Shown one piece after another: positions 1 to 64,000 of a stretch of DNA of 64,000 nt. The notes below the pieces were generated by a model. It was not told the origin of the DNA. It saw nothing but the letters and a program-made list of their open reading frames with translations, and did not search any database. The translations under genes and the position numbers were made by a program. This DNA comes from Ophelia neglecta. Lineage: Eukaryota. Position 1 is the stretch's first letter, and the number at the start of each line of letters is the position of its first letter. The DNA is taken from assembly GCA_965285935.1 (NCBI GenBank), contig OZ260667.1, positions 61,008,001-61,072,000 on the forward strand. The letters are read 5' to 3'.

Positions 1-2785
1 CACAATGTGTCCAGTAGGGTCCGTATTTAAGCCTCCTCGTTCACAATGTGTCCAGTCGGGTCCGTATTTAAGCCTCCTCGTTCACAATGTGTCTAGTAGG
101 GTCCGTTTTTAAGCCTCCTCGTTCACAATGTGTCCAGTCCTGTCCGTATTTAAGCCTCCTCGTTCACAATGTGTCCAGTCGGGTCCGTATTTAGGCCTCC
201 TCGTTCACAATGTGTCCAGTAGGGTCCGTATTTAAGCCTCCTCCTTCACAATGTGTCCAGAAGGGTCCGTATTCAAGCCTCCTCGTTCACAATGTGTCCA
301 GTAGGGTCCGTATTTAAGCCTCCTCGTTCACAATGTGTCCAGTCGGGTCCGTATTTAAGCCTCCTCGTTCACAATGTGTCCAGTCGGGTCCGTATTTAAG
401 CCTCCTCGTTCACAATGTGTCCAGTCGGGTCCGTATTTAAGTCACCTCGTTCACAATGTGTCCAGTAGGGTCCGTTTTTAAGCCTCCTCGTTCACAATGT
501 GTCCAGTCCTGTCCGTATTTAAGCCTCCTCGTTCACAATGTGTCCAGTCGGGTCCGTATTTAGGCCTCCTCGTTCACAATGTGTCCAGTAGGGTCCGTAT
601 TTAAGCCTCCTCGTTCACAATGTGTCCAGTAGGGTCCGTATTTAAGCCTCCTCGTTCACAATGTGTCCAGTCGGGTCCGTATTTAAGCCTCCTCGTTCAC
701 AATGTGTCTAGTAGGGTCCGTTTTTAAGCCTCCTCGTTCACAATGTGTCCAGTCCTGTCCGTATTTAAGCCTCCTCGTTCACAATGTGTCCAGTCGGGTC
801 CGTATTTAGGCCTCCTCGTTCACAATGTGTCCAGTAGGGTCCGTATTTAAGCCTCCTCCTTCACAATGTGTCCAGAAGGGTCCGTATTCAAGCCTCCTCG
901 TTCACAATGTGTCCAGTAGGGTCCGTATTTAAGCCTCCTCGTTCACAATGTGTCCAGTCGGGTCCGTATTTAGGCCTGCTCGTTCACAATGTGTCCAGTA
1001 GGGTCCGTATTTAAGCCTCCTCGTTCACAATGTGTCCAGTCGGGTCCGTATTTAAGGCTCCTCGTTCACAATGTGTCCAGTAGGGTCCGTATTTAAGCCT
1101 CCTCGTTCACAATGTGTCCAGTCGGGTCCGTATTTAAGTCTCCTCGTTCACAATGTGTCCAGTAGGGTCCGTATTTAAGCCCCCTCGTTCACAATGTGTC
1201 CAGTCGGGTCCGTATTTAAGGCTCCTCGTTCACAATGTGTCCAGTAGGGTCCGTATTTAAGCCTCCTCGTTCACAATGTGTCCAGTCGGGTCCGTATTTA
1301 AGGCTCCTCGGTCACAATGTGTCCAGTTGGGTCCGTATTTAAGCCTCCTCGTTCACAATGTGTCCAGTAGGGTCCGTATTTAGGCCTCCTCGTTCACAAT
1401 GTGTCGAGTCCTGTCCGTATTTAAGCCTCCTCGTTCACAATGTGTCCAGTCGGGTCCGTATTTAGGCCTCCTCGTTCACAATGTGTCCAGTCGGGTCCGT
1501 ATTTAAGCCTCCTGGTTCACAATGTGTCCAGTAGGGTCCGTATTTAGGCCTCCTGGTTCACAATGTGTCCAGAAGGGTCCGTATTTTTAGGCCTGCTCGT
1601 TCACAATGTGTCCAGTGGGGTCCGTATTTAAGCCTCCTCGTTCACAATGTGTCCAGTCGGGTCCGTATTTAAGCCTCCTCGTTCACAGTGTGTCCAGTAG
1701 GGTCCGTATTAAAGCCTCCTCGTTCACAATGTGTCCAGTAGGGTCCGTATTTAAGCCTCCTCGTTCACAATGTGTCCAGTCGGGTCCGTATTTAAGGCTC
1801 CTCGTTCACAATGTGTCCAGTTGGGTCCGTATTTAGGCCTCCTCGTTCACAATGTGTCCAGTAGGGTCCGTATTTAGGCCTCCTCGTTCACAATGTGTCG
1901 AGTCCTGTCCGTATTTAAGCCTCCTCGTTCACAATGTGTCCAGTCGGGTCCGTATTTAGGCCTCCTCGTTCACAATGTGTCCAGTCGGGTCCGTATTTAA
2001 GCCTCCTGGTTCACAATGTGTCCAGTAGGGTCCGTATTTAGGCCTCCTGGTTCACAATGTGTCCAGAAGGGTCCGTATTTTTAGGCCTGCTCGTTCACAA
2101 TGTGTCCAGTTGGGTCCGTATTTAAGCCTCCTCGTTCACAATGTGTCCAGTCGGGTCCGTATTTAAGCCTCCTCGTTCACAATGTGTCCAGTAGGGTCCG
2201 TATTAAAGCCTCCTCGTTCATAATGTGTCCAGTCGGGTCCGTATTTAAGCCTCCTCGTTCACAATGTGTCCAGTAGTCTCCGTATTTAGGCCTCCTCGTT
2301 CACAATGTGTCCAGTCGGGTCCGTATTAAAGCCTCCTCGTTCACAATGTGTCCAGTCGGGTCCGTATTTAAGCCTCCTTGTTCACAATGTGTCCAGTAGT
2401 CTCCGTATTTAGGCCTCCTCGTTCACAATGTGTCCAGTCGGGTCCGTATTAAAGCCTCCTCGTTCACAATGTGTCCAGTCGGGTCCGTATTTAAGCCTCC
2501 TCGTTCACAATGTGTCCAGTCGGGTCCGTATTTAAGCCTCCTCGTTCACAATGTGTCCAGTAGTCTCCGTATTTAGGCCTCCTCGTTCACAATGTGTCCA
2601 GTCGGGTCCGTATTAAAGCCTCCTCGTTCACAATGTGTCCAGTAGGGTCCGTATTTAAGCCTCCTGGTTCACAATGTGTCCAGTAGTCTCCGTATTTAGG
2701 CCTCCTCGTTCACAATGGGGCGCATTGGGCCTGTATTTAAGCCTCTTCGTTCCAGTCGGGCCAGTAATTTGAACCTCCTCGTTCT
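1..2785. repeat. 41-bp tandem satellite (CACAATGTGTCCAGT[A/C]GGGTCCGTATTTAAGCCTCCTCGTT), ~66 copies, runs off the window start
   Basis: Unit starts at 1 and 42; head-to-tail without spacers; degenerates after ~2715. Confidence 0.98.
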
Positions 2786-3499
2786 CAACGCCTTCATTGA
2801 TTCTGCCAACACTTTCTCACAGTTTTACTATTGTAAACACGAATCTTGAAACACGAATAAGGCGACACAAAAAAATGTCAATAGTGTTGAAGGAATCGGT
2901 CGTCTTTGTGAGAGACGTCATACCAATGATAACTAGATCAAAGCCGTGGCCGCTCCGGAGGACTGAGGGCCGGGGGTCCGGGGTCCGGGGGGGGGGGGGC
3001 TGGGGGACTTGGGCCCGGCTAACCGAGTGCCTCGGGACAGGGGTCAGATTTGTGTGAGACACTGTTGTCGTCGCACCTTTCTAGTCTATATAGTGTCTAT
3101 TGTCGGAGCGACTTTTGCTCAAATGCTCAATATGGTGTTATTTTGGGGGATAGTTAATTGGACCTTACTTATGACCCTGTTTATGTGCTCTTTACGCCTT
3201 TCAAGCAAATTTAATTTAAATTTTACTGATTATAATTACACAGAGAATATAGCTGCTTCAATGGACTCACAATAGTATACCCTGGCCGCTGATTAGACAA
3301 TCCCCCCAAGCTGTATATTCTAAAGACCTATACAGGTAATGTGCTCTGGTTCTCTGGCCGGGTGAGATTTGTGTGAGACACCAGGAAGTCTACTGTACCT
3401 GCACACGCTAGATACTCTTTTCACCTGTAATGATAATTGGTGCTGCACGGCTTTCAAAACAACATCTTTGATCTTGGCTGGTTTCCGGAGATACTAGAG

Positions 3500-3671
3500 C
3501 AGCGGCGGAATCAGGGGGGGGGGGGGGCAAAAAATGGGCCTGGACCAGGGCCTATTTCTGGACACACAAAAGATAGTTTCAGAGGGTTGGTAACGGGGAC
3601 AATCCAGACATTGGCCTTGTCAGCCTTGGAAAATTTAGCCCCCCCTTCCTGAAATCCTGGATCCGCCACTG
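3500..3671. mobile_element. MITE with CAG(T/C)GGCGGA-type terminal inverted repeats and a 6-bp target duplication
   Basis: Left end CAGCGGCGGAATCAGG; right end CCTGGATCCGCCACTG; CTAGAG flanks both sides (3494-3499, 3672-3677); no ORF. Confidence 0.75.
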
Positions 3672-4134
3672 CTAGAGTCTCCTTGGTTAGTATACTCTGG
3701 TCCCCTGTGAGACGTTTGATCAGCGGTAATCTAGATTGGTTCCCTGCTATTTACTTTGATGCTATTTTATGAATGAATTGAGCTGGTATGTCTGTCTTTG
3801 TAAGCGGTACGTTCCCGTGTACCCCCCCCCCCCTCCCCTCCCCCGACTGTTTCCAGAGCGCGTGGACAGGTGGAAATGTGATAATTTCTTCAAGCTCGCA
3901 TTGAAAAATAAGTGTCAACCTAACCTATCCTTTTTAATATGTGGTTGCCTATGCATTTGTCTTTAAGTGGAACACAGCAGCTAAGTCTGAACAATGTCAT
4001 GAATAGTTGAAAAACGACCAGTTAGGTTCGCGATTTAACCTGTAAGAGGTTTTAATGACGTCCCTGCAACCTCCACCCTCCCTCCACGCAGTTCAGTCAC
4101 TAATAGCCGGTAATCACGGCCCAGACGGTATTAT

Positions 4135-4290
4135 CCGCGTTTAGTACCGACGACAACGAATTCCGCCATGCCGGATATGGCTTAAGCCGTGTTTTAGATC
4201 CGACAATACCGGTCTTGACCATACCGGAAATGGTGCCAGCCGTGTTTTAGATGCGATAACAACGGATTTGTCCAGGCCGGAAATGATCAT
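4135..4290. repeat. Three degenerate ~53-bp tandem units, each ending in CCGGA(A/T)ATG
   Basis: Unit starts at 4135, 4187 and 4240; CCGTGTTTTAGAT and CCGGAAATG recur. Confidence 0.7.
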
Positions 4291-4971
4291 AATTGAGTTT
4301 TGATTTGGCTATAAAAGACCAAATTGCCCCTTAAAACTGCTTCAAAGGTGTTTGGAGAGTAGACACAATATTTATCGGTCAAAGCTGTTTCGTACACCGG
4401 ACACAAGTCGGTACTAATCTCATGAACGAGGTCGATTCTCTTGCCTGACAACCGACCGGGTTAGCGGGCGGATTAGAAGGGTGGTGGGAACTGGGATCAG
4501 GACTTATTTTCCTTCGACAGTTTCCCGACTCTGTTTTAATGGCGATTAAACAGGCGAGAGCCCCAAAATCGTGCCCCTGTACCCACCCTCCCTAAATCCG
4601 CGCCTCTGTACCTACCAGCGCGTGCTCAACTCTTGAAAACGTCTGCCAAATTCCTTTCTACGCCGGAAACGGAAATATGGATTGACTGGGGCATGCAGCT
4701 TTAGGATTTAACAAGCCACGTTTTAATGGTGTTCTGTCGGTTCAGTGGGGGCGATCGGATGCCGAGATACATGTCACGCGAGCGGAGCAATAATTGGCCT
4801 CTGTATATGACTGAGTGTGTTGTGAGGGTATTGTCCTCACACAACATGGCGTGTGGAGGGCAGCAGTCAACACAGTCAATCATGATTCAGGAGAGATTCC
4901 ATAAGGTCGCCGTCAAAACTCGGACAGATAGTTAATTAGACATATGGGATGTAGAGAGACAGGAATCTTAA

Positions 4972-5322
4972 TAATGTAAAATAAGGCGTGCAGTCAACCA
5001 TGACCTATTCAATGTTAAAACAAGGCGTGCAGTCGACCATGACCTGTTTAATGTTAAAACAGGGAATGCAGTCGACCATGACCTGTTCAATGTTAAAACA
5101 GGGAATGCAGTCGACCATGACCTGTTCAATGTTAAACACGGCGTGCAGTCGACCATGACATGTTTAATGTTAAAACACGGAATGCAGTCGACCATGACCT
5201 GTTTAATGTTAAAACACGGAATGCAGTCGACCATGACCTGTTTAATGTTAAACCACGGCATGCAGTCGACCATGACCTGTTTAATGTTAAACCACGGCAT
5301 GCAGTCGACCATGACCTTTTTA
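4972..5322. repeat. 39-bp minisatellite (AATGTTAAAACA[A/C]GG..TGCAGTCGACCATGACCTGTTT), ~9 copies
   Basis: Unit starts at 5011 and 5050; explains the 13-aa periodic ORFs in several frames. Confidence 0.95.
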
Positions 5323-5743
5323 ACAACTTGTAAATGGAACACTCTTGTTATTGCTAAGCTCTTGTTTGGTCAGATCCTACTTAGAATTTTACAATCCGAA
5401 TGCGGCGTTCCCCTAATATTAACACCAGGTGGCTCCAGGTGTGCTGTATGAATATTTACGTAGTTTTTAATTACTGAACATAATGTTAATTCTTCTGTAT
5501 TCATACTACTGGTGTAACTTGTACTACTCAAGTGAAGTTTTTCATCACTTGGAGGGATGGCCAACATTTTTACTCTGATTATTGTATTCTATCAAATAAA
5601 TAGAATATTCCAGAACACCACGAGTCTCGTTTGGAGCTCCTCACTTGACCGATGGCGATATTTTCATAGTTTGCTTCCCTCCGTATTCTCCAGATAGAGG
5701 CGCACTCTATTGTTCCATTAAGACATGTTTCTTTGTTTCGCAG

Positions 5744-6149
5744 GCGGCCACATGGAGAGTTTTAAGTTCCTGTTGAAGCGAGGCGCCCGGGTGTGTTCGG
5801 CCCTCAACGGGTCGACTTTACTGATGGAAGCCGTGGACAAGAACAAGGCGGAGTTCGTCAAGCAGATCGTGAACACCAGCAAGACGCTGGGCATCGACAT
5901 CAACCAGAAGGACAAGGACGGAAACAACGCGCTCTTCTACGCAGCCGCCGCCGGAAATGTGGAGCTCTTCAGACGCCTGCTGGAGGCGGGCTGTGTGGTG
6001 GAGTGTGACTTACATAACCGGACGTTATTGACGCAAGCGGCCCTTCATGGCCACTTAGAAATGGTTCAATACGTGGTGAATAACAGTCTGGCGCTGGGAG
6101 TGGACGTCTGTCAACTGGACAAGGACGGGCGGAACGCCATATACTACTG
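5744..6149 (+). CDS. Internal exon, ankyrin repeats (xGHMESFKFLLKRGA...KDGNNALFYAAAAGNVELFRRLLEAG...KDGRNAIYY)
   Basis: Acceptor tttctttgtttcgcag ends at 5743; donor TG|gtaagt at 6150; ANK consensus motifs; GC3-rich codons. Confidence 0.93.
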
Positions 6150-9100
6150 GTAAGTAGTAACATATCAGATTTAACTGTTATACTCCATACTAGTATGTTT
6201 ACACATGACTGGTCTAGGTTTTCACAAATCGTATTATATTCATTTTTCAATGGTCCGTTAAAGGACATTGCAAGAAATACAAGATTTCTGTTTCCACAGT
6301 TCCCTTCCTTAACATATTTAGCGTTTTCTTTAATGCATAATGCAAGATGAAAAAATGTGTTTCCTACGAAACTATTTCCACCCTTGTATGAACCTCTATG
6401 ACTCCTTGTGGAATGTTCCAAATCCATAAGGGACCTTGTCCAAACCGACCTCCCGCCCTCCTGCCACCCCACAACAATAAACCCTGCTGTTGTTTACTTG
6501 TAGTGGTATACGTGTTTATCGTTTCTTTCAGCGTGGAAGGCGATCATGTCCAGGTGCTCGAGTATCTTGTCCAATATGGCGTCCCTCTAGTCACAGACGC
6601 TGCCGGAAAGACTAATCTCATGCAGGCTGCGCGCGCAGGTCGACAGGACATAACTAAATTTATACTAAAACACCGACACCAACTTGCCCTGGACATAAAC
6701 GCGATTGACAAGAGTGGTGAAAACGCCTTGTTTTACGCTGCTAGGTCAAAGTGTGTTCCGGTCGTAGACTCGTTGCTGAGCAACCACATTACTATTACAG
6801 ACAACCTCGCTGGGGTCAGTGTCCTCTCTCAGAGCATGGCGGACGGAAACGAGGCTGTAGTGGAAACCATTTTGGGCCATCCGGATGTAAACATGGCGTC
6901 TGTTGTCAATGGCAAGGACGTCAAGGGTCGGACTACCTTACACCACCTGGTGCAGAGAGGAGAACTACAGAGACTAGTAAATCTCGGGAAATACTACTCA
7001 CCCCAGTTCGACAGCGACCTCGGTGGGACTACACTACTTATGACCGCTTGTAAACACAACGAAAACATGGACATTATCCGGTATCTGTGTGAAACAATGA
7101 AGGTCGACCTCTACAGGACAGACAACCGCCGCAGGACGGCGCTGTACTACGCCGTGGAATCTTCTAGTCTCCCCGCAGTCGACTTCCTAATCCAGCATAG
7201 TAGTAACCAAGACAGGAATAGTAATAACTACGATGTGCCTAACGGTATAGGAGATAGTGATAGTGGCATGTGTGATACCATGAGTAGTGTATCTAGCGAG
7301 GCAAGTAGTATAGTGGGTGAGGCACCCCTTATCAATCTTGGCGAAGATACAAGTTGTATGTGTTGCTCTCCAGACAAAATATTACCGACAGGGGTCACCA
7401 CGACTCCCCTATATAACACTGCCAAAAGTATATTGGACAGCGACGTGGACGGTTTCTCGCCTCTCATGGTCGCCGTGGTAACCGGCAATAAATATATCGT
7501 GGAGATCCTCTTGAGATCTCGTTCGGGACGAGAGTTGGTGAAATGCCAGGACTGTCGAGGTCGTACAGCGTGTCATTACTGTGCGAATCACGGCTATCTG
7601 TCCATTATGGAGATGATAGTGACGACAGGTGGCGCTGTAGATGTCCAGGACGCCGAGGGCCTGACGGCGGCCATGTTAGCCGCGTCTCACGGGCGGTCAC
7701 GTGCTCTTGCTTATCTGCTGCGTGTCGGCTGTGACCTTGAGCTTGTAGACACGTCACAACGGAACGCACTCCATCATTGCTTCTCCGGGACTCCTACTCT
7801 GCGCTGTGTTCGACTACTACTCCGCTGTGGCGTCAAGGTTAACCAGCGTGACCTTGGAGGGCGGACACCGCTAATGGCGGCCTGTGGACTATGTTCTAGG
7901 ACGCAGATCGCCGTAATCAGGAGCCTGGTGGAGGCGGGAGCCGACCCCGTCCTTCAAGACTCGGAGGGAAGGGACGCCTTTGACCACTGTCCCTTCGACA
8001 ATGAATACGTCAAGGGCCTACTCAGGGAACACGTGGGTAAGTAGTATAATACACTTCTACAATGTAAGTAGTATAATATACTTCGGCATTGCGGACAGGG
8101 TAGTAGTATAATACACGTCTATACTGCTACTGGAAAGGTCGAGTGTGTACTATAATGCCCTTCTATACTTCGTAGTTAACGGTCTGGTTTGCACATACAT
8201 TTGCATAATACACATGTATACTGTTTAGTTAATGGGTATACTTCTCACTGCACAGCCAGGTTAGTAGTATAATACTACTTGTTTACAAGATTTATAAAGT
8301 ACTTTGCATATATTTTTTATTCTACCTAACTATAAACAAATTGGTTACAAATAGTTTAATGTTATTATTATACAATTATCTTAATATGATTTTCATTTCT
8401 TTCAATTAGCCTTTGCAACTTATCTTTTCAGCTTTTATTCAAGTATCATTTATTTGTATCTTTAGGTCAATAACCGTTTTTGAATTGTATTAAGTTAAAT
8501 GCATGGCTAAAAGTAGCGGCAGGTTATAAGTTTAAAACACAGATGAACATTAAAAATGTCTAAATGGTGGACGCCCAATGTCTCGGCTAGAAAGTAAAAA
8601 CATACCATTAGTTTTGTAATTGAGTAACTAAAGATTCCATACTGTATGGATGTCCAATTTCGAAGTTGGGTAAAGTATTTTCTTCACACACATACACAAG
8701 CTCGTAGTAATGAGGCTCGAGTCTATGATGAATGTCTGGCAAATATCAGTTATTAAAAAAAGACAGGCATACACTGCTGGATGATGTCAATGTGGATTAA
8801 GTGCGAGCTTTATTGACAAATCTACTCATGGTAGCTTACAGTACAATGCAGCCACCACCCACTGTCTGATTTACCACCACCCCATGTCAACATGCTGTCT
8901 GCCCTCTGTCTGGTCTACCACCACCCAATGATGCCTGTCTGTCCCTGTCAGGTCTACCACCACCCCATGTCAACATGCTGTCTGTCCCCTGTCTGGTCTA
9001 CCACCACCCCATGTTTACAGCCTGTCCGCCCCCTGCCTGGTCTACCACCATCCCATGTTTACAGCCTTTCTGCCCCCTGTCTGGTCTACCACCACCCCAT

Positions 9101-11474
9101 GTTTACAGCCTGTCTGCCCCCTGTCTGGTCTACCACCACCCCATGTTTACAGCCTGTCTGCCCCCTGTCTGGTTTACCACCACACCATGTTTCCACCAGA
9201 TCAAACACAACGTTACGTCTTCGCACGATTAAACACCAACGCCGTGGTGTCGTGGGTATGCCAATAAAGTCTGATTGTACTTTTGAGTGTTATTCGACGT
9301 TCTTTTATTTTCGTGACTGAGAACCAATCATTAGCTTCCGGCGTCGGCCGGAACCTGCCGGAAACTACCGACGGCAGCACAGCTCTTGGGCTTGGCGGTG
9401 CTTGACATTGAAAGCCTTATGTGGCGTGATTCATTTGTGGCAATCGTCTCTGGGCAGATAAAACTGATTGATGTCGTTTTTATACTCGGCTTATATTGTT
9501 GGAGAATCTAATGTCCGTAGTGTGACTTCTATACACTGGGGTAACCTCAATACACTGGTCGGTACTGTGCGTTCTGTATTTTACAAAGTATTGGGGGCCT
9601 TTTTTCGTGACGCAGGGGATGGGTGGTGGGAGTATCTTGTGCAGGGTGTGGTATGTTTGCGTGTCTCGTCTGAGTGGAAGGAATCTGCGGTTTAGTACAC
9701 TGTCGATCCCTAAAGCCAAGTCTGGGAGAGAGTGGAAGATTCCGAGTGCTCCCCCCCCCCCTCTCCCTTCTATAACCGACATATTGTTGATCGACAGAAA
9801 AAACTATTTCACCAATCGACATGATTAAAAAAAAAGAAAATTAAAAATCTAATTTACGAATTAGTCCAGTATTTCCTTTAATGCGTCAGTTGTACACATG
9901 TGTATTTGCAGGTTTCTCCTGCTTCGGCATCTAGATTTCTAATTTTGTTATATAATCATTCACTATTCATGTACTATATCAGTGGCATCAATAATTTTTC
10001 TTAAGGAGATCCATATAAGACACAGTTAGGAATATTACCCACTTTAATGGCGCCTGTTTCCCGTTCAAACGGGGTTTTTAACCTTTTTCTTCCCTCATCT
10101 TTCTTCCTTCCCGAAAACGTTCACAATTATTTCTCGCCTTCCAGAGATGGACCCCTACCAGCGCGAGGCCCTCACCCTTAACACAGACAGACTGAGGGAC
10201 GAGTTAGAAATGAACAGCGTGCTCCGAGGTCTACTCAGGGAGGGCATCTTCACCAAAACACTCAACTTCGAGGTAACTATATATAAACTGGGTCAGACGT
10301 CACGATGACGCTGTTTAAGGGGTATCTCTACCTGGATGGTCTGCGGAGTCATCCCCAGACCTCTCCTAGGAGGAGACACCCATCACTTACACTCTCTTTG
10401 GTATCCCAGACCCCCGCTAGGAGGAAACACCCATCACTTACACTCTCTTTGGTATCCCAGACCCCCGCTAGGAGGAGAGACCCATCACTTACACTCTCTT
10501 TGGTATCCCAGACCCCCGCTAGGATGAGACACCCATCACTTACACTCTCTTTGGTATCCCAGACCCCCGCTAGGATGAGACACCCATCACTTACACTCTC
10601 TTTGGTATCCCAGACCCCCGCTAGGAGGAGACACCCATCACTTACACTCTCTTTGGTATCCCAGACCCCCGCTAGGTGGAGACACCCATCACATACACTC
10701 TCTTTGGTATCCCAGACCCCCGAGGTATAAACTAGGTCAGCTGACACGATGACCCTCTGTGATGAGTATCTCGTCCCAGAGGAGGGTGTGATGTGTCAGC
10801 CCCCTCCCCAGGTCATACCCTTTCATGGGAGAATCACTTATCACACACGTTTGGAAAGCTTTATTGAAGGTTGAAAATTTGTCCTCACCCACAAGCTCCC
10901 CATCAACGTATGCCCGAATCATTCAATAATATTTCTTTCGGAGCAGATTATTTATGATCGTTTATGACAGAGGGATGGATATTTTCTCGGCAGAAAGCTC
11001 TCTCCAAAAAAGGTCGCCTTGAAATGCCCTTCAACAAAGCCGACATCCATGGCCAGATGCCTAAATCTCCATTGTTTGATTCAACACGTTGTCATATCTG
11101 ACAGCGCGCATTGTTTATATCTTGGAGTATATTGAGTTAAGAGCCATGCCTCCTCTCTCCTGTTGATTTTATTGATTTAAGAACATTGCGTTCTGTCTAA
11201 TATATGTCATCTAGAAACTATCACTTCTAGACAGCAAACCTCCGTTTTAATGAAAACCTGTCCTCGTCACTGTTTAACCATGAAACCATTGCCCTTTCAG
11301 GTTATGAAGCGCCCTCCAGCGGAGCGAGTGGACCGTCTAATAGAGTTGTTGTGTTTCCGCGGACAGAGGGCGTTCCGGTCGCTGTGTAAGGTGCTCAAGG
11401 ACCTCCACCAGGTGGAGCTAGCGTGCGAACTACTTAAAGAGGCCTATAGGAAGGAAGAAGAGATTTTCTGGTAA
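5744..11474 (+). CDS. Spliced gene model (5'-partial): ankyrin-repeat protein with C-terminal CARD; join(5744..6149,6532..8036,10145..10272,11301..11474), 736 aa visible
   Basis: All three internal introns are GT-AG with polypyrimidine acceptors. Phases match at each junction (TG|C=Cys, G|AG=Glu, phase 0). The 2211 in-frame nt end at TAA 11472-11474. The ANK-to-CARD join is predicted, not shown by transcripts. Confidence 0.75.
6532..8036 (+). CDS. Large exon, ~12-13 ankyrin repeats with an ~80-aa Ser/Asp-rich insertion
   Basis: Acceptor tttctttcag ends at 6531; donor G|gtaagt at 8037; motifs such as GRTTLHH, GFSPLMVAV, GRTPLMAAC, LVEAGADP. The ORF-track N-terminus (6398-6531) is intronic. 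Confidence 0.95.
8861..9192. repeat. 44-bp intronic minisatellite (CTGTCTGCCCCCTGTCTGGTCTACCACCACCCCATGTTTACAGC), ~7-8 copies
   Basis: Direct tandem repetition; generates frame-cycling ORFs at 8892-9320. Confidence 0.93.
9263..9312 (+). terminator. Candidate intronic polyadenylation signal (AATAAA plus downstream U/GU-rich tract)
   Basis: AATAAA at 9263-9268 followed by TTTTGAGTGTTATT and TTCTTTTATTTT; motif evidence only. Confidence 0.35.
9320..9400 (+). promoter_or_regulatory. Promoter-like element: CCAAT box plus three ETS-type CCGGAA sites in a CpG-dense patch
   Basis: CCAAT 9324-9328; CTTCCGG 9335-9341; CCGGAA 9348-9353 and 9358-9363; motif evidence only. Confidence 0.4.
10145..10272 (+). 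CDS. CARD exon 1 (E-MDPYQREALTLNTDRLRDELEMNSVLRGLLREGIFTKTLNFE); absent from the ORF track
   Basis: Long polypyrimidine tract ending ccag at 10144; ATG at 10147; donor GAG|gtaact at 10273; matches the CARD helix 1-3 pattern. Confidence 0.85.
10351..10722. repeat. 51-bp intronic minisatellite (ATCCCAGACCCCCGCTAGGAGGAGACACCCATCACTTACACTCTCTTTGGT), ~7 copies
   Basis: Unit starts at 10403 and 10454; explains the 17-aa periodic ORFs on both strands. Confidence 0.95.
11301..11474 (+). CDS. CARD exon 2 / terminal coding exon (VMKRPPAERVDRLIELLCFRGQRAFRSLCKVLKDLHQVELACELLKEAYRKEEEIFW*)
   Basis: Acceptor gccctttcag ends at 11300, phase 0 matching the upstream donor; LLxxRGxxAF...L...LAxxL is the typical CARD helix 4-6 signature. 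Confidence 0.87.
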   Translation, partial: VMKRPPAERVDRLIELLCFRGQRAFRSLCKVLKDLHQVELACELLKEAYRKEEEIFW

Positions 11475-13650
11475 CGGATCTTAAAGAAAACGGGAGGTAT
11501 TCCAGTAACGGAAGTTTCATTAAGATGGCACATCTATTGAAATGATTATACCCCGCGCCTTGCTCTCCTTTGTGAGAGTTATATGTGTTATTGGATAGAC
11601 ACCAAACAATGGTGTGCTGATAATACGACTGTTACAAGGAAAACGCAATGATCCGCTGTATTGAATTTGTGATGACATTACCATTGTACATGGACTAGGT
11701 AATGATGCGGTGGATCCGGCGGGTATTATACAGACAGATGTGTGTAGCTTTCCTCCAAAGATGACTCTGATAGTACAATAAGCTGCTTCTCTAGCCGGTA
11801 TGTGTGCCAACTGACGTGTGCAAAGTGACAGATACTCATTCTTGTTGTGCATTTTGGTATACAACTGGTGTACAAATGCTCATACAACTAGTATACAACT
11901 GCCGTGGTCAATCGAATGAAATAAGCATGCAGGATTTCTGAATTTTATGTGTACCAGATGGAACAAATATATATTTGACCTGCGGAGGTTTGCAAGTTCT
12001 AAACCACCAAATTATTATTGATAAGTAACCACGCCCTGTGTTTTTTTAATATTATTAATTTACAATGTAGGCTATTTCATTATTGATACTTTCTTCACTA
12101 TTTTTTTTCATCTTTTGTGCTGGTTGATATTGAATAACTTCTTGTACAAATTTTTTTTTTCTGCCGCTTAGAAATAAATCAAAACCCTGTCCAGTAGTTT
12201 TGGCGTAAACCAAGATAATGTGAAGGGTACTTAATGTACTTACATTTTAAGTTTGCTAGTAACTTTTAAAGTTTAGTACTAAAGTTACACTAGCAATCTT
12301 GTTACTATGGTAACTACAAGTCGGGAGTGACGCGTTCAGATTACTTCATTTATCTATAACTTATTGTTCGTCTTCTGATGCCACGATGGGTCTGGATTCA
12401 ATACATATATTTGTGAGTGTATTTTGATTCATGTGAATATAGTTTTGATTATCCATGGCATACTTTGTTGTACAGGGAGATAAGCTACATTTTTCTTCGC
12501 TTGTATAAATTGTTTTCTCGACACCAAGTACATGGTTTAAGCATGTATTGTACTTTTTATGTTTAACTAAAACCTTCCATCCATCGAGATGTTAGAACCT
12601 CGATATTGTGTATTGGAGAATTGACGGGGAGCGGTAGATTTGTGCAGTCGAATCTACTGCCCTCTGAATAGAGTGACGTCACACAAATATTTTGAATCCG
12701 GTTATACGATGCAGAGTGAACCGAGCAAGAGTTCCAAAGGCTATGGATATAAATGTAAACAGTGTGAACAAACACTGGACTGGGACACTGGGTTGTGCCA
12801 TCGTTAAACAGGTATTGTAAGTGTAATTTGAACTATGTGTCATAAATTATGTATGGTGTTGATCAGTTCAGATACACAGGGTATCTTAGAAGGCATCTCG
12901 CTAAGGTTGAGACCACACAATTTGGCTTAAAACACCTGGGGCACATTTTTTGAGACACTCTCTACTTACAGAATCATCTGATAGTCTGTAGATAACACAA
13001 ATGTGCCATTTTGTCGCTTTATTTTCCATGTACATCTAAATGATTAGCTGGACTGATTAGAACTGATCATTTGACCTGCATTATTATCAAAACCGAAAGT
13101 GTCTTCAGACAAAACATTTGAACATAGAAACGTAATACGTAATTTTTTTTCTCCTTAATCTTTGCCCTGTATCAGTGTCTAATTACTAACAAGTAGTTAT
13201 TCCGCATCAAATTGTACATGTTTTAAAAAATGCATATAAGATTGATTCAGGGGGAACGGTGACAAGTATACTATGGTTTCTAAGCTGAATCGGTCTTGCT
13301 CTGTAGACTCGTTCTTATTTTTAATATCACAGGTAGAATGGTGTTAAGTTGTCCTATTTTGATATATTCTGGCAGCGATATCCTTGGCGCATGCGCAGCG
13401 TTTGATGTTTACAGTGTTTTGCATTCAGGGTAACCAATGTAATTTGCAATATGTAAGACGCGATTAGTGTGTTAAGCTGAATAGATGTCATTAAGAGGGC
13501 TGTACAGTGTTCTTGGTGCAGTGATTTGACAGTTTTGTATAATAAGAAATTTATGTTTTGTGTTACAAGTCGTGCCTTTTCACCTCCGACAATGAAGACT
13601 TCTACCAGTGATATCTTTCTGAATAAATTACCATATCAAAATAATATCTG
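11475..13650 (+). other. Probable AU-rich 3' UTR with candidate poly(A) signals
   Basis: T/GT-rich, ORF-poor sequence after the stop; AATAAA at 12173-12178 and 13622-13627; true end unknown. Confidence 0.4.
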
Positions 13651-14200
13651 GCCATCTTCTTGTATTCTGTCTTGTTTTGTAACTAGCGAATCAAGCCTGC
13701 AGTATACTCTTTAAAGTTCCCTTTCTTCCTGATGACAATATGAGATGTAATTAGAACTTTAAAGTTTTGGTTGAAGGCAATGCAGTGTTGGGAGCTGTCA
13801 TTCTCGGGATAAGTACTGTGGTATATGGGGGCACGGTCAGGGGAAGGTTCCTAAACGGACCCCCTTCTCCATTGTCCAGCTTATAGCCATTCCTGCCACC
13901 CTCCCCTTAGAGGGTGACAAAACTTTCTTCACCCTCCCTATGGTTTTACACTCCCCCCTCCCTCTAACCCCCCTCGCTCTAAATCTACCCCCTCTCTCCC
14001 TCTAATTTCTCCCCCCCCCCTGACATTAATAATGAACAACCCTAACGTCATTATAAAATACGTCATTAAAGGACGATTATCCAACACAAATCCAATAGCG
14101 TCTCATTCGTCCTGCAAAACAGTTATAAATCGCCAAGGTCAGGCGTGAATCCGTTTCAGCCTAAAGCTCACGTCGGCCTACGCCCGCTAGCGTAACATTT

Positions 14201-14492
14201 ACCTATTTCAGAAATACAGAGGTATAATCGTTTGGCTCTCAATGACATGACCTCTTTCAGACGAAGAGAGGTATAGTCGTTTGGCTCGTCATGACATGAC
14301 CTATTTCAGACAGAGAGGTACAGTAGTTTGGCTCGTCATGACATGACCTATTTCAGACAGAGAGGTACAGTAGTTTGGCTCGCCATGACATGACCTATTT
14401 TAGACAAAGAGAGGTATAGTCGTTTGGCTCGTCCTGTCATGACCTATTTCAGACATAGGGAGATATAATCGTTGTGCTCGCCAAGACTTGAC
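14201..14492. repeat. 47-49-bp minisatellite (ACCTATTTCAGACAGAGAGGTA[C/T]AGT[A/C]GTTTGGCTCGTCATGACATG), 6 copies
   Basis: Units start at about 14201, 14250, 14299, 14346, 14393 and 14442. Confidence 0.9.
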
Positions 14493-15350
14493 GTCATACT
14501 AGGAATTACAATAATAAAGTCACACGTGTAAAGTGAAGAAGGAGTGTTACCCCCAAACTGACCAAGGCGGTGGATAATGACCGCCCTCATACGGCCATTT
14601 ATAAACTTGTTTTGTGTCTTGTTCTCTTCCACATATCAAGTTGGTCCAAGAAATTAAGGCTGTGCATATCCCAAAGGCCTCCGAACTTAGCGTTATTGGC
14701 CAATAATACAATATCTTCTGCTGCACATCAGTTCAGTGACCAGTAGTGAGTAATGACGGCTTGGTCGTGTATTATTCCTGGCATATTTATCAAAGACGAT
14801 TATTTTGACACAATGGGTATAATCGTTTATGGATCATGAAGAGGAGGAATTAACAGTATGCAATATAAATGATTTTATTGCCTCCTATCAAGAAGAGTGT
14901 ACATACATATAATCAATAAGTCAATAGATGGTGAAGTGAACGCCGAACTTAAGAAGCAAACCATAAGCGTGACACAATATGGAATAATCTACTTAAGTCT
15001 AAAAATTATAAATAATATCTACAATTAAGGCTTGGCACTCTGATGCCAAAACAAACCAAAATCGTACTTGGTGCATAACAAGCATCAGTCTCGAACGAGC
15101 TTCGGCCTGTTTATCAGCGCATTGCATTGACAAAAAACGGGACCAACCATTTATGCTTGTCCGCAAAGAGTCACTACTAGATGTGGTCTCTGTCCCAGCC
15201 AAATGCCAAGCACCTCCAGCACGGCTTGTCCATAATCTGGCTGTCTCCGGCCACGTCTCGAAGTAATCTGAAGTAATAACTTGTCTCCGATGCATATAAA
15301 GAACAGACTATGGCACCTAAAAAGTCTGTTTCACCTGTTCTCCTCACCAG

Positions 15351-15587
15351 GGCCCGGTTTCTACGAGGGGTATTAACTCTTAACTCGGATTTAAACAAGG
15401 ATTAAAGTGCTTAATCGGCGTTAACTTGCTAATCGGGGTTTCTGGAAGCTGGATTATGTATTAATCCTAGCCACTTTGGTCTTAAACTTAATCCTGGTCA
15501 ATGGAAACACTGATAAACTCAATCTCAGATAATCGGTAATAAGCTAATCTAATCCCTAATGTTAATATCGCTTCTAGACACCGGACC
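15351..15587. mobile_element. MITE, probably PIF/Harbinger-type (3-bp CWG target duplication)
   Basis: TIRs GGCCCGGTTTCTACGAG / CTTCTAGACACCGGACC; CAG on both flanks (15348-15350, 15588-15590); related copy at 41480-41668. Confidence 0.75.
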
Positions 15588-15589
15588 CA

Positions 15590-16078
15590 GTGACTTGGGT
15601 TGTTGACAGAGCTGGCGGGCCCACGGTGTGCTGTGACTTGGGTTGTTGAGCTGGCGGGCCCACGGTGTGCTGTGACTTGGGTTGTTGAGCTGGCGGGCCC
15701 ACGGTGTGCTGTGACTTGGGGTGTTGACAGTACTGGCGGGCCCACGGTGTGCTGTGACTTGGGTTGTTGAGCTGGCGGGCCCACGGTGTGCTGTGACTTG
15801 GGTTGTTGAGCTGGCGGGCCCACGGTGTGCTGTGACTTGGGTTGTTGAGCTGGCGGGCCCACGGTGTGCTGTGACTTGGGGTGTTGACAGTGCTGGCGGG
15901 CCCACGGTGTGCTGTGACTTGGGTTGTTGAGCTGGCGGGCCCACGGTGTGCTGTGACTTGGGGTGTTGACAGTGCTGGCGGGCCCACGGTGTGCTGTGAC
16001 TTGGGTTGTTGAGCTGGCGGGCCCACGGTGTGCTGTGACTTGGGGTGTTGACAGTGCTGGCGGGCCCACGGTGTGCTG
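15590..16078. repeat. GC-rich minisatellite with interleaved 39-bp and 43-bp variants (GTGACTTGGG[T/G]TGTTGA[CAGT]GCTGGCGGGCCCACGGTGTGCT), ~12 copies
   Basis: Direct tandem repetition; all three minus frames are open, as is typical of a repeat artefact. Confidence 0.95.
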
Positions 16079-16401
16079 TTAGATATGGGGAGACTGGCAT
16101 GGCACTCTGCACGTTTTACCAATAAGTTGCCCCACAGTAAATAAAACCCCCTGTACCGTCCATTTCGATATCAGTTGAATTGTCCACGTTTCTTTTTCTA
16201 GCACTACTTACAGTTTAATGACTGAAACCCAATCATTGGCTATGACGCATGCGAGCTTAAAAGCTTATTATCTGAAATCGACTGAACGAACAATGTATTC
16301 ATTCTAATAAAAGAATGTTGAGTGTTTTCACCGGGAGGTACTATTAACAAACACTCAAATGGGGTTGACGCGTGAATACCGCATTATCGATTATAGTTGG
16401 A

Positions 16402-16643
16402 CAGGGGAGGATCCATGGGGTAGGAGCATGGGGCCTGCCCCACCCCCCTACCCCCTACCAATTCATTTTTTTAACTTTTTTAACAAGCCCACCTAGTCTG
16501 GGAGGGACACCCCCAACAGGCGCCCAAAACATAGGCAACTCGACGTATGTATGTAACTTTTGTGGCCACCCCCCTCCCCCCCGTTTTCAATTCCTCCACA
16601 TGGAGTGCCCCCCCCCCCCTGGAAATTCCTGGATCCGCCCCTG
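16402..16643. mobile_element. MITE with CAGGGG(C/A)GGATCCA terminal inverted repeats
   Basis: Left CAGGGGAGGATCCA; right TGGATCCGCCCCTG; subterminal C/G runs as in the 3500-3671 element; target duplication not clean. Confidence 0.65.
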
Positions 16644-17230
16644 TAGGAAGCACCTGATTGGAGAAAGTAACGTACATGTATCGAATACCAGGCAGACAAA
16701 ACGAAGCCAGTTATATCGTCCATAGGCAACTGAAACATACAGCTACAGACCTACTGGCAGGAACCAAATGTAAAGAAATTGTCATGTTTTCTATTTATAG
16801 TTTATATATAAATATATTTGGCAATCCTGAATAAAGATATCTATTTATTATTGCTTTAACTATCACAAGTACACCACTGATATCATATTATTTACTATTA
16901 TAAATGCCTTTACAAGCTTATTTACATTTAGGTAACTCAATATCTGTGCAGCTGACGGAATTTTGGGCTGAATTGATGGAAAAAAAGTACGCGGTGTCAC
17001 ACACAGAGGAATCCGGTACCAAATACTGGTATAGTTCGTCCCCGGGGTTTTATTACTCTAGGCTTTTGAGTCCGGGGGACAAAGCAGCCGAAGGACCAGA
17101 TAGACTTATACACCTTCAGCAGTCTAAGCTAAATCGTTAATAATGAAAATCCCATTAAATCGGCCCGTAGTCATCAGGAAACATTAGTGTTAACCTACTG
17201 GTCTTAACACGTTATTACCACCAAAACACC

Positions 17231-17560
17231 ACCAAAGCGTGGCCGAGTGGTTAGGGCGTCCGCCTCGCAAGTGGGAGATCGGGGTTCGAACCTAGATCGC
17301 GTCAAACATAAGACGTAAAAATAGGTACTGATAGCTCCCCTGCCAGGCGCCCGGTATATCGGGGGTAGTATCAGGTCTGGTCAACCCGGTGTCAGTATAA
17401 TGAGACTGCGTGGGGTTCCCTGTCTGGTGTCTATGGCAGGTACTCCAGTGAGGCAGCACTATAAAGAGGGCATTGAGCCCACTGTCACAAGTAGGCACTG
17501 TGGCGATATGACCGATCCGTGTCGAAAGCCACGTAAAACCCCAAACAACAACAACAAGAA
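17231..17560 (+). mobile_element. tRNA-derived SINE, central region resembling the Meta domain, (CAA)n tail
   Basis: A box TGGCCGAGTGG 17240-17250; B box GGTTCGAACC 17283-17292; central AAAAATAGGTACT...CCCGGTGTCAGTATAATG; 3' GTCGAAAGCCACGTAAAACCCC plus (AAC)n. Family assignment is from memory of the consensus. Confidence 0.85.
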
Positions 17561-19222
17561 CTAAGCCCGTTATTAGCAAAAGAAAGCAGTATCAACAACA
17601 ATGTCTAATGTATACACGAAGTCATCAGGAAACATTACTGTAAACCTACTGCTCTTTACCCGTTATTACCATAACAAAGCTGTATCAACAAAAACAAATA
17701 TCATATATGTTTAATGTATACACAATTCTCTTCCTATCTGAAAAATATAGACAGTTTCTTGCAATTCACTACCCTTCGCAGCAGAGGCCAATGCTTATCG
17801 CATAGCTTCTCCGCATCACCTACAGGCGAAGAGAACGGAGCTGTGTACTCTGCTACGAAGGGAAGCAATTCACATGTTCATCTCCAAATGTTATTTTCTG
17901 TGAGCTATTTTCTCATCCTGCAGACGACGAGCTGAAAACGCATGAAAACTTTCAAGCCTGCCTTTGAGAACACAAACCCTGTTATAGAGCTAATTGATTC
18001 TGATAGCCATTGTAAGTATAATAGACGTATCCCCGACAGTCTGTAGCGGACTGATTACCAGAAGAGAGGTAATTGGTTGGACTGGGAAGAGGTAAATGTC
18101 GGATGACGTTGGTGTGTTCCTATTAATAAAAGCGGGATCTGATTTCTTGGACAATAATAGTATGAGGAGAACTTGATTATTATTAGAACAGGTCTAGTTG
18201 TCTAGTTGCTGATGTCGTTGTACTCCTTAAGATATTTTAGATATGTGGAGAAGCCTATGGTCTGAGCACCGGAGCATTTAGGTACATACAATATATATGG
18301 GGGTGTTTTAATTTGGAAGATACAGGGATGTGCTGTATAAGATTAATCCCGAATTTCATCTGTCTTATAGTTAGTAAACTTGGGTCATTTCGGGTTACAA
18401 TTATTCCTGTTACAATTATTCGTTCCTAGATCATTTTCCCGGGTTATTGGTATTTCTGTTACAGGATGGGCATCATTTCAACCTTGTTCACCCTGCAATA
18501 GAAATGCCATGTTTCATCTCAATTAAAGTAATATCAATGCTATTGGGTTATTACTATTCACCATGTTCTGTTCGTTTCCAATGCCTGTTTACTTGTCTTA
18601 ATATAGTATAGTGTTCTAACGATAAAATCTGTTCGTGGAGATGGTTTCAGCCGCCTCACCATTAAATCCGCCTTATCTACAGGCAATTTTCTGTTTTGTG
18701 TCTTTTCATTGAATCATGCGTCAGAGAAGACCCATTCCATAAGACTTGTTTAGGTTTGGCTTTGGTTAGCCTGATAGCTTTCTAAGTAATGAAAAACATT
18801 TGTCTCTCACCGCGCTCTTTCATGAGCCATTTGCCGAATCTGCCAGTATACCCATAACATGTATATAACAACGTGGGTTAGAAGAGACAATGGAAGTCAG
18901 CTTAAGGAGTATCATCGATGTATTTTTCTGATTTGATACATAATAGAGTTCGCCCTAATGCGTTGTATGACCTGAAAACAGCATGAACAAATATCTTCCA
19001 TCGTACTCGATAGTTAAACTGGTAAATGTAAGTATAAGTACATATATAGTCAGAGATTTGTCATACAATAATTGTTACTTATGCATTTCTATATATGTTT
19101 ACTAATAACGCCGTAAAAAGATGTAATATCCGGAGCAGGCCATAACTTAAAACCTTTAGTAAATAACGAGCTCACAAAACAAAATCGTTAATTAAGAACA
19201 GTCCAAGAAAACTTGGGTGAAA

Positions 19223-19685
19223 TTCATCAGGAGCCGGCAACCCAAGAAAACACACAAACATCTATATCACACTGTCAGGCAAAGCAATAATCTTTACGAG
19301 CCGGTATAAGTGACGTGTTGTGGGGACATAGTCCCGGGGGTAGACCATTCATAAGAGGACCTAGTCCATTGGAGGCTTCCCTATAACATATTTCATCTTC
19401 GCTCTACGCCGTCCTCTGATTCGTTCTGTTCCCTATGTTGGGTAATTAACGGGAGCTTCATCAGGAACCATCAACCGAAGCCACACAACATCTATACCAC
19501 ACTCCCAAGCACAGCAATGATCTTTACGAGCCGGTATAAGTGACGTGTGGTGGGGACATAGTACCGGGGGTAGGCCAATCATTAGAGGACCTAGTCCATT
19601 GTAGGCTTACCTATAACATATTTCATCTTCGCTCTACGTCGTCCTCTGATTCGTTCTGCATTCTATATGTTGGCTAATTTACGGG
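19223..19685. repeat. Tandem duplication of ~230 bp (two diverged copies)
   Basis: TCTTTACGAGCCGGTATAAGTGACGTG at 19291 and 19521; CCTATAACATATTTCATCTTCGCTCTACG in both copies. Confidence 0.92.
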
Positions 19686-22600
19686 GCCGAATAACAATCA
19701 AACATTTTTTCCTACACTTTGAAGTAACAATTGAGCTAAAGGTTAAAAGAAGGAGTAATATTATGACCAGCTACGGAGTACAAAATACAGCTCACAATTC
19801 TATACAGACAATGATCAGTGAAGCAGTTACCAACTATGATTTATAACCATAAAGTGTTTGTGAAATGCTATATGTCTTTGTTCATACTTGGGAGAAACAG
19901 AACACTAGCTATCACAATGTCAGATTTTGAGCTAAAGTAGGGTCAGGTAAGCCCAGGTGAAGACACGAGGGACCCGCCAGTGACTGTCTCATCCTTGCGA
20001 AGATAAGGTACACACATAATGTGGTGAACCCTCTCTTCTTGGAGGGGCACTCCAGCCCACTGTTAGGAATCTTTGTGTCAATCTGATGTTTCCGGTTTTA
20101 TACGTACTGAATCCACCTGTCACATTATACATACCTCCAGATGTCGGGTCATGGTACGCGCAAAACGGGAAAAACACATACAGGAAATGATTACCCATCA
20201 GGCAGCACGAAATAGGGTGTCCGGAATAATTCCATATAATCTGTCTAACTTCACCAGGAATCATTAAGTATTGCTATCTTGCTTCCTCAGCTATCTCGGC
20301 CTAAATTTGATAAACATATTTTCCTGGGTTTTTTTTACAATAATTTACTCGCATTATTCTGAAACTAACATTTATATGTACACGAAAGATACATTCAACT
20401 GATCAATGCTACAAACACCTGATCATAAATTCACTCCTGTGACTAGACTGTGGATAGAGCGACGATAAGTGACCTACAGGCGCTCTATCCACACATGAGA
20501 AGAGCAGACAAACATACTGATAGCGACTGACCTTTATAGCACCCATGTATTTTACACTGGCTTGCCTCGACACACTATGTAAACATCAATATTGCAATAT
20601 TGTCAAGCTGTGACCTTTATGGGGGAATTATGAAAAGAAGCACCATCATACAATAAAACCGGATCTATATCATTATCATGCATTACGCTATGAAATGGCT
20701 GCCCTTACAATTGAAATGTTCTTTTACACTGGTAAAGCCAGGTAAAATTCAGTAAGCTGCATTTGTAACCATTTCAGTATTGGAGTTGAGAACAATGACA
20801 ATGCCATGATAAGGGCAGGATATTAATATCCGGCCTTGACAACTGAAATGGTCTTTAGAGTTCTCTAATCGGATCTAATAGACACCAGATAACACCACTT
20901 AGGGGAGGGCGAATTATATCTTGTTATTAACATCTTCGTATGTCTGGGGTTAAGGGAAATGAGAAACTACTAAGACAGGACAAAACACGTAACTACACGT
21001 ATAATGGCTGACTAGAGCTCAGGTGAATTCGTTGGGTGGTTTTGAATAAAGCGAATACACGCGGGTATTATACTCTTAAAGGCCGTTCTATTTTGATTTC
21101 TAGGAACCAACCTCCGTATATTTTTAACGCTCTCAGTCCGATTTAAATATGACGCACGAAATGTGTTGATGTCTCATGAAGGCCAATGAACTGCACTTGA
21201 TTGTCCGTGCTGTAGGCGGCGATCAATCAAACTCAGGAAGTAATAAACTGCCCTTTTTGTCCGTGCTGTGAGCGGCAATCACTTATACACAGGAAGCTGT
21301 ATGCTGATTTCTCTCAATCAATAGCCAATGAATAGCGACAGAACATTCAAATTTTAATAATTTGAAACACAGTGTTTAAAAAAAGATGACATAAAAAGTT
21401 GAATATTTATGAGTTATACGATGTCTAATCAAAATAGCAAACTTAATGAATGAACGACCTCAATGAATTGTATTTGTACAGACGGCTTTCTAATGGAGCT
21501 ATTGTCTGTCCGAGGTCAGGTATTTGTCAGCTGAGAATGTCAAACAACGCCAGCCTCACGGACTGTTCATGCCATCATGCTTTTCCGGTGGGTTTCGGTT
21601 GTTTCCGGCTAAGTCCGTCTATCGATTATATCTCAGGCGGAGACATAAAAACACATGATTGCACTTACCATATGTCATGGAATGTTTCCTGGCACCGGGA
21701 CCTGGCCAGGTGGTACAGCAGGCGGGCACTGACAGGCGGGCACTGACAGGCGAGCACTGACAGGCCCCATTGACAAAATGGATTGGGTGCTGCAGCACAC
21801 ATTTGACAAAACGCTTAATGCACAAGGGGCCATAACCGCCATTTACCACAGACGTGTTTAACGCTTAGCCGTCTGCCATCTGTCAGCTTGGTTCTGGCTC
21901 GTGTTATCGAGATAATCGGGATACCTTTATAGACTTAAACCGAAGATCTCTTAACCCTTTGTCTCCTGGACATAACACAAGTAGGAGATACAAGTAGATA
22001 AGGACATATGAGGAGCCAACAAATGTAATAGTCTTATTAAGTTCTGCCTTCGATAAATTTATCGGTAAACAAACATCCTTCTATTGTCTCACTTGTATGA
22101 GAGGGCTTATTCCACCATAGCCTCTCGGAAGGCATATTTCACATTTGTCCTACGCTGCCAACTGACTCCTTTAAAGTATGATCAGCCTCTCACAATTGAA
22201 AACTGTTGATTACTTTTCATTACAATTCATAGGAAATTAGTTATCTTGTTATTATTAATTTCATTCGCAAGGTAATGTCCAGTTAGGTATCTGGGGATTA
22301 ACGTTTGTGGGTCTGAAGCTGAGGGTTTCTGGTGAAATCGGACGGAATAAATTAATTATTCATGACTGTGGATTGTCCGCAGGGGGTCCAATCCCGTTTT
22401 GTGCTATCTATGGCCTATATATATTGGTTGTTACACTAACAAAGCTTAAGGTTATTCTGTCAAACCTTAGTCAGGAAACCCCTTAAAATACAGTAGGTAC
22501 ACAAACTGTGCAATGTTTGACCAAGAGAAGATAAAGCAAATATAATGATATTCAATATTTCCCATTTCGTGTGCGAAGATTCCATTTTCCAATTTGTATC

Positions 22601-25600
22601 TATGGAAACAATATTGCGAGCATATATTAAAATAAATAAATAAATAAGGCGGTTGACACTTATTCCATAGTATCTTTGGTTAGCGTCCGCGGGCTCTTAG
22701 CTTTTGCCTAAAATTTATCTTAACACAGGCAAACTTATTCCTCTCCCTCCATTAAAGCAACTGTATGATACTGCAAATTGAATTTTATATATAGCGGAAT
22801 TCCCTGATATTTTGTGTACGCTCAAAATGTCTTGAAGGCACTAAGTAGATTAGTAACTAATCTAATAATTACCCGGAGTATCGGATAATGATTTATATGT
22901 CGGTCTCTCAGTCTACATCTACCTGGCGTACCGTAGATCACGAAACGCTAGCGTACAGGTAAAACGTTGGCAATTATGAGATAAATTCCTTCTGACTATA
23001 TTATCAAAATCTCTACTAATTTTCACACCGGACATGAGTCTCCAGATATATCCAACCGGAATGTTCAGACCCTAAATACTTTAGCCGAGAAAAGGCAATT
23101 ATCCCTAGCGGCGATGAAAATCTGCTTTGAAAGACTGATTGCAGCAGGCTGACGCGAGAAACAATTTAGCGGTAAATAGATTAACTCTGATTGAAATTAT
23201 TAATCACGAATGCAGTTTATACTGATTAAATGGCAGCATATCTAAATATAACTCATACTACCTTGTAGATTACCACTTTATGTGAGAACTTCACGTGAGA
23301 AAATCAGACATGTTAACTAACCAAACTCATGGTCTCCAACCGGCCCCACATTTATTGATGGATTTAATTAATTTTATTGAGAGCGCCGCCTAATGGCCGA
23401 AGCTGTTGTTGCCCAGATGCATATGTAAAGTATACAAAGTAGATTTTGGTTATTTACAATTTATGGATAGTTATAAAAATTCTCACCATATTTATTTGTT
23501 TGGCCGGTTCACTGGCCTTCCAGTCGACACCACATTGAATTTGACGGTATCCATATGGTGTAAGGCTTCTCCGGGTGAGCCCTGCTGAAAATAACAGGAA
23601 TGGATACGCTGCTTGGTGTATAATAAATGTGAATTGGTATCCAAAAACCAACGGCTAAGAATTACAAACAGTCCAGTAACTATTAAAACAGGCCTGATAA
23701 TCATCAGCTATATCTTAATCTTGATGTGTGTGGGGCTGTGGCTGCTGGTTCCTGGAGATTTTGGACCGGCTTAATGGACTATTCTCGACTAATGACTTGG
23801 TTATGTCTGCCGGGTATCCACACTGGATTTTTTTCCACACAGACCGACATGGCGATTGATGTTTATGGGTTTATATCTCATGAATCCTGATGATCAGACG
23901 GAATTGACACAACATGCTCGATATATTATTTCGCTTGGGCTGCAAGACGATCCTCTCTCTTTTAGTTTAATGAACAGCCCCGTATTGAAATCATTTGACA
24001 TAACAAATTATTTTCGGGAATACAAATCAGATATTCTTTGCCTCATGGGTGTAGATCTAAATGCAGCATCATTAGTTATCTGTGGTCTAATAAAAGCAGA
24101 AATAAGGTCGGGTAAATTAAAAATGAACTTTATGGAGGACACTTGGTTTGAATGCCACTTGTCTGGAATGACAGTACTCATGAAATCGACTAATCCTATG
24201 ACGTAAAATGATCGATTTGAACTAATGGGTTATATTGGTGTATTCCTCTCCTACTCAATTGCAGCTGTCGGGAACTCTGGGGAGCTGTGTTTAAATACAA
24301 TATAATGTAATGGTGATCTCGCAAGAACAGAGATCATTCACAATTTCCTTCCAATTTCCTTCCATGTTTTGCAATTTGACTTTATATTTCCTGTTTCTCA
24401 GGAGACATTCTGTTTATTATAACACATGTCATAAATCGACATCTAAACTTCTTCTGCAACAAGAGAAAAAACCTGCCGAGGATCCTTACCTCAGACAAGA
24501 TAAATGTCTTACCCACTAGTACCTACCGAGACGACTTAGGCGGCGATCACAATGCTTCATCGATTGCCCGCGCAGGGAATTGATTTACAAATCAAATAGT
24601 GATTCGTGATCATTGTTGACACACATCACAGTCTGACTCTGTGTAAGCAAAGGCCCTACCAACTCTTTCAACAAGTGATATAATGTGCCTCGTATTTCAT
24701 ACTAGTAAACTATTCCAGAAGCTGAGATTAGGTGTATCCACATAATGCGTTTTTTTTTTTCATATGTTTTTGATTAGAGAAAGCCACGTGACTGCTTTGA
24801 ATAAACCCCTGACACTCATTTAAAAGATCTGACGAGCCCACAAGATTCGGGAACAACCGTAGACTATGAATCAATAGACGGTATCGCGTGAATGGACCCA
24901 TGTAGATCTACCATATTTCTATTTTTCTCTGTTAGAGAACCAGTACCTGCAGCTGTTCAAAGAGTGTCACCTGTGGATGGATCTTTGAAATATTAAAATC
25001 CGGCTCTTGACATTCGTAACAAACTCAATCACAGCAACATCCTCAAGAATCATCTATTCACTGGGTGATACTTAGACATTTCATGAGTTTCCGCCCAGAG
25101 GAATACGCACGGATATCTCTAAGCTCTAGATACGTCTGCAATTGTAATGTTCTCACGGCAAACACGTGCACATTTCTTGCGTATTCGTCTAAAATCAGGC
25201 ATATAATTGGGTATTTCACTATGGAATCATTACGTTATCGCCCCTTCGAAAACGTCTAAACTGTGCGTATTTGCCAGGTGTATTCTTCAGCTGCGTCGGA
25301 TTTTAGGAAACGCCTACATTTCCGGCGACGTTTACCTTAACGTCAGTTTTCTATCCAGTCTGATCACGGAGAGAATAATAGTCATAACCACATGATCAGG
25401 TTATTCTGTTTTTTCCAGTGTGACTTGATTACTCTGAAGGGTATTCACTCCTGTTTTTTCCATGATGCAAAGCTTCCCTTTTTATTCAAGGCATTTTATA
25501 CCGCTTTATGGTAGTTGATAAACCAACTCCTTTCTTTCCATCAACTCGGTGTACTTGACTTGGGGTGGTTAGTTGACTTCGTTCACCAAAGCCCTGAAGT

Positions 25601-26625
25601 ACCATTAGCGGTAAATTCAGCTAAGCATATAGAAGCTTAGTTATGTTAGGATTCGATTGGTCGATTAGTTTTCATTTCTACCCTTTACTGTATGGCAGCT
25701 CTTAGAAAACAGCGGTAGTGGATACCCGGCAAGCATCGCAAAATCATTAGTCAAGAATAAGTCAGGAAATAGGTCCAAATCCTCAGGAAACCAGCAAAAC
25801 ACTGGCCATGGTAGACCTAGTCAAGTCGCTCTTCAATTATTCCCTGATCTAATAAACAGTATTGATGAAAAACCCGCAAGAACTGGCCTAAGACGATGCC
25901 TAAATACAAAATAACAATTCATTAGTAACTCTCAATCGTTTATTAAACGGTTTGTACATCCAATGCTGAGCTGTTCTGTTGTTTCCATGTCTTGACAGTG
26001 TTTTATAGTAGGGATGGAGCTTAGTAGGGACATTCATGAATAGACAAGCAGCTTCAAGGAATACCTTAACCTGTTTTCTTAACTCGGGGATTCATTCGAC
26101 CCGACCATTAATTAATTGTCTCGTTTTCTGAGACACGCGGTTTTTGTTAAAGGCAAATTGATATTTCAAGGTTATTCAGTTAATCCTGTGCCCGTTACTC
26201 ATCAACCTCATGGCTATTATCGATAAATCTCCACGAAAACAAGTCACTGCAAAAATATAAGCCTTTGCCACATGTGCATTGGTGACATTCTCTCTATTTC
26301 TACCAATCTCTCCTATGTTTACCAGAGCTAAGCTCTCCGCTAATGGGTATTTGTTGTAAATCCCCTTATGTAGCCAGAGGGATTGACTCATACAATATTC
26401 AATCTATCAGAACAAAAGGTCACATTCTGATGGGAATCTAGCAGAAACACAAGGATTGGTTTATATGAGATGTGGCTGTCGGTACAGTTGTCTGCTCATG
26501 GTCGAATGTTGTCTGATAACTATATATAGAGTTGAATCATTAGGTTTCCATATATTCATAACGGGAAGAACGCTATACAGACATAACTCGTCTCTTATAT
26601 ATAAGTATTTCATAATTAAGACAAA

Positions 26626-26980
26626 AGCAAGACTTGGAACAATCTTCCCAGCCATGTAAAATCAGCTGCTAATGTTGATACTTTTAAGTGTACAAGTAAG
26701 GCTTATTTTCTTGGCCTGTTGACCTAATAATTGAAACAGGTTTTATTGTATGGCGATGGAAGTGTATATTGTTTATTATGTAGGTGCCAAATATGGTTTT
26801 GGTGGAATTGAAGTATGCATACCCTGGGACCACCATGGAAATAAGGTGCTATCCTTTTCACTGTGATGCAAGTCTAGTCTGTCTGTGCCATTTAGTCATG
26901 CATATATATGTGCAATATCATTTTATAGTATACTTGTATTTTTGTTGTTTACAGTGAATAAATTTAACTAAACTAACTAA
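26626..26980 (+). mobile_element. 3' remnant of an L2/CR1-group LINE
   Basis: Translates SKTWNNLPSHVKSAANVDTFKCTSKAYF (WNxLP...FK C-terminal motif of ORF2); stop 26725-26727; 3' UTR with GGGACCACCATGGAAATAAG, AATAAA 26957-26962 and (ACTAA)n tail. Confidence 0.75.
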
Positions 26981-29900
26981 GTTTAATAACACTATTATTT
27001 GGGAATCATTTCTGGACTTTTCTCTTCTCTATACAATGTTCTTTTCCATCATGCAATTAACTCATTACTGCGAAGCTGATGTTTAATCGTGAAGCATGCT
27101 TAACTGGAAATCATTTTTTTAGTGTTTTAAATTTATTATTTGAACTTCAAATACACATTAAATGCTACTTTAATTGTTTATGTAATAAAATAGAAAGCAA
27201 GCACAATATGAATGTCTCTTACAGTTGTAAACTGATAATTTGTTCAACAAAATGGAACTTGTACAAATCTTTTTTGGAGGTCAGAATGTCCCTCTCACAG
27301 ATTCAAGAATGATGTTTCATGGTCAATACGGATATGACCAGCCAGTTCTACTCCCCGAACAGCATGAAGGCTCAATAGTATTACTGTCAATACTGTGATA
27401 GAGAGCAGCCTTCTGCCAGGGATGTGGTTAGAGTGACGTGTGTGATGATAAAGATATAACTGAGCAGAAATTAACACGTCTGTACACAGTTTTGTTTGCA
27501 AACTGCCGATCTCTAGGTTTTAAATGACAGACACGCAGATAGGAATTAAAAGAGGTATAACACACTGATCAGTGCCTAACTTATCTTCAACTTTCTCATT
27601 GTTATGTGCATGTAGCCAATTCTACAATCGGCTAGTTTATTTTTACTAACATGTATTATTTTATTAGAGACAGATTGTTCTAAAATGAACCCAATCACTC
27701 AAATCCATTGATAATTGTTAAGAGGTTTCTCGGGGATGTATATGTTATATCTTATGTCAAGACTGTCATACACACAAATAGTAACATGTTCGACGAGGAT
27801 ATGAAAACCCAGCCCTGTCATCGATTGTTGAGCGATGTGACACTCGATGACTGATTCTATAACAATCGGCGGCCGGCCAGGAGACAGCAGGATGATGGAT
27901 GAGGTAGGACACCACGGTGGAGTCAGTATTATTCCTGGAGAGAACCACTTAGGGCAGATGAGGCAACGAAGAAGGCTGGGAGCCGCGGAAAAATTATGGA
28001 ACATTGTCTTAATGTCTAAAAATCACTTAGCTGTCTATAGACTCAAATAAAGACAATATTTCCCAGCTTAAAACAACTCTTTACATATGTTCATTTTTAA
28101 CACATGAAAGGTCAATCAAGATATAAAGACCTGTTAAGGAAGAAAACTTAATAGCCATCGGTTGGTCTTGGATTGAGTCGGTAATGTTCTCATAAGCCTG
28201 TCATATTTCAAGTGTTGGCTCCACAAATGCATTGGATGCGATTGAAATGCTTTTGCCTTTTAGTGGTAAATAGTGAGCCAGGGGCTAGGTCTTTTTGTGG
28301 TAAATGCCCTTAAAATGAGGCGGAAATCGCTTATGACAAATTCAGATATCACTTTTCTATTTTTCTAAACAATCATAGCTTTTACATTGTTTAATTCAAT
28401 GTTTCTAGTTTCCACGAAAGTCAGTCAAGTAAACATTATTTCACTTAATGCGTATACACTCGATGAGGCACTTCAGTGGTGTTTTATGATGCATCTTTTC
28501 TAGCACGGCCAACTCTCAGTGTACCGACAATTAGTGTCTAGTAAGTCCCGGATAATGCCGCCACGCGGGTCGTTTGCCGGCAGTTGGACTCCACGCTTCT
28601 GTCAGGCTCAAGGGCAGAGACAATACTGGTGTTGCACATTTGCACTCACGCGTCTGTATTGTCCCAATGATATATCTGGAAAGGCATACCCTTCCATATA
28701 ATCCAAATATGGAATGAGTTTTTTTTCAAATATAACCTCACCCAGAAAATTCGTGGTATTTATGCATCAAACTATAGTATTGATATCACGTTTTCGCGAA
28801 CTCGCGCATGCAGTCCAGTAATGCAATGCGCTGGATTCGTTGATGACGTATGTTGACAATAACCTATTTGGAAATATAAACACTCAGAGAAGTAAAAACA
28901 AATCGTGGCCACTATTGTACAAATAATGCAACGCTATCTGGTAAACTGTACTTGGCAAAGATAAAGGATGAAGTGATTTGGAACAGAACAGTCACACACC
29001 CACACTGTTTCGGACGGATTCTGACTAGCCAGAGATCTTGCCGGAAAAACTCGATTATCGAGTGCGCAGACTAAAATAATTCAATGGCTAAGAACTCGTG
29101 GAAAAGTTACTAGTGCAAGTTAACTACTAAAACTTGTAAACATAGCTCTAGCCTTAGTCAATTATATTATAATTCTGCCTAGTATGCATCGTATTTAATT
29201 GTAAAAGTCTGTAAATAAATGTCATTGAAAAGTCAAAAAAAAGAAAGAAAAGGGGAACAGAACGGTCATTGGCTGATGTTATCTATCTTTAACTCCGTTA
29301 TAGGTCCTAGTGAAAATATCGCAACGCACGTTACGAAAGCGTTTATTATGTTGAAGGTGACCTCACTAATACAATATATTACTGCCATGTTAGTTCATAC
29401 CAGCATAACGCAATGACTGCAGTGCTCAAATATCGGTTTATGTATGCTGTCCACAAAGTGGTAGGTAAATATACATAAATAATATAAAAGAAAAGTAAAC
29501 GCAACAGTGACAAAATTTAAATGCTGAGATAAGTACCATTACTGAGGAAACTTCATCAACATTTTTATGAACAAATTTCCATTTCTGGTGTTTAAAAGAG
29601 ATACCCAGACACACAAACGTTAGGTAACATACGGAGAATGTTGATTTTATATGTCAATCACCTTAAAGTCTCCGAATGGGCGACATGGCCACTCTTAACA
29701 CAGTTGCTATCATCATGAAGGTTCAATTTAAGTATCACATGCATGTGTCATAAGTCCAAATCGATTCACTGCATTATTTCAAGAAGTATCTATTGCACCT
29801 GACTAATTGACAGGTGGTTTGAGTATTGCTTTTTCGTTGACCTGTGTGTCAGTAAAAGGCTAAGTCATGCCCACCCGTTGACATCCATTTGCCTGATTGT

Positions 29901-31010
29901 TTCAGAAATGCAGTCTATTTATATTGAAACATCTTATTATATACCTACATAAAGGCACCCCCCTAAGCTGCTTACGTTGTCTGTGTGTTTGACGGATCGG
30001 TGTATGAAATCCTTACACATACGCTGAAGGTATAAATCCATTACACCAATGACATGAAACATTGGAATCATGACATGATTGGAACGAAAATAAGCATGTT
30101 ATGTGTTCAGATTTATACGATTATGATTCTTTATGTTACACGCTATTAACAAGTAACCTTTGTATTAATTGTTATTTTAACCGTATAATGAAGTAACCAG
30201 AGACAGGAAGATCATGTGTTCATTCCAATTTGAGAGATGCGCATAGTCTATATTGTTATAACAAGTCTGCCATAAAAATAACAAAGATACAATTCAATAA
30301 ATGGATGATATAGCAAGCTTACATAAAATCACGGGTAGCACGGTATGTGGTCTTTCATTTTTACTAGAAGCCTTGTATCTTAAATGGAGGCAGTAATAAA
30401 CTTGTTCTACTACGGGACAATCTGACCGTGAGACGAATGAACGACACCGGCAAATTATTAACACAATAACGCAAACATGACGCAACCAGGAGTATATACA
30501 TACAGAGCGAAAACCTTATGTTGTAAAATAGAGCTGCTTTGATGAGAAACCCCAACATGACGGCAACGAATAAAACCCGAATTGTCGCCTTGATTCGCAT
30601 GTAGGCGTAATTGCATTAGAGGGGATTGGAGATGACCGCCGAGAAGCTGCAGGATGATAATAAATATTAAACTGATCACTTGGTATTCCATTTTATGGCA
30701 GATAAATGCTATATTTGACCTAGATGTTACACAGACTACAGCTGTGTTCTGCTCATCGGTTATCATGTAATTTATGGAATGGGGAGTCATGGTTATATAG
30801 CAAAGCAGCAGACTTTAAAATCAACCGTGGATTTCTCACCAGCCGATGTATGATGGATTTCTACAGTGTCTTTACTTGTTCTTATCATTCCAAATGACCA
30901 TGCTGAGAGAAATACCCGATGACACGGCCATTGACTGTCCCGTTACTGTCCGTGATAGTTGCTCCATTCGGGTTCAGTGACTGGTATTACTTGTTAAGCC
31001 GACATTATCA

Positions 31011-31074
31011 CCACTACTTGATGATACTGATGAGTGCCCAGCGTGGATGAAAACAGATAAATGATATTGAGTGG
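31011..31074 (+). ncRNA. Degenerate type I hammerhead ribozyme-like motif (probably inactive)
   Basis: CTGATGA 31027-31033; stem II-like GT(G)CC..GGAT; GAAA 31049-31052; stem I CCACT/AGTGG (31011-31015 / 31070-31074); cleavage triplet eroded. Confidence 0.45.
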
Positions 31075-33819
31075 CAGGGAACCAACCCACATTAAAACGA
31101 ACTAACACTAAACCCCACTTTAACGTTATCTATACATAAATGTAACTTAAAGTACCCATATCATGCTACTGTATCTGTAGTTATTGATCGTACTGTGATA
31201 ACATATATATATAGGTAAACAAGATTTCATCGACCGGGCCTGTCCATGTTATTACATGTGATCTACGCTTGCCTTACACGCCCAGCTGCTCTTCAGTCAC
31301 AAAGAAATTGAAGGCTTACTGTGAGAAAGCCCTCTTTTGCCTATGCATTCTCTGGAGAAAGGGAGAAAGAACTAAAAACTGCTGTGTCTTGCAATACTTT
31401 TTACTGAAGAATGTGTTTCAAATATGAGTACTTGAAAACTTTTAGTCTAAAAGAGAAACAAAATGGTTAACACACAAAAGTCAATTTAACGAAAGGAAAA
31501 AGTTTTATTTACATATCGATGAAGCGTTTCAGCAACTCTCTTGCTTGATGAACCCCTTCCATTTGCTCCGGTTGTCGGTATGGGCTAGATGAAACCAACA
31601 TGAAAGCTGCTCTGATGTATTTCTATAATGACATACAGTCGATGGTCTCCGGATATTATCGGACGCATGGAAGGTCATGCCTATGGTATGGTATGACATT
31701 TTAGCCTCCCTAGACGGGTATAGGAAATGGAGCAGAACATTACTTTACTCGCAGCCATCTACAGGAATCCTAAGACACATACCGAGAGATATTGTTCAGA
31801 CACCAACTGACTTTATCTTATTCCTTTTCTGTTGTGCTTCTGAAAAAATAAATAACAGACAGAATGTAACACTGATAAAATCATGGCCCAAGCCTTATCA
31901 AAAGCATTTGGAAACTATTCACATCCTTATCTGAATAATAAAGAATGCAGTGAAGGAGGAATCACGCGCGATTTAATTTAGACAATGAGATTGAATGTGC
32001 TAAAGGCAATATGAATTCTGCAAATCGAATTACACTTATCCACTAAAATGTAACCCGTCTTAATGTGCAAAATGAAAATTCTAGTAGATTTGTTTCTCCC
32101 CAAACATCATTTTGCTACAAAATGGATGTATTTGTTGCATTTTACTATGGCTTGTTATGATTTCTTTAAGAGTTAAAACGCCTGGCTGCAATATTACGAG
32201 CGATTGCATCGTACTCAGGCTGCACTGATAACCCAGCGTTATTGTGGCACGCTGGGTAAATTATTTTAGATTCCTGGAAAAAATACTTAACTTATGTAAA
32301 CCAGCCTTTATTTCATTTGTTAATCTTCGAATCTAAGAGGCAGATCATGTCGTTTTAGTTCTATAACAAAATGTTCTGTGTGTTTTTTGTTTATCACATA
32401 TATAAGCATGAGACTTTGATGAAAGATTCAGAAATAAGGTTTCATGCTTCGAAAATAAATGTCCCTTGTCGGTAATCCTTCGCATTTCAGTGTAAGTTTC
32501 GTATGTATTTGCGATATCCTCTGTTCAGCAATAGCCAATCCGTCTTGCTGCCAGTAGTACTTGTACAACTCTTGTAATATCCGTCAGTGTCTCAATCATC
32601 GCTCCTACATAAAACAACTTAGTAAGGGTATGGGCTCAATAAAGCAGAGTATCTCTCTTAAATTCAACGTCAGATAAAGGCATGCTGGAAGGGAGCAATT
32701 TATCTCTTCAACAATCAACACTAAGGTAGGGGAAAGGGTTGATTAGAGTGGATCAGTCCTCTTACAATCGACGCTCAGATAGGGGTATGGCCTGACTAGG
32801 GTATACTATCTCTCTCTTACAATCAACAATCAAATAATTGAACAGAAATGAACCCTGAGTAGTCTTACAAACCCGCCCCCCCCATCCGGCCCCTCCCACC
32901 CTCCCCAGCCTCCTCCCTGGCACCCCACACCAATCCCCTTCCCCCTGCCCCCACACACAAATGTTAACTTTTATGTTGTATCAACAATTGAACACGAATT
33001 CACATAGCTTGCCTCTCTTTCATTTGTTAAATAACATGTCCTCGCTTGTTATTTACCTTTCATCCATTACATGTTAACCAACTGATACCCCGTACCCCAC
33101 ACACACATATGGTTTGTTTAGATTAAATATTAATATTTGCTTTACAGCCAAAAAAAAGCAATTGTTTAATCACAATGAATCTCCTGGTTTACATAATCCT
33201 ATTCCAAACACTGGCATGTTCTCCGAATTTCCCAGGGGTGTCTTCGACCCCGATCAAACTCCAAGCATTAATCCAAGATGAATGCTGAGCTCAAATGTGG
33301 GACTCCTATGTATCAGATCGGCATGCGGAAAAAAATGTTTAAAACCTCGTATCAGTAGCCTAATTCTTATAAGTTTAACTGACAAACCGCCGATGGTTAA
33401 TATTATGGCTATAGAGGTGGCTGACCATCCCCTTTTACCATGACAACATGTGACTAATCTCTCATCAAAACACGGTATACTCTTTCATACAGTAACTGTC
33501 AGCTCGTTTTTCCTAAGTGCTACAGGAGAACGTATAGAGAGTAATGTCCAATGGAATCACACCATTATGTGATTATAAGCCAAGCTGATTTCAGACCTAA
33601 TGGCATGTCAGACCTTTGGCGTGCAATCGAATAAAGGTCTCCTAACATCTATGACATATGATAATACGTACGACAAGGTGCCAAATACGTAGGTCGACAA
33701 CAGCACAGAGAGCGTATTTGTCCAATTTGAATGTTAATTTTTCAGTTGACTTTAAGGACGCTGTCGTTGCTACTTTATATTTTGGTTTAGATCTAAGTCA
33801 CTTTTTCCTATTTTAGAAA

Positions 33820-34649
33820 GGGATGGGGGAGGTAGGAGGGAGGGAGGGGATGCCGGGGGTGCAGGGTGAGGGGTGGAAGAGTGTGGTGGGGGGAGGTAGG
33901 AGGGAGGGAGGGGATGCTGGGGGTGCAGGGTTAGGGGAGGTAGAGTCTGGTGGGGGAGGTAGGAGGGAGGGAGGGGAGGCTGGGGGTGCAGGGTGAGGGG
34001 AGGTAGAGTCTGGTGGGGGGAGGTAGGAGGGAGGGAGGGGATGCTAGGGGGGCAGGGTTAGGGGAGGTAGAGTCTGGTGGGGGAGGTAGGAGGGAGGGAG
34101 GGGAGGCTGGGGGTGCAGGGTGAGGGGAGGTAGAGTCTGGTGGGGGGAGGTAGGAGGGAGGGAAGGCTTGGGGTGTAGAGTGAGGGGAGGTAGAGTCTGG
34201 TGGGGGAGGTAGGAGGGAGGGTGGGGATGCTGGGGGTGCAGGGTGAGGGGAGGTAGAGTCTGGTGGGGGGAGGTAGGAGGGAGGGAGGGGAGGCTGGGGG
34301 TGCAGGGTGAGGGGTGGAAGAGTGTGGTGGGGGGAGGTAGGAGGGAGGGAGGGGATGCTGGGGGTGCAGGGTTAGGGGAGGTAGAGTCTGGTGGGGGAGG
34401 TAGGAGGGAGGGAGGGGAGGCTGGGGGTGCAGGGTGAGGGGAGGTAGAGTCTGGTGGGGGGAGGTAGGAGGGAGGGAGGGGATGCTGGGGGTGCAGGGTG
34501 AGGGGTGGAAGAGTCAGGTGGGGGGGAGGTAGGAATGAGGGAGGGGAGGCTGGGGGTGTAGAGTGAGGGGAGGTAGAGTCTGGTGGGGGAGGTAGGAGGG
34601 AGGGAGGGGAGGCTGGGGGTGCATGGTGAGGGCAGGTAGAGTCTGGTGG
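33820..34649. repeat. G-rich ~63-bp minisatellite, ~13 copies, G-quadruplex-prone
   Basis: TAGAGTCTGG recurs at 33941 and 34004; several GGG+ runs per unit; extreme G/C strand skew. Confidence 0.95.
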
Positions 34650-37600
34650 CTTGGTTACTGGAAAGAAGATAGAAAGGAGCATCTTTTATGGACTATACTT
34701 TGAATGTTAATTATTTTATGTATTATAGTAGGTGTTCGGTTTTATTAACTGGATGCTATAACTTCTTATATCATGGAATTCGATTTATGCTTCATAAGCC
34801 ACTTTGAAGTTAATCTTCCTGAGAACAAAGCATCAAACTCCATCTTTAATAACCTCAGCTAATTTCGTCCTCTCATCGAAGCAGCTTATTACCGTATCAT
34901 CTCCAGAGATAGGATGCCTCTAAGGCCGAATTATAGCCCACAAAACCATTTAATGCTCTGCTCGAGATAATTATTAGTTTTGTAATAATCTGCTCAGTGA
35001 ATCTTTTGAGTGTGTATTGTGTTCGATTTGATTTCTGAGATGGAGTGAAGCAGGCTAAGTAGTAATAATACATTATAAAAGGATTTGATGTCTGTTTCTG
35101 AGGTGCTACCATTCAGATTAAAAACAGTTTATAATGATAGGTAAGCAGCAATGTGTATTCTTCTCGGATCTCTTCCCAGGCAAAAGCATCATATCGATTT
35201 GGCCCTGCCCGTAGCTTAACCAGACAGTTTTAAGGGGCAACACAAAACGCACCAAGATTGCAAGTGTACGACGTGTGGCTGCTCCTCGAATGGCTTGTTT
35301 AACACGAAACGCGGATATGTGTTTAACTCAGACATGCAAGTTAGGGATTTATCAGGACAATATATGGATTTAATGATGCCATTTTAGATCATTTTCATGG
35401 AAACCTGAAGGCTTTTCACGCAAGAAATAAGAGGTATTTGACACATTTGTTTGGTTAAGTGTATTAATGGTGTTCCGTTCAAACCTAATATAGCGTGTAT
35501 ACCGTAATATACTGAGAACCAATGTCACTGCACCGACTTGGGTGTTAACCATAACAATGATAGTGTTAGAACAAACAACAAAGATGTAGTGACCCATGTC
35601 TAATACCCCCAAGTTTCAGGACGATGACTTCATCGGACTAACTAACGGACATAATTGTCTGCACGCACTTATGGTAGCTCCCCGTACTCAGCGCTGCGGT
35701 GTTTTGCTTTCAAATATGATATTTCAGGGCATTGCTATGCTATGATATGTGCTGTGATCTTAACAACGTTCTATCACAGACGGCAGGGTCACAGTATCCC
35801 AGACATCGGATTAACTAACGGCCATAATTGTCTGCACGCACTTATATACCTTTAGACGGGGTGTGTTTGGCAGCTCAAATTGCTATTGGCTTAGAGTAGC
35901 TTCCTGTTTTCAGAGCTTCGCTGTTTGGCGCTGCGCTGCGAGAGAACAACATACCTTCCCTAACCCACGTGACACGCCGCTCCCAGTGAATGACCTCGAA
36001 CACCAAGTCCAGTTTTAGCGGCATTATTTGAAATGCAGAAGAAATTGGCTTTTTGGATCAGTGGTAGCCATATTGCATCTAGTGTCACAATCTTAATGTT
36101 TGCATAGTAGTTTGATCCAGAGCCAGAGCAGCAATCTACAGCGCAGCGCTAAAGCGCCGAATACAGAGACCTTATATTGCATTATTGGACTAAAGAAGCT
36201 ACGCCCGCACTTTTAGGACCGTGAAAAACAGGTTTTCATCAGAAGTGCTTGTCTGTGTCTTCGTGTCCTGTTAATAAAAGTATAGCTTCCGCAATCAGCA
36301 AAACTATCGCGTTTTACCAAAAGGCAGCTACTCTAGTGGAAATTGACAGTGTCGACTAGGATCACAGAAGTCTAAACTGGATAGGACAGTAGTTGTAGTG
36401 GCTGATACTATATTTGCTTTGTCTGCCGGTTGTCCACTTCCTATTATCTTTACCTTTGGTAATACGGTCTGTGGCCGTTCGTACAGACCAAAAATGAAAC
36501 TTTCAAAGCCAACACATTAGGTGCATCACTCGCGAATCATTCTGATTTGAGAACTCTAATGACCTCTTAATAAAAGTCTGTCTATGAATAGCCTCCTATT
36601 TGTTTACCATCCTGAAGGTGCCAAACTCAAATATCACCATACCAATTTGACACTATTGACGGATGAGAAATCTACAAGAAATGCATAATTCAGTTTCGTT
36701 TGATTAAAGCACCTACTTTGCATCGTCGTAGTATTATCCAGCACTTCTTACAAATGTTTCATCCTCTTTTCTGTATTCCGCTTATTGACAATATTTCTTC
36801 CTACCTGTGGGGATTATAATACTGCTAGTCATCCAGCGGCTCGTGTGTGAGCCCAAAGGTTCATCTATCGGCCCCGAGCGTAGTGTAGCGGAGCGAGGAG
36901 CCAAGACTAGAAGTCGTGCTACAACGGAAACATTACTGATCAAATTCCCAATTAAGTTTGTAAAAATAGCAAGTGGTGAAAATACTATATTTTCTATCCT
37001 CTTTGACGTGACACAATTGATCATCAAATTGATGACGTCACTCCTATATTTGCTTTCTCTCCAGGCTAGTATTGCGCGTTTAGGGTTGACCTCACAGTGA
37101 CATAGATCGGCCCTCAAATCTTATCTCTTTTATTTATCCGCCATTATATAAAGGAGTAGACGTCTGCATGCCATAGGGCCCGATTTATGCATAAAATGTG
37201 ATATACCCTCATAAACAACATTTGCCATGTACAAAGGCACACACAAGATACAGGTACACGTCTATGCTTTTAGACAAATGACAGTTGGCCCAAATTACAA
37301 TCCATCCGCTTCAAGGAAGGGACGTGAATAAATAAATGCATTTACAGTTCTCCGGGGGCGTCAATGTGCGTAATTGGCTTTCAAACATGATATTTCAGAG
37401 TGCTGCTATGCTATGATAGGTGTTGTTATCTTAACGACGATCTTTCACAGACGACAGGGTCACAGTATCCAAGACAATTTGTATCGCACCAGACAATTTG
37501 TACTTTGATGTGCATGAAAAGAAATAACACCCGTAGGTTCTGTAGAAACACCTGAGATAAAAATACGACTTTTAACAAGCTGGAAGTGCCCAAAGTTGTG

Positions 37601-38780
37601 TCTATTTCCGTCATCCATCGGTTTGAAAATCTGGACATATAAAAATGAGAATAAAATATCCGTCTGTCGGAAAAATTGCCTGTCTACGGTTCGTAAGATC
37701 CTGTATTTATAACCATTAGCGATAAGAGTCCTTGAGTAGGCTGTACTCTGGCCGACGTAGCCAAATAAACAAGTCGTACGCCTGTGGCGGGGTTAAATAG
37801 GGGGAATTATTGACTTTAGTGAAAAGCACAGTTTGTATAAGTTACAAAGAATATTACATATACAACGTTCCAAGTCCATTTGGCTTATTTGTCACTACAT
37901 AGATTATATACTACTTCACCAAGGATGATTAGCACACGTTTAGTTATAAACGGTCCTGTTATTAATAATGTTTGCCATGTCTCGGGATTGAAACTGAACT
38001 TCACATAGACGGATGCACTGAGCGATCGTGAACTGTTAAAAAAGATGTAATCATTCTCGTTAATGGCCATTGTCTTAACTGTTTTGAGACAAATTACCTT
38101 TTTTCTCATACCAGCTTCAAACGAAGTCAACCAAAATAATGTTTATCACGTCTTTATGTCATTTTCCCATTGGATACAGCTAAACCCGACTCTTGCAGGC
38201 TTCGCAGGGATGATCAAGCAACTCGTTTGCAGGAGCCTGTGCCTACACTATAACGTATAGCATGCACTACGTTCTGGAATAAAGCTTCGTGATGACAACA
38301 GTTATCGGGCTCCGCTCTAATGGCAGACCTTGTATGTTTGTAATAGGAGGCGAATTAATAAAAAAACATACAATTACTACTGTTGTTATCGGAATTGGAG
38401 ATTCACATGACAGCGGAGAGACGCTGCATTGGGCATGCAGCTGATTGTATGGGGTAGCAATCTGTGGGCTTTAAACGGCGTGCCCTCTTGTCGTTTTCTT
38501 GGAAACAGGAGATTATTTTTAGTCGTGAAGCATGACTACAGCCATCATTGTAATGATGTAAGGATATTATCCAAGTGTCTGTATGTTGTAAGTGTTGGAC
38601 AACCGAGTCAATTGCAGCCCCAAGCCATGAGTAACTATAGAGTTATACACTAAGAACTTGGGAATGCGAAAAATTTTCCCACCTAACTATAACTACGTGA
38701 ACTATAATGATCTCTCCGTCTCATACCGGGGGAAGCCAAGTAGAATATGCACTCCGGGGTTAAAAATGACCTTTATTCGT

Positions 38781-38962
38781 CATCCACAGCCCTTATCATG
38801 TCGACACGACATTAGTAAATATCCACACCCCCAGCATGTCGACATGACATGTGTAAATATCCACACCCCCAGCATTTCGACATTACGTGTAAATATCCAC
38901 ACCCCCAGCATGTCGACATGACATGTGTAAATATCCACACCCCCAGCATGTCGACGTTACAT
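38781..38962. repeat. 38-bp minisatellite (GTAAATATCCACACCCCCAGCATGTCGACATGACATGT), ~4-5 copies
   Basis: Units start at 38815 and 38853. Confidence 0.9.
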
Positions 38963-40825
38963 TTGAGCTACAATATCGGAATGAAAAATATGACTATATG
39001 AATGTATTTGAATGTGTTTAGGATCAAAGAAGGACCTTATGCTTTACACAGGGAGTAGGAGTTCATTGAATTACCAAACGGGCATTAATGTCGATAAAAA
39101 TTAGTTTGGAATACACAGTGGGAGGCCAGAAATCTGTCCGCTACCAATTCCGACACCGAGAGAAGAATTTGATAACACCTCGCTCTCGCCCGTCTGACCC
39201 AGCAACTCTAGTCGCTAGTCGCTGAAGTAACAAATAACGGTAATTATGCCAAACTCGATGGAAATAACGGAGAAGACATACGTCTATGTTCCATTGATTA
39301 CAAACAAGGCATAAACTCTTCTCATATATTAATAAATGGAAGCAAATCATGTCTCCGTCTCATTGCTAAGTTTTCAATTATACTATAGAATATTCTTCAT
39401 TTCCTTTTGCGTTCGCTGCAATTTTCCATGAATGGGTTTTCCATTAGGATAAACCTCTCATACAATTTCTATGTTATCAAAGTTGCATGGCATTTCCATA
39501 ATGGAGACAAAATTGTGAAACTATTCAGGCACACATATACTTCTGATTTCACACGGGCCAACTTCAAAAGATGCAATTTTTCTTTCCTTCTGGCGTAATT
39601 GGCTGGCTTCCAAGTATTACCTTTATATGGATTTATGCGAAGTATGTATTGTGTGATGGCAGTACATCATCCTGACTGCTTTATACTGAGGTACTATCAC
39701 AGTAGATATTTGCCATTATATCTGATATTAGTGTCAAAGTAGGCGAATATTTCAAAAGATTAATCATTTGAAAGACTTTTCAGTATGAAAAAAGCAAATA
39801 GCTGTTAAAATATCCACACAACCAGCAGTTAGTCTGATCTACCGTCATCAGGCGCCTCCGCTTAATTTGCCGTAAACCTGCGTCTACTCCTAAGCCACTA
39901 TACACCTTTGCCTTCGCCTAATCGTCTACGAGTATGGACAAAAGTCAAAATAGACAGTTTGAAGGAAGGTTAAATTCTGTTTTTTATTATCTTTCGGTTG
40001 ACGAAATCAGTCGCTTCTGGAAGCGGTGGGTAAAAATCAACGGTGTATCCAGCCCTAGGCTCTGTCGGTCGTTGCTATTATTAAAATAAGGGAAAGGGAA
40101 TTTGAACAAGATCAATCAATAAATCTAATGGTACATGACTGAAAGCTAATCTTTAGGCTAAGATTTCTGACCATTTTTTTATACAACCAAGCTGGTTGTA
40201 AATAAATATGGCCCTTGAGATGCCCGGGTGTACACGGAAATCTTTTGAGGGAATGTAGACCGTGGTAAGTTCGGTGTTGAAATGTTCACTCTCCCTGAAC
40301 TGACTCCGTGGATATTGTGGTCGCTCTACTGTCACGATAAGTTGCCTTCCAGGCCTTAAACCCCATTTTAAATTTCGTTGCATGGTTTCATCAGCTGCTA
40401 GTCGTTATATCCATCTGTTCCATGGATGCTCATTCCCGTGAGCGACACTAAAAGCCATTACCTTACCAGAGTCAGCGCATGGGTATACTGAGAGAGAAAT
40501 ACGACAGGAACAGTGTCCTACAAGTCATACTCCAACAGGGCATGATTTGCCAAACTGTGGGATCGGTTTCTGGAAGTGGTCTTAAGTTTAGTTTCACTAA
40601 ATAAATGTACGTTAATATTCGACATTATGTACTAGTTCTTACTCTTGCCTTGCGTTTCTCTTCCTCTGAAATCATCACTGAGACCTATGTACACATGAAG
40701 ATAACTAGTTTTTTCATGTGGAAATATATTATCCAACTGCAACGTTTAGATCCTCATTTTGGGCGACTCTGATACACTCATACCTTCATTGCAGACCTCA
40801 TCTCTGGTCCGCCTGAATCTTAACG

Positions 40826-41135
40826 TTTTAGGATGCGCTCATAATGCGGTAAGATGTGGTCTCAGCGGTAAGATGTGAGCACAATGTGTTTAGACGTGGT
40901 CAGAATGTTTTAAGACGTGGTTACAATGTATTTAGATGTGTTTACAATGTGTTTAGATGTGTTTACAATGTGCTTAGATGTGTTTACAATGTGTTTAGAT
41001 GTGGTTACAATGTGTTTAGATATGGTTTTAATGTGTTTAGATGTGGTCACAATGTGTTTAGATGTGGTCACAATGTGTATAGACGTTGTCGCAATGAATT
41101 TAGATACATACATTATGGGTTTAGATGCGTTCAAA
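40826..41135. repeat. 21-bp minisatellite (TTTAGATGTGGTTACAATGTG), ~14 copies with degenerate edges
   Basis: Direct repetition; 7-aa periodic ORFs on both strands. Confidence 0.9.
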
Positions 41136-41479
41136 ACGCACTTGCCCAGGCAACACATCTATAACATTGTGCTATTCAATATCCATGACCACTACCTTAA
41201 AAGCGTTCGAATCCCCTAATAGATATATATGTGACAAGATCAATTGTACAAATGACGAATATTAATAATCAATCACCGAGCCAATTCTCTACTTTGACCT
41301 GCAGAGTAAACACCAGGGGAAGCAGGAAAGGCATGGTAGAGACGAGAAACAGGTGTGGTATGAGAAGCAGTACAAGCGAGGGGCAATACATCATAAGAAA
41401 TACATTTGACGAGTAATCCATCAGAAGGTGTACATGAGAAGATTATTCCATCATACCTTAAATTGCCTTAGGACTTCTG

Positions 41480-41668
41480 GGTGGGGTTTCTAGAAGTAAT
41501 ATTGTGCTGAATCGATCGTAACTAGAGGCTGGGTTGGTCTTTAACCTAACAATTTGCGTCGTAAACTTAATCCTGGTTAATAAATACACCAATTAACGCG
41601 GTCTCACAACTATTCCGCATTAGACTAATAAAGTCTCTAATCTTACGATTGCTTCTAGAAACCGGGCC
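41480..41668. mobile_element. MITE, same probable PIF/Harbinger-type family as 15351-15587
   Basis: TIRs GGTGGGGTTTCTAGAAG / CTTCTAGAAACCGGGCC; CTG on both flanks (41477-41479, 41669-41671); shares internal AAACTTAATCCTGGT. Confidence 0.75.
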
Positions 41669-41685
41669 CTGATGGATTAGCTATT

Positions 41686-41745
41686 TTCTGACACATCCTG
41701 ACACATTCTGACACATCCGGACACATTCTGACACATTCTGACACA
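41686..41745. repeat. 10-bp repeat (TTCTGACACA)x6
   Basis: Direct repetition, bracketed by AGCTATTTT on both sides. Confidence 0.85.
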
Positions 41746-43244
41746 GCTATTTTGCTCCATATAAACGCAACATTAACAAAACATCGGTTTTTTGACGTTA
41801 TAGGCCTTCGGCTCCATTTGGTACGACTCAATGGACTACTGCTGATTAATGACTTGGGGTTGTCTGCCGTCTGTGCACTCCCATCTGTCTTGATGTCGGA
41901 GTGTTGATGGGGTATGCTTAATGGGAGGGGGCTCACAAAACCTGCTCATGCGGTTTTTGACAGGATTGGTTTGTATAATTCTTCCACCTTAATCGTTTCT
42001 GCCTACAAGAATTCTAATGAAGTGGTTCAAGGACATCTGACAATTCAGTAGTACCTTTAAGAACGGGAGTATATAGCGACCCGACAATGTAAAATCACTC
42101 ATACTGAGTTCGATTGAATAAACACGATATGTCAATACAAGCATTCCAATGGCCGACATATCTCACACCATATGGACTGGTGTCTCCTCAATAGCGTCCG
42201 TTCTAACCCATTCATCACCCTCTAGGACTAATAGAAGTCAAGTGGCAAGCAGCTCACTGTTGTTAAGTCATTCATTATATGTTTTATTCGACTCCAAGTA
42301 GTGACCAGAGGCATAGTCGGGGTTCCATATTCACATTGGTAATGATGCATGGTACCGGAGGGGCGAGCGGAGAGGACAATACATTAGTTGTCTGTCATTT
42401 GAGTGGGTTGTGTCTTTGTTCTACGTGAACTAATAAGCCAATATGTTTGTTAGGTGTGAGCTCGTGTAAAAGTTTCAGTTGGCGGGGTGAGTTTTTTAGA
42501 ATTTGAATACACTTCTGTTTGTTGTCTTGGAGGTCGCAATGATAAATCGTTCCCCTTACTACAGAATCCTATAATGTATGAAGACGCTGGATAGTCTTGC
42601 CTGCATAAATGTCCAGATAAATACTATCAAACCGTCTAGTGGACAGTATTTTGGACCGATGCAATAGTTATTTAAGTACTGACTTTAAAAACCTTTTTTT
42701 CTCGATAACAAACGAAAAAAACTGTTTTACAGGGATTGCGGATTGAAAAATATCTTCAAGTTGATTTGCATAGCGAGTCTTGTCAAATAATAATATCCAA
42801 AACCATATTAACTTCAGGTATTTAAGGATGAACCTTCTGGTATGGCAGGCATCTTGGCAGTGCTTCAGCCTTTGAATGTGTCATCCTCTTTTGATTTTAT
42901 CACAGTTTTACCTTTACCGTTCCACACTGTTGTCTTCTTGATACACCCACAGTGTGGTGCTGTTGCAATTAAAATAACCGCATAATTCTAGTGCCGCAGT
43001 GTGATTCACGTTTGACTAAATAACTATAACTGGTATACTACAGGAATTCCTTCTGTCAAGAAAATATGTATTCTTCGAACCGTGAAACCATTTCATGAAA
43101 AATGCTCTTGAAAAAGTCTAAAACTTTTGTCTGTCTTGCAAGTTCGACATATCTTTATCAACCACTCGTGGCATGTTAAGAAACCATCCAAATGTTTATT
43201 GATATGCTTTATAGAAATCCCAATTTATTGCCCCTGCTTGATAA

Positions 43245-43658
43245 TATACCAGCCAAAAGTATTTAGTACTAGAAGTAGTAGTATACAAGCCAAAAGTATT
43301 TAGTACTAGAAGTAGTAGTATACCAGCCGAAAGTATTTAGTACTAGAAGTAGTAGTATACCAGCCAAAAGTATTTAGTACTAGAAGTAGTAGTATACCAG
43401 CCAAAAGTATTTAGTACTAGAAGTAGTAGTATACCAGCCAAAAGTATTTAGTACTAGAAGTAGTAGTATACCAGCCAAAAGTATTTAGTACTAGAAGTAG
43501 TAGTATACCAGCCAAAAGTATTTAGTACTAGAAGTAGTAGTATACCAGCCAAAAGTATTTAGTACTAGATGTAGTAGTATACCAGCCAAAAGTATTTAGT
43601 ACTAGAAGTAGTAGTATACCAGCCAAAAGTATTTAGTACTAGAAGTAGTAGTATTTAG
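43245..43658. repeat. 37-bp near-perfect minisatellite (CCAGCCAAAAGTATTTAGTACTAGAAGTAGTAGTATA), ~11 copies
   Basis: Units start at 43323 and 43360; very few variants, so probably recent. Confidence 0.97.
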
Positions 43659-46600
43659 TTTTTATTGTCTCATATCTCACTTATTTATTATTCATTAATA
43701 TCCATTAATTTATACACAGATACCTGAAACATGTGTGCTACATTAATCAATATTAAACCTGGATATTGATGTTTAAGCGTCCTTTCTGTTGTTATAGCCT
43801 CTTAAAATTATCGGGGCAAATTATTGACTACATTTAATAGATTAACCTATCGGTTACATACAACAATTGTTAAATTCAAAAAATTCTAGGAAATATCTAA
43901 TCGCTTTAAATATCAAATTAAATTCAGTATATGCCATCTTTTTCAGTGATAATCTTACGCGGATGAAGCAGACCAAACCGTAATCTGTTTCAATTTAGTG
44001 TGGAAGAACAAGCCTCGAACCAACTCATAAAGTCCGCAGAATGGCTGTCATATAATCCTACATTGACCGCGATAACAATAACAATGAGCTTATAAACATC
44101 ATCACTCTGCTCGAGAAGGAACCAGGATTCTTGATCTCGGCAGGTCATTATTGACTTCATTACTACAATCTCCTTTACTTCTGTATTCATAACAGCAGAC
44201 ACGTGTTATCTCAATCCACCAGGCTGTCTCATCTGGGACGTGTATACGTAATATATTTGTAACAAGCCTTCTCAGATGTAAATGAGGTTTGCTGGCTTCA
44301 ACAGATAAGCTTTGATATGATTGTTTGTTCTTTATTTGATGAGGATGTTAATAACATCACCTTTGCAGTTCCTACTTTCACAATGATTACAAGACGGATC
44401 ACTTACAGCAAGTTATAAGTTCATTATATGATAATCTGGCCTTGTGCTGTGCAAGGAACGAGACCAATTGATCATCAAACTCATTTTCCAGGCACCTACT
44501 TTTGCCAACATATTCATCTGGTGAGCCAGGCACTGTGCAATAGCATAATGGCATAGAACGACTGTTGCTAACTCCGTGCAAACGCTTACAGGACATATCC
44601 TGGCAAATTCTAGGTAGTTAAAGCGAATGTGTACACCCTCAGTTATTTCAACTTATTTAATTTATATTTAGTACTTACCCCTCTTAAATTATCACAACAT
44701 TTAAAATAGTTCTCTACAGTTCTACCACAAAAATATAAACTGGTATTTAAATTCCAATCTGTGCTGGCTACTCGATAGTTTGTCCGTTAATTCAATACAT
44801 TAAATGAATCTCTACATATTAGTATAAAAACCAATTCATCTAGCTGTCATTCAACAATAAACTGAGGCAGTTTTGACGACAACCTTTGCATTTCAGACTA
44901 TTTCTGGACTTTCCATACTATACAGTAAAATGTGTTGTTGAACCAAAATTAATTGTTCAAATTATTAAACTTGCATATTTTGCATATATCCAGAAATAAA
45001 TTTAGGCCTACCTGGCTCGCTTCTAGTTGTTTCTATTTCATTCTACATAGTCCGCCTAATCTATCATCAGCCGGTGAATCTACCCTCAACGGCGCCTACG
45101 CATAATCTATCAACAACCCGATTCATTCCCTAATATGCCACCAATCGGATTCTCCGCATAATCTAATATCACACGGTACCTTTGCCTAATCTACCATCAG
45201 ACAGCTTCTCCTTCTAATCGCACAATAGCAGGCACCTCTTTCTCTATCATCAAAGGCGCCTCCGTTTACTATATCAACAATCGGAGTCTTTCCTTAATAT
45301 ACCATCAATGGGATTCTCTGCATAATCTTTTATCACACGGTACCTTTTCCAACATGAACCGGCGTTCCTGCCTAACCTTCTGTAGGATATCATTTTAGCT
45401 GATTGGAGAGCGAGTACAAACCACAATGTGTTAACTAGCAAACAATGAGTGGTTTCTTTGAGCAGTTGGTTAATATCGATGTCATGTGGAGGGCGTGGCG
45501 CCGTCGGTCGTTGACATTATCAGACCCAGTGGAAGGATATTTAACAAGGAACAACCAATAAAACTAGCAGCAGATGCACGAAAGATAAAAAGCCTTTGCT
45601 AGGTGTCTGATTTTTGTTTTTTGTGTACATTTTTATTGGCTATATTCAAGATCACGTCCATGTCATCAATACTCTCCTGTCGTTTCCTGGTTACATCTTC
45701 TATAATAAGGAAAAAGGTCTAAATAACCCGAGGTGATAGTGGCCCCCTGTCATCTACTATATAATATAACATTAGGAGAATATATCCGTTAAAGTCCCAA
45801 TAAACACTTCCCTCACGAGTCAGCTCATGTACACACTAACGAGGAATGTTACAAGAACACATTTTTCGTCCTTCTTAAGAAGAGCATTCTTCCTCCACCC
45901 TTAACTTAATCTATTCCGCATGATAATTGAATAATATTTAATCACTGACATGGTGAGGTGTGACTTAGTTATCTACATATTTATCAGTGTATGCCAACAA
46001 ATCTATGGTGTATTTTGAAGTTGGACAATTATGCTGAATGCTTAGACTATATGACAGTTAATTATGGCCCATTCCACGGCTGCTCAGAGACGGACGGTTA
46101 TACAGCAAAGCTATGTGCTTGGTCAGCTGAGTTCCGTTGTTCGACTTCCCCCGAGGTAATTTTACTTAGGTTTAGATGTATACTGTCCTCACATCACGGC
46201 GTTACTTCTTGCAGGTTCACAGTCAGGGCGAGGCTATTAATGCCACTAATCTAATAACAACTCTATTCATAGTACAAACCTATAAATATTTGATTATGTT
46301 CAACCTCCAGATATCTGATATGTTTTAACAATGAGGGAATAATGTGGGTTTATTTGATATGTGCCATTTATTGTAATTGTGTTTCTGTGTTCTTGTAAAT
46401 CGGCGCATTGAGAAGATTCGATGCCTTCCGGAAGCCACGGAAGGCACGGGGGACACTAAATGTATGGAAATGTCACGAACGTAGTTAACCTTCTCAGACA
46501 CAATGGCTTTTATTTGACACGACATCGTCAGTCGTCTGCAGGAAACCTAGCTTTGACTGTGGCCGGCCTGACACTTGGGACGTCTTTAGTCCGGGTTTGG

Positions 46601-47534
46601 ATAACGTAGCAGACAAATTTGCTATGAAAATCCATAGCTTAGTTGTATGTTTTGACCCTAAGCACACAATTCATTTGTGTTAACATCCCTTTGTGGGAAG
46701 TATGTCTACTACTTCATCCACATATTGTTATCGTCTCTGGTGACCTAATTTTTAGCCCGCTTTTGTTTATATTTGTTAAAGATGAGATAAGAAAATATTG
46801 AATGGGTAAGATTATATTGGAAAAATGTTTATTGCACCATTTCAGCTTTTGTTGAATTCATAAAAAGGTAAACAACATTAATTGAAAAGATATTTATAAT
46901 CTTGTTTCCTTTCTATAACAGCCATTTCTCACTCTGTTGTTTCACTACAATATTTACTTCACAATGTCTAATGCGATGTAAATACAAATGTGTACCAGCC
47001 TACACCCACATACACACACTCACAGCCTCCTACACACAAAACGGGCCGTGCGGAGAATATGGCCTGGATAGTGTTTCCGGTTATAATCAGTTCCGATGTG
47101 GCGCAAGCCTTGTTTAGATGACGGATACAACAACGGCGGATATGGTATAAGCCTTGCTGAGATGAGGAAGCAACGCCTTTGCCAAGGGGAAAATATTATA
47201 CATCGTACTATCATTTGATGTCCTTTCGAACACCAATATCATTATTCATTGGTAGTGTAGTTAACTGTTCAAACAACAAAAGTAGATCACACTGTGAGCC
47301 GGATCGAATCACTACTAAGAAGTTTAAAGGCGTAATGGGAGGTACACACTGACGGTTTGTTGAAGGCGGGAATACAGGTCGAACGTCTGTAATAACCTTA
47401 GATATTCTCATGGATTAATCTCTTATTGACTCAACCTTCATTTCAAAGAGCCATCAGGAAAAGAACTCTTCATATTGTGGGCCTGCGCCTGAGGGCCATG
47501 AGAAATTCGTTCGATTTAAAGCATGATTCCTGTT

Positions 47535-50500
47535 TTGAATTGAAATTGAATTGAAATATTTTATTCAGTATTACAGCAACATTACAGCAACATTACAGGA
47601 GTACAGATAGGGAAAAGAAAAAAAAGGGCCGTAATACTTGGACGCCAGTAATAGCCGGAGCCGTTGGCACTGGCCGCCCTAAAAAATATATATACACAAT
47701 CGGTTACATAGATAACTACATTTGAAGATGTTACAATCTTCCTGATAAAGTAACAGAAACTCTAGAATAGACTAGGAGAAGCGGTATCTCCCCGATCAGA
47801 TACATGAGGATTCTATGTACAGCAAGGCGAAACAGGGTTTTAATTGCATTGAATTAACGGCAACAGGACATAGTCGAGAAATATACAAGTATTAAATACA
47901 ATAAACTGTTCTATGTAGTTAAAACGAGACATGACTTACACTTCTGACACACATAACAGTTTTTAATCGTACATACATCACTTTAACTTCCAATAAGATT
48001 TTTCTAGACAAGATATTACTTACACTTCTGACACACATAACAGTTTTTAATCGAACATATATCACTGTAGCTTTCAATAAGATTTTTCTTGACACTGCGT
48101 GGGTTTCTTACATCAATTCTAGGATTTTCAATTTTAATATTCACCAACATGCGATTTATTTTAAAAGATATACACTGTTTCATAAAATTTGTTCTCCTAT
48201 TGGATACGTCAATGCGAGTTCTATTTCTAGTGTTATATTGATGGCCAGATACCCTGGGTGCCAAACATTTAGCTATATATACTGGACAATCTCCGACCAG
48301 TGCCTTATTATACAATCTAATACTTTGCTTAACAACCATGTCATTGAGCTTGAGAATTCCAAATTTTTTAAAGAGGGGCTCAGTGTGAGCAATATAAGAA
48401 GTCTTGTCAATTATTCGCATAGATCGCTTTTGTAGCGAGAACAATCTGTTGGAGTTTCGGCCAGTCGAGTCATTGAACCATACTAGCAAACCGTACATGA
48501 GATGTGGTTGAATTAGTGCGTAGTAAATAGTTCTCAGGATATATGTTGGTAATTGATGTTTAAGTTTGTTAAGAATGCCATTTATTTGAGCTATCTTTTT
48601 ACATTTTGTGTCAGTGTTGCACTTCCAAGTGAGATGCTGATCGAACCAGATGCCTAAAAATTTATAGTCAGAGACACACTCTATCTGTTTATTGTTCAAT
48701 ACAACCGAAAGTGTACTACAGTAAGGGGGGAGAGGTCTATTTGCACTACGGAAAATCATATACTTTGTTTTAGAGACATTCATCCAACAATTGACTTTGT
48801 CAAATTCAATATTCATATTGAAAAATAAATCTAGTATATCAATATTTTTAAATAGCAGGCTGGTATCATCAGCGAAAAGAATGTCTTTGGAAATTTCAGA
48901 GGCTTCACACAGGTCATTCATGTAAATCAGGAACAACAACGGCCCGAGTATCGAGCCCTGAGGTACACCACAAATTAATTGAGTCAGCTCTGAGGAATGT
49001 TTATTATAGTGAACGAATTGTTTGCGATCTGACAAATAGTTTGCAATTAATTTTTTGCAGCTTCCCCTAATGCCGTAATACTCTAATTTGTCTAATAAAA
49101 TGTTGTGGTCCAGAGTATCAAAAGCTTTTGACAGGTCAATGAATATCGCTGAAACAAATGATTTGCTGTCAATACCACTGGCGATATAATCAAGCAATTC
49201 AATAGCCGCCTGTTCAGTGGAGTGTTTGGCTCTGAAACCATACTGAGAAGGATAAAGTAGGTCATATTTTTCGAGAAACTTATAAATCCTATTATAGATC
49301 AGCCTTTCAAACACTTTAGACAAAGCAGGTAAGAGCGAGATGGGCCTGTAATTGGTAAATCTCGAGTCATCCCCACTTTTAAATATTGGCAGTACCTTGG
49401 CAATTTTAGCTTTATTCGGAAAAATGCCACTCTTCAGCATAGAATTAAAGATGCTGGTCAATACTTGTGCAATAGGTTTAACAGACTGTTTTAGTAATTT
49501 TGGGGTAATGAAATCGAAACCGCAGCTAGTTTTTGGCTTAATTCTATCAACAACTTTTATTATTTCGGTGGGGTTTGTATCAGACATGTAAATACTGTTC
49601 ACAGTAGGCTGTTTTAGATAAGAATTAAAGGTACGCGATGACTGTATCTGAGCGGCAATAGAGGATCCGACAGTAGAAAAATATGTATTGAAGCCATTAG
49701 CAATTTGAATAGGATTACACAATTTCCTATCATTTTGATCCAAAAAAATGCTCTGCATATTATGGCTAACGTGTCCTTTGTTCAGGACTAATCTTATGTT
49801 GGCCCAAGTTAGTTTAATGTCATGTTTTGCGTCTTGAAATCGCTGATTCCAGTGTGCCGCTTTGGCAGCTGTTATCACCTGTTTCAACAAAGTTCTGTAT
49901 TGTTGATACCTAGTTTCAATTTGCTCATAATTAGGGAGATGTCTGCTCTTTGCACGCTGTCTACCTATTAGATCTCTGGTTTGGATAGATGTTAATATGC
50001 CATGTGTGATCCAGGGATCGATTTTATGTTTATACTTATTGAATCGGATTTCTTTTTCCGGAATGGTGTCATTCAGAGTTTGAGTAAATTTGTTTAGGAA
50101 GAGGTCATAAGCTGTATCCGGGGCCTCCTCGGCTACATTAATAATATGGTCCCAGGAAACGGCTGACAAAGCTTGTTTAAACAATTCAATATTTTGATCT
50201 GTAAGTTTTCTGTACTTAACAAACCTCGGGGGTTCCGTCCTTCTTGGTTTCAGTTCATTAATAAAAACGAAATTTAAGAAATGGTCAGAGAGCTGGGAAG
50301 TTAAAGTACCAGCTGTATATGACAGAGACGGATAGTACTTAAGGAAAATATGATCAATTAATGTTGATGAAGATTGTGTTACTCGAGTGGGCAGCGTAAT
50401 GAGAGGAATGAAACTATTACTAATGAACATATCCAGGTAGTTGTCAGTATCCTTGTGCGTGTCTGAGTTAAGAAGATCTACATTCATGTCGCCACAGATA

Positions 50501-51024
50501 ACACAATGTTTACTTTCACGCTCGATGATACTTATACGTTGTTCAATGGCGTCAGTGAGATCATTAATAGTGTTTTTACCTGGCGACCGATATATGGTAC
50601 CTATGACAGGATTGCATTTACAAGTTAAGTTATCCGACAACAGTTCAACAAATAGTCCATCGAAATAGTTTTCATGATCAGAGATAAAGTTAAGATCATG
50701 CCGGACCTTGTACTGTATAGAGTCTCGGACGAATACACCCACACCACCCCCTTCCTTCACACATGGTTTGTTTTTACAAACAAAACTATAGCCTGGCAAG
50801 TTTACTAGCTGTTGAATGTCATCATTGAGCCAAGTTTCTACAACAGTTATAATATCAATCTTAGTGTCAAATTTTTTTACAATATTGTGCAACAGGATTT
50901 CAATTTCAGCTAGTTTTGGGAGAAGGCTCCGTTTAATGTTTAATGTTTTTAGATTATGTTCCTTGTGTCCGCTAGAGATGTGTAAAATAAATCTAGTCGT
51001 GCATACATTCTTTACAACACATGT
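47535..51024 (-). mobile_element. Non-LTR retrotransposon (CR1/L2 group, Crack-like), ORF2 plus 3' UTR, no ORF1 visible
   Basis: APE+RT ORF; 3' UTR with stem-loop (GCCAGT/ACTGGC, 47640-47680), AATAAA at ~47560-47565 and (ATTCA)-type tail at 47535-47556. The frame stays open upstream to ~51024 (includes TLNIKRSL) with no ATG. The 5' boundary and clade are approximate. Confidence 0.9.
48016..50892 (-). CDS. LINE ORF2: apurinic-like endonuclease plus reverse transcriptase, 958 aa uninterrupted
   Basis: Endonuclease motifs ETWL, IYRSP, GDMN, TLIDHIF, SDHF; RT motifs NYRPISLL, QYGFR, FIDLSKAFD, GVPQGSILGP, LFADD, KFLG; Cys-rich end CSIKNCYVC. Confidence 0.95.
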   Translation of the reverse strand: MHNIVKKFDTKIDIITVVETWLNDDIQQLVNLPGYSFVCKNKPCVKEGGGVGVFVRDSIQYKVRHDLNFISDHENYFDGLFVELLSDNLTCKCNPVIGTIYRSPGKNTINDLTDAIEQRISIIERESKHCVICGDMNVDLLNSDTHKDTDNYLDMFISNSFIPLITLPTRVTQSSSTLIDHIFLKYYPSLSYTAGTLTSQLSDHFLNFVFINELKPRRTEPPRFVKYRKLTDQNIELFKQALSAVSWDHIINVAEEAPDTAYDLFLNKFTQTLNDTIPEKEIRFNKYKHKIDPWITHGILTSIQTRDLIGRQRAKSRHLPNYEQIETRYQQYRTLLKQVITAAKAAHWNQRFQDAKHDIKLTWANIRLVLNKGHVSHNMQSIFLDQNDRKLCNPIQIANGFNTYFSTVGSSIAAQIQSSRTFNSYLKQPTVNSIYMSDTNPTEIIKVVDRIKPKTSCGFDFITPKLLKQSVKPIAQVLTSIFNSMLKSGIFPNKAKIAKVLPIFKSGDDSRFTNYRPISLLPALSKVFERLIYNRIYKFLEKYDLLYPSQYGFRAKHSTEQAAIELLDYIASGIDSKSFVSAIFIDLSKAFDTLDHNILLDKLEYYGIRGSCKKLIANYLSDRKQFVHYNKHSSELTQLICGVPQGSILGPLLFLIYMNDLCEASEISKDILFADDTSLLFKNIDILDLFFNMNIEFDKVNCWMNVSKTKYMIFRSANRPLPPYCSTLSVVLNNKQIECVSDYKFLGIWFDQHLTWKCNTDTKCKKIAQINGILNKLKHQLPTYILRTIYYALIQPHLMYGLLVWFNDSTGRNSNRLFSLQKRSMRIIDKTSYIAHTEPLFKKFGILKLNDMVVKQSIRLYNKALVGDCPVYIAKCLAPRVSGHQYNTRNRTRIDVSNRRTNFMKQCISFKINRMLVNIKIENPRIDVRNPRSVKKNLIESYSDICSIKNCYVCQKCK

Positions 51025-54000
51025 TTAGGTGGCTTCAAACATGGACAGCAAATTAGATGGATCACGGGCAGCTGTGCACTCGGTTGAAACATGAATTCAT
51101 TTGGAATGGCACCTGTCGGCCTTTCAATTCAGGCTTACTACCAGATTCCTTTGACCTTTCTGTCTCTACCACGTGTATAAATGAGTCCACACTGGTGTCA
51201 GTTCGACCTCATTCATCCCAATCAATACCTAATAACAGACAAGTGACAGGCGGCCGACTGTTATTGAATCATACGTTCTATAACTTATTCTACTCAATGC
51301 TGTGACCGGAGGTCTGGTCGGGCTGTCATGTTCTGACCCGTAAAAGGGATACATTGTACCAAAGCGGCGAACACATAATGAACTTTACTGATAACACAGA
51401 TTCATTTCTATGTCAGTGAGGAGGTATGAATTTCAACACCATTTCTAAATGTATAAATATTGTCCCGAAACGATGTGACTACAAGAAACTACCTGCGTTT
51501 TCTTCTGATAATACATTCTTCATTAGTTTAGTGAATATGGAAACAATCACAGCGATATACTCCTAGAGTTTAACAGTCTGGGCTATTTTATAGTGACGTT
51601 CGTCAAGATTTCTGCTGCTGGTATTCCATCAGTCGCCATCAAGACTTGCCTGTGTCTGCAAAAAGGTCGAGATTATAAGTAGGGATACGTTGATACCCTA
51701 CACTAAATAGACATCAATCATTATTTCGTGTGTACAATTATATTAAACGCGAGTTTAGGCCTACGACAGCCTGTAACCGGTATACATCTGTAAAGGCTTG
51801 TTAAGCTCAGTGTTTTTCAGCTAACGGTAGCTATGCCCAGTTTCTAGTTCAAACCTGTCTTGTAACTAGATACAGGGTTCCTTACTTTTATATAACCTGC
51901 TTGGGCCGGCCCATTCAGTGCCAGCTATTAATCCAAAATAGTAGCGATTAATTTTGCTAAATGTGCGTAAATTCATGATCATTAGTATGTTTCTACCAAT
52001 CGCTGTCTCGTTAAACCAGCTCAGGAACATGGTGAACTGAGCACCAGGACGGTTCAGCCAGGAAATCATCAGCAAGGGCTTAATATTCAGAAGCGAACAG
52101 ACTCTCGTGCTAGGTAGAGCCAAACCCAGACAGGCGTAGAGTTTTTGCCCATTTGATGTGCCTCGACACCTCTGTCAGCACATAGGAGGAGGCAGTTTTT
52201 GATAAATTCATCATTTCGAGATGAGACCGAACATGAACTGACGAGCACCAAACAAATGTATAGCCACACGCCCAGTTGATATCCCTAACCGGGTGCTAAT
52301 GGATCCAGCACCTCCTATCTCTGGTTCCATATCTGCCATCTATAACTCATCAATCAGAGACGGTACAATTGCCTCCCTATAAGAACCACTAATGCGATGC
52401 CAATCCTCAAGGTATCTCCAACAACGACAAGTCTGACATCAGGCAAATTTCATTGACCTAAATTCTGGCCATATATGTGGAAAGCTATTGTTGGCCAGAG
52501 AATACTGGAATCAATTCCCACCCGCTAAGACTTTAACCAATATGATGGGATAAAGGGACTCTACAATACAACTTTTTGTATATTAAAGATATTTTTCGTG
52601 GTACAATTCAGTGCACAAAAATGGAACAGCGATTTGTTATTTAGAATTGGTCGAACACACTTCACTTTTAAAAACGTTCTAAGATTGTGCAGTATCTCTT
52701 ATCTAGACTAGATAACAGTTCTGTTCATAACAGACAGGGAACAGCGTGGTTAGCTTAGAAGGGACTGCTTGGTTTATGATGGTTGGCTCAATGCCCCAGG
52801 GAGCACACCTTGGCCCATTGTCACTCCTCGTATATCACTCAACAAGTATCTGCGTGTATGATGGGGGGGGGGGTAACATTTCTTCCCAGCATTGCGGGGG
52901 GGGGGGCACTATACTGGGAGGCAAGACATACCATGCCCCATCATAAGAATGACACCCCCCCCTCTCCAAGACCCTGCTTTTCACAAAAGCCCCCCTCACC
53001 CCCCCCTCTGCTCCGAGCAAACTTTGAGCTCTGTCGTGAATTCTAAACCAAATTAATTAATCTGGACGATTTGAAAAAAAAATCTTTTCCGCTGGTTAAT
53101 AATATATATGAGTATATGTCGTCTCTTCTTTTGGCATCTTGAATTTTATGCTTGGGGGGCGGGTCGGGGGGGGGGGGGTGTGTCAAATTGTTAGATATAA
53201 AGGGCAACATAGTTCGATAACAAGGAAATTATAGTCTCGTAACTGGCGACTTGATTTAGATTGGCGCGGTTTATTTCCTAACTATAAGTTGCTGGTTATC
53301 AGAATTCTGAAGAAAGTCGATATGGATCTGCAGACGACAAGGTGACTTTAAAAGAAAACCGCCAGATTGCTTGTTGTACAGTTATTGTATCAATTGTTTA
53401 ACCAATGGTAATAAGTCTGCCAGTAATTTGTTTATAAATCGGGCGTTACCCATTTGCTCAGGCAATGACCTAGTTGCTGTCTATTTTCGATGATACGAAG
53501 GCGCTTATTTCAACCAGCTGCCGAGAGCTAAGTAAGCCGACTACCGGATAAGGGACACAGGAAGATAAGGCTCAACGGCTCAGTAGAATCTATAGCCAGC
53601 GAAGAAGAGCTCAGAGGACTTAAGGTAAGAAGGATATAAGGCAATTTACTGAGTCGGATGTTGTGCTGAAACAAAAGAGTTGGATCCGGTGATACACAGG
53701 CTTCATATTAATCAAATGATACAGACATTCAAAGAAGCAATATACATATTTGTACGTATCTTGTGTTAAACTACTCTATACACCTGCAGCTCACATATAT
53801 GATAGTGTGTTCGCTGAAGCTATAGCCCCCCCCCCAACTACCCCCCCCCCCCCAAGCCAGTCCGAACTCACCCCCTTATTATTTTGCTGAAATGCTGATC
53901 TCTATTTATGTAAGGTGGAACTAGCACATGTGCATTGCTTGTGTTTGTTTTTCATCCTTTTTATTGTTTCCTTTATGAGCTGGTGATCGTTTCTCTTTTT

Positions 54001-55250
54001 TCGTGAATATATTATGCACTTTTTCAATATGGAATATGTGGCATTGTGTCACTTTAACAATATGTCAGCACGTATGCCATAACTAAATATTAATATTACA
54101 ACCAACCAAAAAGTTTAGGAGAAACCAAGTCTAATTGCCTTTTAATATACTTGCTAGTGACGTGTCAAGCCGTCATTGGTAGAACAGACCAGTTAGCGTC
54201 ATCAACTGATACCTGCTTATTTGTCAACAAAAAATGCCGTTTAAGACGGTAAGGTACGTCACACAAGGCAACCTATCTCTACAGAGGACGCTCTGTGTTG
54301 ACGAATTGTGGAGCAGGGGAACCCCACTGTCAGTGCGGCTCCATTATGGTTATAGCGGCGTAACCCCAAGTTTTATGTCTGCTGTGCATCCTGCGATGGC
54401 GTGCAGCAAATCCAATGTGCTAGTAAAAAAATTGATGCCATGCCCCTCTTTAGAAATTAACGATGTGTTGTACGTTGCTACCAGGCAAAATTCCATCTTC
54501 CCCCGTTATCCTTCTCTTGAAAATTACAAGTATTGAATTGCGTAGGCTGTCAAAACTTGTGAAATCTGCTAGCTCAGTGACACACATGGTACTCTGTCCT
54601 GGTCTAATATTCTCTTTTAAGGAATAAATACTTATATACACCATTCGATTGCCTTTTCTCAATATTACGTCTATTCCGCTATAAGCAGACGTCATCTTGC
54701 AAGTCCGATGTCAGTCGACCTCTATCTGCCAAACAAAACACGTGCTCACAGAGAACAGCATCTGGGCCTAGAATGTACTATTCTCGCACGGGCTTCCCAT
54801 AGTTCTATGTAGGGTAATGCGAAGCCAGATAACTGCATATCATTGTAATTTTGGGCATCCCCTGTATCACGTTAACCGCAAGGCTTACTGGCAACTTCAA
54901 CGGCTATCACTGGGATATAAACGTTGGTGACATCACTAGTTAGATATATTGAGCGTCACATTCGTTTTGACAAATCAACAGACATTGGCTTCTGACGCTA
55001 AATGGCATGAACTACCATAGAAGGCAGGAAACGTCACTTGCAATGGATTCTATGTAAATACGGCATTCTCCTATTATGTTAGGTTGGTTTATATACATGC
55101 CTGTACGCAGGCCCACAAACATCTACCACTGCAATTGTAATGGAATTAATTATAAAAACTTAAAATTGATTGGCAACAGTTTTCATGCAGTGACCCAAGC
55201 CCAAAATTAAAGGAGTCGGTGACCAAGGCTTGAAAGGTACTCTGTACAAA

Positions 55251-55375
55251 TACTGTGAAACCTGCCGTAACGACCACTTCTTTAATCAGACCACCTGTCA
55301 ATGCAGACCACCAATAAAAGGACCGTGCTGTATACCTCCAATGCTTAATAACCTGTCTAAACAGACAACCTCCAA
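55251..55375 (+). mobile_element. Eroded non-autonomous DNA transposon end (TAC[A/T]GTGAAACCTG...GACCAC repeats)
   Basis: TA-preceded C.GTGAAACCTG terminus followed by repeated GACCAC(C/T) subterminal motifs; second end not found. Confidence 0.5.
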
Positions 55376-57844
55376 AATCACCAATCAAGGAAGGTCCATT
55401 TAATCGGCCCGAAGTAACAGGCCCACATATACCAATCCATAATATGTGCTATATTAATTCACTTGATACATTCCAATCATTGCTCGGGTTGTTCTTCTTC
55501 TCGAGGAATGAATATTATATTACTGAAAGCTGCAAGGGAATTGACCATAATATGTCAAATAAACGGTTGTCTAGTTAAAACTGTATTTACGCACTAGGGG
55601 AAAAAGAATCTATTTGAGATTGAGCTTGCATAACTTAATAAGATACATTTTAAATTTTAAGAAACGCTTCCGAACTATTTAGTGGCATATGAATATGCCA
55701 CAAATTAATATGCTATGATATAGTGTCTGGGTTTATAGATCACATTTTCGGGTACATTATGTCGGATACGGGTGGCTTAAGAAACTTCAATTTGTGTCGG
55801 TTGCGAAGCGTTGTTTATATCTTAAAATGATAATGATAATAGAAGCAATGTCGTCTGCTGGAGTGGAAGACGCTATTATCATCGTCGATGGTTTCAGCAC
55901 AAACTAATTTGCTTTTGATGTCATCAGCATAATCTCAGGTGCAATGTGGGTTTTTTCTACTTAATCCTCCAAATCAGTGCAGAAATCAATACAGCTTACA
56001 GTTAGGAAAGTAATTTAGTTGCGACTGTGACGTTAAAATATAAACATTGCTTCATATGAGGCTGCCTATACCTGCATTTTTGGTCCTGTGTCTACAAGCA
56101 AAAGGATTACTCGTATGTGCACTAGTGAATAATATAACAATTTATGACAGTTTTGACAACTCTTGCATCTTGCAAATCAATTTACCTATAGTCACAAGAG
56201 CGGACATACATGGATCCAAAAAAAAATATTATGAAATATAAAAATGCCAACGAAATATAATAAGGTGGATTCATTCCGTAATTCAGACATACATAGAAAT
56301 AAATAAAAATCCCACGCCATGTTTGATTTTATTGTGGTTACGTTGATTTTACTAGCAATTACATCGAAGCTATAACCGACTTTCTTCAGGCAGATTTTGT
56401 ATCTGCCACAATACGGCAAGAGACAATTTGAAAAGCGCTGCCAGTTTCTACAGAACCCTTTACATCGATCTGCTATACAGACTTTACAAATCGGCGTGTG
56501 AATCACTTCTAATGCCTATAGCTTTCAGTTCCCTTGCTTTATTGAGTGCCGTTTTAAGCTGTCCGAAAGGAGGCATCTAAAGTGGTACGTCGTCTATAGC
56601 AGACACTCTGTTTATTAGGAGAGGGATGAAAGGAACTGTTCGTGACACTTCAAGTGGATTTGTCACAGTTTGAGCGTCTCAGCTGACGTTAACCGTCATA
56701 TTGAGAGTGAGCAAAGAGTACTTCACACCAGCTAAAAAGGGCACAAAGCGACTAGATGAGCATGAACGAAGCCATTAAAGAAACCAAACTGGCGCAGAGA
56801 AATTCTTTTTTGTCGAGCAACTTCTGTCATTTTAAACTAAGCCGGCACACATATCACAAATCCCCAACGGCGTAACTAATTGCATTGCAATAAAATGTTG
56901 TATAAAGTGTTGAATAGATAATAGCGTTCAAGTGATGTGCCTCCACACTCAAACAATATATTTCCACAGTGTTGATAGTCAGAGAGACAATAATGTGGAT
57001 TACGATCTCTTATGTACGATGAAACGTGGCTATTAACAACTAAAATCTTGGCCATGATATGAGAGTTATCATGTAGTAACATATTTATTTACGAAATCGA
57101 TGTCCTGAGTGAAAAGTTGAAATAACCACCACGTTATGTACACTTTGCCACCATTCCCTCTCACCCCCGTCCCCCGCCCATTACCCTCCCCCAATTACCG
57201 CTATACACACACCCCTACCACAATAGGCATCAATCAAAAAACCGCCAGATTATCGCAAAGACGCAAATTGGCAAATATCACTATGGATGGAAAATGCCGT
57301 TAATATTCATAAATTAATTTAGGGAGTAATTGAATTCGGGTGAGCAGTGGTTAACACCTGAGAAATTCTACTATGATTGATTTGTGGGACAGGATAGAGA
57401 GACAGGGACTAATGATGAATCAAGCCTGGCGCCCATGAATAACATGACATGGATTGATAGTGTATCAGAACAGGGTACAATCATTAAGGGTACAGTGAAT
57501 CAACGGTGCGCCCGCAGAGATGATGTGATGGCTGGAGCAATGAACAACATTTTATTATTTAGAATATGTGTAATGTGGGGCAAGGGAGAAATCAATCATA
57601 TGGCTAGCGAGGTAACAGTTGCGGAACAGGCACAACTTGTAATTTGTAATTTACAAGTTGTTCAATTGTTTTTTATGTTGGATCTTGCAAAAGCCCATGG
57701 CTGAAAATCGGGAATTTCCAACATACAGAGCTTTAGGGCAAATAGCATGCAAATAATGAGATGAAATGATAAGATGAAATGAGGGGCTGAAGGTCGTCGT
57801 TTTGTGTTAGTGGGGCGAGGCAATGTATTGATACAAAGACCGAT

Positions 57845-57965
57845 ATACACACAAGCGCGCGCACATTCACACGAACACATACTTATAAGCACGCGCGCGA
57901 ATATTCACGCGCATGCGCGTACCTTTACACACGCATCAACATATACGTATACATATACGTACACA
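57845..57965. repeat. Degenerate alternating purine-pyrimidine tract (CA/CG/TA)
   Basis: ACACAC, GCGCGC, CACGCGCGCG, ATATACGTATACATATACGTACAC. Confidence 0.7.
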
Positions 57966-60900
57966 TCGCCGAAGCCAGTCCGAAGCACGCGATGCCATAT
58001 TGAATGCTGATGAAGCATGACGAACGCCGTCCCGACAATGGCAAGTTGTGACAAGCATAGATGCCCTAGCATGTAAATTAAACAAAACAACCATAAGACG
58101 TTGACCAGGTTTAAGCTATTACAAATATTAAAATGACCACAGAAGAATCCTTAAAGATACGTCGCCAATCCAAAATAAGCAAATTGTTGGCACCTATACC
58201 TATAAACATAGTGAGCATCACGTATATATCACCCGATTGGCAGACTTGTGGCGACTTTGGGTATATCAATAACAAATATGTAGAATTTAGCATATTTTCG
58301 GGTGACAACTCATTGTCAATTTGTGGACATGGCAATGTATGAAAAGGAGAAGGAAAACCGAGGCCCGTCGCCCGAATCCCCTCGATCAAATATTAACGCC
58401 GCTCTTCACGTAGCCATCTGCCTGTCCGAGTTGACGGATTGAGCTTCCCACAGGTATACACACGGCAATGCCAATGTTGTTGTATTGTTATGGTAGAACT
58501 TACATTAAGATGGCGCTAATCGCTAGTTTCCTAATATAATATCAGATTTTTATTAAATAATTTGTTCTAACCACTTTACTTCAGCGAAAACTCAGTAATA
58601 GCAATACGCACAAGCAGACATGTGCCATGCAGAGCAGTGCCACGTGATATAATATGCAAACTAATTCAATGCGAAATGTATAAGTGTATGTACACTACAG
58701 AATGGATGTAAACTATAGTCGTCCTTGTGGTAGAGGATACCCATTCTAAACACCCAGACGCTGTTCATTAGTGGCCCTGACCTTCAACCCTCCCCCCCCC
58801 CCCACACACACACACACTCAACACAAACAGGCACAAGTACACCTGCCTTCATCTGTCCCTTTTATAATGATAAAAAAATGGAAAAGATATTAAATTAAAT
58901 GGCATCTTTGTAATCTGCTTTTGAAAAATTCCTTATGCTCTTCGTTTTGTAATCCCCCATTGCCCTCTGTTCAGGGATACCATAGGACGCCCATACTTCC
59001 ATCACTAAGGGACATTAGATATTAATTCATCCCTCCACACAGCGGGCACAAACTTCAACATTACTCAGTCTATTATATCCACTGGCCACGTCCCGAGGGT
59101 TATACCACCGGGGATGGTAATCATATAAAAGCTTTGTGTTTGCCACATTGTCTCTGTGCGTATTGTCGGCGGAACTCATTGATAATGCCATGAATACGTA
59201 TCATCGTATGAGCGTCTGACAATAAAACTACATGGCAAAAATAAGTGTTTACCCAGGAGTATATGCTTTTAACCAATTCTCTGTACATTAATACCATGAA
59301 TTGTTCTTTGTCAAGCGCGTTACTAGTGTCTGAAGTAACGAAACGTCTATGGAGACAATTCTTCCGGCTTAGCCTTTCGTAATATTAAAACTATATTTTA
59401 GCTAAATTTCATTGAACATATACATCAAAGCCAAAGCATAGATAAATTAATAATAACATGTATATAAGTCCCACTTAGATAGAAACATGTAAAAATACCA
59501 TTGTTCTAACACCTTGTTAACAGTTGGCAAACGGAAACCCAATGCGTAAAAGTTAACATAAACACTCCCAATGCGCCTTCTCGTTTCATGTACTACAATT
59601 TTTTTATGTGTTTTTCCGATGTCGCAATATGGATTTGCAATGTATGCCTCCATTTCCACGACCAGCCAGCAATTAAGAGTACTGAAAACATTTCTAAAAT
59701 TCTATTTGCAACCGATCATACACTATTTCAAAAGCAGCAAACGTTTGTTAGGTACCAAAGTGTCATTGTCAATAACTGCCCCACTCTGCCTAGCTATACA
59801 ATCCTATTTACAAGCAAATATCTCCCTGTCAGAACTATGTATAACAATAATGGTATTTTTATGTCAATTGCCATCAGCATACTAAGGCCCCGAGTCAAAC
59901 ATTACCTAAATATTGGTGACAAAGGGCCATGTAAATATCGGCCAGACTATCAATATGGATGTTAATCAAATAAAAGCTTTCTGTCTGTACCATGGTTCCT
60001 CCGAGTATTCCATTTGTATTGTCTGCAAACCATTATCATTAATGCCTTGACAGGCTCATCGTCTGCTGCATCGCTGATGCTACCACTGGAATACACAGAT
60101 GTATTTATGAGGCTTCTAGACAATCCATCTATGACAAAAATCACACGTAGTTATAGACCATATCTAATAAACTCAAGGGTAACAACTCCTCGTTCAGAGG
60201 ACATGAGTCCATTAAGTTTAGTCTATAGTTATTGTAGTACTGTAGTGACATAAACACCCAGGTTGGGTTGGGTCTTGCTGTTATACATGTATTGCTTATA
60301 TCCTCTGTTATTGTAAGACATGTCACCTGAATAAATAAAATTACATACAAAAATACATACATGTATCGATGTTGATAGAGTTAACAACATAAACGGTAAC
60401 AACTACTTACCCCTAAATGTGATATTGGCTGTTTTCGTATCGGTCAATTTTCAGCCAAACTCCGAGTGCAACGATTACCACTGCATCAAAGTTAATTCAT
60501 TTTGGATTAAGGGAATTTGATTATCCAAGGAGAATTTCTCGCCAGTTGAATGCAGACCAAGATTTATTTGTTCGGCGGCTGAGCTCGGCGTGGCGTGTGG
60601 TGAGAGTAGGAGGTGGACAGGAAAGGTGTGAGCGGCGGAATGGAGGCGGGGGTGGGGGTGGGGGGTGGGGCTATCTTTACATTTCACTGATTCCAAGCTC
60701 AAATATTTCAATTCAACCTCCCAACATCCCTGACAATTTTTAAGCCATTGAATGTAACGTATTTATTTACCCTGAATATGCTTATCTGTTTACAACTGCA
60801 ACTCTTATAGCAGAGCTTTCACTGTACATCTGTAAGGGAATATTGAGAAATACTTATACTCGAATCTGTCCATTCGAGCGTCTTTGAAATAAAGGCCTCT

Positions 60901-63900
60901 TTGAATGAAGGGTACTTTGTACAGTCCCGACCGAGTTAACATGGGGATATCAGAAGACGGGATTTGGGAATTAACAGCATATCTAAATTGAGAATTAAGG
61001 GCAAGTTTGTTGCTCCCTTGACCATAAAATATCTGAATTTAGGGCAATGAAGCTCTGAGGTGTTAGTTTACATGTTAATGTACTTCATCTCCTGCTTGAC
61101 ATTGCTAGATGTTAAAGCACCACTTTCTGACTTAACAATTCAAATTGCATATCAGTAAATCTTTGATGTGTCCCTTTGGTTGTGAATGTAAGCGAAAACA
61201 ATGATTGCACTTGGAAATTATCATTACAAGTTAGCATACTCTTTGTTACCATATGCCCTTGATTTTGATAGACAAATAACCAGGTATTTAAAGAATGGGC
61301 AGTCTTGACGTTGATGGCATTTTTACATTAAAGGGAAATATGCTCAGTCAGCGTTCTTAATTCGCAGATTCTTTTGTACAACAAATACAGTGTATCTATA
61401 ATCATATCTCATCACGTACGAATTTCGACAAAGCATTTCTTAGGTGTTCCTAACGAATTTAGGGTATAAAAATATACAAGAAGAAAAAATCTCCATCGAA
61501 GGCAGCACTCAGCTGGATATCAATTGCACCTATCATGAGAAGGTACGGGTTTGCCTATGAGCTTAAAAACGTTGATATAGAATCCGCATTAATATTCTAA
61601 TTAACTTAAATTTTACGCGGCTTCATTTATCTCTTCATACCATGACTTCAATATTACTGTTAATGTCTTTTCTCTATTCCCTGCCTCTGTCTCCCTAAAG
61701 GATAATTTAACATAGAATGGCTTCGTTACTTTTTGCGCGAAGTATTTAACCTGTCATTGAAAAGAAATGTTTTATTCATAAAATATATACAAAGACTATT
61801 AATAATGCAAATGTCGTAACCATTTATGGCACTATGGCCAATATACAGGTTACTATAAAAATATCACGACCCTTCAAACTTTAAAACGCCTTAATTCATT
61901 ACGTCTAAATGTAACTCTATAATTCAAAATGCACAAACACTAGTTACCCTAGACTAATATCAATAATAAAAACACTTTTATATTGTTGGAGATTTCTTTT
62001 AACAGTGTGATAGTACTTCTCAACTAGGTACATTGTAACAGTAAAATGATATCATTAAATTTGTTTACACCTTTCTCTCCATAAGGGGGATTTACAGACG
62101 TTCTTTTTAAATGGTGAATTACTTTTGCCCCAAATAGAATTTTGCCTTATTATTTTACGGGAACTAGAGACTTTTAATACTTTAACTTTGTAAATTGTAA
62201 ATTGTACTTGAACAATAAATTCCAGAAAGGAAGATGGGTGTCATTATCCTCCCTAGTTGTAAACACATTTTCAGTTCACCTGGGTAGTTGAACCGAGCCT
62301 TAAGCATCACTGTCGAATCGCCTTCCATTGAATCAATACGATTTTAGCGTTGTGATCTGTAAAAAATGGGTTTATGAAACAAGACATTCAAGCGAAAATT
62401 GACAAGTCCCTGACTGTATCAATAAACCAACTAGCGTTTCCCCAAACTCAAACTCAAACAAAGTAAATTAAGTTCAAAACGTACAAGAGCCATTTTTGCT
62501 TGGTTTGCACTAAGTGTCTCATATAGAGTGTCTTAAATAATAGATAAAATGGTAAACCGTTTTCATCGAACAAATTTGGCGTATTGGTCCTCGTCTTAGT
62601 ATTTGTAGAGTGGTAGGGGTAGGGAAGGTTGACGTAATCAAAGAAGGTAGCGTTTTATCAAGGCACTGAATAGGTTTCTCTGTGGCAATGTTTCTCAAAA
62701 GATTAATTGAATATAACTTCCCGATGCGGGATTAGGGTAGATTAGGCGGAGGCGCCAGTTGATTTAATATAAGCGGCTACCTCTTGGTAGTAGATCAGAA
62801 CCGCAGCTGGCTGGATTTGTCAACATTTCAAGAGGTCTATGTATGTTTATAAGTGAATATTCCAACCAACAATTGGATTTTTGACAAATTGTCTTTGAAG
62901 ACACTTATTTCGGAGTTTCGGCACACATCTAATGTAATGGCTTAGTATAAAGGAATCAGAATGATGTACTGCTATCACACAATACACATGGCGCGGAAGA
63001 CCCTATTATCATAATTCTTAAAAACACGGACAGCAATGCACCAAGGAATGGAAAAGTTGTTTGTGTGCCTGCTATCTACAGTTTCTGTATGCCTGAAGAA
63101 CTGAACCTTTTTTTCTCCATTATGGAAATATCAAGCCACTTTGTTCTAAAAGAACAAACAGTAAAAAAAAATATCAGAAAAAAGTATACCAAATTTGATA
63201 TATGTCATAGGACCAATAAGACATAGGCAAGCTTTGTATCCATTTATTATGAATATGTCCGGAGAGTGGATCCCCTGTTGCTGTTGGTAATCGCGGGAAA
63301 GAGGAAACATGTTTGGTCTGTTACTTCTGGTGATTGGTTATAAATGCATCAAGATTCTCAACATGTCATTGGCTTGCACTCCATAACACCGGTTGAAAAA
63401 GAAGGTCAATATTTTGCTACAATCACATATATTTCTTTGATATCCCTATATTATTTTGTATTTCTCTTTATTAGCTAACATCTGTCTAATAATTGTTATT
63501 GCCGTTACTACGCCACGGCATAAGGTGCTTCAATCCAACGATTGTATGATCTACGCAGGCCCATATGTCTCATAGATACTGCGGTGGTAAAACTACAAAA
63601 TAAGCAAGTGAGGCCAGATATAAATAGCTAAAAGATTATTCAATTTCAATGGAATTAGGCCTCACAATGAAAAAAAGTTGCTTTCAGAGCAGCATTACAA
63701 TGGGAATTAAGATTTATGGATGGCGGATTGTTACTCCCAAAAACCCATAAAACATATACCTCCTCAATCCGTGAGAGCCGTCCAAGCAACTTTTGTGTGA
63801 GTAGTCATATTGAAAATAACAGGAATGGATGCTGATCATGTTTATGAATGTGTTTTCGCTGTTAAGAAATGTGCATTGCAATAACATCAAAGCAGTGCTG

Positions 63901-64000
63901 ACTAGCCATAGCCGTGTATCATTATTAGGGACACAATGAGAACCCAGCTTCTCCACAACCTGCTATCATTAATAACATTATGACAGACCAGTTCTGTCTC

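What the first reader, a model, noticed from the sequence alone, without database searches (positions are those of the whole stretch)
5744..11474. Hidden ankyrin-array plus C-terminal CARD protein: candidate death-fold sensor/adaptor
Seen: splicing four phase-compatible exons gives ~17 ANK repeats joined directly to a 99-aa domain MDPYQREALTLN..L..EL....VL..LL.EGIFT...|...LIELL..RG..AF..L...L....Q..LA..L. Established: this is the CARD signature of the caspase-2/RAIDD/caspase-9 class. Familiar animal architectures pair ANK with a death domain (ANKDD1, NF-kB p105/p100, DAPK1) or CARD with kinase/NACHT (RIPK2, NOD1/2). I know no characterised ANK-array plus C-terminal CARD protein, but could not search. 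Inference: a repeat-based ligand sensor or scaffold that recruits an initiator caspase or CARD adaptor, with no NACHT/NB-ARC domain in the visible part. The N-terminus is not visible and may add domains.
Basis: partly seen in the sequence, partly recalled or inferred. Interest (0 to 1): 0.8.

Follow-up and report, generated by a model that had tools for sequence, protein, structure and literature searches.

The report
Ankyrin-repeat protein with C-terminal CARD
A real, intact worm gene, one of three recent copies, encodes about 16 ankyrin repeats joined directly to a caspase-recruitment domain; the family carries no source name and has the domain order of the fish inflammasome adaptor Caiap reversed, so it is a candidate extra caspase adaptor in animals reported to lack Apaf-1.

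Summary
Four exons with canonical splice sites and matching phases (5744-6149, 6532-8036, 10145-10272, 11301-11474) encode 16 ankyrin repeats plus a half repeat, followed within about three residues by a 99-residue CARD.

- Single-exon CARDs from other species pass Pfam CARD (up to 39.9 bits), and the two window exons abut on them without gap or overlap.
- A family profile finds the RAIDD, caspase-9 and Apaf-1 CARDs in the PDB.
- An AlphaFold model (pLDDT 87.7) superposes on the caspase-9 and Apaf-1 CARDs (TM 0.79-0.87).

In a related species, an mRNA contig joins the ankyrin array to the CARD exactly where that species' genomic contigs carry an intron.

The genome holds three intact paralogs (dN/dS 0.14-0.23), at least 150 CARD matches, many caspase-domain matches and no NB-ARC match.

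Zebrafish Caiap is a characterised CARD-plus-16-ANK adaptor, but its CARD is N-terminal and it is reported absent from invertebrates. This is therefore a new variant, and no family member looked up carries a name from any source.

Function is inferred: a CARD-mediated adaptor or scaffold. No RNA run exists for this species, and the 5' end is unresolved. The scan noted this same stretch once more (s1-747493), not other DNA.

The parts
5744..6149 (+). Exon 1. It holds a half ANK repeat, three ANK repeats and the first half of a fourth. It begins with two bases that complete a codon if an upstream coding exon exists.
   Evidence: Acceptor and donor read. Pfam Ank_2 E 4.6e-19. The exon is 97-98% identical in the two paralogs. 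Repeat count is from the sequence pattern.
5752..5754 (+). Conserved ATG, a candidate start codon. Starting here gives a 734-residue protein.
   Evidence: The ATG is invariant in the three copies and in two other species. In the related species the 666-residue ORF starts at this ATG and has an in-frame TAG 18 nt upstream in the spliced 5' end. This is not proven for this genome.
6532..8036 (+). Exon 2. It holds the second half of repeat 4, repeats 5-10, a disordered insert, and repeats 11-16.
   Evidence: Splice sites read. Pfam Ank_2 E 2.1e-76. AlphaFold model pLDDT 82.2 with 12 helix pairs plus a leading helix.
7223..7411 (+). Disordered Ser/Asp/Asn-rich insert that splits the ANK array into 10 + 6 repeats.
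   Evidence: pLDDT is below 50 for exon-2 residues 231-293. The stretch does not align to the 666-residue orthologue P0005. One paralog has a 3-nt indel here.
10145..10272 (+). Exon 3: the split Glu codon and the N-terminal half of the CARD (helices 1-3).
   Evidence: Splice sites read. It is 64% identical to the first 42 residues of the single-exon CARD in L016. It is conserved in both paralogs.
11301..11474 (+). Exon 4: the C-terminal half of the CARD (helices 4-6), a conserved tail, and the TAA stop at 11472-11474.
   Evidence: Acceptor and stop read. Pfam CARD positions 46-82, E 0.088 on this exon alone. It is 72% identical to the L016 CARD and has pN of 0.000-0.008 between paralogs.
8037..10144 (+). 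Intron 2 (phase 1). It holds a 44-bp tandem repeat at 8858-9192.
   Evidence: The intron is only about 390 bp in paralog B. A related species has an intron at the same codon position.
10273..11300 (+). Intron 3 (phase 0), inside the CARD. It holds a 51-bp tandem repeat at 10354-10722.
   Evidence: This intron is absent from the CARD exon of three other species. A CARD-caspase gene of this genome has an intron at about the same CARD profile position, 40/41.

Best explanation
Shown:
- This is an intact protein-coding gene of what is probably an annelid genome. It is one of three recent paralogs on the same chromosome-scale contig.
- Its product is a rigid array of 16 ankyrin repeats plus a half repeat, interrupted by one disordered loop.
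- The last ANK helix runs within about three residues into a six-helix CARD of the RAIDD/caspase-9/Apaf-1 type. The CARD ends in a short conserved tail.
- No NTPase domain is present.

Inferred:
- The protein is a CARD-mediated adaptor or scaffold of cell-death or innate-immune signalling.
- The ANK array binds a protein ligand, which could be a client, a caspase or a danger signal.
- The CARD makes homotypic CARD-CARD contacts that bring the complex to a CARD caspase (caspase-2 or caspase-Y type) or to another of this genome's many CARD proteins.
- In working logic it is closest to zebrafish Caiap with the domain order reversed. It arose independently, probably by capture of an N-terminal CARD exon.
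For: Gene structure. The splice sites are canonical and the phases fit.

Paralogs. C12:61.163-61.168 Mb (+) and C12:70.912-70.916 Mb (-) keep all four exons, all splice sites and open frames. dS is 0.10-0.14 and dN/dS 0.14-0.23. The CARD exons show 1-3 non-synonymous against 6-9 synonymous changes per pair.

Fusion is real.
- In a related species, contigs L009 and L021 carry one 666-residue ORF running from the ANK array into the CARD.
- Contigs L029 and L030 of the same species are 99.8% identical from the CARD exon onward but have intron sequence upstream of it. L009 is therefore spliced at the same phase-1 position as 8036/10145.
- A second contiguous ANK-CARD ORF is P0121.
- ANK exons followed by a CARD exon on the same strand also occur in genomic contigs L016 and L022/L023 of other species.

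CARD identity.
- phmmer with the orthologous domain finds only 28 cluster representatives among 1.84 billion proteins.
- Family members P0122, P0123, P0125, P0129, P0133, P0134 and P0154 pass the Pfam CARD cut-off (24.4-39.9 bits). The distant hits are multi-CARD and FIIND-CARD proteins.
- Profile A1 hits RAIDD (E 3.1e-6), caspase-9, Apaf-1 and CED-3 CARDs.
- The model has pLDDT 87.7 and a kinked helix 1. Foldseek's best hits, including the whole top ten, are CARDs or designed proteins built on the Apaf-1 CARD, with TM 0.79-0.87 and rmsd 1.6-1.9 A to most of the crystal and cryo-EM Apaf-1 and caspase-9 CARDs listed.

No other domain. Pfam finds only ANK and CARD on the 666-residue ORF, apart from one sub-threshold chance match (HEM4, E 0.019).

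Context.
- The genome has at least 150 CARD matches over the cut-off and 76 caspase-domain matches.
- A CARD-caspase at C2:30.28 Mb is among the nearest CARDs to this family.
- No NB-ARC match was found. APAF-1 is reported lost in annelids, with CRADD called their only CARD-containing activator (PMC11463336).
- For Caiap, the ANK domain binds active caspase-1 and the CARD self-oligomerises (PMC5662874).
Against: - There is no transcript evidence in this species. No RNA run was found, and the three runs laid are DNA contigs.
- The window's own CARD exons do not reach the Pfam cut-off separately, and neither does the full orthologous domain of P0005 (15.8 bits).
- The 5' end is unresolved. Exon 1 opens at an acceptor site in a frame that still reads Gly-His before the ATG, in this species and in L016. 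An upstream coding exon may therefore exist, although none was found within 30 kb.
- No binding partner was tested successfully.
- In a genome with at least 150 CARDs, many architectures may be evolutionary experiments with minor roles.
- Nothing shows whether the protein activates or inhibits.
Confidence: 0.6

Rival explanations
1. Inhibitory decoy. The architecture is the same, but the protein sequesters a CARD caspase or adaptor, as CARD-only proteins and ARC do in mammals. The ANK array would anchor or mask it, so it dampens signalling.
For: The CARD fold is shown. Nothing in the data gives the sign of the effect. The protein has no effector or NTPase domain. According to the review of PMC11463336, designed ANK proteins can bind and inhibit caspases.
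Against: The closest characterised analogue, Caiap, promotes caspase-1 activity. The family CARD is nearest to the activating adaptor RAIDD.
Confidence: 0.2
2. Two products. The ANK exons and the CARD exons would be separate transcription units, or the CARD exons would also give a CARD-only protein from an internal promoter starting at the Met that opens exon 3. This is the reading of the scan's other note on the stretch.
For: Exon 3 opens with Met right after the split Glu codon. That Met is kept in most family members and aligns with residue 1 of RAIDD. Four isolated copies of exon 3 exist elsewhere on C12.
Against: - The spliced ANK-CARD mRNA is seen in a related species at the same intron position.
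- A phase-1 junction is kept in all three paralogs.
- The orthologue in L009 has Val, not Met, at that position.
- The short 'CARD-only' database proteins start in translated intron, at pyrimidine-tract and acceptor sequence, so they are ORF calls on genomic DNA.
- An additional CARD-only isoform is not excluded.
Confidence: 0.1
3. NLR-like receptor. Undetected upstream exons would add a NACHT/STAND NTPase or another domain, so the visible part would be only the C-terminal half.
For: Exon 1 starts at a splice acceptor in an open, ANK-like frame. A relative, P0003, has at least 25 ANK repeats in a single 851-residue ORF.
Against: - The orthologous mRNA ORF starts at the conserved ATG and has an in-frame stop upstream.
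- No ANK or other coding match lies within 30 kb upstream.
- The duplicated block shared by the three copies starts only about 1.2-1.7 kb before the window.
- Upstream exons in L023 and L015 are ANK only.
Confidence: 0.07
4. Decaying duplicates. The three copies would be non-functional products of a recent segmental duplication.
For: Similarity between the copies also covers introns and flanks at 82-94%. No expression data exist.
Against: All 12 exons are open and have intact splice sites. dN/dS is 0.14-0.23 at dS of about 0.1. The family is conserved across several species, and the CARD is its best-kept part.
Confidence: 0.03

Closest known systems
[quoted passage not shown]
   Same: It consists of one CARD and 16 ankyrin repeats and nothing else. 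Its size is similar (744 residues against 734 predicted here). It is an adaptor with no enzymatic or NTPase domain. Its ANK domain binds a caspase and its CARD oligomerises.
   Different: In Caiap the CARD is N-terminal and the ANK array C-terminal; here the order is reversed. The authors found no Caiap orthologue in invertebrates. No CARD-bearing ANK protein appeared among the 120 best ANK relatives of exon 2, in a length range that includes Caiap. An independent origin is therefore likely.
CRADD/RAIDD (CARD + death domain adaptor of caspase-2)
   Same: The RAIDD CARD is the best solved-structure match of the family profile (3crd, E 3.1e-6). CRADD is proposed as the activator of CARD caspases in annelids, molluscs and brachiopods.
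   Different: RAIDD carries its CARD at the N-terminus and uses a death domain as its second module. Here the second module is an N-terminal ANK array. The sequence relation is at the level of CARD class only.
ANK + death-domain proteins (ANKDD1A, NF-kB p100/p105) and the Death-like-domain/ANK fusions of marine invertebrate expansions (PMC8195603)
   Same: They have ankyrin repeats followed by, or joined to, a death-fold domain. ANKDD1A appeared as a distant ANK hit (P0046). Fusions of Death-like domains with ANK repeats are described in lineage-specific expansions.
   Different: Their death-fold module is a death domain, or a Death-like domain with TRADD-N. Here the module hits CARD and not Death, by Pfam, PDB profile and fold.
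ANK caspases of parasitic flatworms and Alitta virens (PMC11463336)
   Same: They also couple an ankyrin array to the caspase machinery in lophotrochozoans. The paper postulates an unidentified activator with an ankyrin domain.
   Different: In those proteins the ANK array is the prodomain of the protease itself and there is no CARD. I did not test for any link between them and this family.

Membership tests
CARD (Pfam PF00619, death-fold superfamily) | Score above the Pfam gathering cut-off (23.9 bits) | tested here: inconclusive
Window exon 4 alone scores 13.3 bits and exon 3 gives no hit. The orthologous contiguous domains of P0005 (15.8 bits) and L016 (22.8 bits) are below the cut-off. Family members P0154 (39.9), P0125 (39.5), P0123 (31.4), P0134 (28.3), P0133 (27.8), P0129 (26.8) and P0122 (24.4) are above it. 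The window exons are collinear with these.
CARD (Pfam PF00619, death-fold superfamily) | Six-helix antiparallel bundle with helix 1 broken into 1a and 1b | tested here: met
   The model of the orthologous domain has pLDDT 87.7 and helices 3-11/13-19, 22-31, 37-45, 48-62, 64-76 and 80-90. TM is 0.79-0.87 and rmsd 1.6-1.9 A to most of the crystal and cryo-EM Apaf-1 and caspase-9 CARDs listed. The test was done on the relative from L009 (about 55% identical), not on the window's joined sequence.
CARD (Pfam PF00619, death-fold superfamily) | Sequence-profile relation to solved CARDs | tested here: met
   Profile A1 against the PDB gives RAIDD at E 3.1e-6, caspase-9 at 4e-4, Apaf-1 at 1e-3 and CED-3 at 0.024. 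No non-CARD natural protein scores below E 0.3.
CARD (Pfam PF00619, death-fold superfamily) | Homotypic CARD-CARD binding | not testable with these tools
   A co-fold of three copies gave no verdict. It needs pull-down or filament assays.
Ankyrin repeat array (Pfam clan Ank) | Tandem 33-residue helix-turn-helix repeats over the Pfam cut-offs | tested here: met
   Ank_2 scores 69.2 bits on exon 1 and 253 bits on exon 2. The model of exon 2 has 12 helix pairs plus a leading helix.
Caiap | N-terminal CARD followed by about 16 C-terminal ANK repeats | tested here: not met
   The composition is the same but the order is reversed: the CARD is C-terminal.
Caiap | Orthology to vertebrate Caiap | tested here: inconclusive
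None of the 120 best ANK relatives of exon 2 carries a CARD. The paper reports no invertebrate orthologue.
NLR / Apaf-1-type STAND platforms | NACHT or NB-ARC NTPase domain in the same protein | tested here: not met
   No such hit was found on the window exons or on the 666-residue orthologue. No NB-ARC match at E<=1e-5 occurs anywhere in the genome. The 5' end of this copy is not proven.
ANK + death-domain proteins (ANKDD1, NF-kB p100/p105) | C-terminal Death domain (PF00531) | tested here: not met
   The C-terminal domain matches CARD and not Death by Pfam, PDB profile and fold.

The most novel reading that the evidence does not exclude
The ANK-CARD family would be an NTPase-free sensor platform. 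When the ankyrin array binds a pathogen or damage ligand, or clusters, it would nucleate CARD assemblies and so activate caspase-2- or caspase-Y-type proteases. That would give annelids, which lack Apaf-1, PIDD and ASC, a second lineage-specific route to initiator-caspase activation beside CRADD.
Probability: 0.12. Interest if true: 0.7.

Novelty: new variant of a known kind. Interest (0 to 1): 0.45.

Why it matters
A recent survey of lophotrochozoan apoptosis reports the following (PMC11463336):
- Molluscs, annelids and brachiopods lost APAF-1.
- PIDD and PYCARD were not found in any lophotrochozoan.
- CRADD is the only CARD-containing activator in molluscs, annelids and brachiopods.

How their diversified CARD caspases are switched on is therefore open.

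This family was missed by annotation-based surveys because no member looked up carries a name from any source. It is a second, selected, CARD-bearing adaptor candidate with a RAIDD-like CARD. It sits in a genome that also holds a very large CARD and caspase repertoire.

It also suggests that the ANK-plus-CARD solution known from vertebrate Caiap arose twice, with opposite domain order.

It gives a concrete gene for pull-down, knock-down and reconstitution experiments in annelid models.

Tried and rejected
- Joined translation. All tests used single exons by reference or natural contiguous relatives.
- phmmer of the single CARD exons against the PDB. Exon 4 gave only chance-level hits (p73 tetramerisation helix, E 0.15) and exon 3 gave none. 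The halves are too short to be informative.
- RNA evidence in this species. No RNA run was found. The three runs laid are short-read DNA contigs that cross the splice donor unspliced, and no joint appears at 8036/10145 or 10272/11301. The higher depth on exons comes from paralog contigs at 95% likeness or more. It is not expression.
- Upstream coding exon. Five approaches gave no credible candidate within 30 kb upstream: ORF listing, tblastn with exons and with P0003/P0005, a motif scan, a short-query tblastn, and a donor-phase scan.
- Co-fold of three copies of the orthologous CARD. The tool returned 'no answer'. This is evidence neither for nor against self-association.
- Link to the ANK caspases noted elsewhere in this genome. 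The 705-residue caspase-domain ORF I fetched is an Ig-Ig-Ig paracaspase, not an ANK caspase, and is unrelated to exon 2. I did not pursue this further.
- Species of the related contigs. Searches for accessions SRR23076782, ERZ25069296, ERZ25069853 and Ga0393294 found no paper.
- Atlas feature search on the CARD. The best clusters are CARD families at scores of 0.84-0.85, below the 0.9 lead level. This is only consistent with a CARD.
Full report
**1. What is in the sequence**

The region holds four + strand exons with canonical AG/GT boundaries and matching phases.

| Exon | Coordinates | Boundaries |
|---|---|---|
| 1 | 5744-6149 | ends TG\|GTAAGT |
| 2 | 6532-8036 | begins C, completing a Cys codon; ends G\|GTAAGT |
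| 3 | 10145-10272 | begins AG, completing a Glu codon; ends on a full codon before GTAACT |
| 4 | 11301-11474 | stop TAA at 11472-11474 |

- Pfam gives strong ankyrin hits on exons 1 and 2 (Ank_2 E 4.6e-19 and 2.1e-76).
- On exon 4 alone it gives only a weak CARD hit (E 0.088, profile positions 46-82). On exon 3 alone it gives nothing.
Everything below uses single exons by reference or natural contiguous relatives.

**2. The fusion is real**

*Relatives with the same architecture*
- A word search with exon 2 found seven specific relatives (E 1e-95 to 1e-149) among generic ankyrin proteins.
- One of them, P0005, is a 666-residue ORF on a 2.3-kb Logan contig (L009). It runs from an exon-1-like N-terminus through the ANK array straight into a domain about 55% identical to exons 3 + 4.
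- A second run of the same study gives the same ORF (L021). Its contig ends just after an AATAAA signal.

*Proof of splicing in the related species*
- Two other contigs of that species (L029, L030) are 99.8% identical to L009 from the CARD exon onward.
- Upstream of that exon they carry unrelated sequence ending in a pyrimidine tract and AG.
- L009 is therefore a spliced mRNA. Its ANK-to-CARD junction lies at the same phase-1 position, inside the Glu codon, as 8036/10145 in the window.

*Further support*
- A second contiguous ANK-CARD ORF is P0121 (434 residues, JGI).
- Genomic contigs of other species show ANK exons followed on the same strand by a single CARD exon. In L016 the CARD is at 5592-5891, about 1.3 kb after the exon-2 equivalent. 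In L022/L023 the CARD is at 10001-10300.

**3. The C-terminal domain is a CARD**

- phmmer of the orthologous 99-residue domain against 1.84 billion cluster representatives found only 28 proteins at E <= 0.001.
- The close hits are short ORFs on genomic contigs. Seven of them pass the Pfam CARD cut-off of 23.9 bits (24.4 to 39.9 bits).
- The distant hits are true multi-CARD and FIIND-UPA-CARD proteins.
- The window's exons 3 and 4 abut, without gap or overlap, on the single-exon CARDs of L016 (64% and 72% identity) and of P0154.
- A profile of the family (A1) finds, in the PDB, RAIDD CARD (E 3.1e-6), then the caspase-9, Apaf-1, CED-3, cIAP1, CARD8 and CARD11 CARDs.
- AlphaFold2 on A1 gives pLDDT 87.7 and a six-helix bundle with a broken helix 1.
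- Foldseek's best hits, including the whole top ten, are CARDs or designed proteins built on the Apaf-1 CARD. Caspase-9 and Apaf-1 lead with TM 0.79-0.87 and, for most of their crystal and cryo-EM structures, rmsd 1.6-1.9 A.
- One family-specific feature is a conserved extreme C-terminal tail after helix 6, of the pattern Y-R-K-x-x-E-hydrophobic-aromatic-hydrophobic. It has low model confidence.

**4. The ANK array**

- The model of exon 2 (pLDDT 82.2) shows a leading single helix, six helix pairs, a disordered insert (residues 231-293, window 7223-7411) and six more pairs. The last helix ends at the exon end.
- By its sequence pattern, exon 1 adds a leading half repeat, three repeats and the first half of a fourth.
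- That makes 16 repeats plus a half. Only about three residues separate the last ANK helix from CARD helix 1.

**5. Copies and selection**

- The window is G000:C12:61008001-61072000.
- Two paralogs, at C12:61.163-61.168 Mb (+) and C12:70.912-70.916 Mb (-), share a block of about 13 kb that includes the introns.
- All 12 exons are open and all splice sites are intact.
- Summed per exon without joining, dS is 0.10-0.14 and dN/dS is 0.14-0.23. The CARD exons show 1-3 non-synonymous against 6-9 synonymous changes per pair.
- Across species the CARD is the best-conserved part: about 55% identity to P0005, against about 32% for exon 2.

**6. N-terminus**

- No ANK or other coding match lies in window 1-5743 or in the 30 kb upstream.
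- The ATG at 5752 is invariant in the three copies and in two other species.
- In the related species the ORF starts at that ATG. The spliced 5' end of L009 has an in-frame TAG 18 nt upstream, and L021 retains intron there.
- Starting at 5752 gives a 734-residue protein made only of ANK repeats and a CARD.
- In this species and in L016 the eight bases between the acceptor and the ATG still read Gly-His in frame, so a short upstream coding exon is not excluded.
- I put about even odds on 5752 as the start and low odds (0.07) on an upstream NTPase domain.

**7. Genomic and taxonomic context**

- The genome encodes the annelid erythrocruorin-linker domain. That agrees with other agents' unverified notes that it is an annelid.
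- It has at least 150 CARD matches over the Pfam cut-off and 76 caspase-domain matches at E <= 1e-8.
- It has no NB-ARC match at E <= 1e-5.
- The nearest CARDs to this family elsewhere in the genome are a 96-residue CARD ORF at C1:30.74 Mb, a CARD-caspase at C2:30.28 Mb, and a membrane-protein-like ORF with a CARD tail at C8:75.17 Mb.
- The CARD of the C2 caspase is split by an intron at CARD profile position 40/41. That is the same place as the exon 3/4 split here.

**8. Comparison with what is known**

- Zebrafish Caiap has an N-terminal CARD and 16 ANK repeats in 744 residues. Its ANK domain binds active caspase-1 and its CARD self-oligomerises. The authors found no invertebrate orthologue (PMC5662874).
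- The present family has the same two modules in reverse order. No CARD-bearing protein appears among its 120 best ANK relatives. I read it as an independent invention.
- The Met that opens the CARD exon aligns with residue 1 of RAIDD. That fits capture of an N-terminal CARD exon.
- Fusions of Death-like domains with ANK repeats are described in marine-invertebrate expansions (PMC8195603).
- A search of 8.4 million papers for ANK-CARD or CARD-ANK terms found only the Caiap paper.
- None of the ten family clusters looked up has an NCBI or UniRef source. Only one carries a name at all, and that name is the generic JGI label 'ankyrin repeat protein'.

**9. Mechanism**

Shown: gene structure, selection, domain identities, absence of other domains in the orthologue, and the spliced fusion in a relative.

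Inferred: the protein is an adaptor or scaffold. Its ANK array binds a protein ligand, and its CARD recruits it to a CARD caspase or another CARD protein by homotypic contact.

Annelids are reported to lack APAF-1, PIDD and PYCARD, and CRADD is called their only CARD activator (PMC11463336). A second selected CARD adaptor with a RAIDD-like CARD is therefore a useful candidate. Whether it activates or inhibits is unknown.

**10. Verdict**

The architecture and the CARD class are right, the claim of no precedent is too strong, and the function is untested.
- Novelty: a new variant of a known kind.
- Interest: 0.45.

Noticed in passing
window 1-2752; 4972-5323: A 41-bp satellite of 67 copies (92% matches) fills the start of the window and continues upstream. 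A 39-bp repeat of 9 copies lies just before exon 1. Both lie inside the block shared by the three paralogs.
   Followed up: partly
G000:C12:68133513-68133683(-), 68222927-68223097(-), 68262854-68263063(+), 68460313-68460483(+) (loci L017-L020): There are four isolated copies of exon 3 with its flanking intron sequence. No ANK exon or exon 4 lies within 5 kb on either side. They may be fragments spread by duplication or by a mobile element.
   Followed up: partly
G000:C2:30279217-30284440 (-), locus L026: This is a CARD-caspase gene. Its CARD lies in two exons split at Pfam CARD position 40/41, the same place as the exon 3/4 split of the ANK-CARD gene. A downstream exon carries Peptidase_C14 with a QACQG motif.
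   Followed up: partly
G000:C8:75165979-75166968 (-), locus L025:2979-3968: A 330-residue ORF has a hydrophobic membrane-span-like segment and a C-terminal CARD (32.9 bits). An upstream exon has a weak TNFR cysteine-rich match. It could be a TNFR-like receptor with a CARD tail where a death domain would be expected.
   Followed up: no
G000:C9:56596027-56598141 (+), locus L027:2528-4642: A 705-residue single ORF has three Ig domains followed by a caspase-like domain. This is a MALT1-type paracaspase architecture.
   Followed up: no
whole genome G000: The genome has at least 150 Pfam-CARD matches and 76 caspase-domain matches, and no NB-ARC match at E<=1e-5. It also holds single ANK-bearing open frames of 1,000-5,300 residues on C9 and C1.
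   Followed up: partly
window 48016-50892 (-): An intact 958-residue LINE ORF with an endonuclease (Exo_endo_phos) and a reverse transcriptase.
   Followed up: partly
window 11445-11471 (end of exon 4) and alignment A1: The family's CARDs all end in a conserved tail after helix 6, of the pattern Y-R-K-x-x-E followed by three hydrophobic or aromatic residues and the stop. The Tyr and Glu are nearly invariant and the model confidence there is low. It may be a docking motif.
   Followed up: no
window 34001-36000: GC skew jumps to +0.40 in this 2-kb bin. A 212-residue minus-strand ORF rich in Pro and Ser (34044-34682) lies there and looks like low-complexity repeat.
   Followed up: no
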